From the IMG/VR virus record IMGVR_UViG_3300033076_000593, positions 3,719 through 67,718 of that record: a stretch of 64,000 nucleotides of DNA; one strand, given 5' to 3'. Below are positions 1 to 64,000 of this stretch, in pieces. The notes under the pieces are model-generated. The model was not told where the DNA came from, searched no databases, and was given only the letters and a program-made list of their open reading frames with translations. Every line of letters begins with the position of its first letter. Position 1 is the first letter of the stretch. This DNA comes from a virus (Duplodnaviria > Caudoviricetes). The position numbers and the translations under genes are program-made.

Positions 1-12
1 AGAGAGAAAATC

Positions 13-73
13 TGAAACGCTCGGAGAGGTATGCTCGTGAGAGGTATCTAGGGGTTCGAGTCCCCACGTTTCG
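13..73 (+). ncRNA. truncated tRNA-like element (acceptor stem plus T-arm, no normal D/anticodon arms)
   Basis: tgaaacg 13-19 pairs with cgtttcg 67-73; gggg-TTCGAGT-cccc T-arm at 51-65; only 31 nt between acceptor 5' strand and T-arm. Confidence 0.4.
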
Positions 74-97
74 CTAACCATTTAAATCAATAAAGCC

Positions 98-205
98 ATG
101 GAGACTAAAATCTTAAGAATCGAGGGGAACTTTGAAGTAATCGGGTTCTTCATCAACGGAGTATTAGTACGCACTACGAAGAGACGTGTATACTCTTGGA
201 ACTAA
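98..205 (+). CDS. small hypothetical protein (35 aa, METKILRIEG...)
   Basis: Read by eye; ATG after A-rich leader, TAA at 203-205; below ORF-track cutoff. Confidence 0.5.
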   Translation: METKILRIEGNFEVIGFFINGVLVRTTKRRVYSWN

Positions 206-231
206 ACAATAACCATTTAATACCTAATGCC

Positions 232-396
232 ATGAAACGCACGCAAACAATCGAGGTCGTTCTATTCAGCATGATGCTGTTCAGCACGCTAGTTATCTTC
301 ACATCTATGGTAATGAGAGACGTTACCATATTCGGGATGGGGTTCGTAGCCTTCCTTTACTCAGCAATCGCACTAATTGTAACCCTTAAAAAGTAG
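232..396 (+). CDS. small two-TM membrane protein
   Basis: ATG at 232 follows the same taacc/A-rich leader as neighbours; two hydrophobic segments. Confidence 0.65.
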   Translation: MKRTQTIEVVLFSMMLFSTLVIFTSMVMRDVTIFGMGFVAFLYSAIALIVTLKK

Positions 397-401
397 AAAT
401 C

Positions 402-785
402 ATGGAGATTAAATTAACACACGAGGAGTCGGAGAAAATCTTCCACAACTCACTATGCAATGGACACCAAATCGCTTACTACGGCCTTGAGCTAGACTAC
501 AGCGATGAGGAATACGAGAATGCTATGCAACGCCTGATAGACAGGGACGAAAGCCGTTGCCTAGAGGACGTTTGGATGGAGATGCTGAGAGGCGGTGCAA
601 CGCTGACTCTTGTCGACAACGAGAACGGGGAGGAACCCTCGGTAATCACCTTGGCCGATGTACATGAGCGTGTACAGACAGCCCCTGTACGCCATCTGTT
701 GGATGCCGTTAACGAGCAGGATGACGGGGACACAGCGGACGTGATTCTTCAGACAGTTTTTTACCAAGATGTAATATTCGGATAA
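402..785 (+). CDS. acidic early hypothetical protein
   Basis: 127-aa ORF in tight operon; C-terminal DxADVILQ...FG motif. Confidence 0.75.
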   Translation: MEIKLTHEESEKIFHNSLCNGHQIAYYGLELDYSDEEYENAMQRLIDRDESRCLEDVWMEMLRGGATLTLVDNENGEEPSVITLADVHERVQTAPVRHLLDAVNEQDDGDTADVILQTVFYQDVIFG

Positions 786-797
786 ACAAAAATGGGA

Positions 798-892
798 GAG
801 TGGAGTGCATCACAGGGAGGGTAATCATGTTATGTGAGCATGAAGCAACTGTAATGGTGCAGTAGCTGAAAGACGCCTATGCACTTCCGCTT
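798..892 (+). ncRNA. structured intergenic RNA with SAM-I (S-box)-like sequence elements
   Basis: Long outer stem 798-810/879-892, inner hairpins at 826-842 and 845-866; ordered ATC, GGAGGG, ATGAAGC, GCAAC, AATGGTGC, GCTGAAAGAC. Confidence 0.45.
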
Positions 893-920
893 GACCTTAA
901 CCCTTTAAAACCTAGAAGCT

Positions 921-1211
921 ATGAACAAGCAAAATGTGGATGACCAAATCAGAGACTTCATCGAGTACGCTTACTCGGATGAGGCGGATAGACAAAGGAT
1001 GTTTAACGTCCTACAGGACTACATGGACGAGGTATACCAAGAGCCTAGAGAGGTAATGGTATTCACCTTCGATGTGCGAAATGGACAGGACATCTTTTGG
1101 AAGAAAGCGGTCATGGATATGTCTCCGACAGCGGAGTACATTCCTGCCGAGGAATTACACCTGTGGGTGGCTAAGTACCGAGGCTATGGATGGGAGGTAA
1201 AGGTTAACTGA
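921..1211 (+). CDS. early hypothetical protein
   Basis: 96-aa ORF; its TGA lies within the hammerhead core CTGACGA. Confidence 0.75.
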   Translation: MNKQNVDDQIRDFIEYAYSDEADRQRMFNVLQDYMDEVYQEPREVMVFTFDVRNGQDIFWKKAVMDMSPTAEYIPAEELHLWVAKYRGYGWEVKVN

Positions 1212-1274
1212 CGAGTCTTCAGGAGACGAAAGGATTAAATGTGGTATCACAGCCCTACGGGGTTCCTCTTAACC
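1202..1274 (+). ncRNA. type I hammerhead ribozyme
   Basis: Stem I ggttaa 1202-07/ttaacc 1269-74; core CTGACGA 1208-14; stem II gtct/agac; GAAA 1228-31; stem III agga/tcct; cleavage triplet CUC ending at 1268. Confidence 0.85.
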
Positions 1275-1289
1275 ATTAACATTAAACAC

Positions 1290-1634
1290 ATGGAGAGCAT
1301 GAACGTATTTCAACTGAACATCGGGCTTAACAACAACCCGTACGACTTCGAAACAATTACTAACGCACTGAGACACGCCTTCGAAGGGGAGGTAGTGGAG
1401 ACACGGGAACACATCGGAGAGTGGGAGGGTAATCCTGAGCCAACATTGGTCGCTAAGATTGTGACAGCGATGGACTCCGAGAGTGCCGAGATTCTAACGC
1501 AGGCGATGGCCCTCAAGTTCACACAGGACTGCATCGGAATGAAGTTCAACGATGAGGGTGTGCTAGTGTATAGCCCTGATTACAGGGGAGTGGAGAGGTA
1601 CTCATTCAACGCTGAGTATTTCGTAGAACTATGA
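1290..1634 (+). CDS. putative SAM lyase (T3 SAMase-like anti-restriction protein)
   Basis: GEWEGNPEPTLV and KFTQDCIG resemble the T3 SAMase GCYRE..EEKTV and EWEQDCVLV motifs (recalled); ATG 1290 preferred over 1239, which lies inside the ribozyme. Confidence 0.6.
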   Translation: MESMNVFQLNIGLNNNPYDFETITNALRHAFEGEVVETREHIGEWEGNPEPTLVAKIVTAMDSESAEILTQAMALKFTQDCIGMKFNDEGVLVYSPDYRGVERYSFNAEYFVEL

Positions 1635-1891
1635 ACCAAATAAAATTTACAGCCATGAATACCGAAGAGCAATTGAGACACCGACTAGCTATGGTCGAAG
1701 AGGACCTGAGAGTAATCAGGGAGTTTATCTACATTCAGGGATTGTCTAAGACGTTCGAGGAATCAACGCCATTCTCGGATGAGGCTTGGACTCACCTGAA
1801 CAACATCGATATCGCCTGCGACCTGAACAATGGCGAGTCGCTTACATGGAAACGATTTACTAACTTCAATAAAGAAACACGCACGTTATGA
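1631..1891 (+). CDS. early hypothetical protein
   Basis: ATGA-coupled ORF. Confidence 0.7.
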   Translation: MNQIKFTAMNTEEQLRHRLAMVEEDLRVIREFIYIQGLSKTFEESTPFSDEAWTHLNNIDIACDLNNGESLTWKRFTNFNKETRTL

Positions 1892-2169
1892 GCAGAATCA
1901 CCAAACTTCAGAAACAAATCGCTGACGCACACATCAAGGCGAGCAGAGACGAATCATTCACCAACCCTAAGGTATCATCGATGGAGGAAATGGGGCTGGC
2001 CATGATAAACGGAGAGACCTTCAAGTTCCTGTATGAAGAGATTGCCTTCCGATACGCATCGATGACTAGCCTGATGATGGCTAGCGTGTTGGACCACGAG
2101 AGCAAGTCGTACACACAGGCTGTGTACAAGGGCTTCAAGAACGTACTTAATTCAGTAAACATTAAATAA
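1888..2169 (+). CDS. early hypothetical protein
   Basis: ATGA-coupled ORF. Confidence 0.7.
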   Translation: MSRITKLQKQIADAHIKASRDESFTNPKVSSMEEMGLAMINGETFKFLYEEIAFRYASMTSLMMASVLDHESKSYTQAVYKGFKNVLNSVNIK

Positions 2170-2177
2170 TAAAAGTC

Positions 2178-2390
2178 ATGAAACCGAGTTACCACAACAT
2201 GAAGATGCCGATGGTGAAAGGTATACTAACCTACCCATGCAGAGCCAAGGTAGAATTGAGAGTTCAAATCTACGGAAGAGTGATTGTCTCGATCTTGAAT
2301 TTTAATGACGAGCAACACGTTAGAAACTACGTCAAGTTGATGTATCGCAAGAACAACATGGACGTGCTGACAATTGAGAAACTTAATTAA
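2178..2390 (+). CDS. early hypothetical protein
   Basis: 70-aa ORF with A-rich leader. Confidence 0.65.
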   Translation: MKPSYHNMKMPMVKGILTYPCRAKVELRVQIYGRVIVSILNFNDEQHVRNYVKLMYRKNNMDVLTIEKLN

Positions 2391-2401
2391 CCCCATAACC
2401 C

Positions 2402-2845
2402 ATGAACACTAAAGGACACGTTTATCTGCGGATAAACACACACTACACCGCGACAATTCGCACGCTAGATAACCTACCTGATTACTTAGACAGCCTAGAT
2501 GTTGATAGTAGTTTTGGAGAGGTGGTTGAGGTATCCAACGTCAACAAGGAATTCTTGAATCAGGTAAGGTCTGCTGTGGAGGGGAAGAAGAGCAAGATGA
2601 ATCAGCCCCTTCTAGGTAAGCAGGTCTTCGTGTACAGGAATCAGGCGTATAGAGAGGGTAGAGTGGTCGCTGTGAATGGACAGCACCTCTTGGTTGAATA
2701 CGTCATGCCAAAGGGTACATCAGCGTTGAACCTTATCAAGGGTATCGATGATGCCGACAACTACAGGACAATAACTTACAGGGAAGCCTCGTTACAATTC
2801 GCAGGCTTGGATATGAACTTACTAATTAATAACCCACAAAAATGA
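2402..2845 (+). CDS. early hypothetical protein, possible SH3/KOW-like C-terminal domain
   Basis: GKQVFVY...EGRVVAVNGQHLLVEY beta pattern. Confidence 0.7.
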   Translation: MNTKGHVYLRINTHYTATIRTLDNLPDYLDSLDVDSSFGEVVEVSNVNKEFLNQVRSAVEGKKSKMNQPLLGKQVFVYRNQAYREGRVVAVNGQHLLVEYVMPKGTSALNLIKGIDDADNYRTITYREASLQFAGLDMNLLINNPQK

Positions 2846-3153
2846 ACACCATGGAAAAAATGAAATGGGCTAGAATGGATTCGGCCACAGGTAAAGGAAT
2901 GAACGAGGGATTCTGCGTTAACGATGGAGATGCTTACTTCGTAGACAAAGCAGACCTAGTTAAGTACCTGAGAGAGGAGATGAATGTTGACGAGAACAAC
3001 GAACTATCGGACGAGTTCATCTTGGAAGAGAGTTATCAGGAGGAGGAGGAAGGGTACTACTACTACACCGAGTGGGACGTGGAAGACGAGGAGTATTGGT
3101 ACGAGGAACAGGAGGACGGAACGCTCAAAGAAGTTTGGGCTGATGAATTATAA
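2842..3153 (+). CDS. highly acidic, aromatic-rich early protein
   Basis: EESYQEEEEGYYYYTEWDVEDEEYWYEEQED. Confidence 0.75.
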   Translation: MNTMEKMKWARMDSATGKGMNEGFCVNDGDAYFVDKADLVKYLREEMNVDENNELSDEFILEESYQEEEEGYYYYTEWDVEDEEYWYEEQEDGTLKEVWADEL

Positions 3154-3179
3154 ATTAATAACCATAAATAACTAACGCC

Positions 3180-3560
3180 ATGAACACACAACAAGTAACA
3201 AAGGAAGACCTTTTCGCAATCATTAACAAGCTAGCCATTCAGGTACGAGATGACCTAGCTGAACACATGACATTCTCGGATAATGAAGACACGCTAGAGG
3301 CGGTAAAGACCATTGTCAAGCTAGCCCAACTTCATGACTATGATTGGAGTTATCCCTTCAGCGAGGGCGATACCTACTACACTATCGAACACGATACTAT
3401 TGTCGAGTCGGTGTGGGACGAAGAGAGTAATGAACTATACCTGAGTAACGGGAATAGAATCTACAACTACTCAGACCAACAGTACTTCAGCAGTCTAGAC
3501 GAGGCTGTGACCTACTTTAAAAGTAAAACTAAAACAACCCCTAAAATTTCATTGCTATGA
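3180..3560 (+). CDS. early hypothetical protein
   Basis: 126-aa ORF in operon. Confidence 0.7.
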   Translation: MNTQQVTKEDLFAIINKLAIQVRDDLAEHMTFSDNEDTLEAVKTIVKLAQLHDYDWSYPFSEGDTYYTIEHDTIVESVWDEESNELYLSNGNRIYNYSDQQYFSSLDEAVTYFKSKTKTTPKISLL

Positions 3561-3784
3561 ACGTACTAACAATTAAGAAACGCCCGATGCAGGAACACAT
3601 TGGAGGCAGTCAGGACATCGTATTCCACACCCGTAACAAGGCCCTGTCTAGATTCTTCGAGATGACTGACGAGATGGGCTACGAGGTGGAAGTAAGCTAC
3701 CAAAACAATGCTGTCCTGTATGAATCAGGAGGCAGAGGCCATGACTATAGAATCCAACTTGAACTAACAAACGTATTAGTATGA
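3557..3784 (+). CDS. early hypothetical protein
   Basis: ATGA-coupled ORF. Confidence 0.7.
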   Translation: MNVLTIKKRPMQEHIGGSQDIVFHTRNKALSRFFEMTDEMGYEVEVSYQNNAVLYESGGRGHDYRIQLELTNVLV

Positions 3785-3960
3785 AAGAAACAACATTCTT
3801 CTTCAACGAGGTTGGAGAGACATGCACTATCGAGGTGCATCTGAACCGCAAGCTAGACTATAGGAAGACATTCACCAAGGTGACATCATTCTCTGAGGCA
3901 GTTGCCAAGTATGAGCAGTGGAAAAAAGACCAAGAAACATTTAAATCCGTAATGATATGA
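3781..3960 (+). CDS. small hypothetical protein (59 aa, MKETTFFFNE...)
   Basis: Read by eye; ATGA overlaps at both ends. Confidence 0.65.
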   Translation: MKETTFFFNEVGETCTIEVHLNRKLDYRKTFTKVTSFSEAVAKYEQWKKDQETFKSVMI

Positions 3961-4247
3961 ACGAACAAGAATTTCTGGACTTCATGTACAAAGAGTACAT
4001 CGAGGTAATCGCAATGACTCAGCAGGTTTGTCCAATAACTTATGAACTATTGGATTATAAAACATGTGTAGTTATTGATGCATATGATGGTGATACTCTG
4101 AAAGATACGCAAGCACTATCGCCCAATGCTATTGCCGAGGACAGCCTGAGAATAATCATAACCGACTTTGCGATTATGAGAATGCGACCTGTTTTCCTAT
4201 CTTTGAACCCACTATTAAAAGACACAATCAAATCACTAAACAATTAA
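3957..4247 (+). CDS. early hypothetical protein
   Basis: ATGA-coupled ORF. Confidence 0.7.
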   Translation: MNEQEFLDFMYKEYIEVIAMTQQVCPITYELLDYKTCVVIDAYDGDTLKDTQALSPNAIAEDSLRIIITDFAIMRMRPVFLSLNPLLKDTIKSLNN

Positions 4248-4251
4248 TCCT

Positions 4252-4410
4252 ATGGAACGAGACGAGAAAATCATTGTCGGATGCGTAGCTGTGCTTATTG
4301 CCACGATATACTTCAGCATCCTGTTTAACATGAAGGCTATAGCCATAGCGAGCATGCTTATGCTAGTCGCTGCCTTCCTAGTCGCACAACTTATCGAATC
4401 ATTTAAATAA
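4252..4410 (+). CDS. small two-TM membrane protein (52 aa)
   Basis: Read by eye; MERDEKIIVGCVAVLIATIYF...; fills the gap between neighbours. Confidence 0.6.
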   Translation: MERDEKIIVGCVAVLIATIYFSILFNMKAIAIASMLMLVAAFLVAQLIESFK

Positions 4411-4423
4411 ACCAAATACACCC

Positions 4424-4831
4424 ATGAAAACACAAATCGAAAAACTAATTAGCATCGCACGCAATGTTGCAGACATGCACGAGAACTACTCAATCATTGG
4501 AGAGATAGTTAGACACACCCCTAATGTACGGGTACACCAAATGAATGTCGAGAAGGAGAAGGAGTATACCTCAGTATACTTCAACTTCGGTGAGTATGAG
4601 TTCAAGGTTAACTTCTCAAATTACCGAGGAGTCACCTTAGAGTTCCAATACGCAACAAACATTGAGCAGGCACTTGAATCTCTCACATCTGCCGTGTTGG
4701 AATCCCTATCTGCATGGCACGAGAATTATCAGGAAGACATGGCTCGAATCAAGAGAGAGGCTCTTGAGAAGAGAAAGGAAGCATTGATTAAACTAACGAA
4801 CGAGATAAACGATATGGAGGGCAAATTATGA
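4424..4831 (+). CDS. early hypothetical protein with C-terminal coiled coil
   Basis: 135-aa ORF. Confidence 0.7.
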   Translation: MKTQIEKLISIARNVADMHENYSIIGEIVRHTPNVRVHQMNVEKEKEYTSVYFNFGEYEFKVNFSNYRGVTLEFQYATNIEQALESLTSAVLESLSAWHENYQEDMARIKREALEKRKEALIKLTNEINDMEGKL

Positions 4832-5115
4832 AATACTTTGTAAAAGACATCGCAGACCAAGTAATGTTGGACGTATATCCATCAGGAAGGCTTCTGGCTT
4901 TCGAGTCGGTACATGTTGTCGACTGCGGTAAGAAAGATATTAAAGTTCACCTGCAAGGATTCGTGAACATGGATGAGGAGAACCTCACGCTAACATCAGC
5001 ATCTTACACGGACGAGAACGTGTACATGGATACCGATGAAGACTCACCTGAAGATTGGAACGAGTTCGATGAGAGCGAGGTTATCTATCTAGAAAAGCAT
5101 TTACAATACTCGTAG
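4828..5115 (+). CDS. acidic early hypothetical protein
   Basis: Last ORF before terminator. Confidence 0.7.
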   Translation: MKYFVKDIADQVMLDVYPSGRLLAFESVHVVDCGKKDIKVHLQGFVNMDEENLTLTSASYTDENVYMDTDEDSPEDWNEFDESEVIYLEKHLQYS

Positions 5116-5138
5116 TTCATGGGTAAATTGGTTAGAAG

Positions 5139-5172
5139 AAGGGGAGTAGACTTGGTCTATTCCCTTTTTTTG
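5139..5172 (+). terminator. intrinsic terminator ending the early operon
   Basis: aaggggagtagac-ttg-gtctattccctt hairpin followed by T-tract. Confidence 0.8.
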
Positions 5173-5179
5173 TTTTCAC

Positions 5180-5187
5180 TATCTTTG
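5180..5187 (+). promoter_or_regulatory. Bacteroidota-type -7 promoter box
   Basis: TATCTTTG just after terminator. Confidence 0.6.
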
Positions 5188-5234
5188 TAATCAATAGGTT
5201 AAACACTATTTCATTAATATAAATACACACGCAC

Positions 5235-5366
5235 ATGAATAAGCAGATATCACCCCGTAAAAACAACGCGACCTATGCAGTGGTATACATGATGATTGCT
5301 TTTAGAAAGCTTAGCAAAATCAATATCCAGAACGCATTTATCGCAAAAAAAATTGGCCGTTTATGA
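5235..5366 (+). CDS. small basic hypothetical protein (43 aa)
   Basis: Read by eye; ATGA-coupled to 5363. Confidence 0.5.
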   Translation: MNKQISPRKNNATYAVVYMMIAFRKLSKINIQNAFIAKKIGRL

Positions 5367-5686
5367 TAGTAAGAGAAACCATTCAAGAGGGGACGTTAAA
5401 GCAGAATAAGAACTACCCAATAGAGATACCTAAGCATGTTTTAGACCACCTTATTTCATCATGTAGGTCACATGCAGACGTATTAAACATGCACTATATC
5501 TGTAACAAGCAGAAACTTCCGACAAGATTTATGAACGACCTGATCATAAGAAAGAAGCCTCTGAGGAACAGAGAGAAGATAGATTTAATGTTAGAGGGGC
5601 TAATCAACTACTGCAACGAGGTAGAGGAATTGCGCCTCAAGATTCAAAAGATAATAGATGAAATCGGTACACAAGACAAGGGCTAA
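5363..5686 (+). CDS. hypothetical protein
   Basis: 107-aa ORF. Confidence 0.7.
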   Translation: MIVRETIQEGTLKQNKNYPIEIPKHVLDHLISSCRSHADVLNMHYICNKQKLPTRFMNDLIIRKKPLRNREKIDLMLEGLINYCNEVEELRLKIQKIIDEIGTQDKG

Positions 5687-5897
5687 ATGGCTAATCTATT
5701 TTGCCAATAAGAACATCAATCCAAAGAAAGCACTGCTTGTATTCAGGCCAGAATATGACAAGGCCGATATAAGCAGGATGATGTCACTCTTCTTCGGCAC
5801 ACCTAAATTTACCGAGGCCGACATAGAAGACTGGAGAGCAATTAAGAAATGCATAGAACGAACTGAAGACAGAAACAATGGCAAACTTTTCTCGTAG
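5658..5897 (+). CDS. hypothetical protein
   Basis: 79-aa ORF overlapping neighbours. Confidence 0.6.
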   Translation: MKSVHKTRAKWLIYFANKNINPKKALLVFRPEYDKADISRMMSLFFGTPKFTEADIEDWRAIKKCIERTEDRNNGKLFS

Positions 5898-6165
5898 TAA
5901 TAAGTATAGAAGTCGTGCCGAGAAGTACATGGAGATAGACAACCTGCACAAGAGGGTTGTTGCCATACTAATCAAAAGCGGACTAAGGAATGATTCCAAG
6001 GCTTATCTGGCCTTTGACCTTGCTCTCTACCCTATGGATATTGATCAGAGGAGAAAGATTCTGAAGAAGATATTCAGCCCTGACGGAAGGGAGATTAAGG
6101 AGGAACATAAACATCACATAGAATTGTTAGAAACTTTTTTCGAAAGGAATTGTAAAAGTTTGTAA
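5878..6165 (+). CDS. hypothetical protein
   Basis: 95-aa ORF. Confidence 0.65.
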   Translation: MANFSRSNKYRSRAEKYMEIDNLHKRVVAILIKSGLRNDSKAYLAFDLALYPMDIDQRRKILKKIFSPDGREIKEEHKHHIELLETFFERNCKSL

Positions 6166-6181
6166 TTCTTTTGTATATTTG
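6150..6181 (+). promoter_or_regulatory. Bacteroidota-type promoter for the recombination operon
   Basis: TTG at 6150-52 and TATATTTG at 6174-81 (21-nt spacer). Confidence 0.7.
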
Positions 6182-6206
6182 TATAAACCAATAAAAAATA
6201 AATCAC

Positions 6207-6395
6207 ATGAGCGACTACTGCCGTTATTGCGATTCGGACCAAATAGAGGAACGAATTGCTGAAATCAAAAGAACAAGCATTGTTTACGAAGACTGGGACG
6301 ATAGCGATGTTCAAGACCTATTCGAAGATGAGATAGGGCTGTGCTACGAATGCACTAAGGAAGAAGATGCAGACTTCGAGAGAGACGATTATTAA
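6207..6395 (+). CDS. small acidic zinc-finger-like protein
   Basis: CRYC and CYEC pairs, D/E-rich. Confidence 0.7.
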   Translation: MSDYCRYCDSDQIEERIAEIKRTSIVYEDWDDSDVQDLFEDEIGLCYECTKEEDADFERDDY

Positions 6396-6414
6396 TAAGT
6401 AAATTACACACAAA

Positions 6415-7284
6415 ATGTCAAACATAACAATTTCACCAAAGACGGTTATGCCGTTCATCGAACCTCGCAAAGAGGAAATGATTAAAATGATGGGAGGAGA
6501 AGAGGTCCTCATGAGAGAGATGTCTTTCGCCATCCAAGCCGCTAACAACAACCAAGTGTTAGCGAATTCTAACCCACAATCAGTTGCAATGGCTGTGTTC
6601 AACTGCGCCTTGACAAAGCTATCTCTGAACCCTGTGATGAACTTGGCCTACCTAGTTCCATTCAAGGGCAACGCGAAGCTAATGCCAGGATATCAGGGGA
6701 TGATTAAGCTTATCTCTGACACGGGAATTATCAAGGCTGTATCTTCAGCAGTAGTGTATCGAGGGGACGAGTTCGACTTTGTTCAGGGAACAAATCCTGA
6801 GATTATCCACAAGCCGAAGGGAGAGACCTTCAAGGACAGCGATGTCATAGCAGTGTACGCAATCTTCGTACTACACAATGACGAGAAACTATTCGAGATT
6901 ATGTGGAAGCCTCAGATTGATGCCATCAAGAATCGCTCAGAGACTGGCCGTAAAGATATCGGCCCATGGTCTACAGACTATGCAGAGATGGCACGCAAGA
7001 CAGTTGTCAAGAGAGGCTGGAAGTCTATACCTAAGTCATCTTTCGCCTTGGATAAGATTGAGAAGGTTAACACAGCCATCAGCATCGACAACGAGGAGTA
7101 CAAGACTGTCGAGTATGTTAAAATGAGCGAGGAGCAGATTGAACGCCTGCTAGACAAGACTACCAACGTAATAGAGCTAGAGGCCGCACTGTCTGACGAA
7201 TCGGTAATGATCGATCCTGAACAGAAGAAGGAAATCATTGAGAAAGCAAAATCTAAAAATAAAAAAGGAGGTGACAATGAGTAA
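6415..7284 (+). CDS. recT: RecT-family single-strand annealing recombinase
   Basis: LSLNP..AYLVPF...PGYQGMIKL, VVYRGDEF, PWSTDYAEMARKTVVKR motifs. Confidence 0.9.
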   Translation: MSNITISPKTVMPFIEPRKEEMIKMMGGEEVLMREMSFAIQAANNNQVLANSNPQSVAMAVFNCALTKLSLNPVMNLAYLVPFKGNAKLMPGYQGMIKLISDTGIIKAVSSAVVYRGDEFDFVQGTNPEIIHKPKGETFKDSDVIAVYAIFVLHNDEKLFEIMWKPQIDAIKNRSETGRKDIGPWSTDYAEMARKTVVKRGWKSIPKSSFALDKIEKVNTAISIDNEEYKTVEYVKMSEEQIERLLDKTTNVIELEAALSDESVMIDPEQKKEIIEKAKSKNKKGGDNE

Positions 7285-7960
7285 CTTGTTAAATGAAATC
7301 TTAAAGGAACAAGCTATGGCCGCGGATCAGCGGTCACAGGCTTGGTTTAACGCTCGTGTAGGTAAGTTTACCTCATCAGAGATATATAAACTTCTGACTA
7401 ATCCTCAATCAAAAGAGGCCCGTGAGAAGGGAGAGATGTCTGAGACAGCCAAGGCATACATCATGTCTAAGGTTGCCGAAGAGATGGCTGGAATGGAGCA
7501 GACTACTAACTCAGCGGCTACGGACTGGGGCTTAGAACACGAGGCCGAAGCTTGCAATCTATATGCCGAGATGATGGAGTCTCATGTGGAATCGACTGGG
7601 TTCATACCATACGGAGAACATGCAGGTGGCTCACCTGACGGTATCTGCTCACGCTTCGGGGTAATAGAAATCAAATGCCCTTACAACTTCGAGAACCACA
7701 TCCAGAACCTACTCATAAAGGATGAGGCTGAGCTACTCAAGGAGAGAAAGGCTTACTGGTGGCAACTTCAAATGAACATGCTAGTAGCTGGCAAAGAAGA
7801 GGGGATGTTTATATCTTACGATCCTAGAATGGATGGCAAGAGTAAATTACAAATAATTCCCGTACATTTGCAAAGCAACACAAAAGAAGTAATTGACACA
7901 GTACTTGAGAAGGCAATAGCTTACAAGAGCATGCTAATTGAGAGAATTAAAAACAGATAG
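7277..7960 (+). CDS. YqaJ/lambda-exonuclease-like recombination nuclease
   Basis: W..AR.G..TSS, WG.EHE..A, GGSPDG, EIKCP, YWWQLQ; next to RecT. Confidence 0.9.
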   Translation: MSNLLNEILKEQAMAADQRSQAWFNARVGKFTSSEIYKLLTNPQSKEAREKGEMSETAKAYIMSKVAEEMAGMEQTTNSAATDWGLEHEAEACNLYAEMMESHVESTGFIPYGEHAGGSPDGICSRFGVIEIKCPYNFENHIQNLLIKDEAELLKERKAYWWQLQMNMLVAGKEEGMFISYDPRMDGKSKLQIIPVHLQSNTKEVIDTVLEKAIAYKSMLIERIKNR

Positions 7961-7961
7961 T

Positions 7962-8288
7962 ATGTTGACAGATAAAAAGAAACATCAAATTATTGCCTCT
8001 GTACTACACGCAAATTGTTTTGTAATACTCTCTGATGAAATAGGTCCACCATACTGGGAAAAGGAAATCAAGATGATTGCCAAGAGGTATGTGGACGCTA
8101 TCGAAAAGAAGTACAAACTGCTAGCATCTGTTCTGTTCCAAATTGAAGGAGGGGATATGTATCAAAAAGCTTTGTCAGACTGTGAAGAACTTGTTGCCTT
8201 AGTCAGTAAGTTAGACTGGCACAAATACCACAAAGTAATTGAATTCATTAAAACCCTTGAAGAGGATGAACCAGAATCAGAAAACTAA
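7962..8288 (+). CDS. hypothetical protein
   Basis: ATG 1 nt after exonuclease stop. Confidence 0.7.
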   Translation: MLTDKKKHQIIASVLHANCFVILSDEIGPPYWEKEIKMIAKRYVDAIEKKYKLLASVLFQIEGGDMYQKALSDCEELVALVSKLDWHKYHKVIEFIKTLEEDEPESEN

Positions 8289-8646
8289 TCTATCACTCAT
8301 TGCATTTCTCATCACATTTGTTTTAGCTGGGATAGTCCTAACTAAGAAATACGTTGATAACAATACAATGGTTAGATCCTACAACGATTCAATCTCAGCA
8401 AACAATCTTAAGATAAGAGAGGAGCAAAGGATTGTAGATTCATTAAAGATAGAGTTATCTAAACAAGATGTAGAGTACGTCTACATAAAACAAAAAGAAA
8501 GTGAAACAATTAAAACCTACAAAAATGAAAAATCTATTATTGATCACGCTCCTTTTAGTGAGCAGCTTGAGCTTTTCACAAAAAACCTCAAAAGGCTTGA
8601 CAGCCTCGACAAGCAAGGATACTTTGATTTCAATCAGCAAGAATGA
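8266..8646 (+). CDS. N-terminal TM plus coiled-coil protein (i-spanin-like)
   Basis: LSLIAFLITFVLAGIVL then heptad region; overlaps the next gene. Confidence 0.5.
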   Translation: MNQNQKTNLSLIAFLITFVLAGIVLTKKYVDNNTMVRSYNDSISANNLKIREEQRIVDSLKIELSKQDVEYVYIKQKESETIKTYKNEKSIIDHAPFSEQLELFTKNLKRLDSLDKQGYFDFNQQE

Positions 8647-8971
8647 TGTCGACTTGTTAAACAAGGTGATGCTTTCAGAAAACTTCTACAGATCGATGTA
8701 CGATGTTAACGATGACAAGATTAAGTTGTTTGAGAAGAAGATTGTAACTCTAGAGGATATCATCCAGCGCAACGAGAGAATCATTAGTCTCCAAGAGAAG
8801 AATGTTGAGACTCTTACCGAAGAAAACAGAAAGCTACAGCTTAGTGCCAACGATGCTTGGACAGAAACCGCTATCGAAACAGGTAAAAGATTAGCTTGGA
8901 GACAGCGTGCCTTGCTTGGCATTCCAATCTCACTAGCTGGAGGATTCTTAATCGCAACTTTAATCCAATAA
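8525..8971 (+). CDS. signal peptide, coiled coil and C-terminal TM protein (spanin partner-like)
   Basis: MKNLLLITLLLVSSLSFSQ signal; C-terminal ALLGIPISLAGGFLIATLIQ. Confidence 0.45.
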   Translation: MKNLLLITLLLVSSLSFSQKTSKGLTASTSKDTLISISKNDVDLLNKVMLSENFYRSMYDVNDDKIKLFEKKIVTLEDIIQRNERIISLQEKNVETLTEENRKLQLSANDAWTETAIETGKRLAWRQRALLGIPISLAGGFLIATLIQ

Positions 8972-8975
8972 TAAT

Positions 8976-9233
8976 ATGAAACCACTATTTGATCGAATCA
9001 AGTTTAAGCCAAACATACGCAAGGCTGTAACATCTGACATATTGATAACCGATGCCAATGAGAAAGTGTTAAAAGACGAGGGATACGTCACAGACATTGG
9101 AGAAGAGGTTGAGTTTATAAAAGTCGGAGATAGAATTAAGTTTCTTGAAAAGAATATAACATGGGTTTCTGAAAACGATGTGACCTTTGGTCTTATCTCT
9201 GAGGCCCATGTGTTAGCTAAAATTGAAGAATGA
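8976..9233 (+). CDS. GroES-like co-chaperonin
   Basis: MKPLFDRI...G.V.DIGEEVEFIKVGDRI.F...LISEAHVLAKIE. Confidence 0.85.
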   Translation: MKPLFDRIKFKPNIRKAVTSDILITDANEKVLKDEGYVTDIGEEVEFIKVGDRIKFLEKNITWVSENDVTFGLISEAHVLAKIEE

Positions 9234-9547
9234 GAACATTCAGGAAGGTAAGATACTGGAATGGCATTTTAATCGAATCAGGGGCCTGCTTTAGGTGGAT
9301 CAATGACAATCAAATTGTACACTTCGATGGTGCTAAGGAGGGATTCTTTCACTCCTGGGGATTCTCAAGCGGAGAAACGGTCGGCATAGTTGAATCTCTC
9401 GATGGGGAGATTCATCTTGTCGATCCTGCCTTCATTAGGTTCACGCATACAGATAGCACTACTGAATCTTTGAACGAGGCTTTAGAATTTATTGAAGATG
9501 AGGAGCAGAGACAAAGAGTAATTGATGTTATATTTAAAATGAAGTGA
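9230..9547 (+). CDS. hypothetical protein
   Basis: ATGA-coupled ORF. Confidence 0.7.
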   Translation: MRTFRKVRYWNGILIESGACFRWINDNQIVHFDGAKEGFFHSWGFSSGETVGIVESLDGEIHLVDPAFIRFTHTDSTTESLNEALEFIEDEEQRQRVIDVIFKMK

Positions 9548-9867
9548 TGAAGGTAAATGTAAAACCACTATCGATAAACCAGGCGTTTCAGGGAAGGAGA
9601 TTTAAGTCACCTGAATACAAGGTGTACGAAAAAGAATGCCTGCTCAAACTGAGGCCGTTTAAATTTCCTCAGGGACAGGTTTCAATGACTCTTATTGTCG
9701 GGTATTCAAACAGGGCAAACGATATTGATAACAGTATCAAGCCGATCCTAGATATCCTGCAAAAGAAATATAAGTTCAACGACAAAGATGTTTATGAACT
9801 TCATGTGTATAAAGTAATTGTAAAAAAGGGAGAAGAGTTCTGGCAATTCGATGTCAGGCCACTATGA
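9544..9867 (+). CDS. RusA-like Holliday junction resolvase
   Basis: KPLSINQ, NDIDNSIKPILD, NDK motifs. Confidence 0.8.
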   Translation: MMKVNVKPLSINQAFQGRRFKSPEYKVYEKECLLKLRPFKFPQGQVSMTLIVGYSNRANDIDNSIKPILDILQKKYKFNDKDVYELHVYKVIVKKGEEFWQFDVRPL

Positions 9868-9889
9868 TATAAGTGTTTAGTTAAACAAG

Positions 9890-9926
9890 AAGGGCGGTTA
9901 CTTCAAACGTGGAGAGCCGCCCTTTC
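9890..9926. terminator. GC-rich hairpin where two transcription units converge
   Basis: aagggcggt 9890-98 pairs with gccgccctt 9916-24. Confidence 0.5.
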
Positions 9927-10188
9927 CATTTCTAGCGCGATTGCTAGATTGTTTTTCTCGTACTATCACACCTTTCTTTGTATGGCTCATATCTTTGCCA
10001 TCCTTGTTGCCGTAAGTTCCAGCCTTACGGTTTTCTTTGTTCAGTTCTGAACGATACTTACGCCTTTCTGGTGTAGAGTGATACTCCTTGTTATACGCAT
10101 CTTTCTTAGCCTTCGCCTTTGGATTAGACTGAAAGTATTTGGCACTCTCTGATTTGCCTTTTTTAGTACCTGCTAAAGAATTTCTCAT
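9898..10188 (-). CDS. basic protein with degenerate HNH-like motif
   Basis: DGKDMSH...KQSSNRARN; Lys/Arg-rich; start 10188 lies downstream of the promoter box. Confidence 0.65.
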   Translation of the reverse strand: MRNSLAGTKKGKSESAKYFQSNPKAKAKKDAYNKEYHSTPERRKYRSELNKENRKAGTYGNKDGKDMSHTKKGVIVREKQSSNRARNGKGGSPRLK

Positions 10189-10192
10189 GTAA

Positions 10193-10212
10193 CAAATATA
10201 CACCTAAATTTG
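10193..10212. promoter_or_regulatory. back-to-back divergent TAnnTTTG promoters
   Basis: Minus TATATTTG at 10193-10200; plus TAAATTTG at 10205-10212. Confidence 0.65.
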
Positions 10213-10217
10213 TTACA

Positions 10218-10445
10218 ATGAATATACATGAAATACAACAGGTGCTTTGGGTAGAGACAGAGCTAGGTGACGGAATTGCTCTATTCCTCATGGACTACGG
10301 AATGCAAAATAATACTGTGTGGGTGGTAGCCTTGGAGCAGACTGGAGAGATAAAACACTTCGACTCCAATCAGATCAGGCTGTGTAAGAACCACACTATA
10401 AACCTTCGCTGTAGTACGCAATCTTCAACATCTCGTAGAGTTTGA
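10218..10445 (+). CDS. hypothetical phage protein
   Basis: LGDGIALFLMDYG..N.VWVV...TGEIKHF; own promoter. Confidence 0.7.
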   Translation: MNIHEIQQVLWVETELGDGIALFLMDYGMQNNTVWVVALEQTGEIKHFDSNQIRLCKNHTINLRCSTQSSTSRRV

Positions 10446-10815
10446 AAACGTACTCCCACCTACGATCCTTTTGGAGTAATTTCTCTCTAGACATTGTGTG
10501 CCAATCTGTGTGGTACTCCGCGTTGACGAAGATAATGTTGGATGGGTTGAGACGATAGGCAGGAAACGCTCCCTTACCAAGGATGTGGAAGCAGATTGAT
10601 GGAGAGAACTCCAACTCTCTTCCTGTGACATAGCAACGATGTTTACGAGTCTCCCATAGATGTTTGAATAGATCCATCTCGCCAGTAGCCTTGTACTTTT
10701 TTTTGAACTGAGTTCTCTTGAGACCTTGTGATTTAGGCTTCGCATCCTCTCTGTAGTTCTTACAGAATGTACGGTTAAAATCCGTACAAAAACACTCTTC
10801 GGCTTGGCATTTCAT
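10396..10815 (-). CDS. HNH (beta-beta-alpha-metal)/NinG-like nuclease
   Basis: CYVTG...HILGKG.FP.YRL..SNI.....YH..WH. Confidence 0.6.
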   Translation of the reverse strand: MKCQAEECFCTDFNRTFCKNYREDAKPKSQGLKRTQFKKKYKATGEMDLFKHLWETRKHRCYVTGRELEFSPSICFHILGKGAFPAYRLNPSNIIFVNAEYHTDWHTMSREKLLQKDRRWEYVFKLYEMLKIAYYSEGL

Positions 10816-10910
10816 TGGCGTTGTGTTTAAAACAAATAAGGAGGATTGCTCCCCCTTATCTGCCCTTAAATCAATAATCAATAAATCTATGAAAGATAAA
10901 ACAATGATGA

Positions 10911-10918
10911 CAAATATA
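10911..10918 (-). promoter_or_regulatory. TAnnTTTG promoter box
   Basis: Reverse complement TATATTTG. Confidence 0.55.
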
Positions 10919-10948
10919 CAAAACTTAATTCTGTATTTCCAAATGTTT

Positions 10949-13765
10949 TTACCAAAATATTAATGTTCTCCACATTTCTGTTCCACTATGTCTTGCAACG
11001 TAAAGATATTTAAGGCCATCCTCTGTCTTAATTACCTCCATTCTGTTTCCAGTAACAGCAGAAGACATACCATAAGGAACAGTACCTGAGTTTACAAACT
11101 CTCTTTTTACTACATCAAAGTAGAAAATACGACCTGAGGCATCTTTTTGCACATAGATTCTGTCTGCTCCATCATATGCCCACATACTACCTCCAGTAAA
11201 TGTCTCACCTTGTCCAGAGTTTGGATAGAAATATTCATAAATACCTGTAGTGATATCAAACCTCATGACTCCTAATGCAGCTCCACCAACAGCTGAGAAC
11301 ATATATCTATGGTTTCCATTACCCCATGTCCACTTTAAAGTTGTTCCTGCGTTTTTAAGAGGTGTTCCGTAGATGACATAGTTAGATGTAGAGTCTGGGG
11401 TTGCTGTTGAAAAGTTTAACCCAGTAGCTGTGCTACTACTAACAGCAATTTCAGTCCCTGCGGCAGTTCCCCCAATAATTCTCAACCTTTTATTTGTCCA
11501 TTGGTTGGTAACCCAGTTTTTACCAGTATCGTACAAATTATTCAAAGCTCCAGATGTAGCAGTACCAAAAGTGTCCATTATCTCATAACGAGTAGTAGTA
11601 TCTGGAGTAAATGCAGCCGCTGAAAATGTTAAAGTATTACTATTATTAGCGGTAATAGTCAACTCACTTCCAAGTCCTGTTCCTGCTGTAATTCTTACAA
11701 CGTGACCTACCCATGTACCTCGAATCCAGTTTTTACTTGTGTCTGTAATAGAAGTTGTTGTACCACTTGTAGGATACCCATAAGCTAATTGGTTATCTGC
11801 CCAAAATTTACGGTCTCTTCCGTAGGATGCAGGGTCAATAATAATATATCGAGATTGACCGCTAGTTACTGCCGTTCCTGTAAATGTAGGTACTGTAATA
11901 GTGGTTGCTGTGTTAGAGGTAATTCTTCTTATTTGAGATACTGATTGTAATGAAGAACCTTGAAGAACCATTATAAATTTACCAGTATGCTCGTTGACAT
12001 CCCAGTTTCTTGTAGAATCTACAACAAGAGATGTACTAGCAGTAGAAGTAAAAGTCATTGAAGCAGTAGCCGTACTTGCAACTGTTAATGTAAGGTTGGT
12101 ATCAGCACTTAAAACTGTGTAAGTTCCATTCCATCCTGCTACGGCAGAACCTGCTATAGTTACAGTGTCTCCAACTTTTAAGAAATGGTTGATTACAGTA
12201 GTAATTAATCCTGTTCTAGCAATTGCAGTTACGTTAATTGTACATCCTGAGCCTGTTCCAGATATAGTTGTTGTTGCAGTACCTGTAGATGTAGCATAAC
12301 CTGATCCACTATTTTTAAATGAAACACTAGTCACACCACCTGCTGTTGTACACCCTGTGACATACAAACGACAGTTTGCTCCACCACCAGATATTTGAAT
12401 TACATCTCCAACTGCATACCCAGAACCTGCTGCATTTACTGCAACTGTACTAACTGAACCTGTTCCATTATCTGCAGCTGAGGAAATTCCTAATGGCAAC
12501 TCACCAGTTTTAGTTATAGTGGCACTATTAATTACTCCGTAATCAAAGTATGGACCTGTTACCCACTGGTCTGCTTCTACATTATATGCTAAATGCATAG
12601 CTTGACCTGAACCTACAAAATGTACAAGATCTGTGTCTGGCCAAATTTCATAAGTAGTGGTAGCATCTGGAGTGGTATCCCATTTAGCATCTACTTCAAA
12701 TGTTCTGTCTATATTAGATGTAATTCTTCTTCTTTGCCCTGCTCCTGTACCCCCTGTTAATCTAATTTGATAGTTACGATATTGATCATTGACCATCATT
12801 TGAGTAGTGTCTGTCAACCTTCTAGACGTAGCAGAAGTAGCTGTACTTGAAATATATGCATTTTCCACTTCATCTAAAGGAGTTATAGCTACTTCAGTAC
12901 CTAAAGCTCCCCCTAATAAGTTTTGAGGGGTAGTCTTTTGATACCAAACATCTGTAAGCACATCATACATTTGGAATGTAAAGAATGGTGCTGATGCTAA
13001 TGAAGAAATTAACCAAATAACTCCAGTCTGTATCATAAATCTACTGTCTGTAGTTGGACTAGTAGTAAATGGAGAACTTACAGTTACTGTCTGTGTACAA
13101 ATCTCATATGTAGAATACGTTGTTGTGGTAAACGCTGTAGTAAAACCTTGATTATCCCAAGGGTCATACTGAGCCATTTGAACATCATAAAAATACAATG
13201 TAGTTGTATCGTTATAAATAATAGTTCTTTGAGTTGAAGAGTTAGCTCCAAAAGTAACACGACAAGTGTATCCTACCCATTGGTTAACTTGCCATCTTTT
13301 CGTAGAGTCAATTAATGAAGTAGAACCACCACCAGTTTGAACTCCAGAATCTAAAGTTGTTATATCGCTAGCAGCTGAAATAGTTCTAGTTTGTTCTGCT
13401 CCTGGTCCAGATACAATTCTTATTTTTTGACCTACTAACTTACTTGGTGCAGCAAGTCCTGGAATTGTAATTGTACTAGATCCTCCTGCCAAAACCTTAC
13501 CCCTATTTCCTTGAGATTTAGAGTAGGCCATTGCAGCAATAGTTACTGATGCAAAATATGTTGGTTGAGCAAGTGATGCCCAAGTATCACTCCAAGTATC
13601 ATATCTTTGGAATATAGATGGCTGTTGGTAATAAATATACCTATCTGAGCCATCAATAGCTGTAGCAAAACCACTGGCCCCACTGTTAAATGACTGTAAT
13701 GAAAACCTAGACCACTCCCATACAGGTTGGTCAATTTGTTTTTTAAGATTATTAGTAATTGCCAT
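10949..13765 (-). CDS. tail fibre/receptor-binding protein with internal repeats and propeller-like ends
   Basis: 938 aa, T/S/G-rich; about six repeats of TSG..T.L.D..KNW..NQW.G..RI..GTG. Confidence 0.75.
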   Translation of the reverse strand: MAITNNLKKQIDQPVWEWSRFSLQSFNSGASGFATAIDGSDRYIYYQQPSIFQRYDTWSDTWASLAQPTYFASVTIAAMAYSKSQGNRGKVLAGGSSTITIPGLAAPSKLVGQKIRIVSGPGAEQTRTISAASDITTLDSGVQTGGGSTSLIDSTKRWQVNQWVGYTCRVTFGANSSTQRTIIYNDTTTLYFYDVQMAQYDPWDNQGFTTAFTTTTYSTYEICTQTVTVSSPFTTSPTTDSRFMIQTGVIWLISSLASAPFFTFQMYDVLTDVWYQKTTPQNLLGGALGTEVAITPLDEVENAYISSTATSATSRRLTDTTQMMVNDQYRNYQIRLTGGTGAGQRRRITSNIDRTFEVDAKWDTTPDATTTYEIWPDTDLVHFVGSGQAMHLAYNVEADQWVTGPYFDYGVINSATITKTGELPLGISSAADNGTGSVSTVAVNAAGSGYAVGDVIQISGGGANCRLYVTGCTTAGGVTSVSFKNSGSGYATSTGTATTTISGTGSGCTINVTAIARTGLITTVINHFLKVGDTVTIAGSAVAGWNGTYTVLSADTNLTLTVASTATASMTFTSTASTSLVVDSTRNWDVNEHTGKFIMVLQGSSLQSVSQIRRITSNTATTITVPTFTGTAVTSGQSRYIIIDPASYGRDRKFWADNQLAYGYPTSGTTTSITDTSKNWIRGTWVGHVVRITAGTGLGSELTITANNSNTLTFSAAAFTPDTTTRYEIMDTFGTATSGALNNLYDTGKNWVTNQWTNKRLRIIGGTAAGTEIAVSSSTATGLNFSTATPDSTSNYVIYGTPLKNAGTTLKWTWGNGNHRYMFSAVGGAALGVMRFDITTGIYEYFYPNSGQGETFTGGSMWAYDGADRIYVQKDASGRIFYFDVVKREFVNSGTVPYGMSSAVTGNRMEVIKTEDGLKYLYVARHSGTEMWRTLIFW

Positions 13766-13766
13766 A

Positions 13767-14348
13767 TTAAATTAAGTTTGCTCGGATTCCTGTGTTATAA
13801 GATACTCTTGCCCAATCAGCTATTGAAAATCTAAAATCAATACCTGCAAAAGATTGTGGAGTATTTAATAATGTAACAGCCGATGAATCAATAGCAATTC
13901 TTTGTCTTTGTTGGCTGTCTTGAGTTCCAATAGGTTCAAGAATTTTTGCAATTCTTCTGAGTAAGATGATTGTTTCGTCTTGGGAAGGATTTATAATGTC
14001 TCCAGCAGAATCCGTTATGTTTATTTCAGTTGGTGCTGTGTAAATGAAGTCGCAGAGGAAGTCGTAAACCTCGTACACCTTTGTTTCATAAGCACCCGAT
14101 GTGTCGCTAGGATCAATTGGACTCCATGTACTATCTTTATCCTTACCGTTTATTGTGGTGAGGTTGTAGACATAGAATGAGAATAGGTTTAGTACAGAGT
14201 CGACAAAGTTAATTGTCTTAGCCTTTCCGTTTTCGTAACCAATGGTGAGAGTTTTCAGTCCACTAAAAGCACCAATAACATTTGACTGATTGTATAATTT
14301 AACCAATCCGCTATCAAGCCTTTGTATTTTAGTTACGTTGTGAATCAT
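13767..14348 (-). CDS. probable virion/tail-associated protein
   Basis: Directly upstream of the fibre gene. Confidence 0.6.
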   Translation of the reverse strand: MIHNVTKIQRLDSGLVKLYNQSNVIGAFSGLKTLTIGYENGKAKTINFVDSVLNLFSFYVYNLTTINGKDKDSTWSPIDPSDTSGAYETKVYEVYDFLCDFIYTAPTEINITDSAGDIINPSQDETIILLRRIAKILEPIGTQDSQQRQRIAIDSSAVTLLNTPQSFAGIDFRFSIADWARVSYNTGIRANLI

Positions 14349-15199
14349 TTTTCAAGCATTAGTACAGACGCAATCTCGTCATCGGATGCGTTAATACAAA
14401 AATACTGAAAATTATTATACTTGTCAGCCATTTCTGGACTTATTTTAGAAAAGGATTGACTATTTACACCAGCAGCTATCATTTTGCCAATCACATACTT
14501 AGCATCTGAGTGAGATCTTGAAGTGGATACTATTGGCTCCACTGGAATTTTATACTCTTGCACAGGTGCATTTATACTATCATCTTCTTTCTTATCCTCA
14601 AAAACACGTTCAGCTTTTCTCTTTTTAAAACTAGATTTAATCTTGTTGTAATTAGCTTCTCCGTATAGGAATTCAAAGAATTGCTTTGTTGTCACCCTTT
14701 CCGACTCAAACTTCTTCTGAACTTCTTCCAAAGCCTGGCCAATAGGGAAATTAAGGGGCTTACAATACCTACGAAGAGACTTAATAGTATCGCACTTAGC
14801 AACCATAATAGGATCCAAGGCATGCTCTTCAGCCACCGCCTTCCACGACTTAACCTCATGATATTCTGTTGGTTTTTTAGTTTTTTCAAATTGAAACTCT
14901 ACGGGTATTCCAAGAGCATTGCAGCACATTACAAGAACTTTTATTGTCGCTATGGCTGTTATTACTTCTCTAGGTCTGTTGTCTTCGCAAATAGCCGTAA
15001 ATGAGTCTGAGCGTCTCTCTAAACCATTATCAATAATGCTAATGTATCCGCTAATTTTTGCACTTTTTGGGGAGAGAGATTCCTCCTTTACTAAGGACCA
15101 TGAAGAGTTAGGTTTATTTAACTGGCCATTTAGGATCGTATACAAATCCATCAAAGCCTTCTCCTCAGAAGATAGAGAAAACGGTATTTTAAAACTCAT
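14345..15199 (-). CDS. hypothetical protein
   Basis: 284-aa ORF in late operon. Confidence 0.7.
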   Translation of the reverse strand: MSFKIPFSLSSEEKALMDLYTILNGQLNKPNSSWSLVKEESLSPKSAKISGYISIIDNGLERRSDSFTAICEDNRPREVITAIATIKVLVMCCNALGIPVEFQFEKTKKPTEYHEVKSWKAVAEEHALDPIMVAKCDTIKSLRRYCKPLNFPIGQALEEVQKKFESERVTTKQFFEFLYGEANYNKIKSSFKKRKAERVFEDKKEDDSINAPVQEYKIPVEPIVSTSRSHSDAKYVIGKMIAAGVNSQSFSKISPEMADKYNNFQYFCINASDDEIASVLMLEK

Positions 15200-15210
15200 G
15201 TGTTTGTTTT

Positions 15211-15456
15211 TTATTGTTGTTCGGATGGTGTGTCATCCTTTTTTTTATATCGTGTAAAGATACTCTCAATAACCGTAAGTCCCAAACCTCCTCCTGCTAT
15301 AACGAGTAGTCCCTCAAACATATAGTCAGGGCATCGATAGGGAGTAAATGTAGCAACGTATGCCAACGATATGCAAACGAGTAAAGAGAGTATTGCACTA
15401 ACTCTTTTTGTACTCGCATCTCCTTCAGAACTTAATAGTGATTTTATCCATTTCAC
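15211..15456 (-). CDS. putative holin (two TM)
   Basis: STKR motif then two hydrophobic helices and a charged tail; near endolysin. Confidence 0.6.
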   Translation of the reverse strand: MKWIKSLLSSEGDASTKRVSAILSLLVCISLAYVATFTPYRCPDYMFEGLLVIAGGGLGLTVIESIFTRYKKKDDTPSEQQ

Positions 15457-15626
15457 TTCTTCTTGGCCATTTTAATTATGGTGTAGATAGAGGCTATTCC
15501 CGATAGTACAAGGCAAAACATTTTAAGAGCAAACTCAACATCCAACAACCAAGCTGGAATTGATAATAGAATGCTGCTAATAGTCCCCGTTACCCCCTCT
15601 GCTATTTGTTGTTGGTGATTGCTCAT
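15453..15626 (-). CDS. second small two-TM holin/antiholin-like protein (57 aa)
   Basis: Read by eye: MSNHQQQIAEGVTGTISSILLSIP...IIKMAKKK; overlaps both neighbours by 4 nt. Confidence 0.6.
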   Translation of the reverse strand: MSNHQQQIAEGVTGTISSILLSIPAWLLDVEFALKMFCLVLSGIASIYTIIKMAKKK

Positions 15627-16213
15627 TTTTTTGCGTATTTTAAAATTTGTTCTTCTTCTATAAGAACGTAAGTAAATGTTTTCTTTCCACTTGCTTTACA
15701 CAATGATAATAGTTGAGCGAATTGCTCAGAGTTATTCAACACTTGACACCCAGCTGACCACTTGTCAATAATAGAACTAATGCCAGATGGGTTAGCGCGA
15801 TGAATATTAATGCCAAATAATCCTCTATCGATAGAAGACTTATCTCCAATTGTTTCAGATTTATTGTTTTTGTTTTTATCTCTAAACACAGAGACTGGAG
15901 CGTATTGAACTAACGCCTCGTATTTACCTTGGTGTTTACCAATAACCCAGCAGTTTTCGTGAACTCCTGGCATAAGAACAGCAGTACCTTTTGGGTTCAT
16001 AAAGTTTTTTAACCAATGAACGCCAGGGTTAGTCGTGCCAGTAAACCAAGTTACTTTTGGCTGATCGTTAGTAAGAGTAAACACTCCAATAAGATCATCG
16101 AACTTATCTGGAGTATCTGCTGAACTTCTGATACCTACAAGTTGAAAGGTATCAATCTTGTGACCGAGAGATAGGAAAGCTTGTTTTAATTCTTCTGCTG
16201 TAAATAGTTTCAT
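15623..16213 (-). CDS. endolysin with L,D-transpeptidase (YkuD-like) catalytic motif
   Basis: GINIHRA...KWSAGCQV (H...SxGC); adjacent to holins. Confidence 0.75.
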   Translation of the reverse strand: MKLFTAEELKQAFLSLGHKIDTFQLVGIRSSADTPDKFDDLIGVFTLTNDQPKVTWFTGTTNPGVHWLKNFMNPKGTAVLMPGVHENCWVIGKHQGKYEALVQYAPVSVFRDKNKNNKSETIGDKSSIDRGLFGINIHRANPSGISSIIDKWSAGCQVLNNSEQFAQLLSLCKASGKKTFTYVLIEEEQILKYAKK

Positions 16214-16710
16214 CCGAATAAAGTTTCTTCTAACATTAACATTTCAAATTTACTACCCAAATTAACACCTTCCAAAACATTTAATTTGTCGCTGTACTCA
16301 GCAACAGCTTTAGTTTGTCCTGTGCGATATTGCTGAAGAAAATCAAAAACACACAAGTCTCCAATTTTAAAAATCTTTGAGCTGGTATCTTCGTAAGCCT
16401 CGTATAAATCATACTCCATTTCGTATGCCTTTGTAATTACCTCAGTAATATTTGAGAAAGTTAAAGTTGGCTTTGGAATAGATGGCAACTCTGGAGTTAC
16501 ATTCCAATCAACTAAGAACTGCTCAATCTTTTTAGCGTGACCGAACTCATCTTCCGACTCAGCGGCAAAGAAAGTGCCTGCCTTAAAGAATCCAACATTG
16601 TTGCACCAGTTAGACGCAGCTCTGTAAAAGTATGCTGCGTTAAACTCGTCCGCTAATCTTGGCAGAAGAAGAGTGACTACTTCTGAGGGTAATTTTACTG
16701 GCTTTTTCAT
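16210..16710 (-). CDS. ferritin-like protein
   Basis: DEFNAAYFY, ESEDEFGHAKK, YEMEY, FLQQY..GQ ferroxidase-centre pattern. Confidence 0.9.
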   Translation of the reverse strand: MKKPVKLPSEVVTLLLPRLADEFNAAYFYRAASNWCNNVGFFKAGTFFAAESEDEFGHAKKIEQFLVDWNVTPELPSIPKPTLTFSNITEVITKAYEMEYDLYEAYEDTSSKIFKIGDLCVFDFLQQYRTGQTKAVAEYSDKLNVLEGVNLGSKFEMLMLEETLFG

Positions 16711-16715
16711 ATTTA

Positions 16716-16723
16716 CAAATTTA
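16716..16723 (-). promoter_or_regulatory. TAnnTTTG promoter for the ferritin-lysis unit
   Basis: Reverse complement TAAATTTG, 5 nt before the ferritin ATG. Confidence 0.55.
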
Positions 16724-16733
16724 CACCATTTTG

Positions 16734-19700
16734 TTATTTACTTTCAATTTTTTTATCTTTAACCTTATAATAATTAGTTTTTATAGGCTTAACATTTGTT
16801 AATTTCTTTTCGTATTGATACAAGTCGTAGTAGTATTTTTCCATAGCTTGCTGACCTCCAGCCTCGCTAGCTTCATACATGCTGTAATCGCTATCTGATT
16901 CAATCGATTTAGTAATGTAATCCGTAACCTCTTGATCGTATTCTTCCTTAGCAAATCCTTCTAAGAATTTACCAGAAGCGATATCATCAAAGAATGTTAA
17001 GTTGTCAAAATCTAGTTTTGGATAGCTAGTAGGATCAACATCATACTTCAACTTCTTCTTAGCGTCAAACTTTGCCTTCTCTGCTAAAAATTTAATAACA
17101 GCGTACTTGCCTTCATCATTTCTATCCTTCAAAGCATATCTATTATTCTTTATTTCATCTTGAATGTAATTCTTGAATAACATAGTAGCTTCTTGAGTTA
17201 GAGCTTCAGATCTTAACTTTTTCTTTTCAGCCGAAACAAATTTGCTATTGTCTTGTACCGATAGAACACCAATACCATTTTGATCAAAGTCTAAAACACC
17301 TGCCACCAAATTATACTTTCCGTCACTTGACATGATTACAACGTCTTGTTGAATAGCTGCTTCATTCTGTAAAGATTTGATAAAGTCTCTTGAGAATGGT
17401 ATTTGCTTACCTTCGATAGCCAATATTAAGTTTGTTGCCATGATTGACGCAGAAAGCATTTTGTTTAAGTCGGCAGTTTCATCATTAAACAACTTGCCTC
17501 CTTCTTCCCATAGGTCGTAAATTGTAGCCTTATTGTGTCCTGGCTCATCAAGATAATCTTTATATAATTTCTGAGTTTCTTGCAATAACATGTACACAGG
17601 AGGAACACTTGTAGCAAAAAGCATAGCGGCAGTTTTTTCTATAGCATTGTATTTCTCAAAGTCAATTCCTTCTGTGAAATAAAGAGATTGTAAAACTTCA
17701 TCAATAGACTGCTTGTCTGCGCCTTTCATATTTCTAGCAAATTGTAACATAGATATAGCCATCGCTCTACCTGAAGCACCATATCTAGATGTGGTTACGT
17801 TAGCCGCAAGGTTGATACCCATAGAGGCAATCATTTTCCACATCTTGTCAGGATTAGTAAACATCTCTAATGTTTCCTCACCTTCTTTTTTCTCCTTGTC
17901 GTCATCGCTGAAATATGCTTTTTGAATGCCTTTTGTAACAGCAAATATCACAACATACATAGTTAAGCTGGCAGATGAAGTGGCAACTTTAAACAAGCCT
18001 CTTCCTAAGTCAGCACCGTTTTTCATTCGGTCTTCTTTAGTAATACCTCTCGCAGCTCTTTTCGCTCCGTATTGCAAGTTGCTAACGTCTCTGTATACGA
18101 AGTTGTTAAACAAGTTCAACATCTGAGCAACCGTATCATTTGAAGATACTAGTCCGCGTCCAACATCAGACTTGCTTCCTTTTCCAGTCAAGGCCATTTT
18201 AGGAACACTAAATAAATCAGGAATCCATCTGTAGTTTGTTCTTGCCTGACCTTTGAACGATCCACCTTTAATAGATTGAATTCTTTGATCAGCAAATGAA
18301 GCTGCTCTATCTAAATCATATTTGTAATCGTTGTCATCAAAATGTTTAGACTCAGAATAATCCTCTCCAGTCAAACGCTTAAACTCAGCTCTGAAATAAG
18401 ACATCCATTCTCCTGGAGTTAGAGGAGCTGTTAAGTTGTGCAATGTTGCAAGAGTATTTTCTAGTTGTTGAGAGAATATATTCTTTGTAACATTTCCTTT
18501 CTTAGTTGTAACCTTAGCTTTGAAATCCCAATTCAAATTCAATACAGGGCTGCCAAATTTATTCATAAGATTTGTAGCCTCTCTGTAAGCTTTTGGATTA
18601 AGACCTTTAAAGCTTAGAGTTCTTAAAACACCCGATCCTAAGTTGGTCAATGTCTCAGCAGTACTTCTGGCAACACCGATCAAAAGTTTTGCAGCGAATG
18701 CCTTTGTCAACTTGGTCAAGAAGTTATTTGCAGATCTGCTAAGTTGATGGTCGACACGATTTCTGTTAGATTGTTGTATCGCATTTAATGTTTTGATATC
18801 AGCTTCTCTTCCTTCTGATCGTGCAGCCTCTCTTGCATTTCTGAACACATCATTAACGTAAGATATTGCATTGCTAATATAAAAATCTCTTGCTGCTTCA
18901 AATGCATTGTTAGCTACTAGAGAGTCAACATTAAATTGTAAAGGTCCAGCAGGATCTTTTGATACACGACTGTAAGAAGATTGAGATCTTACAGTGCCTC
19001 CAACAGCACCTCCATATCCTAACTCAACATCAGAGTCTTCAGATATTCCCTTTCCAATATATCTACGAGGAGAGTAGAATTCAGTAAGCTCACCGTTCAC
19101 ACCTCTTACAGCGTTAGCGTTGATGATTAGCTCACCAGAAGTTCTGTTAGCTTCTCTGAATGCCGCATAAAGCTTTTGCTCACTGTCAGACATAACAGAA
19201 GAAGGATCGTTGATGAAAGCTTCGTATATCTTTCTGTAGTCTAGTTTGCCATCTGTAACAAAGGCTGGGTTAGACAACAAGTTATTGTATACGTCTTCAA
19301 CAATATTCAACACTCCCTCTTCATCGTATATAGCACGAGTAGCAGAATCTTCTTTCAATTGATTTCCCAACCAATCGTTTGTTTTCTCGTTGTATTGATA
19401 AGCCTTGTGGCCAGAGTCTAAGATGTGAGAAAGTATACCAACTCTGTGTTTGAAATACTTCTTCGCATTTACAGAACCGTTTGCGGTTTTAACTCTGTCT
19501 CTCAAGAATAAGAATTTACGATTTGCAAATGATAAATCAGCAGTCTTCTTGTAGTAAGAATCCAAAATCTGATTTACTTTGTCGCTCATCTTCTTAAACG
19601 CTCTGTCTACAGGAGCAATAACAAACTGATACAAAGCATCTCCCTCTTTTAATCCTAGGACATCTTCCCATTGTGCAGCTTCTTCAGAAGATAACTTTCT

Positions 19701-22700
19701 CATCAAAAGGTTAACACCCTTAGTCAACTTATTGTAAATATCTCCCAACTGATCTACAATTCTTAATCCTGCCTTTTGAGATCGAATCTCTACACGATTA
19801 ACCATTTCTCGAACTTCTTTTTCTGGCATAAATCCATACTCCATTCTGTCGAGAGCTTCGTTCAATTTCAATAAGTCTTTTACATCCAAGTTCATTAACT
19901 CAGAAGCAGATAAGCTTCTTAATTTTTCAAACAAGCTCTTCTGTTCTCCAACAAACAAATCATTGGTAGTAATATTAGCAATTTTCTGGAACAAGTCATC
20001 AGTCAACCCTTCTTTCAAGATATCAATTTGATCTTGGTGACCATCTTCATAAACTCTCAATCCATTCTCCATGGTGTAGAGGTCTCCTGAAGCCATTTGC
20101 TCGTGTGTAGCAGCGTCAATCAAACCTTGGTTATACAAAGAGTCTAATATTCTTTTAGCTTTATTCACGGCTCTTACAAACGCTGTGTATTGATCTAGAT
20201 CGTCAATAGTCATAGCCTTAATCTCCGTCAAAGCATCTGTGTAATCAACCAATTCAAATTCTTTCTTACCCAAGTCTGCGCTAAATGCTTTGTCAGCTAA
20301 AGACATATCTAATCCCGTATGATCAGGAATTGGTTTTGCCAATCTAGCAACAGCATCTAAATAACGATCCATTTCAGCATCTGTTAACAGAGGGTTGTTA
20401 TCAGTATCAAACAAAGGAATAGACAAGAATCTCAACACGTCTTCAGTAAACTCGTTGTGTCTTCTCTTAAGAGCCATCTTTCTATTTGAAGCTAAAGCGT
20501 CCATCTTAGCAGCGAACTCTTTATTAGCAACAATCTTGTCAACATACTGCATGAAGTTGTCGATTTGCTTGTCGGTCAAAGAGGTAATTGCTCCAGTAGC
20601 TCTGTTAACAATAGCAGAAATTTGCTGGCTGTTTAATCCGCTTAGCTTAGCTAGCTTCAAATACTCTTTAACAAAGTATCTGAAACTGTTGCGCTTGTTC
20701 TTCTCGGCAGTCTTAGCTTGCTTGAAATCTTCTTTTGTTTTAGCCAACTCTTCTTTCGCCTCTTTCAGTTTTTCTTTCAACTTAAATACATCAGGTCTTT
20801 CATCACCTCTCTTAGCCTTAAGCTCAGCCTTGTTGATTTTATCCCACTGTGCATTTACCGCATTTTTCAATTCGTCAACTGTAAAGAACTCCATGCCATC
20901 TTTGGTAGCGTCAGCAAAGGCTTTGTCTATTGCGATAGACTTAGAAGAGCCATCCATTTCAGAATAAATCTTGGCAACAATAGCAATTTCTTCTGCTAAT
21001 TTGTTTTTCAAGTCTCTCTCTATATTGTCCTCAAACTCTCTCTTCTTCCAAGCAGACATGTCTCTAAATCCTTTGATCTTTCTAACCTTGGCGATCAAGT
21101 CGTTTACTGTATTTAAAATACCAGCACCCTTCTTCACCTTGTTAGCAGACTCGTCAAGAAGTAAAACATATTCTAGCTTATCGCTATTCTTCATTTGGAA
21201 TTTAGTAGTAACACCTTCTTTAGTTGTCAATTCATAAGTAGAATCTTCTGGAGTTCCTTTAACAACATTTTTTGCCAACACTAAAGCCCCCACTTGAACT
21301 ACTTCCTCAGCAGATACTACAGGCATTCCATCAGCTTTATCGTAGAAGAAGCTGTGACGGAATGGATTCATTCCAACCTGAACCCAATTAGGATCGTTCA
21401 TCAACTCTTCAGCTCTTGCATGCACAGACTCTGGACTTTCGTTAACCCAATTTCCGTAAATTCTAGCAATAGTAGTTTTTTCTTTACCAGTAGCAATGTT
21501 TAATGCAGCTAAAGGCTCTACGCCAAAAGAAACATTTTTTATAACTGCTGTTTGTCCATAGCCTATTGATTTTCCTCTGATGGTTCTACCTGCTGATTCA
21601 TGAACTGAAACAACATATACATTGTAATCATTATATGCTGGGATATCTAATCTTAAAGCAACCTCATCTCCATCTTGTAAATCAATATTTAATCCGACAA
21701 TACCTATTTCAACTTTATTACTTGTTAAAGAAGATACAATTTCCTTAATTGTAGGCAATTTCGGAACTTCTAACATTGGGATTATTGGCATGTTCTTTCT
21801 AACAATATCAATAAATGTAGATGGTTTTATCTTACCTTCTTTCAATTGAACGGCTGCTTCCTGAACGTCAGGATTTCTCTTCTGTCTATTACTTACTTTA
21901 TTATCATCTTTCCATTTTTTAACATCCGCTTCAGTCAATCCAGCCTCAGCAAGAGTTTCAACGTAGCTAAGTTTTTTATTATTAATAGCTTGAGCTTTAG
22001 ATCTTGGAGAATATATTCTCAATAGAAGTTGATCTTTTCTAGCAATATCCTCAGTAGACTCTAGAGTTTTAGCCATTTTTTCTTCATCACTTAATCGATT
22101 TCTTCTAGCTGCATTTCTAGCTTCTGTTTCTCCAGCTGATGATTGGTAATATTCGTATTTGCTAGCACTAGTGATAATTCCTTCTCTTTCTTTTTCGCGT
22201 CCAGATTTTGCGTTCTCTTTTGCATTTGCCTGATCCGTAGAGCGAATTGTTTCCTCAATTCTCTTTTTAATAGTATCAATAGTATTTTGTCTGGACTGAA
22301 TATATCTAACACTTTGTTCTGATAACGCTTCAATATTACTCCAATTTCTTGCTCCTTCTATTTCTCTCTCTTTTTCTTTAACCTGATTTTGTAAATAACT
22401 TAACACATGTATAACCTCATCCGTAATAGATTCTGGATTTGCACCCTGTTCAAAAAATTCTCTACCTTGAATATAATGCTGAAGCTCATGTATAATGTTG
22501 CCTATCAATACAGATGGTAAAAGAGCGTCTTTTGATGAAAGTGTTATAACAGGTTTTATATAATCATTAGCATAATATATACTAGCTTCTCCAGAAGAAT
22601 AATCTGGATCAAATTCAACTACAATATCTTTTATTGAATATTTGCGTTTAACCCCTCCAAAACCAGTATTACTCTCAAAAGAGTCTTCTTTACTTCCATA

Positions 22701-25700
22701 CGCTTTATATATTTCTGGAGCATCAAAAATATCTGTTAACTTAGATCTAAAAACAGTTGGCTTCTTTGGGTTATCAAACTTACCCTTAAATATTTTATCT
22801 ACACCACTTTCAAGCAATTCTTGAGAAGGATCAATACCCCCTGCTATTTTTTCAGCAAGATAATCTCCGATAGATCTTCCTGAAGCGATCGCCTCATTTA
22901 CTATCTTACTAATATATTCTTTTCTTATTTCAACCATCCCCTCTTCAGAAACTAGCGTCTTAAGGTTTCCGTCTGGAGCTTCTATTCTCCATAGATCATC
23001 AGCACCTCTTTCCCAGTTAGTTTGAATTCTAATTTCTTCTTTAGACTTGCCTTCTTTTTCCATTAATCTAGCAACATCTAAATCATACATTAGTCTCTTT
23101 GCATTCTTCATTCTAGCGGCCCCGATTGTGCCAATGATTTGAGCTTTTGACTTTGGTAGATTCTTGGTTTCCTTGTCAACAATTTCATTAGCTTGAAACA
23201 TTTCAAGGGCTGGGTTAAACTCAATAGATGAAGGGTAGTCTTTATCAGGTCTTTGATAAAATTCTCCTTTCATTTTCTCTGTTGTCTCAGCTCTCAAATC
23301 TTTACCCCACTTAACAACAATCATTGGGTATCCCAACTTAGCAGCTTCTTGAGCGATGAATGCAGCTTGTTTATTAGGATCAAAAGTTTGTCCTGGATAC
23401 ATCTTATCAAACGTAGCTTTTGCAGCATCGTATAGATTCAATGGATCCTCGTTGAAAGGATATACAAGATCTTTAGGAATTCTTACAACATAACCATACT
23501 TGCCAGACACGTCTAATACGTCAGGGCGAGTGTAGTACATGCTGATATTCAAACCAGGTCTCTCATCTCTTCCTGTTCTTGCTGTGTTCTTACCAAAGTA
23601 CTTAGGATCGATAGAGGAGATTTTATTAGGAGAGTAGTGGTAGAATAAGTAATTACCCTGGCCATCTTCAGTCATATGCTTAGTTAGCTTAGCCTGATCT
23701 ACAAGAGATTCGCCAGCTTTAGCCTGAGCTTTAGATTTTATAGTTGCAGGTTTTGAAGAAAGCTCTTTTGCTTTTTTCTTAAATCCATCTGAAGCGTAAC
23801 TAGATTTTTCAATCGATCCTAATTTTTCATATAATCTTTTTTCAAAATCCCATATCTTTTGCTGAACATCGGCAGGAGTAGAATTTAATTTTTTAGCAAC
23901 AATTGCAAACGCCTCGTCAGCTAATTTTCTTTTTCTAAGACCTGATTTAGTTAATGCCCATGGTGATGTTAAAGCCTTACCTTTTTCTGATAAAGACTCG
24001 CCTGCTAATCTTGCCATAGTTCTAGCGTACCACATGTCTTTTGTAACGGTAGAGTAGTCTCCTATACGATTTAATATGTACGATCCTAACTTAACTCCAG
24101 TAATACCAAAGACTCCCATCCCTCCATTTTCCTTATCAAAATATTCGTTTTCAGTGATGGCTTTAGGTCCTGTTGTTGGCTTGCCCATCATATTTGAAAT
24201 TTCTTCATATGAATGTTTAGACAAAACCCACTCTACAGCTTTGGCAATATCATTATTAAAATGTTCTAATACTTTATTAAATTTCTCCAAAGAATCTACA
24301 GCGTAAGCCTTTGCGATTTGCTTGTACACTACATTTCCTTGCTCGTCAAATTTAGGCTTGCCTGTATCATACCTGCCTTTTGGCCCCATTTCCCACTCGG
24401 TAGCTTGCTCGTCTGAATATCCAGATAAGGTTCCTGTAGTCATATATTTATCAAACACCTCAAGACCTTTAGATGAGTCAAACTCAGGATCTGCTGAAGG
24501 TGAAGCAAATGCGCTAACAATGTGGTATAATGAAATTTCTTCATTTGTCAATTCTCTTCCGTATCTTTCCTGTGCAAATTTTTGCAACTCAGGATTCAAT
24601 CTGTCTGGAATATCCTCGTCATAAAAACCAATATACTCAGAACCCTTTATACTTGACCAGGCATTTATTTCTTTTAAGATGTGATCGCTAAACTTTTTAA
24701 CAATTTCTTTATCGGAAACATTCTCAATTTTATCATCAAAAAGTTTGTTTTCATTAACCCAACCTTCGATGTAATTAGAGATGTCTATTAGACTTTTAAA
24801 CACAGGGGTTTTCTGTTTAAACAGTTTTTCTACCTGAGCTTTATTAGAAGTTTTATCAACTTGTCTTGTCTCTCCGTCATATTTAATTTCTCCCCCGTAA
24901 TAAACTTTGTTTGCCAATGTTTGGAAGAATTCCATAATTTCTTCTGGAGAAGACGTGTCATCAATAGGCTTAAGTTCAGGACCGAAATACTTAGCAATAA
25001 GTTGGTTGATATATTCAGCAACAGACTTTAAAAATGATTTAACATTAGGATCTGACTCGTTTAGTTGAGACAAAACAGCTGTAAGTTCAGACACATATTC
25101 TTCTGCACGGGTAACATCATCGTAAGCCTCATCCGAAGCTAAAGCTTCTGCAAATTCATCTAATGAGATTTCCATCTCCACTCCATTCTCATCAATAGCT
25201 TTTATCTTTTTGCCTTTAGCAAGTTCAGCTATTTTTGATTTAAACTGAGCAAACAGTTTAGGACTATCTCCAAACATTTTAAATAACACAGCGTGTGTCA
25301 TTTCATGCGCTACAGTACGAAGATTAGCAGATTGCAAGTTAATAGCAATAACCCCTTTTTCAACCCCTGGGAAAACTGTAAACAACCCCTTAGAATCCGC
25401 TGAAGCTTTAACAGATTTTGCATAATCTGCATAATCGCTTTCGTTATCAAAAACAATAATATCAAAATTTGGAAGTACCGATTTTAATGTTTTCAATGCT
25501 TTAACCGCCTGATCTACTATTCTCTTTTGATATGGAGTTTTTGCCGCTTTTGCTAATTCTTTAGCTCTATTATTATCAGAAACATTATATCCTTTTGAGT
25601 TAGCGTTATCTAAAACTATGTTATTAACCGCATTAATTAAATCATCTGTCGAAGCTTGAGCATTTTCTTGATTAGAAGTCTCTATCTTATTGCCGTCTTT

Positions 25701-28700
25701 ATCAAGCAAGGTATCGAAATCGTATTCAATAGAAAAGTCTTGTCTCTTACCACCTAAATTAATTGTGCTGTAATAGTTATCTTGAGACTCAAACTTGTCG
25801 TTTCCTTTGACTCTAGGGTGATAAGATCCATCTTGATATACCAATCCATCATGTGTGGCCACAGATTCTTGATCAAATTCTATCGCAAAAGCAACAGCGT
25901 CTTCTCTAGATAAATTAGGAACAAAGAAGCTTAGCTCTGAGTTATCATACTTTCCAAATATTTCATCAGGAACATATCCTCTTTCTTCTAGCCAAGTTCT
26001 AGCAGCTTGATTTCTTTGAGTGTTCTCTTCATCGCTAAGAGCTTTTCTTTGTGGGTTCCAAGCTGTAAGCATTCCAAAAGCACCATTTCTAATAGTCTCT
26101 TTAAATGATTTACGGTCAGGGAAAGAAGACTCAGGCAAATTGTTTTTAGCGTTCTCGTCCCAAGCCTCGTCTCTAACTACTTCTTTCTTCCCACCTTCTT
26201 GGGCAGTACCTTCCCCTTGGACGCTTGATTCCATTCCTGTACGTTCACCCCCTTCTTCTCCAGCTTTTTGCGGTTGGCCTGGAAGAACTTCTGTTGTGCT
26301 TGACTTTTGTACGGCATCTTCTTGTTGTTTTTGTTTATTAGCTTGCTCTCTTGCTTTTAACAATTGAGTGTTAATTAATTCTTTTGCTACAGGAAGGTTT
26401 TCTTCAACCATTCCTCCAGATATCTCAGGGGCAAAGTTTACATCTTTAACAGTGCCATCTTGATTCATTGAGTAAGATACTACTCCCAAATTAGATAGAG
26501 CGTTAGCAAGACTTTCTCCAGCTTCTCTTCTCTTTTTATCAGCGTTAAAAGAAGCAAGTATCTTATTGTCTACCTCTTCAATTTTCGCCATAGACTCTAC
26601 GTCAACAACGCCTAGCTTCTCAGCTTCTTTGATAGCTTTAGTTAGAGTTTGTTTTTGAACATACAAATCTAATATCTCAGCCTTAGCTAAGTCACCAGCC
26701 TTCTTGAAAGGAACTACTTTTTCTAATTCCTTGTAAGTATTATTGATCTTTTGGAAATCCTTATACTGATCGGTATTCTTCACATCGGCATTTCTCTTCT
26801 CCGCTTGAGCTAAAATTTCTTTACCGTTTTGACCGATTTCTAATTGCATGAATTTCAGACCTGCATTCTTATCAGTATTTTCAGAAAGTATTTGTCCAGC
26901 TGTAGTTATAGTTGCGCTAGTTGTACCAATCAAAGCACCAACAGCACCTTGAACTAAAACTTCTTTAGCGGCTTCTGGAAGAGTGTCATTTTTTACATCA
27001 GCTAAGTTCAATATTGTTGACTCTGTAACACCAGAAGCCATTTCTTCACCAGACTCTTTAAGACCGTGAGTAAATATTTTAAATCCAGCATTTCTAGTCA
27101 CTTCATATGCATTTGCTAAAAGTGTCTTAGATATCTGTTGAGCAGTTAATCCATTAGCCAACCCTCTGGAAATAATTTCAGCAGAGTTCTTTTTAATAGT
27201 AATTCCAACAGCATCTGGAAGCTCAGGTACTAAAGCTTCAATGGAAGCCAATGTTCCAGCTGTTAAAGTGCCGAATAGCATAGCTAATCCCTTATCGTAT
27301 CCAGCATCTTCAAACTGCTTAACCATCTCACCTTCCATTACAAGGAAGTTGTATGTAATAATACCAGCTGCTCCACCAGCCATAGAAGCACCCACGTTAT
27401 ACAAAAGATTAGGCATCTGTGATATAACATTGCTATACCACCACATTCCGCTATACTCTTCTAAGTAAGGGTTGACAGCCATCTCTGACCATCTAGTTTT
27501 TCTGAACTCAGTGTTTTGCATGTTAGCATCAACCTCATCCCATGTATTACTATCATCTGTAAATACAGATTCGATAACATTATATGTTTGAAGAAGTCCT
27601 TCGCCAATACCTTTATTTGCAGTAACAATTGTTTTTGCAGTAGATTCTAAAAATCCATCTTCTTTAGCACTCTTTTTCAGGTAAGCATTCCACTCATCCT
27701 CTTTAATCTTGGCTCCAGCGTATGCGCCTGAATAACCTCCATTAACAACAGAATATTGAGGGTTCTCACGAAGGTTGATATCCAAGTTATCTATGGTCGC
27801 TTTTATTGACTTTAAATCGGCAAAACCCTTGTCTTTAGACACGGTGTTTAGCTTGGAACTTAAGAATGCTATTTCCTCGTAATCATCTTTATGAGCATCA
27901 TAAAACTTTTGAAGCTTATCAGCATCTCCACCTAAAGATTTGCTAGACTCTGCTATTTTATTTCTCTCGTCTATTAATTGCTTTTGTTTTTCAAGCAACT
28001 CGTTAACCTTAACAGAGTTTTCATTTTTAATGTAAGACTCTCCTTTCTCGTTCTTTTCTAAATAAGGTTGAAGCTCTCCCTGTAGCTTATCCAGATCGCC
28101 TATCTTTTTGTTTAGTAAATCTAGCAACTCTTGAGCCTTATCTTCATCTGCACCGTCCTTAAGGCGTAGACCGTCACCCTCAATATCATAGTATTGCTTA
28201 AGATCCTCGGAGATTTTTTCAACCTCAGTATTAAGCTTATTTAAATCTGCCGATATCTTTGAAGCTTTTGCAGATCCTTCAGTATCCTTTAAAGTAATCT
28301 GATTGTCTTTTATGTCTGCATATTGAGCAATCTCTGTCTCTATCTCTTTAATAGATTTGTCGTAACCAGAAATAATCTCGTTGTTCTTCTTTATCTCTTG
28401 AAGATTGACATCTAACTCAGCTTTATCTATGCCTAATTTAGATTCTTCCTCAGCTATTTTAGCGTTTAATCTTTCTAGTCTCTTAGAATCTTTGTCGGCA
28501 GTTCTTAAAGCTCCAGAAGCTTTTAAATCATCTGTTTTTAAGTATGCAGATGCGCTATAAAAAGAAGTTACATCATTTAAAGCAGCTCTTCTAATATTCA
28601 TCGCCCATTGAGCATCAGCCTGATATCCCTTACCCATTTCGCCTGCCGCCCTATTAGCAATATCATTCTCATGAATTTGCTTCATGTGGTCAAGGTCCTC

Positions 28701-30290
28701 TTGCTTAAACTTACCAGTTTGAATACCTCTTTCGATGTATTTCAAGTCCATAAAATAAGCAACATCTTCGTTCAATTTATTGTAAAGATCATCAGCAGCT
28801 TTAGCTTTAGCCTGCTTTTCAAGCTCTACAACTTTTGAGAAATCATATTGAATAGGGTTGCCAAACTCATCTACCTCTGGTAATTTAATGTTTTGAACAT
28901 ATTCAGAGTTTGCAATCAAACGCTTTAAGTCATTCTGATTTCCAATAAAGAATTCTTTTGGAGAAACACCAATGCTACTCAAGATTTGAGCAGATTCAGA
29001 GACATTTATATTGTTGAAAAACTCTTCGTCAATGTTATCAACATGTGCATTGTTAGCAACTATTTGCTCTGCACTTTCCCTGTTTTTTCTTTTGTTAATC
29101 CCTTGAAAAAAAGTACCCTCTCCTGGGCGGCCAATTATACCTCCAATAATATTAAACTTGCCATCTAAATTTCTAGCTTGTTCTTTTTGAACCTCCTTGT
29201 TTTTCTTAATAGTACCTCTAAGAACATCCATAAATGTTTTAGGAGCTTCTTCACTAGATTTAGCAACAATTTCTTGCTCACCCATCAAACCCTCGATATT
29301 TCCTAAGTCGTATTGGCCTTGGTGCTTAGTTAAAGCTAAGTCTACAAGAGCTGTTGGAGAGTTTTCGTCCCAATTTGGATTGCTAGCTTTAATCTCTTCC
29401 TTAAGTTTAGTCTCTTCCTCGGCAGTCATCCCATGGAATAAAGAAACTGTCTTTCTATTAAGGTCATTCCACGCCTCGTCATTACCAGTGTAATTACGAA
29501 TTGTAGAAGAAGATTTTTTGATATAATCATTAAATACAGCGTCACCTACCTTACCAGTATAATTGTTTGCTGTCTTTACTACTTTGCTTACTTTGTTTGG
29601 AGAGTAGTCGTTATCCTCTTGCTCAGAGAAATAAACTATTTCATATGTGCCATCCCCATTATCCTTATACCCCAATACTTGGTCAACACCATACTCAGGC
29701 CCTTGTTGATCAACTGCTGGATCGTTTTTTCTTAAGAACGAGAACTTCTTTTGCTTCTCTTTCTTTTTACTTCCAGGTTTTTCTGGATCATCTATTTCAA
29801 TATCTTCCTCAACAACTTCAGGCTCTTCAAAAAACCCACCGCCTGTTGATTGAGATAATAAGTTACTAGCTTTAGTTTTAACGTCTTTTAAATCAGCTAC
29901 ATCCTGAACGAAATTCTGAGGAGCAGGAGCTGCAAATGTTTGTGTAGGCTCCGCCTGTGCAGGCTCACCTACATTGTCGATAACAGTACCTTGTTGGTTA
30001 TCAGCAGTAACCTGATCGGTTCCTTCTGTAGTCGCTAATGGCTGCTCTGTAGGCTGAGATAATTCTGCCTCTCCATCCTCTTTTTTTTTTCCAGAAATCA
30101 GATTATCAAAATCCGACAGAGTTTGTACACGCAAATGTTCAGGAGCGTCAGGAGAAAATTTTAATGCCTTTGCAATTCGAGTTTTATAAACATCATTGCT
30201 TGACAATAAAGTATCAAATTCTTCTTTATCAGAATTAATCTTACCACTTCTTTTCAAATACGAATACAATTCTTCTGTTTCTAAAGCCAT
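16734..30290 (-). CDS. 4518-aa polyvalent internal virion/DNA-ejection protein
   Basis: SAM-lyase-like domain, two HExxH zincins, HhH-GPD-like, ART-like and LPD23-like domains between helical regions; follows the pilot genes. Confidence 0.85.
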   Translation of the reverse strand: MALETEELYSYLKRSGKINSDKEEFDTLLSSNDVYKTRIAKALKFSPDAPEHLRVQTLSDFDNLISGKKKEDGEAELSQPTEQPLATTEGTDQVTADNQQGTVIDNVGEPAQAEPTQTFAAPAPQNFVQDVADLKDVKTKASNLLSQSTGGGFFEEPEVVEEDIEIDDPEKPGSKKKEKQKKFSFLRKNDPAVDQQGPEYGVDQVLGYKDNGDGTYEIVYFSEQEDNDYSPNKVSKVVKTANNYTGKVGDAVFNDYIKKSSSTIRNYTGNDEAWNDLNRKTVSLFHGMTAEEETKLKEEIKASNPNWDENSPTALVDLALTKHQGQYDLGNIEGLMGEQEIVAKSSEEAPKTFMDVLRGTIKKNKEVQKEQARNLDGKFNIIGGIIGRPGEGTFFQGINKRKNRESAEQIVANNAHVDNIDEEFFNNINVSESAQILSSIGVSPKEFFIGNQNDLKRLIANSEYVQNIKLPEVDEFGNPIQYDFSKVVELEKQAKAKAADDLYNKLNEDVAYFMDLKYIERGIQTGKFKQEDLDHMKQIHENDIANRAAGEMGKGYQADAQWAMNIRRAALNDVTSFYSASAYLKTDDLKASGALRTADKDSKRLERLNAKIAEEESKLGIDKAELDVNLQEIKKNNEIISGYDKSIKEIETEIAQYADIKDNQITLKDTEGSAKASKISADLNKLNTEVEKISEDLKQYYDIEGDGLRLKDGADEDKAQELLDLLNKKIGDLDKLQGELQPYLEKNEKGESYIKNENSVKVNELLEKQKQLIDERNKIAESSKSLGGDADKLQKFYDAHKDDYEEIAFLSSKLNTVSKDKGFADLKSIKATIDNLDINLRENPQYSVVNGGYSGAYAGAKIKEDEWNAYLKKSAKEDGFLESTAKTIVTANKGIGEGLLQTYNVIESVFTDDSNTWDEVDANMQNTEFRKTRWSEMAVNPYLEEYSGMWWYSNVISQMPNLLYNVGASMAGGAAGIITYNFLVMEGEMVKQFEDAGYDKGLAMLFGTLTAGTLASIEALVPELPDAVGITIKKNSAEIISRGLANGLTAQQISKTLLANAYEVTRNAGFKIFTHGLKESGEEMASGVTESTILNLADVKNDTLPEAAKEVLVQGAVGALIGTTSATITTAGQILSENTDKNAGLKFMQLEIGQNGKEILAQAEKRNADVKNTDQYKDFQKINNTYKELEKVVPFKKAGDLAKAEILDLYVQKQTLTKAIKEAEKLGVVDVESMAKIEEVDNKILASFNADKKRREAGESLANALSNLGVVSYSMNQDGTVKDVNFAPEISGGMVEENLPVAKELINTQLLKAREQANKQKQQEDAVQKSSTTEVLPGQPQKAGEEGGERTGMESSVQGEGTAQEGGKKEVVRDEAWDENAKNNLPESSFPDRKSFKETIRNGAFGMLTAWNPQRKALSDEENTQRNQAARTWLEERGYVPDEIFGKYDNSELSFFVPNLSREDAVAFAIEFDQESVATHDGLVYQDGSYHPRVKGNDKFESQDNYYSTINLGGKRQDFSIEYDFDTLLDKDGNKIETSNQENAQASTDDLINAVNNIVLDNANSKGYNVSDNNRAKELAKAAKTPYQKRIVDQAVKALKTLKSVLPNFDIIVFDNESDYADYAKSVKASADSKGLFTVFPGVEKGVIAINLQSANLRTVAHEMTHAVLFKMFGDSPKLFAQFKSKIAELAKGKKIKAIDENGVEMEISLDEFAEALASDEAYDDVTRAEEYVSELTAVLSQLNESDPNVKSFLKSVAEYINQLIAKYFGPELKPIDDTSSPEEIMEFFQTLANKVYYGGEIKYDGETRQVDKTSNKAQVEKLFKQKTPVFKSLIDISNYIEGWVNENKLFDDKIENVSDKEIVKKFSDHILKEINAWSSIKGSEYIGFYDEDIPDRLNPELQKFAQERYGRELTNEEISLYHIVSAFASPSADPEFDSSKGLEVFDKYMTTGTLSGYSDEQATEWEMGPKGRYDTGKPKFDEQGNVVYKQIAKAYAVDSLEKFNKVLEHFNNDIAKAVEWVLSKHSYEEISNMMGKPTTGPKAITENEYFDKENGGMGVFGITGVKLGSYILNRIGDYSTVTKDMWYARTMARLAGESLSEKGKALTSPWALTKSGLRKRKLADEAFAIVAKKLNSTPADVQQKIWDFEKRLYEKLGSIEKSSYASDGFKKKAKELSSKPATIKSKAQAKAGESLVDQAKLTKHMTEDGQGNYLFYHYSPNKISSIDPKYFGKNTARTGRDERPGLNISMYYTRPDVLDVSGKYGYVVRIPKDLVYPFNEDPLNLYDAAKATFDKMYPGQTFDPNKQAAFIAQEAAKLGYPMIVVKWGKDLRAETTEKMKGEFYQRPDKDYPSSIEFNPALEMFQANEIVDKETKNLPKSKAQIIGTIGAARMKNAKRLMYDLDVARLMEKEGKSKEEIRIQTNWERGADDLWRIEAPDGNLKTLVSEEGMVEIRKEYISKIVNEAIASGRSIGDYLAEKIAGGIDPSQELLESGVDKIFKGKFDNPKKPTVFRSKLTDIFDAPEIYKAYGSKEDSFESNTGFGGVKRKYSIKDIVVEFDPDYSSGEASIYYANDYIKPVITLSSKDALLPSVLIGNIIHELQHYIQGREFFEQGANPESITDEVIHVLSYLQNQVKEKEREIEGARNWSNIEALSEQSVRYIQSRQNTIDTIKKRIEETIRSTDQANAKENAKSGREKEREGIITSASKYEYYQSSAGETEARNAARRNRLSDEEKMAKTLESTEDIARKDQLLLRIYSPRSKAQAINNKKLSYVETLAEAGLTEADVKKWKDDNKVSNRQKRNPDVQEAAVQLKEGKIKPSTFIDIVRKNMPIIPMLEVPKLPTIKEIVSSLTSNKVEIGIVGLNIDLQDGDEVALRLDIPAYNDYNVYVVSVHESAGRTIRGKSIGYGQTAVIKNVSFGVEPLAALNIATGKEKTTIARIYGNWVNESPESVHARAEELMNDPNWVQVGMNPFRHSFFYDKADGMPVVSAEEVVQVGALVLAKNVVKGTPEDSTYELTTKEGVTTKFQMKNSDKLEYVLLLDESANKVKKGAGILNTVNDLIAKVRKIKGFRDMSAWKKREFEDNIERDLKNKLAEEIAIVAKIYSEMDGSSKSIAIDKAFADATKDGMEFFTVDELKNAVNAQWDKINKAELKAKRGDERPDVFKLKEKLKEAKEELAKTKEDFKQAKTAEKNKRNSFRYFVKEYLKLAKLSGLNSQQISAIVNRATGAITSLTDKQIDNFMQYVDKIVANKEFAAKMDALASNRKMALKRRHNEFTEDVLRFLSIPLFDTDNNPLLTDAEMDRYLDAVARLAKPIPDHTGLDMSLADKAFSADLGKKEFELVDYTDALTEIKAMTIDDLDQYTAFVRAVNKAKRILDSLYNQGLIDAATHEQMASGDLYTMENGLRVYEDGHQDQIDILKEGLTDDLFQKIANITTNDLFVGEQKSLFEKLRSLSASELMNLDVKDLLKLNEALDRMEYGFMPEKEVREMVNRVEIRSQKAGLRIVDQLGDIYNKLTKGVNLLMRKLSSEEAAQWEDVLGLKEGDALYQFVIAPVDRAFKKMSDKVNQILDSYYKKTADLSFANRKFLFLRDRVKTANGSVNAKKYFKHRVGILSHILDSGHKAYQYNEKTNDWLGNQLKEDSATRAIYDEEGVLNIVEDVYNNLLSNPAFVTDGKLDYRKIYEAFINDPSSVMSDSEQKLYAAFREANRTSGELIINANAVRGVNGELTEFYSPRRYIGKGISEDSDVELGYGGAVGGTVRSQSSYSRVSKDPAGPLQFNVDSLVANNAFEAARDFYISNAISYVNDVFRNAREAARSEGREADIKTLNAIQQSNRNRVDHQLSRSANNFLTKLTKAFAAKLLIGVARSTAETLTNLGSGVLRTLSFKGLNPKAYREATNLMNKFGSPVLNLNWDFKAKVTTKKGNVTKNIFSQQLENTLATLHNLTAPLTPGEWMSYFRAEFKRLTGEDYSESKHFDDNDYKYDLDRAASFADQRIQSIKGGSFKGQARTNYRWIPDLFSVPKMALTGKGSKSDVGRGLVSSNDTVAQMLNLFNNFVYRDVSNLQYGAKRAARGITKEDRMKNGADLGRGLFKVATSSASLTMYVVIFAVTKGIQKAYFSDDDKEKKEGEETLEMFTNPDKMWKMIASMGINLAANVTTSRYGASGRAMAISMLQFARNMKGADKQSIDEVLQSLYFTEGIDFEKYNAIEKTAAMLFATSVPPVYMLLQETQKLYKDYLDEPGHNKATIYDLWEEGGKLFNDETADLNKMLSASIMATNLILAIEGKQIPFSRDFIKSLQNEAAIQQDVVIMSSDGKYNLVAGVLDFDQNGIGVLSVQDNSKFVSAEKKKLRSEALTQEATMLFKNYIQDEIKNNRYALKDRNDEGKYAVIKFLAEKAKFDAKKKLKYDVDPTSYPKLDFDNLTFFDDIASGKFLEGFAKEEYDQEVTDYITKSIESDSDYSMYEASEAGGQQAMEKYYYDLYQYEKKLTNVKPIKTNYYKVKDKKIESK

Positions 30291-30298
30291 ATCATTAT

Positions 30299-31789
30299 TT
30301 ATTTGAATTTAGCACCATTACTTTTCCAAAACGCCCACATATCAGGATCGCTCACATTTGCGTTTAATTGATTTGCAAATAGGATTGCGTTATTTGCTGC
30401 AATGTTTTTAAGAGTTGGTTTATCAGACCACAAGAAAACGATAATATCGTCATTTAAATCTTCAGGATCACCACCCTCTAATACACCAACAAGATCTCCT
30501 GACGCGGTATGTTTCACCGAAGTGATTTTTCCTTTTATAGTTTCTCCTTTAGTGTTTTTGTATGAATTTGCTGTCATTGCTTGACCAGCAGCTAAACTAT
30601 CTGTAATAGTCATCTCTTCGTCAGCAGATAATCCAAGAACATCTGAATTCACTTTAATAGAACCGTCTCCCTCTAAAGAATAAACATATTTATTTGATAA
30701 ATCTGAACTAATAGTTGAGTTCATTGCATCAACATCAGCTTGAGTAAATGCGGTTCCATCTTTCTTTTTAATACTTATTGTTCCATTTGTAGTGCCTCCC
30801 GTCAAATCATAATCAACATTATTAAAGTCAATAGGATTATTAGCAATACTTGTCGCAGGAAGAATTTGAGTTGTCCCAACTACTGGAGTTTTATTTGTGT
30901 TGTCAATCTTAATGCTAATCTTGCCAGAATTAGGATCTCTGTACAACTCTTGAGTAGAGTTTTTCATTTGAACTTTATTAGAAACTAAACTTTCTAAATA
31001 ATCATCAAAATCATCATATCCCCCATATTCTTTTGTGTCTAAAATATTTTTTTCTTTTTTAAATTCAAAAATAGCTCTTGCTTTCTGTATTTCTGGATTA
31101 GCATTTAAATCTGTAATAATTTTAGGAATATCCTCTTCATTTATTTTATTCTCTAATTGCAAAATTTCATCCTTACTTTTCTTTGAAAAATCAGCTGTTT
31201 GCAAATCAACAACGTATTTATCTAGTCCAGCTGCTTTAACACCACTTTCTATCGCATCACTTAATTTAGGCACTGCTGTTAATAAATCTCTGTTTGCATC
31301 ATATTCCGAAATAGCCTCTTGGATCCCTTCAATTGTTGGGTTGTCTGTAATTTTATCGTGAAAATAATTAAAGATATCGTTATCAGCACCTTTAATGCTA
31401 TTTATTCCTTTCATTTGATTAGCGATTCCAGCCATTCTAGCTTGAAAGTCATGGAGAGAGTTTATATCTGACTGCAAAGCCTTTCCTATAGGTGATGTAG
31501 CATCGTGTATAGGAAGCTCTGAAGCACCTGCCTCAGCGTAAGTGTCCATTATTTGATCAGCTCTTTTTCTAATAGCTTCGTTTAATGTTGCGTCTGGAGT
31601 TAAATCAGCTTTTGCAACTTTAACTCCAGTTAATGCAGCGTCATTTTTAGTTTTTAAAGCTTTTTTCTGCTCAAGATCATACTTAAGCTTAGCTTCCTGT
31701 CTACTAGCCATGCTTTCCATTTTACCACCAATGTCGGTAGGCTGGTAGACATATGCTGAAGGAATATTTGCGTTATTTTCTAATGCCAT
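30299..31789 (-). CDS. probable internal virion/ejection protein
   Basis: Helical 496-aa protein between pilot and giant genes. Confidence 0.6.
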   Translation of the reverse strand: MALENNANIPSAYVYQPTDIGGKMESMASRQEAKLKYDLEQKKALKTKNDAALTGVKVAKADLTPDATLNEAIRKRADQIMDTYAEAGASELPIHDATSPIGKALQSDINSLHDFQARMAGIANQMKGINSIKGADNDIFNYFHDKITDNPTIEGIQEAISEYDANRDLLTAVPKLSDAIESGVKAAGLDKYVVDLQTADFSKKSKDEILQLENKINEEDIPKIITDLNANPEIQKARAIFEFKKEKNILDTKEYGGYDDFDDYLESLVSNKVQMKNSTQELYRDPNSGKISIKIDNTNKTPVVGTTQILPATSIANNPIDFNNVDYDLTGGTTNGTISIKKKDGTAFTQADVDAMNSTISSDLSNKYVYSLEGDGSIKVNSDVLGLSADEEMTITDSLAAGQAMTANSYKNTKGETIKGKITSVKHTASGDLVGVLEGGDPEDLNDDIIVFLWSDKPTLKNIAANNAILFANQLNANVSDPDMWAFWKSNGAKFK

Positions 31790-31791
31790 TA

Positions 31792-32508
31792 TTACTGGAT
31801 TTTATATTGTGGATATGCTTCGATCAAAGCCTTTCCATAACCTGAAGTAGGGCCGCCACCTTCTTTTAATTTTAAATTAAAAGTAGCTTCATCATAACCC
31901 AAATCTTGAAGTCCTTTAATAATTGTAGGATCTAGATTTATTGATTGAGCAGATATTGCAGAGCCTATAGTATCAAAGCCAGAAGCAATACCACCACCGA
32001 TATTAGTAGCTCCAGCTGCTTTTAAATCTGCAATCTGCTGTTGTTTTTGCATATAAGGTTGTAATTGATTAACCTCAAATGCTTTATCAGCGTAATTTTG
32101 TAATCCTGCTACACCACTTAAGTAATTTTGCTGCAAACCTAATTTAGTTTGAGCAGCTTGACCTAAAATATCAGCATAAGATTGCATTCCAGATGCATTG
32201 GCCTGAACCAAAGCTCCAAGACCAGCAGCTCCAGAAGGAGCCATATTTGCAATGTTTTGAGTAGTATTAGCTAAGTTTTGATTAACACCTTGAAGTTGTT
32301 GAGTAACTCCAGGAGCTTCACCTTGAGCTAGAGCAAGTTGACCTGCTACAGCTCTTTTAGCATCGTTATATTGATATTGTGGTTGAGGGCCTAGCTTTTT
32401 CTGAAGTTGATTACCTTTTACAGTTTGATAAACACCGTAACCAATCTGACCAGCAGCTTGAATAGCTCCAGCCCATCCTAACGGACCTAATCCTTCTGTT
32501 CCTGCCAT
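31792..32508 (-). CDS. DNA pilot-type internal virion protein
   Basis: G/A/Q-rich with hydrophobic GA stretches. Confidence 0.65.
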   Translation of the reverse strand: MAGTEGLGPLGWAGAIQAAGQIGYGVYQTVKGNQLQKKLGPQPQYQYNDAKRAVAGQLALAQGEAPGVTQQLQGVNQNLANTTQNIANMAPSGAAGLGALVQANASGMQSYADILGQAAQTKLGLQQNYLSGVAGLQNYADKAFEVNQLQPYMQKQQQIADLKAAGATNIGGGIASGFDTIGSAISAQSINLDPTIIKGLQDLGYDEATFNLKLKEGGGPTSGYGKALIEAYPQYKIQ

Positions 32509-32524
32509 GACTTGTAAATTTATT

Positions 32525-32532
32525 CAAATATA
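32525..32532 (-). promoter_or_regulatory. TAnnTTTG promoter for ejection-protein genes
   Basis: Reverse complement TATATTTG. Confidence 0.6.
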
Positions 32533-32541
32533 CAAAAAAAT

Positions 32542-35500
32542 CTATTGCATCAAAGGTTCGGACGGAACAAAATTTATATTTGTTGAGAACAATATCATTT
32601 TATTATCCGTAACGCTATTGGTCATGTGGTGTTTTAAAACATAACCTCTTAGCTCTCTTCCGTTCAATCTTTTTAATTGCCCTAATAAGAATGGGTTAGG
32701 ATCTCCTGAATCTCTAAAATATTTAGATACATAGTAAGATTCTTGATTTCTAAAATTAGCAATCGATATAGTTGACTCCATTCCGTCAGGATATTGATTG
32801 GTTGGAGGTATGTTAACTTCAACATTAAACGGCATATTTGACTGAGTCATGAATGTCAAAAACCTTTTTACTATTGTTGGATTTGAGTTGAATATGAATT
32901 GAATTTCTTGAGTTTTAACATCTCCAAAAAATGTTAGTTCCGCATTCCCTTTATCTTCCTCATACAATTTACCCATATTTAATGTGGGAAAACCACCAAC
33001 GGTGTACGCTCTATTACCAAATTGAGTTGCCCACAATACGGGTTGATACACATAAGAAGACCATCTCTGTCTATTAAAAGAGTAAACAATTGCCTCTGTA
33101 GATATGTCTGCGTTAGGCATTATTGTTATAGTACCTGGACTTTTTAACTCTTGATTTGCAAAAGTACCTACAACTGTGATATTTGTTTTTCCTGCATTAA
33201 AGGTAGAGAAAGCGACTGAATAAGTTCCGTTATTAGCCACATAATCAGCATCTGTTATAATGAATACTACTCCCTCTTGAAAAATTGAGGTGTAATTTCC
33301 AGATATCTGAATACTGTTAGTTAAAAATATAGCAAAGTCTGTAAGTTGTGTACTATTTGGTATATTATCTAAATTAGATCCTGCGTATAAAATATATTCA
33401 CCATTCGATCTGTTAATGTGAGAAGTTATATTAATAGGCTCTCCATTGTCAGATTCATATTCACGAATAAGCTCAGTAAAGTTTCGAATACCTACAGAAA
33501 ACTTACGCTCACCGTCACATATATTAACTAATCCACCTTGTGTAGCTTGAACCGCTGCTGCATTATAAAAGTCGTAGAAGAATACATTGTTTTCAACTTT
33601 AGCTACAGATCCTGGGTGTATACATCCGTAGTCATCGTCATGAGGTCGAACACCTGCAAAAGTCTTATCGGAGAGAATCACATTATTTGTTCCGTCTCCA
33701 TTAAGAGCAAATGCTTTTTGAATGTAGACAGAGGTAATTTTTTTATCTTGGAACGCCTTGAGAGTATCTCCAATTTGCATCAATCTATTAATACCTCCAT
33801 GCTCGTCTTTTAATACAACATTGTTGAAAAACTCTATCCGACTCAAACCATTTATTTGAGTGTTATCAATAAGAGCGTTGGTGTGGTAAATTGATGCCTT
33901 TAATCGTTGTTGTTTAGCAAATGGAGAGAATAGTCCTAAACGACCTTTGTTATTCCAATTGGAAGTATAGAAGTCAGAGTAGTGAGGATCTTCACAAAAC
34001 CAAGCAGCGACATTATCGTTAGCGTCTCCAATATTTGCAGAACCTCCTAAATATTGATATCCTGTAGACATCACTCTTTGTCGAATATAAACGTCTCCAC
34101 AATTTAAATAAACTTCTCCTTCGCCAGTACCATATACTTGTGGTACATCACCACCATGAGATCTTGTAGATGTGTGAGGATTAATTATAGGAAACTCTAC
34201 ACCTACTTCATACCAAGGATCGTTTTCACTTTCTTTTTTAGGCGTGTAAATTTCAATTTGAAAACCACCAGTACAAATAGCTCGATTTGGATCTGTTCCG
34301 CTAAATACCAAATATTCTCCTAATAAATTAGAATCAAAATTATTTACAGTTATAGTTTCAGAACTTGTAGGGCTTCCTGGATCGTACTCTAAAACATTCA
34401 ATTCTTGATCCAAGTTAGACTCTTGAGTTACATAAGGTGGGTAATATTGATATGTATCGTAATCAGCTGTTTGCAAACTTATATCGTAATTGCTGTTAAG
34501 GGTTGAAATTGTCAATGTTGTTGGGAAAGAAGCAACTAAATTAACTTGACAATAAAATGAAACTGTTTGACCAGCTGTTAATGATATGTCAGCATTTCCT
34601 GCAAGTTGAGAAAAAGAATATGAATTAGATGTATATGTTACCGAAGATGACGCTAGAACAATATCACTTCCAGGCACATCTGCCATAATCTGTACAGTAG
34701 CCCCAGTAGCAGGTGTTCCTAAAAAACTAAAATTAACAGCTGTAAAAACTTCAAATTTATATGTGTCTGTCGATGGAGCCGTAAATACTCCTAAAATTAA
34801 ATTATTTCCAGGATCGTAATTTTCAGACACATAACTGCTTAAGTTTAAATAACCAGTGTTGCCAGTCGAAGCGTATGGAATAGATACTGAATTTGAGTTT
34901 GCTCTAAATAGGCAAATTGGAGCGGCATCTTTTGTGAATAAAGCTCTTTTTCTAACAAACCTAACAAAATCACCTTTAGATGGTGTTTGATTTATAGAAG
35001 CTCCTAATATTTGTTCTTTGTAATAATTTTCTAAAATAAGTTTAACGGTAGAGTCAGCATTAAAAACAACTTCTTTAACAGACCTTTGTTGAAAATTAGC
35101 AATATTAGTTGAAGGTTTGTATAATATTTGATATGTATCTGCCCACATTGGTGGCTGATAAGAAGCTGCAATTAACAAATTAATTTGACTAAAATATGGT
35201 TTTCTATTAAGTCCAATAATTTGATTTAATTGATTGTCGCTAAGGTCAGTATTAAAAGGGACGTAAACTTCTCCAGCAGGCACTGTTAAAACTGTACCAT
35301 CTCTATTTGCTCTGTCATAATACTGAAAAGCAAATTCATGCTTTGCGCCAGATTTAAATGTTCTTACTGCTTTATTTTCTCTAAATACTGTTATTTTACC
35401 ATTAGTATCTTGAGTCATTTGAGTTTGAGTTCTATTATACCAAGTATGTCCTAATACTTTTAATGTAGGACATAATACTGATGGGTTCCATGAACTAGCA

Positions 35501-36918
35501 GACATCACTGTTGAGGAAATGCCAAAAGTTAAAAGATATGTTTGTAGCTCAACACATAATTGATATAATTTAAGCTGATCTGTCGTATAAATACTTGGAT
35601 CTATGTAAGGCACTTTAAAATATATTGTAGGAATTACAGATACTGTACTTGGCATTGTTGCTCCAGTAATATATTTTTTTAATTGTATTATTAAAATATC
35701 CCCCGTTTCGTATCTATATTTTATAAAACTATCTCCAATAGGATTAAATGAAATATAGAGATTGTTTGCCGTGCCAGTTATATTATCACAATAGAATGAA
35801 GCTAACGGATAAGTAAATGCTGTATTGTCTATGGCATATCTTTCCACAGAAAATGCAACATCACTATCGGTAATCTCCTGCTTGTCATATCCTTCTACAT
35901 AGTTACCAATTGCAAACTCATTAGACGGCAAATATTCAATTGTTTTTGCAATCTGAGGAATTAGGTCGTAGTTTCTTTCTGAGTTGCTTATTGCAGGTCC
36001 AGAGGTCTCGTTCTTAAAGTTAATTGTTGATGATGAATAGCTAGACCAACCTAATTGATTTTTATCATATTCTTTATACAAGAAAAACTCTCCTGTATTC
36101 CCAATCCGATATGCAACTCGAATTAAACGAACAATTGAAGGACCTGTCTCAATGTCAATTCTTATTGTATTGTCTAAATACGGATCTATATTTACGGTTT
36201 GGCTAATGTATTCAGAATTATTTGGTAATACCATTTCTGATATGGGAGACCATGCAGATTCTTCATTATCATCGTAAATGTACTGATAACGGAACTGAAA
36301 TAATTTATTTTTTAAATTATTAGAATTTTCTGTTGTATCCGTGTCGTATACAAATGTTGGTGAAAATAGAGGTGGATGTTTAATCCAGTCTAAATTATTG
36401 AACGTAATTTCAGAATATCCATTTGGATCTGTGCCTCCAGATTGTGTGTATAAAATTGCCTTTTGGATATTAATTTTACGAGGAGGATTAAACTGATTGT
36501 TTGTGTAAGTCTTGAAAAAATTATCAGTCCAATAAAGCAAATTGTTTACAACAGCAGCGTGATATATTTGGTTTTCTTTTTGGAAGTTTAATAAAGAATC
36601 TTGCAGTACTAGTTCGTACTGAGCATCTTCAACTGTGTATCTCCATATAGAATGATCTGTGTACTGATTCCAAACAAATAAGATGATTGCCTTACGCTCT
36701 ACGTCTTCGCAAGAGCCTATAACAATATTAACACCTGCGGCTAGTTGAGTATTATCTTGTAGCAGGTTACCAGTCATAGATTGCAAAGCTCCTTCCGATG
36801 GAGAGTTTACTCCATAATTTCTAGAATATGCTGCATATCTATAATCACCATTAGGGATAAGACGATCCTCATCGTCTGTATTCATACCTCCGTTAAAAAA
36901 TACTCCTTGTTGATACAT
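32542..36918 (-). CDS. tail stabilization/muzzle protein (P22 gp10/crAss-like)
   Basis: N-terminal FNGGMNTD.....IPNGDYR.A..R motif; position after ring genes. Confidence 0.75.
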   Translation of the reverse strand: MYQQGVFFNGGMNTDDEDRLIPNGDYRYAAYSRNYGVNSPSEGALQSMTGNLLQDNTQLAAGVNIVIGSCEDVERKAIILFVWNQYTDHSIWRYTVEDAQYELVLQDSLLNFQKENQIYHAAVVNNLLYWTDNFFKTYTNNQFNPPRKINIQKAILYTQSGGTDPNGYSEITFNNLDWIKHPPLFSPTFVYDTDTTENSNNLKNKLFQFRYQYIYDDNEESAWSPISEMVLPNNSEYISQTVNIDPYLDNTIRIDIETGPSIVRLIRVAYRIGNTGEFFLYKEYDKNQLGWSSYSSSTINFKNETSGPAISNSERNYDLIPQIAKTIEYLPSNEFAIGNYVEGYDKQEITDSDVAFSVERYAIDNTAFTYPLASFYCDNITGTANNLYISFNPIGDSFIKYRYETGDILIIQLKKYITGATMPSTVSVIPTIYFKVPYIDPSIYTTDQLKLYQLCVELQTYLLTFGISSTVMSASSWNPSVLCPTLKVLGHTWYNRTQTQMTQDTNGKITVFRENKAVRTFKSGAKHEFAFQYYDRANRDGTVLTVPAGEVYVPFNTDLSDNQLNQIIGLNRKPYFSQINLLIAASYQPPMWADTYQILYKPSTNIANFQQRSVKEVVFNADSTVKLILENYYKEQILGASINQTPSKGDFVRFVRKRALFTKDAAPICLFRANSNSVSIPYASTGNTGYLNLSSYVSENYDPGNNLILGVFTAPSTDTYKFEVFTAVNFSFLGTPATGATVQIMADVPGSDIVLASSSVTYTSNSYSFSQLAGNADISLTAGQTVSFYCQVNLVASFPTTLTISTLNSNYDISLQTADYDTYQYYPPYVTQESNLDQELNVLEYDPGSPTSSETITVNNFDSNLLGEYLVFSGTDPNRAICTGGFQIEIYTPKKESENDPWYEVGVEFPIINPHTSTRSHGGDVPQVYGTGEGEVYLNCGDVYIRQRVMSTGYQYLGGSANIGDANDNVAAWFCEDPHYSDFYTSNWNNKGRLGLFSPFAKQQRLKASIYHTNALIDNTQINGLSRIEFFNNVVLKDEHGGINRLMQIGDTLKAFQDKKITSVYIQKAFALNGDGTNNVILSDKTFAGVRPHDDDYGCIHPGSVAKVENNVFFYDFYNAAAVQATQGGLVNICDGERKFSVGIRNFTELIREYESDNGEPINITSHINRSNGEYILYAGSNLDNIPNSTQLTDFAIFLTNSIQISGNYTSIFQEGVVFIITDADYVANNGTYSVAFSTFNAGKTNITVVGTFANQELKSPGTITIMPNADISTEAIVYSFNRQRWSSYVYQPVLWATQFGNRAYTVGGFPTLNMGKLYEEDKGNAELTFFGDVKTQEIQFIFNSNPTIVKRFLTFMTQSNMPFNVEVNIPPTNQYPDGMESTISIANFRNQESYYVSKYFRDSGDPNPFLLGQLKRLNGRELRGYVLKHHMTNSVTDNKMILFSTNINFVPSEPLMQ

Positions 36919-36921
36919 ATC

Positions 36922-37665
36922 TTATCGTAGTTTTAGTCCTGGAGCTGAGTAGAATGCGTCAAGGATTTCGTCAATTGTATTTCCTTGAGCCATCGCTGCA
37001 TCTGCCATAGACTCGGTATAAATTCTCTCTCTGTTTTGAGCGTTAACTGGATATTTCTGAGGCTCAAATTCTGCAAGCTGCCAGATAATATAGTTACGCA
37101 TTGGCTCAATATAGTAATGAGGGACAAGCGTCTGAGCATTTACGTCAGCACCTGTGCTTAAATACTCAAGAACAATCTTATTGTTCATAACACCACTAGT
37201 GAACTGTATAAAAGTATTAGTAGGATCAATTCTATAATAAGCTTGGTTAAATCCACCACCAGCTGAAAATAGAGCAGGGAAATATCTTCCGTTCCAAGAG
37301 TGGTCCAAGAAGAATACCCCAGTAGTCATGGACGAATTCTCAGCAGCAGTTAAATTATTTGAAAACTCCATTGTAGTTGGAATAGACAAGTTTTCGTCTA
37401 ATCCTAATGTCCACAATCTTCCGCCATAATCAATTGCAATTTTGGTGTATTTCATGTAGTCTGAAGGCAAAGGAACTTGACCTACAGAGTTAATCATAAG
37501 ATGAGCTACTTTCAAACAAGGGAAAGAGGTAGTGCCTCTAACCACTTCGCTCATCCATTCAATTGCAATTTGCTCCAGGCGAGGAATCTCGGCAGTCTGA
37601 CCTTTAACACGGTTTAGAGTAGACTGAATTACATATTCTATATTTTTTACTGGAGTACCTTCCAT
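36922..37665 (-). CDS. tail ring/adaptor protein
   Basis: LPSDYMKYTKI motif; size and synteny. Confidence 0.55.
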   Translation of the reverse strand: MEGTPVKNIEYVIQSTLNRVKGQTAEIPRLEQIAIEWMSEVVRGTTSFPCLKVAHLMINSVGQVPLPSDYMKYTKIAIDYGGRLWTLGLDENLSIPTTMEFSNNLTAAENSSMTTGVFFLDHSWNGRYFPALFSAGGGFNQAYYRIDPTNTFIQFTSGVMNNKIVLEYLSTGADVNAQTLVPHYYIEPMRNYIIWQLAEFEPQKYPVNAQNRERIYTESMADAAMAQGNTIDEILDAFYSAPGLKLR

Positions 37666-38258
37666 TATACTGAGTAATTAGTAGGTCTTGGATTGTTGTC
37701 CTCAACCGAATTGTTAATAACTTCTTCAGGACGTGTGTCTGTTGATCGGATTAATTCAATCACACGAGCAAAAATAGGTCCTATAGCTGTTGGCATTACA
37801 ACCTCATCATCTTCAGAAGAATCTAAGAATGACGGTATGATATAAAATGTAATTGTGTCTGAATACGGTTTGCCAGTCCAGTTAACTTGCTTTCCTCGAA
37901 CGTAAAATTCAGGTCTTGCCATATTCTTAATTGTATTCAAGAATATATTTTGGTCCTCGCTTTGACGGGCAAAATAATTATTGCATGCATCATCAGTAGC
38001 ATATTTTACACTCTTGTTCCCTGCAATAGGAGACACTGGTAAAATACTTGTATACTTTCCGTTAGCACATGTTACAGGTACAATGTAAGGAGTTGTCATA
38101 TTTGTAGTCAACTCATTATCTGAAACAGACGCTTCTTGAAATATAATATCTAAAATAGCAGCTACAGTATTATACTTGTAACGACCTAAAATATCGTTTG
38201 GAACATCACCTGAAGCAAGACGCTCCTGTATTAATTCTATCAGTTGTCTCTTTGTCAT
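37665..38258 (-). CDS. tail ring/adaptor protein
   Basis: Synteny; ends in N..EDN motif. Confidence 0.5.
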   Translation of the reverse strand: MTKRQLIELIQERLASGDVPNDILGRYKYNTVAAILDIIFQEASVSDNELTTNMTTPYIVPVTCANGKYTSILPVSPIAGNKSVKYATDDACNNYFARQSEDQNIFLNTIKNMARPEFYVRGKQVNWTGKPYSDTITFYIIPSFLDSSEDDEVVMPTAIGPIFARVIELIRSTDTRPEEVINNSVEDNNPRPTNYSV

Positions 38259-39004
38259 GGCGTTAATCCTTTTTCAATGTCTATAACCGCAAGTGAGTTG
38301 AGATCCTTAAGGTTAATCATAAAGTATTTCGTCAACTCGTTTACAATATCGTTCAGCACATCGTCTGTGTACTCAAACTCAACACTTATACTATCGTCTC
38401 CAGGAGAGAAGTTTGGGTTACAAGTTAATGTAGCAGAGTTACTGTGAGTAGTCCCAGGAGGTAAGTAGTACGGCATCCCCGTCACTGTAATAATGTCGTA
38501 GTCAAACACGGGTGTGTTTGGATATCTCACATACGTCAAGTTAATTGTAGGTATGCCCTGTGGTCTAACCAAAATCTTTTGGTTTTGGATTGTCGCTACA
38601 GGTCTCGCTAAACTTGGTGAGAATAGGGAGGTCGAAAGCCTGTATGCAAAATCCTTGTTAGAAAGCATCTCAATGTGACGATAAATCTGATTAGATCCAG
38701 TAGTAGTATTTTCATAGTCATAACGACTTGCTCTTCCATATCTTAAATAATCATTAGGAAGAGTGCCATACCCATAAGAATCAAGATTTAAAGGAGTAGA
38801 TCCATTGTCTCCAAGTGTAACTATGAATGGGCGAAGGTTATCTGTAATTTCTTGATTCTCTTCGTATACCTCTAAAAAGTCATTAATCTTATCTATGTTG
38901 ACATACGCAATAGCCTCGTTATAAATATCGGGGGTAATAAGGTTGCCATAAGCATCCTTACCTATCTTGTTGTAAACTTGATTTAGTATGTCGTTAAGAT
39001 TCAT
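38255..39004 (-). CDS. head-tail adaptor/ring protein
   Basis: LPNDYL, LTYVRYPNTP.F, VEFEY.DD motifs. Confidence 0.55.
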   Translation of the reverse strand: MNLNDILNQVYNKIGKDAYGNLITPDIYNEAIAYVNIDKINDFLEVYEENQEITDNLRPFIVTLGDNGSTPLNLDSYGYGTLPNDYLRYGRASRYDYENTTTGSNQIYRHIEMLSNKDFAYRLSTSLFSPSLARPVATIQNQKILVRPQGIPTINLTYVRYPNTPVFDYDIITVTGMPYYLPPGTTHSNSATLTCNPNFSPGDDSISVEFEYTDDVLNDIVNELTKYFMINLKDLNSLAVIDIEKGLTP

Positions 39005-39013
39005 AATCTTCTA

Positions 39014-40318
39014 TTAGTTATAAACTCTAATTTCAATTGGAGAGTAATTTAAAATATTATCTAACAGAGGACCTGTATTTGAAGATGTTAAAGTTAAAGT
39101 ATTGTCGTCTGTTCTAAATAAATTGTAAGGATACCCATTCCCATTAGTTAGCACTGCACTATTATATCCATTTGAAGTGCCATTAGGATATATAGCCAGT
39201 ATGAATGTTTTTGTAAGTGGGAAGGCTCCAGATAAGGTCCCTGTATAGTAACCTGCACTATTTCTAGTCCAAACTATGTTTCCTAAACTATTTTCTAATT
39301 CAATAGCAGTAGGATTATTAGTTCCTGTCTGAGACATTAAAGCTACATATGATTTGTATCCAGACTCGCTGCTCGTGTTATTAACCCATTGAGGAGTAGA
39401 ATCATCTCCGCTACAGCCGCAAGAAGAATCGCAGCTGCAAGAAGAAGTGCCACAACCACAAGAGCAAGAAGACGTAGTACCTGTACCAGAAACAAGCGCA
39501 GTAATTTTTTCAGCGTAGGTCGCTGCTGCAAGAGCATCCCCACACGCTCTTTCAATTTGATATTGAGTGTAGTAAGCATTTGCTAAAGTTAATTCTTGTG
39601 CATAACGAGGAGTAGTAGATCCACCAGCAACATCGTCAGCATATATTTTTGTTATTTTATCTAAAGTATCATTTACGCTACATAGTTGAGCGTTACAAGC
39701 TACGTTATGATTTAATGTTTTTGTTAAAACAGCAACTATTACCAGCCCATCTGTTTGAGTAATTGTTACGTTTGATGTTAAAATCGCTGTCCACATCCCT
39801 GTGGCAAGAGTGTTAACTACAAGAGTTGAAGCTGTTGTTGTTTCAATATAAGGAGCAATTGGAGCAGGACTTAATCCGTTAGGAAAATAAAGTTTTATAC
39901 TCTTGCTTGAAACTGTCCAAGCTCCATAACTTGTAGAGTCGGTTGCTGTAATCTGTCCATTAGGATAAAAATTACAGTCGTTAGTCACATTAAAATCTAG
40001 GCATGTAATGTCTACTCCTGAATAAGTATATACATCTGTCGTCACACCAGAACCCATACCTGCTACTGTGCTGTATTCAAATGTATAAGCACCCTGCAAA
40101 ACATTAGACGAGGTGTCTAAAGGTAGATTATAATATGCTGAAGTTGTAGATGCCGTAATAAAAGCATTTCCAGACGCACTTTTGTCTAAAATTAAATTCC
40201 CGTTAGGATCATATACCTTAGCGTAAATAGTCGCTGTAGGGGAAGTTGTTCCTTGATATTTTTTAGTAGAAACATTAAAACTGAGAGTAGTAGCCATTTT
40301 CTTACGAATTATACACAA
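39014..40318 (-). CDS. virion protein with Cys-rich segment
   Basis: T/S-rich; SCSCGCGTSSCSCDSSCGC; likely start MATTL at about 40297. Confidence 0.6.
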   Translation of the reverse strand: MCIIRKKMATTLSFNVSTKKYQGTTSPTATIYAKVYDPNGNLILDKSASGNAFITASTTSAYYNLPLDTSSNVLQGAYTFEYSTVAGMGSGVTTDVYTYSGVDITCLDFNVTNDCNFYPNGQITATDSTSYGAWTVSSKSIKLYFPNGLSPAPIAPYIETTTASTLVVNTLATGMWTAILTSNVTITQTDGLVIVAVLTKTLNHNVACNAQLCSVNDTLDKITKIYADDVAGGSTTPRYAQELTLANAYYTQYQIERACGDALAAATYAEKITALVSGTGTTSSCSCGCGTSSCSCDSSCGCSGDDSTPQWVNNTSSESGYKSYVALMSQTGTNNPTAIELENSLGNIVWTRNSAGYYTGTLSGAFPLTKTFILAIYPNGTSNGYNSAVLTNGNGYPYNLFRTDDNTLTLTSSNTGPLLDNILNYSPIEIRVYN

Positions 40319-40350
40319 AGATAAAAAAAATAGGGTACAAAACGTACCCC
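40316..40350 (-). terminator. terminator hairpin followed by a TATCTTTG promoter
   Basis: gggtac-loop-gtaccc plus T-tract; promoter box at 40316-40323. Confidence 0.6.
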
Positions 40351-40374
40351 ATTTCAGATTATTTTTATTTTAGT

Positions 40375-41241
40375 TTAGGACATAGCCTTCTGCAATAAAG
40401 CTAGAGCTTTCTTATCCTTAACAAGAAATTCTGCAATTGCCTCTAAATCATCGATTGGAAGTTCCGCAAGAACAACTTCTTTTTCGTCTACTATCACTAC
40501 TGTCTTTTCACCATCAGAGCTAGGCATGATTAAATCTAAATTCCATGCTTGTTGCAACATGTCTGCAATTTTTGAAGTTTCACTTGTAGCAAACATTTCG
40601 TAAAGCTTAATTCTAACTTGCTCAGAAGAGTCCATTACATCATACACTCTAGATAGAATTACGTCCTTAGTACTTTCGTTAGAAATAGATATTCCTAGAG
40701 CTGAACATAGTTCAATAAGTTTTAATTTACTTAATTCTCCAATAGCAGCTTTTGCTTTAGCGTCTTTAAATACTACGCTAGTTTTTTGTTTAGCTTCCTT
40801 CTCAGGCATAGAGAATTTAAAAACTGGGTTTTTGTTATCAGCTAACGAATTTTCAAAACTTGTTCCGAAATTATAACAAAACCAAAGAAGCTCTTTGTGT
40901 TTATCTGGTGTAAATACAAAAGAAGAATCGATAACTAAATTTTTAGGACCAAAAGATTTTCTACCGTCTGCTAAGTATTTTGGAGCAGTATCAGTATATC
41001 TAATCTCTCTTTCAGTTCCAGTCTCATCGTCAATCCAATTGTATACTAACATTATTCCTACTGTTGGTTTTGAAGTAACCCATGGCATCGTTGGATTGTT
41101 AGTTTGTAATTTGATAACCTTATTGTCTACATAAGATATTGAGACAGGTCTTTTTTTTAACATGAATTCAGGGAAAATTGCACGAAGTTGATCTAACTCA
41201 TCTTTACCTAAATTGAATTTTTCATTATCTACGAATAGCAT
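40375..41241 (-). CDS. head-associated hypothetical protein downstream of MCP
   Basis: 288-aa ORF; synteny. Confidence 0.65.
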   Translation of the reverse strand: MLFVDNEKFNLGKDELDQLRAIFPEFMLKKRPVSISYVDNKVIKLQTNNPTMPWVTSKPTVGIMLVYNWIDDETGTEREIRYTDTAPKYLADGRKSFGPKNLVIDSSFVFTPDKHKELLWFCYNFGTSFENSLADNKNPVFKFSMPEKEAKQKTSVVFKDAKAKAAIGELSKLKLIELCSALGISISNESTKDVILSRVYDVMDSSEQVRIKLYEMFATSETSKIADMLQQAWNLDLIMPSSDGEKTVVIVDEKEVVLAELPIDDLEAIAEFLVKDKKALALLQKAMS

Positions 41242-41275
41242 ATTTTTATTTTTTTTATGTGTTTTTTTATTATAA

Positions 41276-41305
41276 ATGCTGGGGGGATGTGACTCCCCCC
41301 AACAT
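41276..41305 (-). terminator. hairpin after major capsid gene
   Basis: gggggga 41281-87 pairs with tcccccc 41294-300. Confidence 0.6.
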
Positions 41306-41325
41306 TTTTGCTTAACCTATAAAGA

Positions 41326-42795
41326 TTATGCGTTAGTAAAACGTCCGAATTGTTCTAAGCAGAAGAAATCGAATCCAAGATCAGAAGACAAGTATAGACG
41401 AGCAACGTCACTTGGTCCAATCTTACGAGCAGAAGCACGACCGTCATCAGTTACCTCCATGAAACGGCTATAGCCATCCATTTCCTTGTAAACCAATTCA
41501 ATACGGTTACGCAATACTCCGTCAGCGTCAGCCATCTTGTTCAATGGAATAGCCCATCCACGGTTACGAATAGCGTTGTTAGCATTTACGTTAGCCAATG
41601 TTTGAGGATCTTGCATGAAACGAGCTTGCTTAATCATAAAGTTGAAACCATCAATTACCAAGCCTTGGTAAGATAAAGTACCACTTAATGAATCAACGCT
41701 ACTCATTTGACCACCATAGAATACGTCAGCAATAGAATCGTTCAATGCATTTACGTTAGCACCTGATCCGAAACCATTTGCATTAGCGTCAGTGTTCAAA
41801 GTAGAGTAGTACTCTTGAGTCAACCACAACAAGAACAAGTTGCTAGCATAACGCTTAGACATAGTTGTTGCCATAGTTCTAAGGTCAGCAATAGTCAAAT
41901 CTGCTCCAGCAACTTGGTTAGCACCACGAGAAGCGATTTGAGGATCAAGACCAGAGAAAGTTTGAGGAACACCAGCTCCAGTGTTAGCTTGACCAAACAT
42001 CATTGATAAAGCAATTTGCTTAATCAAACGATATTCAGCTTCGTCTTGACCTTCGTAGAAGAAACCGTTCATCTTCTTAGTCTTACCTTGACCGTACTCA
42101 ACTTCCATCCACTGTGGGGCGTTAGTTTTTTGAGTTCCAGTTAACTCATAAGTTTCTTTGAAGATTTGAGTTTGCCAGTTGTACTTAGTCCAGAAAGACT
42201 GAGATGAAGTTGGTTGGTCAGTACCTTCAGCCCAAGCAGAACCAATAACACCTAAAGTCATGCTATCTCCAACAGACCATACAGTTGATGGAGCAGTCTT
42301 GTACAAACCGTTGTTTTGAACAGCTTGTAAAGTAACTGTAAATGTATCAGCACCACCTACAGGAGTGTCTCTAACAACATCTGAAATATAAACGATGTTT
42401 GATAAAGCACCACTTACGATCATAGCAACTTGACCTTTTTTAGCATAGATCAAATCAATATAACCAGGTGTAGGTGCAGATCCAGTAGATGAAGCTTCAG
42501 ATGTAACTGTTAAGATAACTTGGTTAGCAGTTGGAGTTGTTGCAGTTTTTACAACACCAGTAATTGGTGAATCGTAGAAACCTTTTTCCCAGTGCCATCC
42601 AGTTGTGTTTTGAACACCACGCTTCATTCCTAATCCCATCAAAAGTTGGAAGTCAGAAAGACCGTTGTCACCATACTTATTTTTCAAAGTACGCAAATAA
42701 TGTGGAACTAAAAGTCCACTTGTGTAAGATGCGTCAAATAAAGACAGCATACTTCCACTTAAGCCAGAACCCGATACGGGACTAAAATCAGCCAT
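41326..42795 (-). CDS. major capsid protein (HK97 fold)
   Basis: GSAWAEGTDQP...NWQTQIFKETYELTGT; follows portal and scaffold. Confidence 0.85.
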   Translation of the reverse strand: MADFSPVSGSGLSGSMLSLFDASYTSGLLVPHYLRTLKNKYGDNGLSDFQLLMGLGMKRGVQNTTGWHWEKGFYDSPITGVVKTATTPTANQVILTVTSEASSTGSAPTPGYIDLIYAKKGQVAMIVSGALSNIVYISDVVRDTPVGGADTFTVTLQAVQNNGLYKTAPSTVWSVGDSMTLGVIGSAWAEGTDQPTSSQSFWTKYNWQTQIFKETYELTGTQKTNAPQWMEVEYGQGKTKKMNGFFYEGQDEAEYRLIKQIALSMMFGQANTGAGVPQTFSGLDPQIASRGANQVAGADLTIADLRTMATTMSKRYASNLFLLWLTQEYYSTLNTDANANGFGSGANVNALNDSIADVFYGGQMSSVDSLSGTLSYQGLVIDGFNFMIKQARFMQDPQTLANVNANNAIRNRGWAIPLNKMADADGVLRNRIELVYKEMDGYSRFMEVTDDGRASARKIGPSDVARLYLSSDLGFDFFCLEQFGRFTNA

Positions 42796-42826
42796 TGTAG
42801 TAAGTTTTTAAAATTTTTATTCTATT

Positions 42827-43924
42827 TTACATTTGCGATTCGAAGTACCTTTGCAGTTGAGATTTTTCAGATTGAGCATCTGGTTTCTCAAGCTTTACCA
42901 CTTCTGAGCCATTGTGAAACTCTTTGAGTGCTGATTCACGGGCCTCCCCTTTTACAGCTGCTATCAAAGACTTGTAAATGCTTTTTGCTTCCAAAGCTTC
43001 TGCACGGTTCCGTACATATGTTTGGATTGCTTTCACATTCTGCTCGTCAGTTGGTAATGGATTTGAAGAAATGATTCCTAGAATTTCTTGTTGAATCTGT
43101 TTCATCGTTTGCTCCGACACCGAAGACTTGATTTTTAAACCATCAACTTCAACTTCTATCTCTCTAATCTTTGTTGCCTCTTCTGCAACAGGCTTCCAAT
43201 CATTAACCAACTTTTCAACACTTTTTTGCTTGGTGTTGAATTGTTCTCGCAAAGATGCAACAAAATCTTTGTTGTCACCAATATTTTGTAATTTTTCTTC
43301 TACGATATTTACATTTTTCCCCAATTTCATTTTCATTGTCTTTGGAGCGTCTTCAAATGTAACGTCAGAGTAGGTATTATTTTCTTCAGCAATAGTTTCA
43401 CAAATCTCTTCAAAAGTCATTGTCTTAAGAAGATCTGGCTCCTGAATAACTTGAGCAAGTGCCATTACCTGAACAGGATTTTGTTTAATCTCTTCGGTAT
43501 TCTTACCAACAAATTTATTAGCCACCTCTAAGTCATTAATACCAGTTCCTTTGATAAAGGAATTTAAGTTCGCTAATTTTTCATTTGCGAAAGGAGATTC
43601 TAATTGTTGCATTAGTGTTTCTTGCTCACGAATAAAAGGCTCAAACTCTTCATATTTTTTTGCCCTTTCCTCAAACATAGAGTACTTCTCTTTCACAGAG
43701 TCAATAGATTCAAAATCACCAAAAATAGATCTTAGATCAGATGCTTTGAATGTTGCGTCATCCATTACTAATGGATCAGCAGCAGGTGCTGGATCATTAG
43801 TTTCTTCACCATTATTAGTAGGATCTGGAGCCTGACCTGGATCAGCAGCAGGTGCTGGATCAGGATTTTGAATACCTAACGCAGCAAAAATGTTAGTTGG
43901 GGTTTGTTCTTCTGGAGTTTCCAT
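42827..43924 (-). CDS. capsid scaffolding protein
   Basis: Acidic, Pro-rich N-terminus and coiled coils; between portal and MCP. Confidence 0.7.
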   Translation of the reverse strand: METPEEQTPTNIFAALGIQNPDPAPAADPGQAPDPTNNGEETNDPAPAADPLVMDDATFKASDLRSIFGDFESIDSVKEKYSMFEERAKKYEEFEPFIREQETLMQQLESPFANEKLANLNSFIKGTGINDLEVANKFVGKNTEEIKQNPVQVMALAQVIQEPDLLKTMTFEEICETIAEENNTYSDVTFEDAPKTMKMKLGKNVNIVEEKLQNIGDNKDFVASLREQFNTKQKSVEKLVNDWKPVAEEATKIREIEVEVDGLKIKSSVSEQTMKQIQQEILGIISSNPLPTDEQNVKAIQTYVRNRAEALEAKSIYKSLIAAVKGEARESALKEFHNGSEVVKLEKPDAQSEKSQLQRYFESQM

Positions 43925-43947
43925 ATGTATTGTTTTGTGTGTTTATT

Positions 43948-46287
43948 TTATTTTTTTCTCATTGAACCTGTAATCTCAGTCCCAGTTTGTTCTTGAAGAT
44001 ATGCCTCTGTTTTAATCTCCTCAATATTACCTTGAGTCTTAGTCATAATTTCAAACTGCTTTTCCTTCATTCTTAATTCAGAAAGAACGGTCTCCTCTTG
44101 AATTTTAGCCTGCATTTTAGCTTGAATAACTTGAAGCTCAGCTTGAAGTTTTTGCTGTTCTAAATCAATTAATGATTGAGATTGAGCTTGTTGTTGTTGA
44201 GCAGCTTGTTCGTCATTATACTTTCTTTTCTTAGCTGACTTATAGTTTAGATACCAAGTAGCTTCTTTGATCCTACCCTTTTCAAGCATATCTAAAATCA
44301 AAGTATAATCCGCAAGTTCAATCTCAGGCATGCCGTTACGTCCAACCTTAAGTGCAGTTTCCGCAGCTTCCATGATTTTAAACTTCTGAGTTTGAGAAAC
44401 TTTGTTTGTTAAAGAAAGACCAAGCTCATCTAATGTAATGTCAGAACCTGTTAATATCGCATCTACAGCAGTTTCTCCAAACACGTTACTGTAATAATCC
44501 CTAGTAGCTTTATCATACTTCATGGTAGTTACTGCTCGAAGAACCATGTTTTCAGCAGCCTTCATTTTTATTTGCTCAAGAGCCTGTTGAAGTGGCCATA
44601 AAGCATTATTAGTAGCCTCAACTTCCATTTCGGCAATACCAACTAGTTTATCTCCTTTTGCTGGAGAAGCTGCCATTGTTGGGGTAATACCAGTGATTTG
44701 TAATAACTTCTCAACATCATGTTGGTAAGCCATGATCCACTCAGATAACTGCTTACCAATACCACCTTCCAATTCTTCAAATGAGCGAGATGTATTTACT
44801 TTACCACCAAGTACAGACGACTTATAAAAGAAGTTACCTGTATGAGAATAAACTTGAACAAGGTCAAATGGTGTAAATAGAGAGCCTGCAATACTATTAA
44901 CATTCAACGCCCCAATATCAATTGCAATACCCTTAGGAGCTGCTGCTAATTTAGCAGCTTGCAACTTAAGGTGATTTATTTGCAAAGAATCGTATACTGG
45001 AATAGCTGTTTCGGTAATAGACTTCCCAGGAACTTTGATGTATCGATAAGAAAGTTGAGGTCTTTGTTTATTTACACGCTTCATATTTCTTTGCTTGCCG
45101 CCAACACAAATATTAGCCCCAGGCAAGAAAAATCCTTCATATATAAAATGACCGTCAATGACTACCGTTTTCTTTTTTTCTGTGTTTACATATTCTCCGA
45201 ACATGTCTTTGTAAAACTGAATAGACTGATCTTTCTGTTTCTTTTTAAAAAACATGCTGTCTTTTGAAATGTATTCAAATTCTAAAACATCTACGAAAAA
45301 GTCATCGTAACGCATACGGTCTGTAATAGTATCTCTCTGAGAATACCAAGACCAACCATATCTATCATTAGCATAAACAGTATCATAGCACCATTTAGCA
45401 ATTTGATTTACAAAACCTTCAATCAACTCCTCTTCGTATCCATTTTGAGCTAACAGTTTACGAACTTGAGGAATACTGTACTTTTCAAAGTGACCTGCAA
45501 ACGGGCTATTATCACCCTGGCTTTCATCAGTCCAAGCGCAAATAAACTTTGTAGCGTCAATGTATTTTATTTTAGAAGCTCCAGAATCTGGATCAGAATA
45601 ATCTTTTACAACTACAAAACCAAAGTTAATCGCATCATCTTTTAACTGACGCTCTATCTTGGTCCAATCACTATTTTTAAATCCAAATTCTGCTAACTTT
45701 TCTAATCCAATTTCAAAGTTTAACTTAAAGCCACCTAAAGTTTCATAAAGCTCTAACTCTGTTATATTTTCTGGAGCAAACTCATTCTCTGCGATTAAAG
45801 ATAACCCTGCTTTTTTCAAAATAGGATCTAACTTGCTCTTAACAAACAGTTTGTATTTTTTTAAAGCTCTCTGATTTCTAATATCAGGATTAATAGAATC
45901 TACTTGAATTCTTTGATTTTCAGTGCCAATAACAGACATAATAATTCTCTTTAGCTCTGGAGCCATAGAGAATATTTTAAAATCAATATTTGAATAACCC
46001 TTTCTTTTACCTCTTGCATTTGCTGCGTTAAAGTTAGCACTAGAATTATTGGTTCCTGTCTTCTCGTCTCCTCTAGTTGCCCACATGTCAATATACTTCT
46101 GTGGGCTTTGATTTCCCTCAGAATAGTTTCTCATTTCCATTAAACGAGACATGTCAGCTCTACTAAAATAAGTTTTATTATTTTCGTATCGGAAGAATAT
46201 GGCACGGCCTACTTGAGATAACCATTTGTTATCTTTCTTCTTTGGATCTATATTATCCTTTGGCCACAATACTGTGTAATCACTCAT
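43948..46287 (-). CDS. portal protein (crAss/P22-like)
   Basis: 779 aa after TerL; Q-rich C-terminal coiled coil. Confidence 0.85.
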   Translation of the reverse strand: MSDYTVLWPKDNIDPKKKDNKWLSQVGRAIFFRYENNKTYFSRADMSRLMEMRNYSEGNQSPQKYIDMWATRGDEKTGTNNSSANFNAANARGKRKGYSNIDFKIFSMAPELKRIIMSVIGTENQRIQVDSINPDIRNQRALKKYKLFVKSKLDPILKKAGLSLIAENEFAPENITELELYETLGGFKLNFEIGLEKLAEFGFKNSDWTKIERQLKDDAINFGFVVVKDYSDPDSGASKIKYIDATKFICAWTDESQGDNSPFAGHFEKYSIPQVRKLLAQNGYEEELIEGFVNQIAKWCYDTVYANDRYGWSWYSQRDTITDRMRYDDFFVDVLEFEYISKDSMFFKKKQKDQSIQFYKDMFGEYVNTEKKKTVVIDGHFIYEGFFLPGANICVGGKQRNMKRVNKQRPQLSYRYIKVPGKSITETAIPVYDSLQINHLKLQAAKLAAAPKGIAIDIGALNVNSIAGSLFTPFDLVQVYSHTGNFFYKSSVLGGKVNTSRSFEELEGGIGKQLSEWIMAYQHDVEKLLQITGITPTMAASPAKGDKLVGIAEMEVEATNNALWPLQQALEQIKMKAAENMVLRAVTTMKYDKATRDYYSNVFGETAVDAILTGSDITLDELGLSLTNKVSQTQKFKIMEAAETALKVGRNGMPEIELADYTLILDMLEKGRIKEATWYLNYKSAKKRKYNDEQAAQQQQAQSQSLIDLEQQKLQAELQVIQAKMQAKIQEETVLSELRMKEKQFEIMTKTQGNIEEIKTEAYLQEQTGTEITGSMRKK

Positions 46288-46290
46288 ATA

Positions 46291-48696
46291 TTAATAATAA
46301 AAAGTATCAAATAATTCACCATCTATTTTTGAAGCTTGTTCATTCATTTCTACAAATTTAGGGTATAATGACTTACTTCCCAAAAGTGCATAGCCTCCAG
46401 CCGTAAATAAATCGTATTTTGTCATTTCTCCTTTACCGTCAATGTTTGCAGTTTCTTCTAACATTTCTATGTGATTTTCATAATCACACGCATCTTTTAA
46501 ATATTGTTCCCACACATCAAATATATCCTGTTTCGTAGAATTATTTGATCCGTCAGTTGTAATTCTTCCTGGCAATGGCTTCTTTTCACCCTGCTCATTC
46601 ATATCATAAAGCAAATAACCTCTTAATCCCCAATCAATAAATCTCTCATATAAATGAGTGATATTCATCTCAGGATATAGCATTGCGCCAAAAAATACAC
46701 ATGCCTTAGCTAGGTCATCAGCATACTCATCTCTCCCTACATCTCTTTGTTTATAAGTAAGTACAAATTTATCACTAATCCATTGACTACGCAATTTTAT
46801 TTCATTACCATTATCACCATCTATAGACAAGTCTCTTTTATAAAAAATAGCTCCTGCGTTATAAGATTTCTTTTTCCCACTTACCTCCTGAGATTCGTAT
46901 TTTGCTGGATCGGCTCCCATCACAAATTTATTCATTACATTCCAAGATGGTCTCCAAGCCTCAAGTTCAGTATCCCATTCTTTTAGGTTTCTCTGATCAT
47001 GTCTAGGCACATGAGATATAACAAATTTACCTTCTTCATCTTCTTTTAGTCTAACGGTAGATCCCCTTCCTTCCGTCCACTCTAAATTATACCTTCTCGT
47101 AACGTGAGTTTGAAATGTTAACTGAGTAATTCTTTTTCTAATTCTAAGTACAGGGAAAGATGAATCTTTTGAGGCTGACATAAAACATTCTTTTAGATTA
47201 AAAGGAAAGTTTTGCATCTCTTCGATCAGGCCAGTTTGATCATCATTTGTTTCAAAAGACTTTCTTTTGTTTTGCAAGTATGTTCTAGCTCCAATAGAAA
47301 CTAATCGGCCATCACTGTTTTTTACAGGTCTTTTCGGATCTTCAATAATAGAATTGCCATACTCGTCTATAAAACCATCAAGACCATCATATGCAGGAAA
47401 AAATATTGTGAATAATCCTGAAGCAGTTTGGCCGTTATCGTTTCTTTCATCAAATTTAGATGCCAAAATTAGTCTCTTCATTTGATCACCACCACCCTTC
47501 TCCATCTCACCTAATGTAGATGTTAGGAGGCCAAGACCGTGAATATAAGGACCTTGAGCAAGACACTTCATAACAACCCTCCACCTATCGATGATATTAA
47601 CATTAATACCATTCTTAGGATCAACCTTACCAACCTCATCATGGTGAATGAAATGTAGCTTCTCCATATCGTATGCTCTCTCTCCTGATGGGCGGTGATT
47701 TATCCAACCCTCGTGTGGAGGGAGAGAAGTTGTTCCCACTCCACCTGCTGTTCTGTTTGCAGGTGCAGTAAATTGTATTGCTTCCTTTGGAACAGAAGAT
47801 CCTTCAGTCATCAACTTAAAGAAGAAAGGCATTCTACGCAGACGTTTTGCAATGTGGTCCACAAATACTTGAGTTGAGTGGTAGTCTGACATCGATTGAA
47901 TACCGCCAAAACGCTGGATACCTAAAGTTGCCGTTACATACCAATTTAAAAATCCTGCGCGAGATGTAGCTCCTTCTCTTCGGTGTTTAGGATAAATAAT
48001 CCCATACATTGTTCTTTCACCAGTATCTACTAAAAACTTGCCCTCTTCAATGTAGCATTTAGGATTCATTTCCTTAAACTCGTCTACACCTTTTTTAGTA
48101 TTAAAATATCTAACAAAACTATCTTTACCGTCTGTATAAACAGCTTTATACTTGAATAAACCGTCTGTTGTTTTGTAACCGTACATTACACCAATAAACC
48201 ATCTTCTATCTCTGTCTCTGTATTCAGGAAGACCTTCTTTATTTTTAGCGTTACCTATTGGCCAGAAGTTTAAATATGTATACATACATCCTGGAATGTA
48301 TGTCGGTTTACCATTATTAAAAAAGAAATATCCATTATAGTGTCTCTTAATTTGCTTCTTAATCCACACTATTTCCTTAGAGTAATATGCTGCATTGTTA
48401 AAAAGCTCTTCATCAATATCTTCCAGCTTAACAACTTCCTTTGGTTTTATTTTTTTCTTTTTCCTTATAACCGATTCAATGTCCTTTAAACGAGCTGGCA
48501 TCTCCTGATATTGAAACCTTTGTTTTTCAGGAGGATTACCATATCCATCTATTTTTTTTATTGCCTCTTCGTATGGCAGGTTGTAAAATTGATCTGGAGT
48601 TGGGACTTTTATTTCTATTGGGAACAGGTCCTCATCATCGGTATTTAAAAAAATAGATGTGTCAGATTTTTCGTATTTGTATTTTGTCTCACGCAT
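46291..48696 (-). CDS. terL: terminase large subunit
   Basis: PKHRREGATS Walker A-like, HHDEVGK Walker B, MGADP nuclease motif. Confidence 0.9.
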   Translation of the reverse strand: MRETKYKYEKSDTSIFLNTDDEDLFPIEIKVPTPDQFYNLPYEEAIKKIDGYGNPPEKQRFQYQEMPARLKDIESVIRKKKKIKPKEVVKLEDIDEELFNNAAYYSKEIVWIKKQIKRHYNGYFFFNNGKPTYIPGCMYTYLNFWPIGNAKNKEGLPEYRDRDRRWFIGVMYGYKTTDGLFKYKAVYTDGKDSFVRYFNTKKGVDEFKEMNPKCYIEEGKFLVDTGERTMYGIIYPKHRREGATSRAGFLNWYVTATLGIQRFGGIQSMSDYHSTQVFVDHIAKRLRRMPFFFKLMTEGSSVPKEAIQFTAPANRTAGGVGTTSLPPHEGWINHRPSGERAYDMEKLHFIHHDEVGKVDPKNGINVNIIDRWRVVMKCLAQGPYIHGLGLLTSTLGEMEKGGGDQMKRLILASKFDERNDNGQTASGLFTIFFPAYDGLDGFIDEYGNSIIEDPKRPVKNSDGRLVSIGARTYLQNKRKSFETNDDQTGLIEEMQNFPFNLKECFMSASKDSSFPVLRIRKRITQLTFQTHVTRRYNLEWTEGRGSTVRLKEDEEGKFVISHVPRHDQRNLKEWDTELEAWRPSWNVMNKFVMGADPAKYESQEVSGKKKSYNAGAIFYKRDLSIDGDNGNEIKLRSQWISDKFVLTYKQRDVGRDEYADDLAKACVFFGAMLYPEMNITHLYERFIDWGLRGYLLYDMNEQGEKKPLPGRITTDGSNNSTKQDIFDVWEQYLKDACDYENHIEMLEETANIDGKGEMTKYDLFTAGGYALLGSKSLYPKFVEMNEQASKIDGELFDTFYY

Positions 48697-49354
48697 CTAC
48701 TTCGGGGAATATATTTCCTTTATCTTGAAATTCTCTAATGTATTCTTCTGGTCTAATACCAAGAGAGTCTAATAATGTAAATTCAGTCAATTCATCTTCT
48801 AAGTCTTTACTTTTCTCTCCTTGTAAAAATTCATTCTTAGAAGCAGTAATTTGACTCATGGTCATATTAATAATTTCCCTTCGAGTCTTTTCTGCCTGAA
48901 CTATTTTAGCCTGAGCAGCCTCATCTTCAGCCTCTAGTTTAATCTCTAATTCTGTGTAACGCAATAGGGCTTCTTCAGCAGACTTCCAAACCATGTACTG
49001 CTCACCCCCCATCAACAGCAAGAAATATATTGCTCTTCTATTCACTCCTTTTATTTTCCAAGACAACATATCGGTAATATGTTTTGGGTATGGAGGTTCA
49101 ATATTTAAACACTGCATAGCCCATGTCTTTCTTCTTTTTAAATCAGGTATGCCTTGACCTGGAGATCCTAAGTCGTACATGTATATTAAGTAGCGAAGTA
49201 CAATATCTGGATCTAAATCTTTCGGCAAATCATTAGCTGAAAATATTACAGAAAACTTAGATAGATCTGAAAATTCAAATAGCACAGGTTGATCCATAGG
49301 TATTTTATGGATCGCATATTTTAATTTATCAAACTCGTTACTCTCGTATTTCAT
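48689..49354 (-). CDS. putative terminase small subunit
   Basis: Helical 221-aa protein overlapping the TerL start; position only. Confidence 0.45.
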   Translation of the reverse strand: MKYESNEFDKLKYAIHKIPMDQPVLFEFSDLSKFSVIFSANDLPKDLDPDIVLRYLIYMYDLGSPGQGIPDLKRRKTWAMQCLNIEPPYPKHITDMLSWKIKGVNRRAIYFLLLMGGEQYMVWKSAEEALLRYTELEIKLEAEDEAAQAKIVQAEKTRREIINMTMSQITASKNEFLQGEKSKDLEDELTEFTLLDSLGIRPEEYIREFQDKGNIFPEVDA

Positions 49355-49976
49355 ATCCCATTACCTCATTATGCCTAATCATGAAAAATCTACCGTCTAA
49401 TCTTTTATTCAAACTAGCCTCTAGTGGCATTCCTGATCCAGGTTTACACTTAATACACCAACCCTCTTGAGGGATTGCGTCTGTTCCAAAAGCTAACTCT
49501 GATTTTGGGCTTTTCCCACCAACAGCAACAACCTTCCAAACGTCCTGCTCATACTTATCCTCTTCTTCTATCTCTAACAATATTATTTTACTTGTATTTT
49601 CCTTCTTAATTAATACAGGTTCAACTAAAGAAAACCCATCTTGAGGAATATATTTACCCTCTCTTATTGTTAAATATACCATATCTGGATTAACCAAACA
49701 AATTCTTATACCTTCGTTATATATAATTCTATTAGAAGAATTCTCCCCGTATGTACCAAAAACAGTACGCATCTCATTATATTTAATAAAAACACGATCT
49801 CCTTTTTTCCATGATTTATAATCAGAATGAACTGTGCAATCTACATTTGTCCAGTATTCTGCATCTTGACCATTATTGTGAACAGACAGGTGAATTTTAG
49901 TGCCGTTTATGTCTACGACATCTAATAAGTGTTCATTATTATTTAAAACAACAGGCAAATAATTCAAATACTTCAT
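49338..49976 (-). CDS. protein with tandem GroES-like domains
   Basis: KKGDRVFIKY and LVEPV...KVVAVG....EGWCI...HNEVMG; probable start MKYLNY. Confidence 0.55.
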   Translation of the reverse strand: MKYLNYLPVVLNNNEHLLDVVDINGTKIHLSVHNNGQDAEYWTNVDCTVHSDYKSWKKGDRVFIKYNEMRTVFGTYGENSSNRIIYNEGIRICLVNPDMVYLTIREGKYIPQDGFSLVEPVLIKKENTSKIILLEIEEEDKYEQDVWKVVAVGGKSPKSELAFGTDAIPQEGWCIKCKPGSGMPLEASLNKRLDGRFFMIRHNEVMGYEIRE

Positions 49977-50063
49977 GCAATGTTTTTTTTGTGTGTGAAA
50001 TTGAAATACTTTTGTATAGGACTGTTCTGGTCCTATGTGTGTTTTTTTATTGTGTGCAGAAAG

Positions 50064-50081
50064 TGGGGACAAAGGTCCCCA
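50064..50081. terminator. hairpin between phosphoesterase and chaperonin genes
   Basis: tggggac-aaag-gtcccca. Confidence 0.45.
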
Positions 50082-50088
50082 TTTTTTG

Positions 50089-50967
50089 TTAGTGATCTCT
50101 TACTTGTGTAAACGTAGGAAGCAACAATATTGCCTCTCTACCATTATCTGTCTCATAGGCAGTATCAAATGACAGAATGTAACCACCGATTGGTTTTGGA
50201 GGTCTTCCCTTTTCAACATGATATCCAAAGTCTCCTGCTCCATATTCCTCTTTGTATGCAGCTGTTCTGATGTGGTGAACATACTTATGTTTAATAAAGT
50301 ACCCTCTCTTTGAGTGATGTTCCAAAGACTCTTGCCCATCAATAACATGATATAACTCGTGAACGTGGCCCATCCAAATGCAGTCTGCTCCAGCAATCAT
50401 AACTCCCATTCGGTTGTTTTGTATTACGCCCTTCGTAACAGCTCCACCGCCCCCTGTCCCATGGTAATATTTCACGTTGAAAGCAAATGTAGCGTGTTTT
50501 TTATGTTGGACTTGAAGTTTCCACCAACCACCATAACCACCAACTTGAACGCTAGTTTTATTCTTGTAGTTTAACAAGTCAACAAAACGCTGAAGAGGAT
50601 CTGTTTCTGTGTTTTTGATAATTGCAGTCTCATGGTTGCCGTATCCAATCCACAAAATATGCTTTGCGTAAGGTGACCACCAATCAACAGCGTCTTCAAT
50701 TACTGCATCAAGATAGTTGTGTACGTTATGCTCAGGAAGAATATCTTTTTTATTTCTACGAGGATCGTACTTACCCTGCATTAAACAGAAGAAGTCCCCA
50801 TTGATAACAATCCAAGCTCCGTCTTTAACGGCATCGTCTAAATGTTTTTTTAATGTATCTCTTTTGCATTTAGGGTTGTCCCAATGGACATCAGAAATCA
50901 TAAGAAATTTATCCGTTGTTTCACACTCTGTGATTAGGATATTTTTGCCGTACTTAGTAGTTTGCAT
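50089..50967 (-). CDS. calcineurin-like metallophosphoesterase
   Basis: SDVHW, NGDFF, GNHE, GHVHE motifs. Confidence 0.9.
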   Translation of the reverse strand: MQTTKYGKNILITECETTDKFLMISDVHWDNPKCKRDTLKKHLDDAVKDGAWIVINGDFFCLMQGKYDPRRNKKDILPEHNVHNYLDAVIEDAVDWWSPYAKHILWIGYGNHETAIIKNTETDPLQRFVDLLNYKNKTSVQVGGYGGWWKLQVQHKKHATFAFNVKYYHGTGGGGAVTKGVIQNNRMGVMIAGADCIWMGHVHELYHVIDGQESLEHHSKRGYFIKHKYVHHIRTAAYKEEYGAGDFGYHVEKGRPPKPIGGYILSFDTAYETDNGREAILLLPTFTQVRDH

Positions 50968-51298
50968 TATTGTAAGCTTCGTTTGATTTTAAAAGAGTGA
51001 AAGTCTCAACAAAAGTTTTGTATGGACAGTCTATTATAAGAGGTTCATCAGAACCCAATAAGTATATTAATGTTCGTGATCCTATAGATGTTGTTCCGTC
51101 ATTTCTGAATTCAACATCAGCTTGTATTGCAGATACTTTTGTAACGTCAAAAATAATAGGAACGAAATCAGTGTATAAACCTTGTCCAGGATTACTTTCA
51201 ATTTCTTCTTCGCTATTCCAAACTACACAATAGGTGCTGCATAGAACTGGCAATGGAGTTAAATCCTCCTGTTTTTTCTTTTTGGATTTGAAGAACAT
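50954..51298 (-). CDS. hypothetical protein
   Basis: Probable start MFFKSKK at 51298, downstream of promoter box 51314-21. Confidence 0.6.
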   Translation of the reverse strand: MFFKSKKKKQEDLTPLPVLCSTYCVVWNSEEEIESNPGQGLYTDFVPIIFDVTKVSAIQADVEFRNDGTTSIGSRTLIYLLGSDEPLIIDCPYKTFVETFTLLKSNEAYNNANY

Positions 51299-51313
51299 AG
51301 ATTTTATTTTATC

Positions 51314-51350
51314 CAAAAATACAAAAATCCCCCTAAACAAGGGGGACTTT
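51314..51350 (-). terminator. terminator followed by a TATTTTTG promoter
   Basis: tccccc 51328-33 pairs with ggggga 51341-46; box at 51314-21. Confidence 0.55.
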
Positions 51351-51359
51351 CTTTTTAAC

Positions 51360-51704
51360 TTAGAAGGGGAGATCTCCGTCTTCTTTGTTTTGGTTTGTGG
51401 TTTCGGGGGTAATTTCTGCTGGTGCTGTTTCATTATTGCTTGATTTAGACTCACCCTCAATCTTCCATGCCTGGAGAGAATTATAAACTCTCCCGTTATA
51501 TTCTCGACCTTTTAGATTGAAATAAACTTCGATTTCATCACCTACTTTAAACGGATCGATGATAAGAGTGTTGTTGTTTACGAGTTGAAACTCAATTAAC
51601 TCAGGGTACTTCCCCTCAATTTCAACAACAAATGTTCTAATTGCAAATTTGGCACTCTTCTGTTCGGTGTTGCCTACCGATTTGATTTTTCCTTTAATAT
51701 TCAT
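51360..51704 (-). CDS. DUF3127-family OB-fold ssDNA-binding protein
   Basis: YPELIEFQL..KVGDEIEV.FNLKGREY..Y.SLQAWKIE; acidic DLPF tail. Confidence 0.85.
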   Translation of the reverse strand: MNIKGKIKSVGNTEQKSAKFAIRTFVVEIEGKYPELIEFQLVNNNTLIIDPFKVGDEIEVYFNLKGREYNGRVYNSLQAWKIEGESKSSNNETAPAEITPETTNQNKEDGDLPF

Positions 51705-51723
51705 TTTGTGTAATTTTGTTTTG

Positions 51724-51840
51724 CAAATTTAGCAATAAAGTTTACAATTTAAAGGAATGGTTTTAATAGTTTTCAACACTAGGTAGTTTACTTGTTATTA
51801 AAATTTATTTGGAATATTTGTAAGAACAACATTACATTTG
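51724..51840. promoter_or_regulatory. divergent promoters between late and replication modules
   Basis: Minus TAAATTTG at 51724-31; plus TACATTTG at 51833-40. Confidence 0.6.
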
Positions 51841-51871
51841 CAAAAGTAAAAACACACATAATAAAAAAACC

Positions 51872-52090
51872 ATGTTAAATATTGACAAAAACATTCCGAT
51901 CCCAGATAGTAGTGGGAGAGGCCGCAAGACGGAATATATCTTGCCTGAATTAGAGGTCGGTGATTCTTTCTTTGTGAAAGGAGAGACTTCAAAGTACCTA
52001 GCTAAATTGTTCTACCAAAAGAAGAAAAGAAATTACGAGCTTACCGCAAGAACTATGGATGGCGGTGTTCGTATTTGGAGAGCAGCTTAA
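51872..52090 (+). CDS. small basic putative DNA-binding protein
   Basis: IDKNIPIP...LEVGDSFFV...GVRIWR. Confidence 0.75.
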   Translation: MLNIDKNIPIPDSSGRGRKTEYILPELEVGDSFFVKGETSKYLAKLFYQKKKRNYELTARTMDGGVRIWRAA

Positions 52091-52109
52091 TTTTATTATT
52101 CTTGTTTTC

Positions 52110-52200
52110 GGTTCGAGTCGCAGCGAATCTAAAAACATAACATACTAGCCCTGTTGAATAGGTGAGACTGCGACCTCCCTGTTCTTCGGGGCATTTTTTT
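52110..52200 (+). promoter_or_regulatory. kissing-hairpin leader/attenuator upstream of the replication initiator
   Basis: Hairpin 1 loop agtcgcag (52116-23) is complementary to hairpin 2 loop actgcgac (52167-74); T-tract follows. Confidence 0.65.
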
Positions 52201-52208
52201 CTCACATT

Positions 52209-52943
52209 ATGAACATAGGACAAATTGTAAGAGCGAAGTCTGAAAGAGATTTCACCATGTTAAGCAACAAACTGTTGCAGGATTGTAGCGTTACTATTGA
52301 AGAAAAGGGGCTACTTGTTTATCTATTGAGTCTGCCTACCGATTGGATTCTATACAAAAAGAACTTACCTGAGAAGACTGGAGAGTCCAAAGGCACTATA
52401 GATCGCGTATTCAAACAATTGCAGGACAAAAAATATATTATCAGTGTTAAGGTTATCGATCCTCAAACAAAGGTATTTAAGGGTTGGAATCATATTGTTT
52501 ATGAATCTCCGACAGTAGAACAAACCGACATTCGGGAAAAGCCGACATCGGGATTTGCCGACCTCGGCCAGAGTATGCCTATACAAAGACAGAATTCTAA
52601 TACAAATAATAATACTAATACAAATACAGATAAATTAAAGGAAAAATTAGAAAGGAAAAAATTTGTTAAACCAACTTTAGATGAAGTTAAGCTGTATTTT
52701 AAAGAAAGAGGTTATAGCGAAGACGCAGCAATAAGAGCGTTTAATTACTACACAGATGGAGACTGGCACGATAAGAATGGATCTCCCGTAAGAAATTGGA
52801 GACTTAAGATGCACGTTTGGTTCAAGGATTCATATAAGATTCAAGAAGAAAAAATCAAAGTAAGAGACATTTTTGGAGGAACACACCTCAAAACACAAGA
52901 AGAAATAAATAAAGCAGAACCAGGATACTTCAAGAAAATATGA
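52209..52943 (+). CDS. phage replication initiator (N-terminal HTH, conserved C-terminal domain)
   Basis: DFTMLSN..KGLLVYLLSLP.DW; FVKPTLDEV..Y...NYY...W...VRNW. Confidence 0.8.
   Translation: MNIGQIVRAKSERDFTMLSNKLLQDCSVTIEEKGLLVYLLSLPTDWILYKKNLPEKTGESKGTIDRVFKQLQDKKYIISVKVIDPQTKVFKGWNHIVYESPTVEQTDIREKPTSGFADLGQSMPIQRQNSNTNNNTNTNTDKLKEKLERKKFVKPTLDEVKLYFKERGYSEDAAIRAFNYYTDGDWHDKNGSPVRNWRLKMHVWFKDSYKIQEEKIKVRDIFGGTHLKTQEEINKAEPGYFKKI
52509..52650. other. candidate replication origin (iterons plus AT-rich tract)
   Basis: CCGAC at 52509, 52525, 52542 and 52558; three copies carry the ccga..tcgg dyad; AT-rich repeats follow. Confidence 0.6.
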
Positions 52944-54688
52944 GCAACTACCAAAAAATAACAGCACTAGGAATTAAGTGCAAAGACATCCCAGGACAGC
53001 AGAAGGTTAATTGCCCTTTCTGTGTAGATGGGAGATCCAACAAGAAGGACAAGAGTCTATCTGTAAACGTGGAGATGGGAGTTTATAAATGTCACTACCC
53101 TTCCTGCTCAGCATCAGATGGTAAGAGTGTCAATATGAATGAAAAGAAAGTTGAATACATCAGGCCAGTATCTAGACTTCAGAAAGTAAGCGATAAGGTT
53201 GTGTCTTGGTTTGAGTCGAGAGGCATATCTAACAATACACTCCTTCAATTCAAAATCACAGAAGAGGAGCAGTTCTTTCCTCAGGTTCAAAAGAAAAGGA
53301 ATGCCATATGCTTCAATTACTTTAAAAATGATATTCTTGTCAACGTAAAATATAGAGACGCTGAGAAGAATTTTCGGATGGTTTCTGGAGCTGAGTTGAT
53401 CATGTACAACTTAAACTCATTAGAGGGCTATAAATGGTGTGTAATCGTTGAGGGTGAAATGGACTGCCTCTCAATGCACGAAAGTGGAATATACCCCGTT
53501 GTAAGCGTTCCAAACGGAGCTTCTAAAGGTAATCAGAATTTAAAGTATCTTGATAACTGTATCGATGACTTCGCGGACAAGGATAAAATTATCATTTTTA
53601 CAGATAATGATTCAGCAGGGCTTTCTCTACGCGATGAGTTGACAAGAAGACTTGGAAGAGAAAGAATATGGTATGTAAATTCTATTGACGGGTGTAAGGA
53701 TGCCAACGAAATACTTCTTTCTTACGGGCCAGACATGCTACAAAAAATAATAGCTGAGGCTTATCAGATACCGATAGAAGGAATAGAGAAAGTAAATGAT
53801 GTTAGAGATAAAATAAACGACATATATCTTAACGGTTTTCCAACAGGGCTTAAGGCTGGTTATCCAATGCTTGATGAACATATTTCTTTTAGAGGTTCAG
53901 AGTTTACAATAATTACAGGTACTCCCAACGCTGGTAAGTCTACATTCCTGAGTAATATCATAGTTAGACTCGCTGCAAAGCACTCGTGGAAGATAGCAAT
54001 GTTTTCTCCAGAAAAACAACCTACTGAAATATTATTTACTGAGTTAGCCGAATTATTTATAGGCAAGTCATTTTTCTCTTACAATCCTATATTAAAAATG
54101 ACCGAAAAGGAAGTAGATGTTGCCCGTGAGTTTGTAGAGGACATGTTTTTCTTTATGAAGATTGATGAAATGGATGTTACCATTGATGGCATCCTTGACA
54201 AAGCAGCGGAGCTTGTAAAGAGAAATGGAATCAATTGCCTTGTAATAGATCCTTGGAACTATGTAGAACATCAAGTCCCAAAGGGGATGAGCGAAACACA
54301 ATATATATCAGAAGCATTAACAAAAGTAAAAAGATTTAAAGACCGTTATGGAGTACATGTTTTCCTTGTTGCACACCCTACTAAAATTAGAAAAGAGAAT
54401 GGAGCTTATGTTGTCCCAACTCTCTACGACATCGCAGGTTCAGCGCATTTCTTCAACAAATGTGACAATGGTTTTGTGGTCTATAGAGATTACGCAACTG
54501 GAGAGACACAGGTCCACGTTCAGAAGATTCGGTGGTCTTTTGTGGGAAGAGTTGGAGAGGTGCGATTCCTATACGATGTAAAGTGCAAGCGTTTCACTGA
54601 GATTGGAAGCGAGGAGCGTTTTAGCCCAATAAATGATTACGAACAAAAAAATGATGACATCTATGGAAACGAAGATATACCATTCTGA
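52940..54688 (+). CDS. primase-helicase (T7 gp4/Twinkle-like)
   Basis: CPFC..CHYPSC zinc domain, VEGEMD and DND TOPRIM motifs, GTPNAGKS, IDPWN, AHPTK. Confidence 0.93.
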   Translation: MSNYQKITALGIKCKDIPGQQKVNCPFCVDGRSNKKDKSLSVNVEMGVYKCHYPSCSASDGKSVNMNEKKVEYIRPVSRLQKVSDKVVSWFESRGISNNTLLQFKITEEEQFFPQVQKKRNAICFNYFKNDILVNVKYRDAEKNFRMVSGAELIMYNLNSLEGYKWCVIVEGEMDCLSMHESGIYPVVSVPNGASKGNQNLKYLDNCIDDFADKDKIIIFTDNDSAGLSLRDELTRRLGRERIWYVNSIDGCKDANEILLSYGPDMLQKIIAEAYQIPIEGIEKVNDVRDKINDIYLNGFPTGLKAGYPMLDEHISFRGSEFTIITGTPNAGKSTFLSNIIVRLAAKHSWKIAMFSPEKQPTEILFTELAELFIGKSFFSYNPILKMTEKEVDVAREFVEDMFFFMKIDEMDVTIDGILDKAAELVKRNGINCLVIDPWNYVEHQVPKGMSETQYISEALTKVKRFKDRYGVHVFLVAHPTKIRKENGAYVVPTLYDIAGSAHFFNKCDNGFVVYRDYATGETQVHVQKIRWSFVGRVGEVRFLYDVKCKRFTEIGSEERFSPINDYEQKNDDIYGNEDIPF

Positions 54689-55085
54689 TCCATCATTCCA
54701 ATACGGACTTAGACAAGTGGCAATCACTAAATATAAAGAAGGAGAGCTAATAGGTTCAAAACAAGACTTCTACGAAAACATTGAGGCTGTTTATATCTGT
54801 GTTGAAAAAAAATATTCAGAAATACTTGAAGTTTTATTTGCATTTTGTGAGAAAAATGTTAGATATTTGCGTAAAAATAATTTAATACCCAAAGAAGTCA
54901 ATGAAAGAATCAAACGAAGTGCAAGTATTAGGGCGTGTAAAGACCTTGGACTTGAAAAGGCCAACGCGACCGAAAAATTTAGAAACGCATATATGCATAA
55001 TCTGTATAAGTTCGTCTACTGGGAATTCATTCAGAATCATACATGTGAGCAAGTAAAAGAAATGTTTAATAATCTAAAAGAGTAA
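54663..55085 (+). CDS. hypothetical protein
   Basis: ORF overlapping the helicase end; start uncertain. Confidence 0.65.
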   Translation: METKIYHSDPSFQYGLRQVAITKYKEGELIGSKQDFYENIEAVYICVEKKYSEILEVLFAFCEKNVRYLRKNNLIPKEVNERIKRSASIRACKDLGLEKANATEKFRNAYMHNLYKFVYWEFIQNHTCEQVKEMFNNLKE

Positions 55086-55088
55086 AAT

Positions 55089-55604
55089 ATGGAAACAAAA
55101 CAAGAGCAACAAAAGCAAATCCAGTTTGGAGACATTTTAGAGTATGTGCCAAACGACCGTAAAGAAAGATTTATTCACGATCTTATTATTTATGTTCCGC
55201 ATTTAAAAGAAGAGGCTGATAAATTTAGCCATGTAATTCATAATGTTGCTATAGGGACTAACATGAGAACTTATATTGATATAATGAAAGATTTAGCTAT
55301 GAAAGTTTATAACGCATCTGGTGAGGAGAATAGAAAGAGAGAAAACGTGATATATAGACAACTAGTTTTTTGGATGATGCACAAGACGCTTCCCGTAACA
55401 CTAGGAGGTATTGGTAGCGAGTTTAAAAATAAGAATCACGCAACAGTTCTTTACGGAATCAAAACATTTGAGGACACAATACTTACATCTTGGAAGGATA
55501 GAATGTTAGTCCAATACTTTGTTGAGAAAATGGAAGAGCATGGATATTCACATCCTAAAAACGCATACAAAGAGCTACTTTACAAATTAAAAATTCAAGA
55601 CTAA
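55089..55604 (+). CDS. protein with DnaA C-terminal (domain IV)-like HTH
   Basis: RKRENVIYRQL....TLGGIGSEF..KNHATVLYGIK. Confidence 0.8.
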   Translation: METKQEQQKQIQFGDILEYVPNDRKERFIHDLIIYVPHLKEEADKFSHVIHNVAIGTNMRTYIDIMKDLAMKVYNASGEENRKRENVIYRQLVFWMMHKTLPVTLGGIGSEFKNKNHATVLYGIKTFEDTILTSWKDRMLVQYFVEKMEEHGYSHPKNAYKELLYKLKIQD

Positions 55605-55609
55605 AAATT

Positions 55610-55846
55610 ATGGAGATCACAATTGACAAACCGCATCAAACTATCTACCATTTTAATGGTGAAGTTATTTTAGACATGAAGTACTCATACACTCTAACAA
55701 AGATCGTAAACTTCGCAGGAACGGCATATGAAGTAGAAGCTCACCCATCTTCAAGTGAAACAGATTGGGGTGGTTGGAACGAGATGAAGAAAAGATTTGT
55801 TGAAGATATTATTGTTAAACACTACGAAACACATGGAGCAGAGTAA
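55610..55846 (+). CDS. hypothetical protein
   Basis: 78-aa ORF. Confidence 0.65.
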   Translation: MEITIDKPHQTIYHFNGEVILDMKYSYTLTKIVNFAGTAYEVEAHPSSSETDWGGWNEMKKRFVEDIIVKHYETHGAE

Positions 55847-56072
55847 GACAACTATAAGCAAAATAAAATACAATTACAAGGATGAAAAAAGTTCAGATAC
55901 GCTTGAAAATGTAATTGCAGATCTTCGTAAAAGAGAAGAAAAAGGTTTGAAAGAATATGGGACCACAGTTGATCGAAAAGACTTAATTTTGAAGGACTGG
56001 ATAAAAGAAGCCTATGAAGAAGCCCTTGACCTTGCCGTCTACTTACGAAGAGCTATGGACGACATACAATGA
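55833..56072 (+). CDS. MazG-fold-like small protein
   Basis: GLKEYGTTVDR.DL...W..EAYEEALDLAVYL. Confidence 0.6.
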   Translation: MEQSKTTISKIKYNYKDEKSSDTLENVIADLRKREEKGLKEYGTTVDRKDLILKDWIKEAYEEALDLAVYLRRAMDDIQ

Positions 56073-56140
56073 AGAAACAGATACTTACACTCCTGTGATA
56101 GTAACTTTAATGGATTACGAATACGAAGAAGATAAAAAAT

Positions 56141-56284
56141 ATGGAAAATAACTTACTTTTTTTAAAACACTTAATTAAGAATATGCATCCTGAATGGAGT
56201 GATGCTCAAGTAGAAATGGAGGCCGTTCGCGTTTCCAACTCTTCCGAAGATGAGGAAGAAGGATGTCTCTATTGCGGATCGTAA
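56141..56284 (+). CDS. 47-aa miniprotein ending in EDEEEGCLYCGS
   Basis: Read by eye; ATG 56141, TAA 56282-84. Confidence 0.65.
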   Translation: MENNLLFLKHLIKNMHPEWSDAQVEMEAVRVSNSSEDEEEGCLYCGS

Positions 56285-56330
56285 CAACGTCTTGTTAATA
56301 TCTTTTAATTGACTTTATAAAATTCTTTTA

Positions 56331-56338
56331 TATCTTTG
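56331..56338 (+). promoter_or_regulatory. TAnnTTTG promoter
   Basis: TATCTTTG, 9 nt before ATG 56348. Confidence 0.6.
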
Positions 56339-56347
56339 TAAAAGAAT

Positions 56348-56554
56348 ATGAAAACACACACACTGATTCTGGCTGCAATTTTATTTGCTGGATGTCAAGA
56401 AACAAAATGTCTGGATGATAAGTGCATTCACAATCTGCCTTCAACGGAAGGGGAAAGTGTTGACTCTTTGCTAATAAAGCAATGCCAGGAATCAGGTGTT
56501 GACTACAACACAATAGGAACAACAACAGATCCAACAGATGAAGAACTTAATTGA
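56348..56554 (+). CDS. small lipoprotein
   Basis: MKTHTLILAAILFAG-C lipobox. Confidence 0.65.
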   Translation: MKTHTLILAAILFAGCQETKCLDDKCIHNLPSTEGESVDSLLIKQCQESGVDYNTIGTTTDPTDEELN

Positions 56555-56912
56555 AAAGGTAGAAGAGTTTAACAAGGCTTTTAACCTACCTATTAGGACA
56601 GAGACGACAAATCTATCCAGGAATGAAATTGTATTGCAATACAGGCTCTTATTAGAAGAATTGGAGGAGTATGCTGACGCAGCTGCCGATGGAGATTTAG
56701 TAGAAGTTGCTGACGCAATTGGAGATATGCTTTATGTGCTAATTGGGACGGCAATAAGACATGGAATTCAAAACAAACTGGAAGACATATTTAACGAAAT
56801 TCATAGGTCTAATATGTCAAAGTTAGAAGATGGAAAACCTGTCTATAACGAAAGCGGAAAGGTTATGAAATCCTCTACATACTCACCTCCAAATATTAAA
56901 TTTCTATTATGA
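56538..56912 (+). CDS. MazG-like/DR2231-type NTP pyrophosphohydrolase
   Basis: EELEEY..A...D.VEVADAIGDMLYV, EIHRSNMSK, GKVMK. Confidence 0.9.
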   Translation: MKNLIEKVEEFNKAFNLPIRTETTNLSRNEIVLQYRLLLEELEEYADAAADGDLVEVADAIGDMLYVLIGTAIRHGIQNKLEDIFNEIHRSNMSKLEDGKPVYNESGKVMKSSTYSPPNIKFLL

Positions 56913-57010
56913 ACAATTGGTTGTTAATATCTATGTGTATTGCAGTTTTGATAGTTATCATTACATACCTTGATAAAGGTGATAACAATAAGAACGGATT
57001 CGCCTCATGA
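56909..57010 (+). CDS. 33-aa single-TM peptide
   Basis: Read by eye; ATGA-coupled at both ends. Confidence 0.55.
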   Translation: MNNWLLISMCIAVLIVIITYLDKGDNNKNGFAS

Positions 57011-57495
57011 CAATTACATTAAACGAATCAGAAGTTCACTTTTTGAGAACTCTTGCCTCTACAAGAGCATTTGTAAGTAGGAAGAAGAATGTAGTAGACC
57101 AGAAGTTTGCAACCGACAAGTCTGGATATGAAATAGATTTTGATGGATGCCTATCTGAATATGCGTTCTGTAAGTGGCATAATATTCACTTTAGCTTTTC
57201 TTTTGGAGACGATACAGCAGGTCAGCCAGACTGCGTGTATAAAAACTTAACAGTAGATATCAAAAGCACTAGACTTCCGCAAGGCCGTATGATTGTTAAG
57301 TTAAACTCTCATCCAATGGATATATATGTTCTTGCCATAGTGGAAAATGATTACACCATCCGTTTTGCTGGTTACTCTCGTTCAGAGGATGTAAAAAAAG
57401 AAAAGAATATTCGTAACCTTGGGACAGGAGATTCGTATGTTCTCGATCAACATCAATTATTAAAATTTAAAGAAAATGCACACAAAAAAAACTAA
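57007..57495 (+). CDS. PD-(D/E)XK nuclease-like protein
   Basis: G.LSEYAF....GQPD.......VDIKST. Confidence 0.6.
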   Translation: MTITLNESEVHFLRTLASTRAFVSRKKNVVDQKFATDKSGYEIDFDGCLSEYAFCKWHNIHFSFSFGDDTAGQPDCVYKNLTVDIKSTRLPQGRMIVKLNSHPMDIYVLAIVENDYTIRFAGYSRSEDVKKEKNIRNLGTGDSYVLDQHQLLKFKENAHKKN

Positions 57496-57676
57496 GGTTT
57501 CTTACTTCCACGATAAGGAAGAGAATAAAATGCTCGAAGTCACTGAATGGGCTAATGGAGCTGGAGTAGACATAGCTATTACAAATGAAGCAGGGAGACA
57601 ATTAATCCCCCTGTCATATCGTGATGCAAAAAATTTGCGTAGACTTATTCGTTATATTCTCAGGCCAGTTATCTAG
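57476..57676 (+). CDS. hypothetical protein
   Basis: 66-aa ORF. Confidence 0.65.
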   Translation: MHTKKTKVSYFHDKEENKMLEVTEWANGAGVDIAITNEAGRQLIPLSYRDAKNLRRLIRYILRPVI

Positions 57677-58052
57677 GATATCTATTTGCCAGAGAAGATT
57701 GGCAAATTTCATACACGTCTACTGAGGCGTGTAGGTATGTAACTGATGCACCTGCGGCATTCATAACATCTCTATTTGTTTCATAACATAAGTAACTAAT
57801 GTTATTCATAAAATCAGGATCGAACGGGAAGTTACTTGCAACATAACTTTCAACATCTGTATCCAATCCATCGTTAGCGGCAACAACTGCACCCTGTGTC
57901 GGAGCTACGTTTGGTATTGTATTGTTAATACCCTGAACAATAACTGTTTTAATATATTTTATTTTATAGAAGTCGTATAAACCTGTAGCTCCAGAAGCTA
58001 TTATCCTTCTGACGTTTGTAGAACCTTCTAATTCTTTAGTGCCTGTAATCAT
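57669..58052 (-). CDS. hypothetical protein with its own promoter
   Basis: TATATTTG box at 58070-77 on the minus strand. Confidence 0.65.
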   Translation of the reverse strand: MITGTKELEGSTNVRRIIASGATGLYDFYKIKYIKTVIVQGINNTIPNVAPTQGAVVAANDGLDTDVESYVASNFPFDPDFMNNISYLCYETNRDVMNAAGASVTYLHASVDVYEICQSSLANRYPR

Positions 58053-58087
58053 CTCTTTAAATATTTACACAAATATAATGTTTTTTT

Positions 58088-58369
58088 TTAACAGTTCCAT
58101 TTTCTCAATGATTTATTAATCCTTGATTTTGGATCATTTGCTGTTTTTGAGGAAGTTAACTCCCTCTTCATCCCCTCCATGCGAGAGCAGAAAGACTTGC
58201 GTCTGTTAGCGGCTTTACTACCTGGTTTTAGTTTAGATGGTTTGGTAGTCACAGCAGTCTGTAATTTACTTCCAGGATTAGCAGCTCGATAAGAGGCTAC
58301 CCCTTTCTTGTTAAGCCCTCCCTTAGGATCTTTTCCTTCCTTACGAGTCCAAGCAGGTGTCTTTGCCAT
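58088..58369 (-). CDS. DUF6321-like basic phage protein
   Basis: AWTRKEGK.P.GGLN.KG..SY...RRKSFC.RM..SRINKSLRKWNC. Confidence 0.8.
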   Translation of the reverse strand: MAKTPAWTRKEGKDPKGGLNKKGVASYRAANPGSKLQTAVTTKPSKLKPGSKAANRRKSFCSRMEGMKRELTSSKTANDPKSRINKSLRKWNC

Positions 58370-58371
58370 AA

Positions 58372-58674
58372 TTACAATTTTTCCGCTACTTTTTCTTCTG
58401 GAATAATCTCGTCTGAAGAATTATATAGCAAATAATCAATATTATCTCTTAATTTAACAATCTTGCCATACGATGTTTCAAAAACTGTTTTTTGCAAACG
58501 CTCATAAAAATCTTTGTCAAAGTCTTTATTCAATTTAAATGTAGCTTTCCCAGCTGTAACAGTAAATTCATTCACATTCTCTTCAGGAGTATTCTTTATT
58601 AAAGAACTCAACTCTTCCATCATTACTAAGATAGAAGGCATATTTGTAATTAATATTCTAATTTCTTCGTTCAT
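58372..58674 (-). CDS. hypothetical protein
   Basis: 100-aa ORF. Confidence 0.65.
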   Translation of the reverse strand: MNEEIRILITNMPSILVMMEELSSLIKNTPEENVNEFTVTAGKATFKLNKDFDKDFYERLQKTVFETSYGKIVKLRDNIDYLLYNSSDEIIPEEKVAEKL

Positions 58675-58829
58675 TACTTCTTCTTTTTAGTTTGAGACTT
58701 AATTACTCTCTCCTGTTTTAACATGGCAGCAGTAGGCTTTTTGCCTGATCCTTTATTAGCACGAATGTTGTCCCAAAGTCCTCTTTGAGAAACGCTACCA
58801 TCTTTTCTCTTAAGCATCTGCTTTTTCAT
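58674..58829 (-). CDS. 51-aa highly basic protein
   Basis: Read by eye: MKKQMLKRKDG...GLWDNIRANKGSGKKP...KKKK. Confidence 0.7.
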   Translation of the reverse strand: MKKQMLKRKDGSVSQRGLWDNIRANKGSGKKPTAAMLKQERVIKSQTKKKK

Positions 58830-58963
58830 TTGCCTTGGCCTCTGTATGATTTAACATAGTTCTTAGAACTCTTAGAGCAAGAACATTTTGTTTTAGAATG
58901 AACCCCAGGTCTTTTGACCTGAGGCTTTTTCTTAAATGTATTTGAAGCTTGAACTTTTGCCAT
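58826..58963 (-). CDS. 45-aa highly basic protein ending in YRGQGK
   Basis: Read by eye: MAKVQ...RPGVHSKTK...KNYVKSYRGQGK. Confidence 0.7.
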   Translation of the reverse strand: MAKVQASNTFKKKPQVKRPGVHSKTKCSCSKSSKNYVKSYRGQGK

Positions 58964-59514
58964 TATTTGGTCTTAGATCTATAAGTAACCTTATTGCTCT
59001 TTAAAATATTTCTTTTCAAGTCCATAGAAGTTCCAGTTACTCCTAACGGTTTGCCAGAACCTTGTCCCTCAGCTCCTTTGCTAAGCTCGAAAGCTTTCTT
59101 TTTGCTAGTAGCTACACGAGTAACAGATTTGCTTTTAGCAACCCCACCGCCTTTTTTATAAACAGTTTTGGTTTTGGTAATTGCCTTGTCGCCAATGGTT
59201 TTTTCTTTTTCAGTTCCTTCCCCTTTCTTTAAAGATCCGAATGAAGCTGTTTTAGTTTTAACAACTTGTCTTCCTAAAAGATTTTTACCTGAACGTACTG
59301 TTTTTTTATAGTCAGGAGATTCGGTAGTTGAATAAGATCCATCGCTAAGTTTTCTTGTAACTCTTGCTCCAGATCCAACTCCTGGTGCTACCTTTTGGTT
59401 TATACCAATATTACTTTCAAATCCTTTTGCTGATTTATCAGCTTTGTTTGTACCCCCAAAACGATCCATTTGAGATATTTGTCTTTTTGGGTTTTTTGGT
59501 TTCATTGTCGCCAT
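58963..59514 (-). CDS. Lys/Gly/Thr-rich basic protein
   Basis: 183 aa, low complexity. Confidence 0.7.
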   Translation of the reverse strand: MATMKPKNPKRQISQMDRFGGTNKADKSAKGFESNIGINQKVAPGVGSGARVTRKLSDGSYSTTESPDYKKTVRSGKNLLGRQVVKTKTASFGSLKKGEGTEKEKTIGDKAITKTKTVYKKGGGVAKSKSVTRVATSKKKAFELSKGAEGQGSGKPLGVTGTSMDLKRNILKSNKVTYRSKTK

Positions 59515-59548
59515 GACTTTTTTTGTTTATTATAATTAATTATACACA

Positions 59549-59577
59549 CAAAGATATACAAAAACTTATTATATTGC
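59549..59577. promoter_or_regulatory. divergent promoter boxes
   Basis: Minus TATCTTTG at 59549-56; plus TATATTGC variant at 59570-77. Confidence 0.5.
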
Positions 59578-59581
59578 ATGC

Positions 59582-59743
59582 ATGAAAAAGAAAAAATATA
59601 AATGCACTGAGTGTGGATATTATAACGCTCATCAGCTAGGATGCTCCAAGATCGGAGAGAAAGTGAAGCTATGTGATATCGTTAGAGACTACCAAAAGGC
59701 TAAAGATTCTGGAGAGGAGTACAAACTACCTTCAAACATTTAA
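59582..59743 (+). CDS. 53-aa zinc-ribbon-like protein
   Basis: Read by eye: CTECG...H..GC. Confidence 0.6.
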   Translation: MKKKKYKCTECGYYNAHQLGCSKIGEKVKLCDIVRDYQKAKDSGEEYKLPSNI

Positions 59744-59788
59744 CCAAACTGTTAATAACTTATTTTGTATATTGTTTTTAATATTTTG

Positions 59789-59796
59789 TACATTTG
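59789..59796 (+). promoter_or_regulatory. TAnnTTTG promoter
   Basis: TACATTTG. Confidence 0.6.
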
Positions 59797-59815
59797 TAAC
59801 AAATAAAAAACAATT

Positions 59816-60097
59816 ATGGAAAAAATGAGAATCACAGATGAGACTGCTAATGCATTCTACTTAGCAGCTCAAACCCTAGTAACAGAGATCTTGGCACTAA
59901 ACCTCGAAAGAACAAATGAGGAAATTATAGATACTTACAAAGGTTTTAGTAATGACATTGCTGAGATGGCAATACCAGTACTTGATAAATTAAGAGAAGA
60001 TCAAGAATTTATTAGCAACTCTAACGAATTCATGAACGCAATCACAGAGATACAACCAGAAGAAGAGAATGAAGATAGTGAAGCAGCTGGTGTATGA
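59816..60097 (+). CDS. acidic hypothetical protein
   Basis: 93-aa ORF. Confidence 0.7.
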   Translation: MEKMRITDETANAFYLAAQTLVTEILALNLERTNEEIIDTYKGFSNDIAEMAIPVLDKLREDQEFISNSNEFMNAITEIQPEEENEDSEAAGV

Positions 60098-60224
60098 GAA
60101 AATGCTCCGCAAGACCTTTAGCGAGGATCTCTCCGATGAGGTTAAGTTAGAGGTCTTGACGTGGATACTCTCTCAAATGAATAAGAAAGAAAAAGTAATA
60201 GCTCCGTTGGCCAGGAGATCGTAA
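60069..60224 (+). CDS. 51-aa hypothetical protein
   Basis: Read by eye: MKIVKQLVYEKMLRK... Confidence 0.5.
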   Translation: MKIVKQLVYEKMLRKTFSEDLSDEVKLEVLTWILSQMNKKEKVIAPLARRS

Positions 60225-60294
60225 AACACAGTAAGCCTCTGACACAAGCTCAAGTAACTGTTCTCATCGTATAGGAGATAGAGTTAGCCTTCTC

Positions 60295-60346
60295 GATGTC
60301 GTTTAAAAAGGTTGACAGCTCGGAAAGACGGCACACCTTCGGGTGT
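60295..60346 (+). ncRNA. GAAAGA-loop plus cUUCGg hairpin motif, copy 1
   Basis: gatgtc..tgacagctcgGAAAGAcggc acacc-TTCG-ggtgt. Confidence 0.5.
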
Positions 60347-60373
60347 TAGATTTAAAATTTTAAAAACAAATAT

Positions 60374-60706
60374 ATGAGACACGTAGAAAAAGCTTTATTA
60401 AAGTACAATGATGAATGTAAATTAACACATTTCATTCAATTAAAAAATGTAGAAGATGTTAAAGGAGTTGCTCCTATTGTTTCTTTTACAATTCAATCAG
60501 ATCCTATTAGTGAAGTAGGTGTAAATGGAGTTCAAGCATTAGATATGTTAATCTACACTAAATGTTTGTTTCAAAGTTTAAATGAAGCTTTTCCTTGTAG
60601 AGAAAATGCTATTACAATCACTAAACTTGAAGAAGCTATTCATTGGCAAGAAGCAAGAACTAAAGACCGTATAAAGCGTCAAGTTGAAGGTAAGAATGCT
60701 AAATAA
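60374..60706 (+). CDS. tad1: Tad1-like anti-Thoeris signalling-molecule sponge
   Basis: IQ..P..E.GVNG...D.L...FPCRENAITITKLEEAIHW..RTKDRIKRQVEGKNAK matches the recalled Tad1/Acb2-type hairpin motif. Confidence 0.8.
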   Translation: MRHVEKALLKYNDECKLTHFIQLKNVEDVKGVAPIVSFTIQSDPISEVGVNGVQALDMLIYTKCLFQSLNEAFPCRENAITITKLEEAIHWQEARTKDRIKRQVEGKNAK

Positions 60707-60714
60707 TTAAAAAA

Positions 60715-60814
60715 TGTGTTGTTCCCTTGAGAAAGGAATTGAGGCAGATAGGGCTACCGTATGGTACACAAGCGATACTTTGTAACTATACAACACAGAG
60801 GACTTCTCATCCTC
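60715..60814 (+). ncRNA. unassigned structured RNA with a potential loop-loop pseudoknot
   Basis: tgtgttgt/acaacaca closing stem; loop tgagaa 60728-33 complementary to loop ttctca 60804-09. Confidence 0.5.
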
Positions 60815-60820
60815 AAACAT

Positions 60821-60920
60821 AGGGGAGTGGCGCAATGGTAGACGCAAGGACAGTCGGCTGAATAAGCTTACTTATAAAGAGGTTTCCGAAAAAGTACAGG
60901 TTCGAATCCTGTCTCCCTTG
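60821..60920 (+). tRNA. tRNA-like gene with an abnormal 50-nt anticodon/variable region; anticodon not assignable
   Basis: Acceptor aggggag/ctccctt; D-arm gcg-caatggtaga-cgc; T-arm acagg-TTCGAAT-cctgt. Confidence 0.65.
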
Positions 60921-60923
60921 CAC

Positions 60924-60996
60924 TTACTGTGATGTCTACTTAATGAGTAATTAGGTAAAACAGTATGACTGCTGGAAAGACAGCCACCTTCGGGTG
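60924..60996 (+). ncRNA. GAAAGA-loop plus cUUCGg hairpin motif, copy 2
   Basis: gatgtc..tgactgctgGAAAGAcagc cacc-TTCG-ggtg. Confidence 0.5.
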
Positions 60997-61016
60997 TAAC
61001 CTTAAAACTAAAAACA

Positions 61017-61403
61017 ATGAGTAAAAAGTACACAATTGAATTATCAGAAGAGCAAATGAGACTGATTGCAGATTGCCTGGATGATGTATCTCGATTTGCC
61101 TCTGGACAATGGCAGTTAAGAAATACTCTTGAGGAGATGTTAGAAGGGCTTCCGTTTGAAGAGTTTTTAGAAAGACGTAATAAAGCCGAGGAATTGCTAA
61201 GACAGGCTAAAAGAGTTCTTCTCCCCGACTTTGTAGACAATCAAAGTTATGGATACAACAGCACCGAGTTTATTGGTAACTGCTATCAAATTTCCAGAAC
61301 TATAATGTATCAACTTGCAATGGATTATAATTGGGATAATGTATATTCCTCTCCAGCATTAGAAAGTGGTACTATGGGAACAATTAAAATTGAGAAGCTA
61401 TGA
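61017..61403 (+). CDS. hypothetical protein
   Basis: 128-aa ORF. Confidence 0.75.
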   Translation: MSKKYTIELSEEQMRLIADCLDDVSRFASGQWQLRNTLEEMLEGLPFEEFLERRNKAEELLRQAKRVLLPDFVDNQSYGYNSTEFIGNCYQISRTIMYQLAMDYNWDNVYSSPALESGTMGTIKIEKL

Positions 61404-61573
61404 GTGACACTAACGAATTAAGAATCAGAGTTGTTATTGATAACAACGAATGTGAAGTGTCTTATCCACTTTCTCAACGAGATGCAGTAAGGTATGACGA
61501 TAATGAATCTACATTGTTTTGTGCTGTAAAAGCAATTAAAGACATTGTGGAGATACTTAAAAAAGAACAATGA
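61400..61573 (+). CDS. 57-aa hypothetical protein
   Basis: Read by eye; ATGA-coupled at both ends. Confidence 0.6.
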   Translation: MSDTNELRIRVVIDNNECEVSYPLSQRDAVRYDDNESTLFCAVKAIKDIVEILKKEQ

Positions 61574-61788
61574 GTAACAAAAAGCAAACCTCAGTAGATG
61601 TCCTCTTCGAAATACTATGGGAAACTCCAAGAGATAAGTGGGAGTGGATTGCCGCACTCAAGGAGATGAGGAAGTTGCATAAGCAGGAGATGAAGGACCT
61701 ATACCTCGCCCATGTGACAAAAGTCCCTCGCCTAAAAAAGATTTTTGAGAAGCAATTTGAGGAATACTACACAAACACATTTGAATAG
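61570..61788 (+). CDS. small protein of the QT(A/S)V(E/D)WL paralog family
   Basis: QTSVDVL..HKQEMKDLY..FEEYYTNTF. Confidence 0.7.
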   Translation: MSNKKQTSVDVLFEILWETPRDKWEWIAALKEMRKLHKQEMKDLYLAHVTKVPRLKKIFEKQFEEYYTNTFE

Positions 61789-61790
61789 AT

Positions 61791-62003
61791 ATGAAAGAAA
61801 CAAAAGTAGAGCATGTTAAATTCCATACTGGAACTCAAGGCACAGCAGAGCATGAACAGTTTATAAAGGATTGTAATGAAAAAGATATTGAGATAATCGG
61901 CTTTTGGGTGACTTATCACGACAGGCCTCATGCACACGAGCCTCACTATCTCAATTATGTTATTAAAACTAAAAGATATGAGCAAGGTAACAATAGAATT
62001 TGA
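61791..62003 (+). CDS. hypothetical protein
   Basis: 70-aa ORF. Confidence 0.6.
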   Translation: MKETKVEHVKFHTGTQGTAEHEQFIKDCNEKDIEIIGFWVTYHDRPHAHEPHYLNYVIKTKRYEQGNNRI

Positions 62004-62220
62004 CCGAGTAGAAGAGGCAGAGGAACTGCGTACAGCCCTCGATGGACACAAGTACAAGATGCTCCTCTGGGAACTCGACCAGAAACTCCGTAGCGTGCAT
62101 AAATACGGAGCCGCCATACAAGGATCAGGAGAAGCAACAGAAGCTGAAATGGATGTGTGCTATCGTTTAAGAGAGGTCCTCAGAGAGATGTTGCAAGAAA
62201 GTAATCTAACAATAGAATGA
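61978..62220 (+). CDS. hypothetical protein
   Basis: Probable start MSKVTIEF. Confidence 0.7.
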   Translation: MSKVTIEFDRVEEAEELRTALDGHKYKMLLWELDQKLRSVHKYGAAIQGSGEATEAEMDVCYRLREVLREMLQESNLTIE

Positions 62221-62287
62221 TGGGATACTGGGTATGGGCAGATTAAAATACGTCAAAAGGCGTATATGAAAATTCTAAATATGTTAA

Positions 62288-62295
62288 TACATTTG
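62288..62295 (+). promoter_or_regulatory. TAnnTTTG promoter
   Basis: TACATTTG. Confidence 0.6.
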
Positions 62296-62320
62296 TAAAA
62301 CATACAATAAATAAAAAATT

Positions 62321-62500
62321 ATGTCAAATAAAAACAAAACAAAAAGAACGGTGTTCATCTACAACACCAGCGAAACAACAGAAGAAGAAGCACAGTACAT
62401 CGTTGATATCCTCAACTGCGATGATTCAATGTTGTGGGACAAAGCTGACCGTTGTGAGGTAGTAGTCTTTGAAGTTCCAATTAACAAACCTTTAAACTAA
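62321..62500 (+). CDS. 59-aa hypothetical protein, copy 1
   Basis: MSNKNKTKRTVFIYNT...PINKPLN. Confidence 0.7.
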   Translation: MSNKNKTKRTVFIYNTSETTEEEAQYIVDILNCDDSMLWDKADRCEVVVFEVPINKPLN

Positions 62501-62505
62501 AAATT

Positions 62506-62685
62506 ATGTCAAATAAAAACAAAACAAAAAGAACGGTGTTCATCTACAACACCAGCGAAACAACAGAAGAAGAAGCACAGTACATCGTTGATATCCTCAA
62601 CTGCGATGATTCAATGTTGTGGGACAAAGCTGACCGTTGTGAGGTAGTAGTCTTTGAAGTTCCAATTAACAAACCTTTAAACTAA
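62506..62685 (+). CDS. 59-aa hypothetical protein, identical copy 2
   Basis: Same sequence as copy 1. Confidence 0.6.
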   Translation: MSNKNKTKRTVFIYNTSETTEEEAQYIVDILNCDDSMLWDKADRCEVVVFEVPINKPLN

Positions 62686-62690
62686 AAATT

Positions 62691-62891
62691 ATGACACCTA
62701 AAGAAAAAGCAGAAGAGTTAGTAGAAAGAATGTATGCTTGCGCAGAAATAAATGAATTTACAGCTAAGCGATGTGCCTTAGTAGCAGTAGATGAATTAAT
62801 TAATGCAGCAAGTCCTGTTTATGATTCTTTTTGGCCTATGAACACTAAAGAATATTGGACAGAAGTAAAACAAGAAATAAAAAATTTATGA
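62691..62891 (+). CDS. MTPKEKAEELV-family small protein, paralog 1
   Basis: MTPKEKAEELV..CALVAVDE..YW.EVKQEI. Confidence 0.75.
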   Translation: MTPKEKAEELVERMYACAEINEFTAKRCALVAVDELINAASPVYDSFWPMNTKEYWTEVKQEIKNL

Positions 62892-63103
62892 CACCAAAAG
62901 AAAAAGCCGAGGAGTTGGTAAATAGATACAAAAATTTACACGGACATCCAACCGAGCAATATTTAGATTCAGAAGATGCTGAAATGTGTGCTTTAATAGC
63001 AGTAGATGAGGTATTATTTGCGCTAAAATATAATCTTGATAGTGCTACAAGTGGTAGCGTTAAATATTGGCAAGAAGTTAAACAAGAAATTATAAACCTT
63101 TAA
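62888..63103 (+). CDS. MTPKEKAEELV-family small protein, paralog 2
   Basis: Same N- and C-terminal motifs, different middle. Confidence 0.75.
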   Translation: MTPKEKAEELVNRYKNLHGHPTEQYLDSEDAEMCALIAVDEVLFALKYNLDSATSGSVKYWQEVKQEIINL

Positions 63104-63113
63104 ACTAAATTTT

Positions 63114-63506
63114 ATGGAAAAGAAACAAAGCAGTATTGAGTGGTTAGAATGGCAAATCAATCTTGGATTATCTGAGAGAGGTTTGATTAGTGCTTTCAAA
63201 GAAGCCAAAGCAATGCACAAGGAGGAGTGTGCAGAAGTATTTAAAGAAGCACAAGAATGTGCCGTTAAGCACGATGGTGTTTATTTTAAGTACAACTCTA
63301 TTGAAGATTATTACAAGAGCAAAGAAACTGAACTTGAATCTTTGCCTTGTGAACTTGAATCTTTGTCTAATATTAAACAACACGAAGTCACTTGGATAGC
63401 CGCACTTGATTATGCCATTGAGAAAATGAAAGGTTTAAATAATGCAGAATCCATAGATGCTTTTAAGAAGCACTACAACGAAACATTTGGAGGTAACAAT
63501 GAGTAA
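63114..63506 (+). CDS. QSSIEWL-family protein
   Basis: MEKKQSSIEWL..AKAMHKEE..HYNETF. Confidence 0.7.
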   Translation: MEKKQSSIEWLEWQINLGLSERGLISAFKEAKAMHKEECAEVFKEAQECAVKHDGVYFKYNSIEDYYKSKETELESLPCELESLSNIKQHEVTWIAALDYAIEKMKGLNNAESIDAFKKHYNETFGGNNE

Positions 63507-63663
63507 GCCAACTGCGGTTCAATGGTTAATTAAAGAATTGAAAGATTTGGGTTACTATACCTACAATTTGGAAAAATTGTGTGAACAAGCCAAGCAAATG
63601 GAGAAGGAGCAGATTATTGATGCCTATAAAAGCGCAACATTACAACTACTAAAAACTAAATAA
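63499..63663 (+). CDS. TAVQWL-family small protein
   Basis: MSKPTAVQWL..QAKQMEKEQIIDAY. Confidence 0.7.
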   Translation: MSKPTAVQWLIKELKDLGYYTYNLEKLCEQAKQMEKEQIIDAYKSATLQLLKTK

Positions 63664-63665
63664 GT

Positions 63666-63824
63666 ATGATTTGGTCACCATTTATTAGTATGCTCCTTAA
63701 TAGTACGCTCCTTAAAAGGAAAAAATCTAAACAGAAAGATACCCCCAAAATTAGTAAGTTAGTTGAAGAACTAAACGAAATGGGGTTTATGGAGGCTTTA
63801 AGAAATGTTAAAAAGAAAAACTAA
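63666..63824 (+). CDS. 52-aa basic hypothetical protein
   Basis: Read by eye. Confidence 0.45.
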   Translation: MIWSPFISMLLNSTLLKRKKSKQKDTPKISKLVEELNEMGFMEALRNVKKKN

Positions 63825-63829
63825 AAATT

Positions 63830-64000
63830 ATGGAAAAGAAACAAAGTAGTATAGATTGGTTGATTGAAGAAATCAACAAACAAAAGGCTTGGGCTGACCC
63901 TTCAAAGTTAGAACCGATTATTCAACAAGCCAAAGCAATGCACAAGGAGGAGATGAAAGAAATGTATTTGAAAGGTATAAAAAACTATGACCCAAAATTT
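63830..64000 (+). CDS. QSSIDWL-family protein, truncated by the window end
   Basis: MEKKQSSIDWL..QAKAMHKEEMKEMY. Confidence 0.7.
   Translation, partial: MEKKQSSIDWLIEEINKQKAWADPSKLEPIIQQAKAMHKEEMKEMYLKGIKNYDPKF

Follow-up and report, generated by a model that had tools for sequence, protein, structure and literature searches.

T3-type SAM lyases deplete SAM and so blunt the type I R-M and BREX defences. In T3, the early genes, including that of the SAMase, are flanked by RNase III sites. Hammerhead ribozymes have been described in a comparable position: clustered hammerheads flanking prophage genes, among them the anti-restriction gene ardA, have been shown to cleave, and it was suggested that large hammerhead loops might permit control of the ribozyme (Perreault et al. 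2011, PMC3088659). Hammerheads flanking phage genes are thus already known, and the locus described here is not a new kind of system. It shares with those prophage hammerheads a canonical core, an open stem I and an intergenic position in a phage polycistronic unit, the anti-restriction neighbour being ardA in the prophages and a SAM lyase here. In comparison with the RNase III sites R0.3 and R0.5 beside the T3 SAMase gene, the common feature is the cutting of an early polycistronic RNA at both borders of an anti-restriction gene; in T3, the cuts are made by host RNase III, whereas here the RNA itself would cut.

The DNA analyzed (the window) is a stretch of 64,000 nt, corresponding to bases 3719-67718 of a 67,718-bp IMG/VR virus record from an uncultured phage. 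No DNA-level match was found among GenBank phages by blastn with window positions 1-5000 as the query. The first 10 kb are packed with small plus-strand ORFs, and a minus-strand block encodes the terminase, the portal, structural proteins and a protein of 4518 aa (Table 1). In the first 4 kb, neighbouring ORFs abut or overlap, with gaps of more than 30 nt only at 786-920 and 1212-1289. No sigma-70-like promoter was predicted in positions 1-3000, and the sole terminator-like site in that region is a weak one at 1705-1720, 3' of the lyase gene. Because of the abutting ORFs, the lack of a predicted promoter and the location of the terminator-like site past the lyase gene, the arrangement is compatible with a single polycistronic transcript spanning all of the elements described below. 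The motif TAACC[ACT]TT[TA]A occurs on the plus strand only at 75, 210, 380, 898 and 1270, each time about 20 nt ahead of an ATG.

The original prediction had combined three parts of this region into one circuit, in which a SAM- or MTA-sensing leader and a self-cleaving ribozyme tune the expression of a SAM lyase. In our analysis, sequence, structure and homology were computed, and from these we infer cleavage, enzyme activity and timing. The three parts are likely to be neighbours in an early operon, with no demonstrated regulatory tie between them: a hammerhead of a general type, a divergent SAM lyase and a lineage-specific structured element.

Table 1. Features of the early region and of the giant polyvalent-type protein gene (window coordinates).
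Feature	Position	Strand	Basis or remark
Structured intergenic element (elemA)	797..892	+	13-bp closing stem, two inner hairpins
Leader with TAACC motif before the ATG at 921	898..920	+	Motif pattern search
96-aa ORF	921..1211	+	Final codons plus TGA stop contribute stem I and some of the hammerhead core
Type I hammerhead ribozyme	1202..1274	+	Descriptor, covariance model R1, orthologues in relatives
Branched stem III	1231..1267	+	AGGA/UCCU, junction UUAAA, hairpins a and b
21-nt A-rich leader	1269..1289	+	Sequence; would start the lyase mRNA with a 5'-OH once cleavage has occurred
114-aa divergent SAM lyase family protein	1290..1634	+	Profile transitivity, fold, motifs
4518-aa polyvalent-type protein	16734..30290	-	Pfam LPD23, Phage_L5_gp82, DUF3293
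DUF3293 / S-AdoMet_lyase-like stretch	25854..26069	-	Residues about 1408-1479 of the 4518-aa protein

The hammerhead is built from an open 6-bp stem I (GGUUAA/UUAACC), a stem II of 4-5 bp (GUCU/AGAC) followed by GAA at 1228-1230, and a 4-bp stem III (AGGA/UCCU). Its core, CUGACGA at 1208-1214, contains the TGA stop codon of the 96-aa ORF. The following features of the type I class are present: the core C3-U4-G5-A6-N7-G8-A9 together with G12-A13-A14, three helices around this core, the pairs G10.1-C11.1 and A15.1-U16.1, and, at the H17 cleavage site, U1267 (U16.1) followed by C1268 as C17. Self-cleavage is predicted between C1268 and U1269.

A descriptor search of both strands of the 67.7-kb genome identified this structure as the only type I hammerhead, and a second one was not found by descriptor even when stem III was allowed to extend to 400 nt. 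Shuffled genomes gave 0.13 relaxed descriptor hits each, and none of 100 gave a hit with the observed stem lengths. A covariance model (R1), built from 59 hammerheads on other contigs with the window copy left out, scores the structure at 34.3 bits (E 1.5e-8); this is the sole hit in the 64 kb, the next score being 10.8 bits. Alignment A5, which underlies this model, was assembled with a descriptor requiring paired stems, and its pair statistics for stems I-III are therefore partly circular. An Rfam scan at the gathering level found no hammerhead in the whole window or in 700-1700. On a 101-nt segment (1190-1290), the Rfam Hammerhead_1 model reached 12.1 bits, below its cut-off of 34, with an alignment displaced by the 29-nt insert in stem III. 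Other ribozyme classes were not found by Rfam in the window, in 700-1700, 780-930 or 1190-1290, or in positions 1-1000 of contig L001. No tertiary contact between stems I and II is evident in 1202-1274, which makes activity at cellular Mg2+ less certain. The complete hammerhead of the original prediction is nevertheless confirmed as a genuine type I structure, as judged from its full core and three helices, its uniqueness against shuffled genomes, its R1 score and its orthologues in related phages, with cleavage itself predicted.

Those orthologues were identified through the 96-aa gene. This ORF, also part of the earlier claim, has no family match in Pfam, PHROG or the ESM Atlas, and it is present with 66-81% identity in four IMG/VR contigs (L002-L005). 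A PADLOC run, as well as the ESM Atlas for both small proteins, yielded nothing informative. In each of the four contigs, a canonical type I hammerhead overlaps the stop codon of the 96-aa homologue, with differing stem III sequences. Three of them (L003, L004 and L005) carry a second hammerhead just 5' of the 96-aa gene, where the window has a 135-nt spacer. The copy of one relative scores 28.5 bits with the RAGATH-1-hammerhead model and 19.2 bits with Hammerhead_1; both values are below the cut-offs, and the same holds for all Rfam scores of the window and relative copies against the gathering cut-offs.

The family is large. A pattern of the core only matched more than 119 viral contigs, and 198 full type I hammerheads were found in 110 of the 126 loci fetched with it. 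Stem I of these is mostly GGUUAA/UUAACC, and an ATG typically follows about 20 nt past the cut. Related records contain between 1 and 14 hammerheads, which are of the same family and lie at nearly every early junction, whatever gene adjoins. The lyase gene has one hammerhead on either side in L003 and L004, and in L005, L125, L127, L179 and L050, a hammerhead starts at most 6 nt from the lyase stop codon; the window genome has lost this downstream copy. In L125 and L129, a 74-aa ORF is located between the hammerhead of the branched form (described below) and the lyase gene, and in L002, the lyase gene lies 5' of the 96-aa gene. Since relatives place hammerheads beside nearly every early gene, the tie to the lyase gene is by this comparison a generic one, and hammerheads appear to mark early gene borders generally. 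The conserved linkage of leader, ribozyme and lyase that the earlier proposal called for was not recovered in the relatives, where the order of lyase and hammerhead is not fixed and the leader occurs only in near-identical contigs. The window genome has one hammerhead for five leader motifs, so cutting would not be required at every junction.

Hammerhead 1202-1274 belongs to a large phage family whose members follow directly on the stop codon of one gene, with the ATG of the next some 20 nt further on. Unlike in the hammerheads of Perreault et al. and of Rfam, its stem I is a fixed 6-bp helix, which overlaps with the stop codon of the preceding gene and forms the start of the standard leader, and the same layout of the leader after the hammerhead was found at other loci. 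Upon cleavage, the upstream mRNA would end in the still-folded ribozyme with a terminal 2',3'-cyclic phosphate, and the lyase mRNA would receive a 5'-OH and a short, unstructured standard leader (UUAACC followed by an A-rich stretch). Cleavage would thereby uncouple the stability and translation of each cistron from those of its neighbours, akin to the RNase III sites at the T3 SAMase gene. The locus would then clearly exemplify phage early transcripts that are punctuated by ribozymes, in which cleavage gives each gene a uniform short leader, a natural counterpart of engineered ribozyme insulators.

Compared to the hammerheads of Perreault et al. and of Rfam, stem III of the window copy is different: it leads through a UUAAA joiner into hairpins a (UGUG-GUAU-CACA) and b (GCCC-UACG-GGGU), which makes it a three-way junction. 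This branched form is common to the window, L125, L126 and L129; at the orthologous junction, the length of stem III varies from 16 to 123 nt, the latter in L127. Contigs with the branched form were collected by a pattern of the core plus UUAAA, with a filter that demanded only stems I-III and the UUAAA word. The two-hairpin layout recurs in at least 13 distinct viral sequences (alignment A7), and hairpins a and b covary even though the filter did not demand them. Both sides change in 20 of the 26 pairs, with 5/5 pairs in hairpin a and 3/6 in hairpin b, and 98.1% of the cells are paired, compared to 35-48% when the partners are slid. Sequence conservation is seen in the UUAAA joiner, in the G-U/G-A-U loop and at the GCC...GGU ends. 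A full-text literature search found no description of this form, although one may still exist. The branched-stem-III hammerhead is a recurrent form missed by the Rfam models.

The conservation and covariation of the branch in 13 distinct viral sequences might indicate a sensor or a protein-binding domain, which would make cleavage before the lyase gene conditional. The wide range of stem III lengths at the orthologous junction and the suggested control of ribozymes through large loops (PMC3088659) are in agreement with such a role. We regard it as distinctly unlikely, however: such a small branch more probably serves folding or a tertiary contact, it adjoins varied genes, and its context suggests no ligand. 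The preferred reading remains that of a general hammerhead acting at gene borders.

The third part, upstream of the 96-aa gene, is a stably folded element, whose MFE of -33.4 kcal/mol (z -2.90) is equalled by 2 of 200 shuffles; the z-score is -1.8 for the wider 140 nt around it. It contains words resembling the SAM-I (S-box, RF00162) consensus in the right order, namely GGAGGG, AUGAAGC, GCAAC...GGUGC and CUGAAAGA, and a multi-helix junction, and its operon also encodes a SAM lyase. It had been proposed that early lyase expression is tuned by the hammerhead and by an S-box-like leader responsive to SAM or MTA. This is extremely unlikely. No Rfam family, whether SAM, SAM-I/IV or any other, matched the element at E<=10 when the window, 1 kb or the 151-nt segment alone was searched, and RF00162 and RF01725 have zero matches in the whole genome. 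Both the MFE and the centroid structure (pseudoknot-free folding) form a three-way junction that lacks P4, thus three helices instead of the four of RF00162, with no evident pseudoknot or K-turn. The putative P1 has an A.C mismatch at the ligand-contacting pair, where SAM-I needs A-U. There is also no expression platform: neither a terminator-like site near 786-920 nor masking of a start site was found, and the ATG at 921 stands 29 nt beyond the fold, within the standard leader. Moreover, the gene that follows the element is that of the 96-aa protein and not the lyase, and cleavage by the hammerhead would leave the element on a separate RNA from the lyase coding sequence.

The element is not conserved either. 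It was found only in the near-identical contig L129, where a U.G pair has become C-G through a single U-to-C substitution. No homologues were detected by nhmmer over 1.09 Mb of fetched loci, nor by a structure model (R2) over 0.84 Mb of hammerhead-bearing loci, and the relatives of the upstream ORF 402-785 continue into unrelated sequence. The 786-920 spacer is therefore best described as a lineage-specific structured element, and its identification as a SAM riboswitch is not supported. The same applies to the proposed SAM-sensing control as a whole, the three parts being neighbours and not a demonstrated control circuit. Within the spacer, 792-829 shows a 27-nt similarity to lyase-gene codons at 1413-1437, a score reached by 2 of 500 shuffles. 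An origin of the spacer as a gene remnant was considered and rejected, as this similarity to the lyase codons is too weak.

The spacer occupies a junction where relatives have another hammerhead. By analogy, the element could be another RNA-processing signal replacing the hammerhead here, for instance a substrate of a host RNase III-type enzyme. A hammerhead is found at the equivalent site in L003, L004, L005, L125 and L127, the same TAACC leader follows the element, and its 13-bp stem stacked on a hairpin of 7-9 bp gives a helix of about 20 bp; the flanking of the T3 early genes by RNase III sites is a further parallel. This argument is one of analogy only and the element shows no conservation, which makes such a signal rather unlikely. 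A broader possibility, that the branched stem III is a control domain through which a metabolite or a phage or host protein governs cleavage, or that the element is a new processing or sensing RNA, with conditional release of the lyase mRNA in either case, is very unlikely in our estimation; if true, the counter-defence operon would contain a naturally occurring allosteric ribozyme.

The gene that follows the hammerhead was more difficult to assign. ORF 1290-1634 alone has no SAM-lyase match in Pfam, PHROG or PDB sequences; it matches two unnamed PHROGs weakly and zero Pfam families, and a peptide-pattern search in IMG/VR returned none. Its close homologues, with 63-98% identity, are all unnamed. 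A profile search over 1.84 billion representatives yielded 338 family representatives, a few being segments of much larger proteins (1856-2822 aa), which points to a short, widespread SAM-lyase-like clade with some members embedded in giant proteins. Among the 74 aligned family members, 24 match PF23780 (S-AdoMet_lyase; best E 6.8e-7) and seven match phrog_2226, the family that T3 gp0.3 itself matches at 6.4e-54. Aligned by hhalign with the T3 SAMase, the family reached an E of 0.002 at a probability of 14%, probabilities being low overall (12-14%); the alignment pairs EPT with EEKT, TQEC with EQDC and LVY with LVY.

The AlphaFold model obtained with a deep alignment has a pLDDT of 93.9. Foldseek placed Svi3-3 (6zm9, E 1.6e-4, then 6znb), the T3 SAM lyase (8bb1) and a SAM-AMP lyase at ranks 1 to 4. 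VIA-align likewise put 6zm9 first, with an rmsd of 2.4 over 98 residues and a Z of 10.9, compared to 8.8 for the second-ranked entry. The top match was no different with a previous model of lower quality. These values should be read against the commonness of the ferredoxin-like fold, for which ACT and PII-like folds reach Z 7-9. Within the family, G12, E50 and Q79 are invariant, and G43-x-Y/W45 and Q79-E/D80 are conserved. In SAM lyases, only Gly56, Glu69 and Gln104 are strictly conserved, alongside Tyr58 and Glu105 (Guo et al., PMC7877911). G43-x-Y/W45, E50 and Q79-E/D80 occur in the same order as these residues and would be their equivalents, judging from order and spacing. The IGLN segment of the family also resembles V17-G18-L19-N20 of Svi3-3.

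Family profiles, fold and motifs together confirm, at the level of sequence and model, that ORF 1290-1634 encodes a distant member of the SAM lyase family, as originally claimed. Its best fold match lies among the phage SAM lyases T3 gp0.3 and Svi3-3 (6ZM9, 7OCK/8BB1), with putatively equivalent G-x-Y/W, E and Q-E/D motifs in the same order. Like the genes of these lyases, it is early and located at the genome end, and members of its family match PF23780 and phrog_2226. It differs by its shorter length (114 aa versus 129-152), by a Trp in the place of Tyr58 and by matching no SAM-lyase profile alone. The known SAM lyases are homotrimers whose active sites lie where the subunits meet. Early in infection, the product of ORF 1290-1634 probably cleaves SAM to MTA and homoserine lactone, which would blunt SAM-dependent defences.

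SAM-AMP lyases in type III CRISPR defence are the subject of a published paper (PMC12255297). Two of these enzymes, 9gad and 9gab, are among the top fold matches, and the ORF 1290-1634 family stands apart as a clade of shorter proteins whose identity to assayed enzymes is low, so that the SAM-lyase fold might serve another substrate here (SAM-AMP, the type III CRISPR signal) or mere ligand binding. There is only a small chance of this, as the family appears to retain the G, E and Q-E/D residues that bind the methionine moiety of SAM, and SAM cleavage is the simplest reading.

A second SAM-lyase-like domain had been claimed in the giant virion protein. Residues 1408-1477 of the 4518-aa protein match DUF3293 with 40.8 bits (cut-off 25) and phrog_2226 with an E of 3e-6, and these matches uphold the claim in part; the same stretch reaches 20.8 bits with PF23780, below the cut-off of 28, and neither BLASTP nor the family HMM gave a direct match between the giant protein and ORF 1290-1634. 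The comparison of the ORF 1290-1634 family with residues ~1390-1530 by hhalign gave an E of 0.0024, with G-K-Y, E and Q-E-S aligned. The domain is thus plausible and weakly supported. A reading of the giant protein as an N4-like virion RNA polymerase was dropped, as no polymerase domain was found. Because it is encoded among the structural genes, the giant protein would be packaged in the virion, and its SAM-lyase-like stretch may act on entry in the same way as the early enzyme. Given the SAM-lyase assignments of ORF 1290-1634 and, more weakly, of this stretch, an injected lyase combined with an early-expressed one is a reasonable inference. A single phage may have one copy that is injected and another that is expressed early, which would bear on the escape of phages from SAM-dependent defences (type I R-M, BREX and possibly SAM-AMP signalling).

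The leader motif TAACC[ACT]TT[TA]A is present in five copies on the + strand (window positions 75, 210, 380, 898 and 1270), is confined to the first 1.3 kb and is followed in each case by a start codon ~20 nt downstream. The hammerhead precedes only the last copy (1270) and none of the other four. Ribozyme-less leaders of a similar kind are found at 1634-1659 and 2157-2182. Such leaders may be what is left where a hammerhead has been lost, or they may act as a signal themselves.

The first early ORF is preceded by ~500 nt, apparently non-coding (window 12-74, extending upstream to cover about 300-800 of L001, a locus that reaches beyond the window start). The final 100-190 nt of this stretch are conserved in four related viral loci (L003, L005, L125 and L127) and contain a tRNA-like fold with covarying pairs, for which neither ARAGORN nor Rfam gives a call. 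After it comes a UAACCA leader, the same as elsewhere in the early region. The tRNA-like piece may be a host tRNA-processing site, setting an mRNA 5' end. A separate Rfam tRNA match (60821-60920; 100 nt, 35.1 bits) is unreported by ARAGORN.

Coordinates and elements of the tRNA-like fold and the giant protein
Feature	Window position	Strand	Elements
tRNA-like fold	Within conserved end of non-coding stretch, 12-74 plus upstream L001		GAAACG/CGUUUC stem; GUGA-capped hairpin; T-arm GGGG-UUCGAGU-CCCC
4518-aa protein	16734-30290	-	LPD23 (polyvalent-protein domain); L5 gp82-like domain; DUF3293

An RNA polymerase domain was looked for in the 4518-aa protein and was not found.

Among the relatives, the orthologous hammerhead of L127 (3663-3821) has a stem III insert of 123 nt, which a helix of 7-8 bp closes. 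Hammerheads of the same family number 14 within one 39.8-kb viral fragment (G004, the record of L072) and seven in the 66.8-kb record G005.

The spacer (792-829) and the lyase gene (1413-1437) share two adjacent words of 12 and 15 nt, with one mismatch each, parted in the spacer by an 11-nt insert; the matching lyase codons encode I-G-E-W-E-G-N-P. Both the T3 SAMase gene (L128, NC_003298, 901-1359) and phrog_2226 carry the label 'SAM-dependent methyltransferase', which is misleading and conceals SAM-lyase matches in annotation.

Follow-up and report, generated by a model that had tools for sequence, protein, structure and literature searches.

Cis-acting hammerhead ribozymes that flank single phage genes have been known since 2011. 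The passages of Perreault et al. (2011; PMC3088659) that deal with prophages describe several such hammerheads around single genes, name Clostridium scindens, Azorhizobium caulinodans and Agrobacterium tumefaciens as the sources of the tandem arrays that were tested, and report that three prophage arrays cleaved both in vitro and in E. coli. It was proposed there that a polycistronic RNA is converted into single-gene mRNAs. The same passages cite a mouse hammerhead with a very large loop. Two other described systems are relevant here. The RAGATH-1 pseudoknot hammerhead has a pseudoknot in place of helix II, and one more hairpin upstream (PMC11300833). Natural hammerheads of type III have a base pair between the 3' nucleotide of loop II and the nucleotide directly behind the 3'-product strand of stem I (PMC2632901). 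Among phage hammerheads, the family described below is an unusually regular case.

The locus studied here lies in a stretch of 64,000 nucleotides, hereafter the window, taken from a 67.7-kb IMG/VR record of a tailed phage. Positions 1202-1274 are very likely a functional type I hammerhead, a member of a large family in uncultured tailed phages, that cuts an early polycistronic RNA. The features of the locus are as follows.

921-1211, plus strand: upstream gene, 96 aa; its last codons, AAG GTT AAC TGA, cover stem I on the 5' side and lead into the core
1201, plus strand: A(-1) beside stem I; would make a tertiary contact with U1219, where loop II begins
1202-1207, plus strand: stem I 5' strand, GGUUAA, paired with 1269-1274; double changes in 5 of 6 pairs among 69 relatives
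1208-1214, plus strand: catalytic core C3-A9, CUGACGA; invariant except N7 in alignment A1
1209-1211, plus strand: stop codon TGA of the upstream gene, which is U4-G5-A6 of the core
1215-1227, plus strand: stem II hairpin, GUCU, loop UCAGG, AGAC; 1215-1218 paired with 1224-1227, 3 of 4 pairs covarying
1215 with 1227, plus strand: closing pair of stem II, G10.1-C11.1 (G1215-C1227); no variation in the family
1228-1230, plus strand: core G12 A13 A14 (GAA); invariant in alignments A1 and A2
1231-1267, plus strand: stem III, a three-way junction of 37 nt; 32 unique copies of the same architecture
1231-1234 with 1264-1267, plus strand: P3, AGGA/UCCU, including A15.1-U16.1 (A1231-U1267)
1235-1239, plus strand: junction strand UUAAA
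1240-1251, plus strand: P3a, UGUG-GUAU-CACA, loop GUAU
1253-1262, plus strand: P3b, CCC-UACG-GGG, loop UACG, between invariant G1252 and U1263
1268-1269, plus strand: predicted scissile bond, C17 (1268) / U1.1 (1269), deduced from the hammerhead consensus
1269-1274, plus strand: stem I 3' strand, UUAACC, with which the 3' product would begin
1269-1289, plus strand: A/U-rich leader of 21 nt on the 3' product, without a Shine-Dalgarno site
1275, plus strand: A(+1) behind stem I; would make a tertiary contact with G1223, where loop II ends
1290-1634, plus strand: downstream gene, 114 aa; homologues align over residues 1-114 from ATG 1290

A preliminary description of this DNA had recognized a type I hammerhead at 1202-1274, and every element it listed is found where it had been placed; the three stems, the core and the CUC cleavage triplet are borne out by the sequence read-out and by comparative evidence. 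It had also noted that the upstream TGA falls within the catalytic core, and the open reading frame 921-1211 does end at 1209-1211, a layout that recurs in relatives. The two extra hairpins it drew in stem III, at 1240-1251 and 1253-1262, reappear in the same architecture in the 32 unique copies described below, and the 21-nt leader from the predicted cut to ATG 1290 agrees with the coordinates and with similar spacing across the family. The sequence comparisons show that neither the stop-in-ribozyme layout nor the branching of stem III is peculiar to the window copy; both recur in a large family of phage hammerheads.

How good is the match to a hammerhead? On the plus strand of 1202-1274, all core positions, the G10.1-C11.1 and A15.1-U16.1 pairs and C17 are canonical. 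The topology is that of type I: of the three stems only stem I is open, the other two being closed, and the family covariance model R1 aligns from end to end. With the observed stem lengths of 6, 4 and 4 bp, a strict descriptor has a single match in the window, where 1000 first-order Markov sequences having the window's dinucleotide transitions lead one to expect 0.001. R1 was built from alignment A1, which holds 69 relatives and from which the window sequence was left out. With this model the window copy reaches 37.2 bits (E 1e-7), and nothing else in the window has E < 0.5; on the whole 67.7-kb record the score is 50.4 bits (E 2.4e-11), and this is the sole match.

The Rfam models behave differently. 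At gathering score they report no hammerhead in the window and no hammerhead family at seven related loci. In E-value mode, Hammerhead_1 (RF00163) gives the window copy 12.1 bits, against a cut-off of 34, in a truncated alignment, a stem III of 37 nt being more than the model can bridge; a relative with a simple stem scores 19.9 bits. RAGATH-1 (RF03152) gives relatives 26-29 bits, against a cut-off of 56.3, with its upstream hairpin unaligned. These gathering-score nulls are limits of the models and not absence of a hammerhead. The preliminary description had named a search with hammerhead covariance models as a check: the model built from relatives matches, and those of Rfam stay below gathering score.

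The hammerhead secondary structure is at -15.6 kcal/mol, against a predicted minimum free energy of -16.9, so that it is near the minimum without being the minimum, and shuffled versions of the 73 nt fold equally well (z -0.09). Hammerheads rely on tertiary contacts, and an unremarkable fold energy is usual for them. The result is neutral for a ribozyme that depends on such contacts, and lends it no support. Among cultured phages, blastn found no match to window positions 800-1800, and a consensus-like family member gave short, weak matches only, to Agrobacterium, Pseudoalteromonas and Brevundimonas phages. At the start of the window, where 52-65 resembles a GGTTCGAGTCC-like arm, neither ARAGORN nor Rfam reported a tRNA.

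Homologues of the upstream protein are found in four IMG/VR contigs, L001-L004, which represent three distinct sequences (L002 and L003 are identical here). All four have a hammerhead at the same ...K-V-N-TGA end, with stem III a plain hairpin: ACGUGAGGC-UACG-GCCUCAUGU in L001, and ACACGGG-UUCG-CCCGUGU in L002, L003 and L004. Stem I shows a compensatory change, being AGUUAA/UUAACU in L002 against GGUUAA/UUAACC in the window. In L002 and L004 the slot upstream of this gene also holds a hammerhead, at 2932-2983; at the equivalent place in the window, 786-896, none is found by the descriptor, R1 or Rfam.

A pattern for the 5' half alone, TTAACTGAYGAGTC N5-9 GACGAAA, was run against IMG/VR and matches in at least 119 stretches. 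Applied to the matches listed, the descriptor returns at least 242 complete type I hammerheads, of which at least 192 are unique; each fetched stretch has 1-7 of them, and each phage, among the matches listed, 1-9. For 122 of the 124 unique 5'-half matches listed, a stem III, the UH and a 6-bp stem I partner follow within 90 nt; in a control, where a hexamer lying 12 nt further upstream stood in for the stem I strand, this was so for 0 of 124. Other phage records have their copies grouped between small genes and on a single strand. One 51-kb record carries nine copies within 4.3 kb, and four other records carry five, four, three and one.

Covariation is seen in all three helices. Double changes occur at 13 of the 16 pairs of alignment A1 (stem I 5/6, stem II 3/4, stem III 5/6) and at 13 of the 24 pairs of alignment A2, which holds 30 relatives, counts that are not independent events because many copies are related. 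The descriptor filter required pairing in stems I and II and at the base of stem III, so that the 100% pairing there is circular and only the variety of pair types counts. The non-circular support is the score of R1 on the window, the pairing of P3a and P3b in A2, and the 122/124 check of the 3' half. The core, C3-A9 and G12-A14, is invariant, bar N7, in both the 69 relatives of A1 and the 30 of A2, and the A15.1-U16.1 and G10.1-C11.1 pairs never vary in the family. Among the 223 sequences listed from the unfiltered descriptor set, H17 is C in 175, A in 38 and U in 10; it is never G, which the descriptor filter excluded.

The traits of the R1 family are a 6-bp stem I of the GGUUAA type, a 13-nt stem II hairpin with a loop U-N-A-N-U, the flanking A(-1) and A(+1), a stop codon in or just before the ribozyme, and a leader of 18-24 nt. 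The window copy has them all, and its sole departure is the last nucleotide of loop II, G instead of U. It seems clear that the family is large, is uncatalogued and lies between small genes of uncultured phages. Comparative sequence analysis establishes the motif, the family, its covariation and its stereotyped gene context.

The variation around stem II is informative about tertiary structure. Of the 192 unique copies listed, 179 share a stem II region of 13 nt, and the window's loop, UCAGG, has the U and the A of the U-N-A-N-U consensus and a terminal G. Stem I is preceded by an A in 95% of the 193 copies listed and followed by an A in 90%. The exceptions are matched in loop II. Between the first loop II nucleotide and position -1, the 193 unique copies listed have U:A in 184 and A:U in 9, and between the last loop II nucleotide and position +1 they have U:A in 168, A:U in 18 and G:A in 7, with no exception in either case. 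The latter two positions are those of the type III pair cited above (PMC2632901). We note that the nine A:U copies at the first loop II nucleotide are essentially one lineage; because the variant classes stem from few lineages, this covariation is supportive and not decisive. In the window, U1219 would face A1201 and G1223 would face A1275, the latter combination belonging to the rarer G:A class (7 of the 193 listed). That class is also kept in hammerheads behind upstream-gene homologues of other phages. These contacts between the ends of loop II and the flanks of stem I would hold stems I and II parallel.

For the upstream gene, 921-1211, no Pfam or PHROG family was found. The downstream gene, 1290-1634, likewise gave no Pfam family, and its PHROG matches are weak and all to families of unknown function; these searches do not support its reading as a SAM lyase. 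The geometry of the joint is regular. In the 192 unique copies listed, the upstream stop is TAA within stem I (GGT TAA) in 63, TAG at -8 in 31, TGA within the core, as in the window, in 22, and TAA at -9 in 21. The next ATG lies 18-24 nt past the cut in 155 of the 192, and the leader profile of the family is A-rich, with G almost absent. Given this geometry of stop and ATG across copies, the core stop codon and the 21-nt leader of the window are family traits.

Which bacteria do these phages infect? The large terminase of the window phage (46291-48696, minus strand) has distant matches only, to phages of Flavobacterium, Cellulophaga, Tenacibaculum and Maribacter and to one environmental record with no host named. 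The family's phages probably infect Bacteroidota, the nearest cultured relatives infecting Flavobacteriia. Among the 54 open reading frames of at least 100 aa, a Shine-Dalgarno-like 4-mer stands upstream of 6, and the 25 nt before the starts are 45% A, against 31% overall. Together with the terminase matches, the composition of these starts makes translation of the Bacteroidota type likely in the window phage. In Bacteroidota, translation initiation proceeds largely without Shine-Dalgarno pairing, and unstructured A-rich leaders are favoured. The A-rich, Shine-Dalgarno-free leaders that the ribozymes would leave fit this mode of initiation.

R1 also has a match in a cultured phage, Flavobacterium phage vB_FspP_elemoE_10-3D (MT497078.1, 27095-27152, minus strand, 32 bits), directly behind a distant homologue of the window's downstream gene. 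Judged from its two stem II mismatches, this copy may be decayed. Pipelines for phage annotation will pass over these hammerheads, given that current Rfam models do not recognise the family; such pipelines may also call spurious genes over them, as is possibly the case on the opposite strand in elemoE_10-3D.

What would such a ribozyme do to the messages? Cleavage in vivo, the chemistry of the ends and the effects on stability and translation are what we infer in the following steps. The ribozyme would be transcribed within a plus-strand block of small, probably early genes. It would fold once RNA polymerase clears about position 1275, and cut itself co-transcriptionally between C1268 and U1269, leaving a 2',3'-cyclic phosphate and a 5'-OH by virtue of hammerhead chemistry. 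The upstream message (921-1211) would keep its TGA and end, with the cyclic phosphate, in stem II and the three-way-junction stem III. The downstream message (1290-1634) would begin with the 5'-OH on UUAACC, and its leader, 21 nt long, A-rich and unstructured, would lack a Shine-Dalgarno site. Because the hammerhead is of type I, the whole ribozyme would remain on the 3' end of the upstream message, with only UUAACC and the leader going downstream, and that 3' end would bear two or three stable hairpins. Stem I is short and A/U-rich (6 bp), so the products should part. The net result would be the conversion of a polycistronic transcript into single-gene messages, with stability and translation uncoupled. 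A ribosome terminating at TGA 1209-1211 would presumably unfold stem I and the core, so that cleavage would have to precede the first ribosome or fall between ribosomes. We also considered cleavage in trans, by the 1202-1274 ribozyme, of other window sites that have UAACC and an A-rich leader. This is rejected on topology: stem III of a type I hammerhead is closed, so that a separate substrate cannot supply the H17-N1.1 bond.

One might think that the main value of these elements lies in the DNA. A cassette of about 50 bp with two stop frames, a ribozyme and a leader could serve as a portable gene boundary or recombination joint, with cleavage secondary or even dispensable. This is the alternative that survives best, and we regard it as unlikely. 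Aligned with L001, L002, L004, L084 and L173, the window locus breaks into three segments that differ in their nearest relatives: L001 from the upstream gene to the end of GACGAAA, L084 and L173 for stem III, where 36 of 38 positions agree, and L002 for the leader with the start of the downstream gene. The boundaries of this mosaic fall in parts of the ribozyme that do not vary. What comes after the upstream gene differs between L001, L004 and the window, and GGTTAACTGA gives stops in two frames. A recombination linker, however, needs neither 13 core nucleotides, nor compensatory changes in three helices, nor covarying tertiary pairs. Because the constraints on core, helices and tertiary pairs act on RNA, a DNA-level effect would be added to the RNA function and would not replace it. 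The mosaic suggests, at the level of sequence, that hammerhead cassettes also act as recombination joints for gene shuffling.

The branched stem III raises a question of another kind. A dedicated pattern for it was run on IMG/VR and on metagenomes, and the two sources pooled give 32 unique complete hammerheads of this architecture. The order of elements is P3 (4-5 bp), UUAAA, P3a (UG..CA, with a GNAU loop), G, P3b (CC..GG), U and P3', and the window copy matches every one. P3 occurs as AGGA/UCCU, AGCAA/UUGCU, AGGUC/GACCU, AGCGA/UCGCU and AGUAC/GUACU. The loop of P3b is variable, in some copies with a large insertion; UUAAA, G and U are invariant. In A2, double changes are found at 3 of 5 pairs in P3, 3 of 5 in P3a and 2 of 4 in P3b, and the paired cells amount to 100%, 98.7% and 92.2%, respectively; P3a and P3b stood outside the requirements of the search filter. 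In the fold as modelled, a conserved wobble between G1252 and U1263 may form the closing pair of P3b. Other elaborations of stem III exist in the family, namely a second branched type in L053 and L065, with two hairpins and no UUAAA, and a terminator-like hairpin with a U-tract in L012, L026 and L060. The neighbours of the branched copies fall into more than 20 gene clusters, so that a tie of the sub-type to one gene family is ruled out and the module is not bound to one gene. Our working guess is that the junction serves as a 3'-end cap or protein handle of the upstream product and takes no part in catalysis.

Could the junction instead be a switch? It might bind a protein or small molecule, shift P3 and the A15.1-U16.1 pair, and so turn cutting on or off. 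The conservation of UUAAA, of the G and U beside P3b and of the GNAU loop of P3a, while the helices covary, suggests a fold with an extra function, and P3 has only 4-5 bp, so that its stability could hinge on the junction. Regulated cleavage of phage hammerheads was indeed raised by Perreault et al., in the passages cited above (PMC3088659). Against this, the module is very small, with two hairpins, stems of 3-6 bp and loops mostly of 3-4 nt; it has no Rfam match; most family members are without a junction; and the more than 20 neighbouring gene families are unrelated and have no common regulatory logic that can be seen. Regulation of this sort is accordingly rather improbable. The same holds for the more ambitious proposal that the junction is the sensor of a natural allosteric hammerhead gating two early genes, within a family-wide production of single-gene mRNAs by ribozymes, which we would call a long shot. 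The three-way junction is a candidate site of regulation. If it were a sensor, it would gate whether two early phage genes share one message, and, on the broader reading, phages of Bacteroidota would have a system that replaces operon-style coupling with 5'-OH, Shine-Dalgarno-free single-gene mRNAs.

It is very unlikely that the window copy is an inactive relic, or a structural element such as a 3'-end stabiliser or a signal for a host RNase, that no longer cleaves itself. It is a single copy in a 67.7-kb record, where relatives have several; its G:A tertiary class is rare and its stem III enlarged; and the elemoE_10-3D relative with its stem II mismatches may be a case of decay. Every catalytic position of the window copy is intact, however, the G:A class is maintained behind upstream-gene homologues in other phages, and the branched sub-type is kept in 32 unique copies, with compensatory changes among them.

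Hardly credible is a start of the downstream gene at ATG 1239, the first ATG for the ORF finder, which lies in stem III, is in frame with 1290-1634 and has AGGA (1231-1234) upstream with a 4-nt spacer, so that a cut inside the coding region would pick the isoform: homologues begin at Met 1290, L002 and L003 are without an upstream extension, the stem-III ATG of L084 runs to a stop after 13 codons, L057 and L203 have ACG in its place, and the window phage rarely uses Shine-Dalgarno sites. A locus search with the long protein (from ATG 1239) returned nothing, and tblastn with the short one against the fetched loci returned many homologues.

A functional hammerhead that separates two messages is, then, the reading we prefer. 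Its interest lies in the regularity of the family: hundreds of copies, each exactly at a gene joint, lead to testable predictions on message ends, stability and translation. What appears to be new, from comparison of the sequences, is the definition of the family, the fixed geometry of stop and leader, the contact between loop II and the stem I flanks that covariation indicates, and the conserved three-way junction in stem III. In a literature coverage that is incomplete, we found no published description of a three-way junction in a hammerhead stem III, and in the passages searched of Perreault et al. (PMC3088659) neither the stop-inside geometry with an 18-24-nt leader nor a branched stem III was found.

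How does the family compare with the known systems? With Hammerhead_1 (RF00163, clan CL00010) it shares the three helices, the open stem I, the CUGANGA, GAA, A15.1-U16.1 and H17 elements and the predicted cut 3' of H17. It differs in scoring 12-20 bits against the cut-off of 34, in a nearly fixed 6-bp stem I, GGUUAA/UUAACC, and in making its proposed tertiary contact through nucleotides that flank the open stem I and not through an internal loop; the window copy differs further in that its stem III is a three-way junction. RAGATH-1 (RF03152) is the best-scoring Rfam model for the simple members, at 26-29 bits, and has a similarly short stem I and long stem III. The family, in contrast, has an ordinary 4-bp stem II hairpin, and the sequence upstream is coding, without a conserved hairpin; no position there is conserved except A(-1). 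The loop 1/loop 2 motif of type III hammerheads (Dufour et al. 2009, PMC2632901) involves the same base-pair positions that covary here. In the phage family, though, stem I is open and the partner is a flanking single-stranded nucleotide, and the identities are swapped, with A(+1)/U(L2) in 168 of the copies listed and the viroid-like U:A in 18.

The closest relatives in setting are the prophage arrays in the cited passages of Perreault et al. (PMC3088659), which are likewise cis hammerheads between short phage-derived genes; the window family differs in being of type I and in belonging, probably, to phages of Bacteroidota. The large-loop mouse hammerhead mentioned in the same passages offers the nearest likeness for stem III, for there too the helix that closes the core bears extra sequence and leaves the core undisturbed. 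The insertion in the window copy, by contrast, is a small conserved junction with invariant nucleotides, and it is found in many phages.

Many small plus-strand genes in the window have a leader that consists of (U)UAACC and an A-rich run of about 18 nt before the ATG; it is the same leader as that found 3' of the hammerhead at 1202-1274. The following leaders are of this type:

Window 77-98, plus strand, UAACC-type leader
Window 208-232, plus strand, UAACC-type leader
Window 897-920, plus strand, UAACC-type leader
Window about 2380-2401, plus strand, UAACC-type leader
Window 2820-2841, plus strand, UAACC-type leader
Window 3158-3179, plus strand, UAACC-type leader
Window 60997-61016, plus strand, UAACC-type leader

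No hammerhead was found 5' of these leaders by the descriptor (core and stem pattern) search, the R1 covariance model or Rfam. The leaders could be what is left after ribozymes were lost, or products of another processing route. In the related loci L002 and L004, a second hammerhead (2932-2983) occupies the slot directly 5' of the 96-aa gene; in the window it is replaced by a 111-nt non-coding stretch, 786-896, that abuts UUAACC at 897-902, 24 nt from the ATG at 921. The preliminary description had labelled this stretch SAM-I-like, and it has no Rfam match (E<=1). A structured stretch stands at the window start:

Window 1-100 (L124:300-400), structured stretch directly 5' of a UAACC leader and the ATG at 99

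Here a long-range GAAACG/CGUUUC helix encloses two hairpins, one of them T-arm-like (GGGG-UUCGAGU-CCCC); neither ARAGORN nor Rfam calls a tRNA in it.

Several features were noted in other phages:

MT497078.1 27080-27187 (L142:781-888), phanotate41, annotated 35-aa CDS
L012:8513, minus strand, stem III hairpin and U-tract
L026:1256, minus strand, stem III hairpin and U-tract
L060:530, minus strand, stem III hairpin and U-tract
L024:250-282, minus strand, DUF805b RNA (RF02914), 38.9 bits

In Flavobacterium phage vB_FspP_elemoE_10-3D, a hammerhead-like R1 match (27095-27152) lies on the strand opposite phanotate41, which is probably a spurious gene call over a ribozyme remnant. Stem III of some family members contains a hairpin rich in G+C and, 3' of it, a U-tract (GGGGGUG...CAUCCCC UUUUUUUU); in L012, L026 and L060 the arrangement resembles an intrinsic terminator located inside the ribozyme. 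The DUF805b RNA is on a hammerhead-rich phage contig.

The 114-aa protein encoded at 1290-1634, downstream of the hammerhead, is widespread among these hammerhead-bearing phages, its gene lying on either side of hammerheads; Flavobacterium phage elemoE encodes a distant homologue. The protein belongs to no Pfam family, and its PHROG matches are weak and only to families of unknown function.

Toward the other end of the window are a stretch with a tRNA match and a two-copy motif, which has a counterpart in L099:

Window 60295-60346, structured motif, GAUGUC ... UGAC words and two hairpins
Window 60931-60996, second copy of this motif
L099:12736-12800, similar motif, GAUGUC...UGAC...GAAAGAC words, lacking the UUCG hairpin

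Between a gene ending at 60706, labelled tad1 in the preliminary description, and the second copy, positions 60821-60920 match the Rfam tRNA model (35.1 bits), with 45 nt in the anticodon/variable region versus 17 in the model. No tRNA is called there by ARAGORN; this stretch might represent an interrupted tRNA or a tRNA-like element. In both motif copies GAUGUC ... UGAC is followed by a GAAAGA-capped stem and then a cacc-UUCG-ggtg hairpin, and neither has an Rfam match (E<=1). The L099 motif is directly 5' of a tRNA gene. The motif could be another processing element; the distances from its end to the ATG, 27 nt for the first copy and 20 nt for the second, resemble the geometry of the hammerhead leader.
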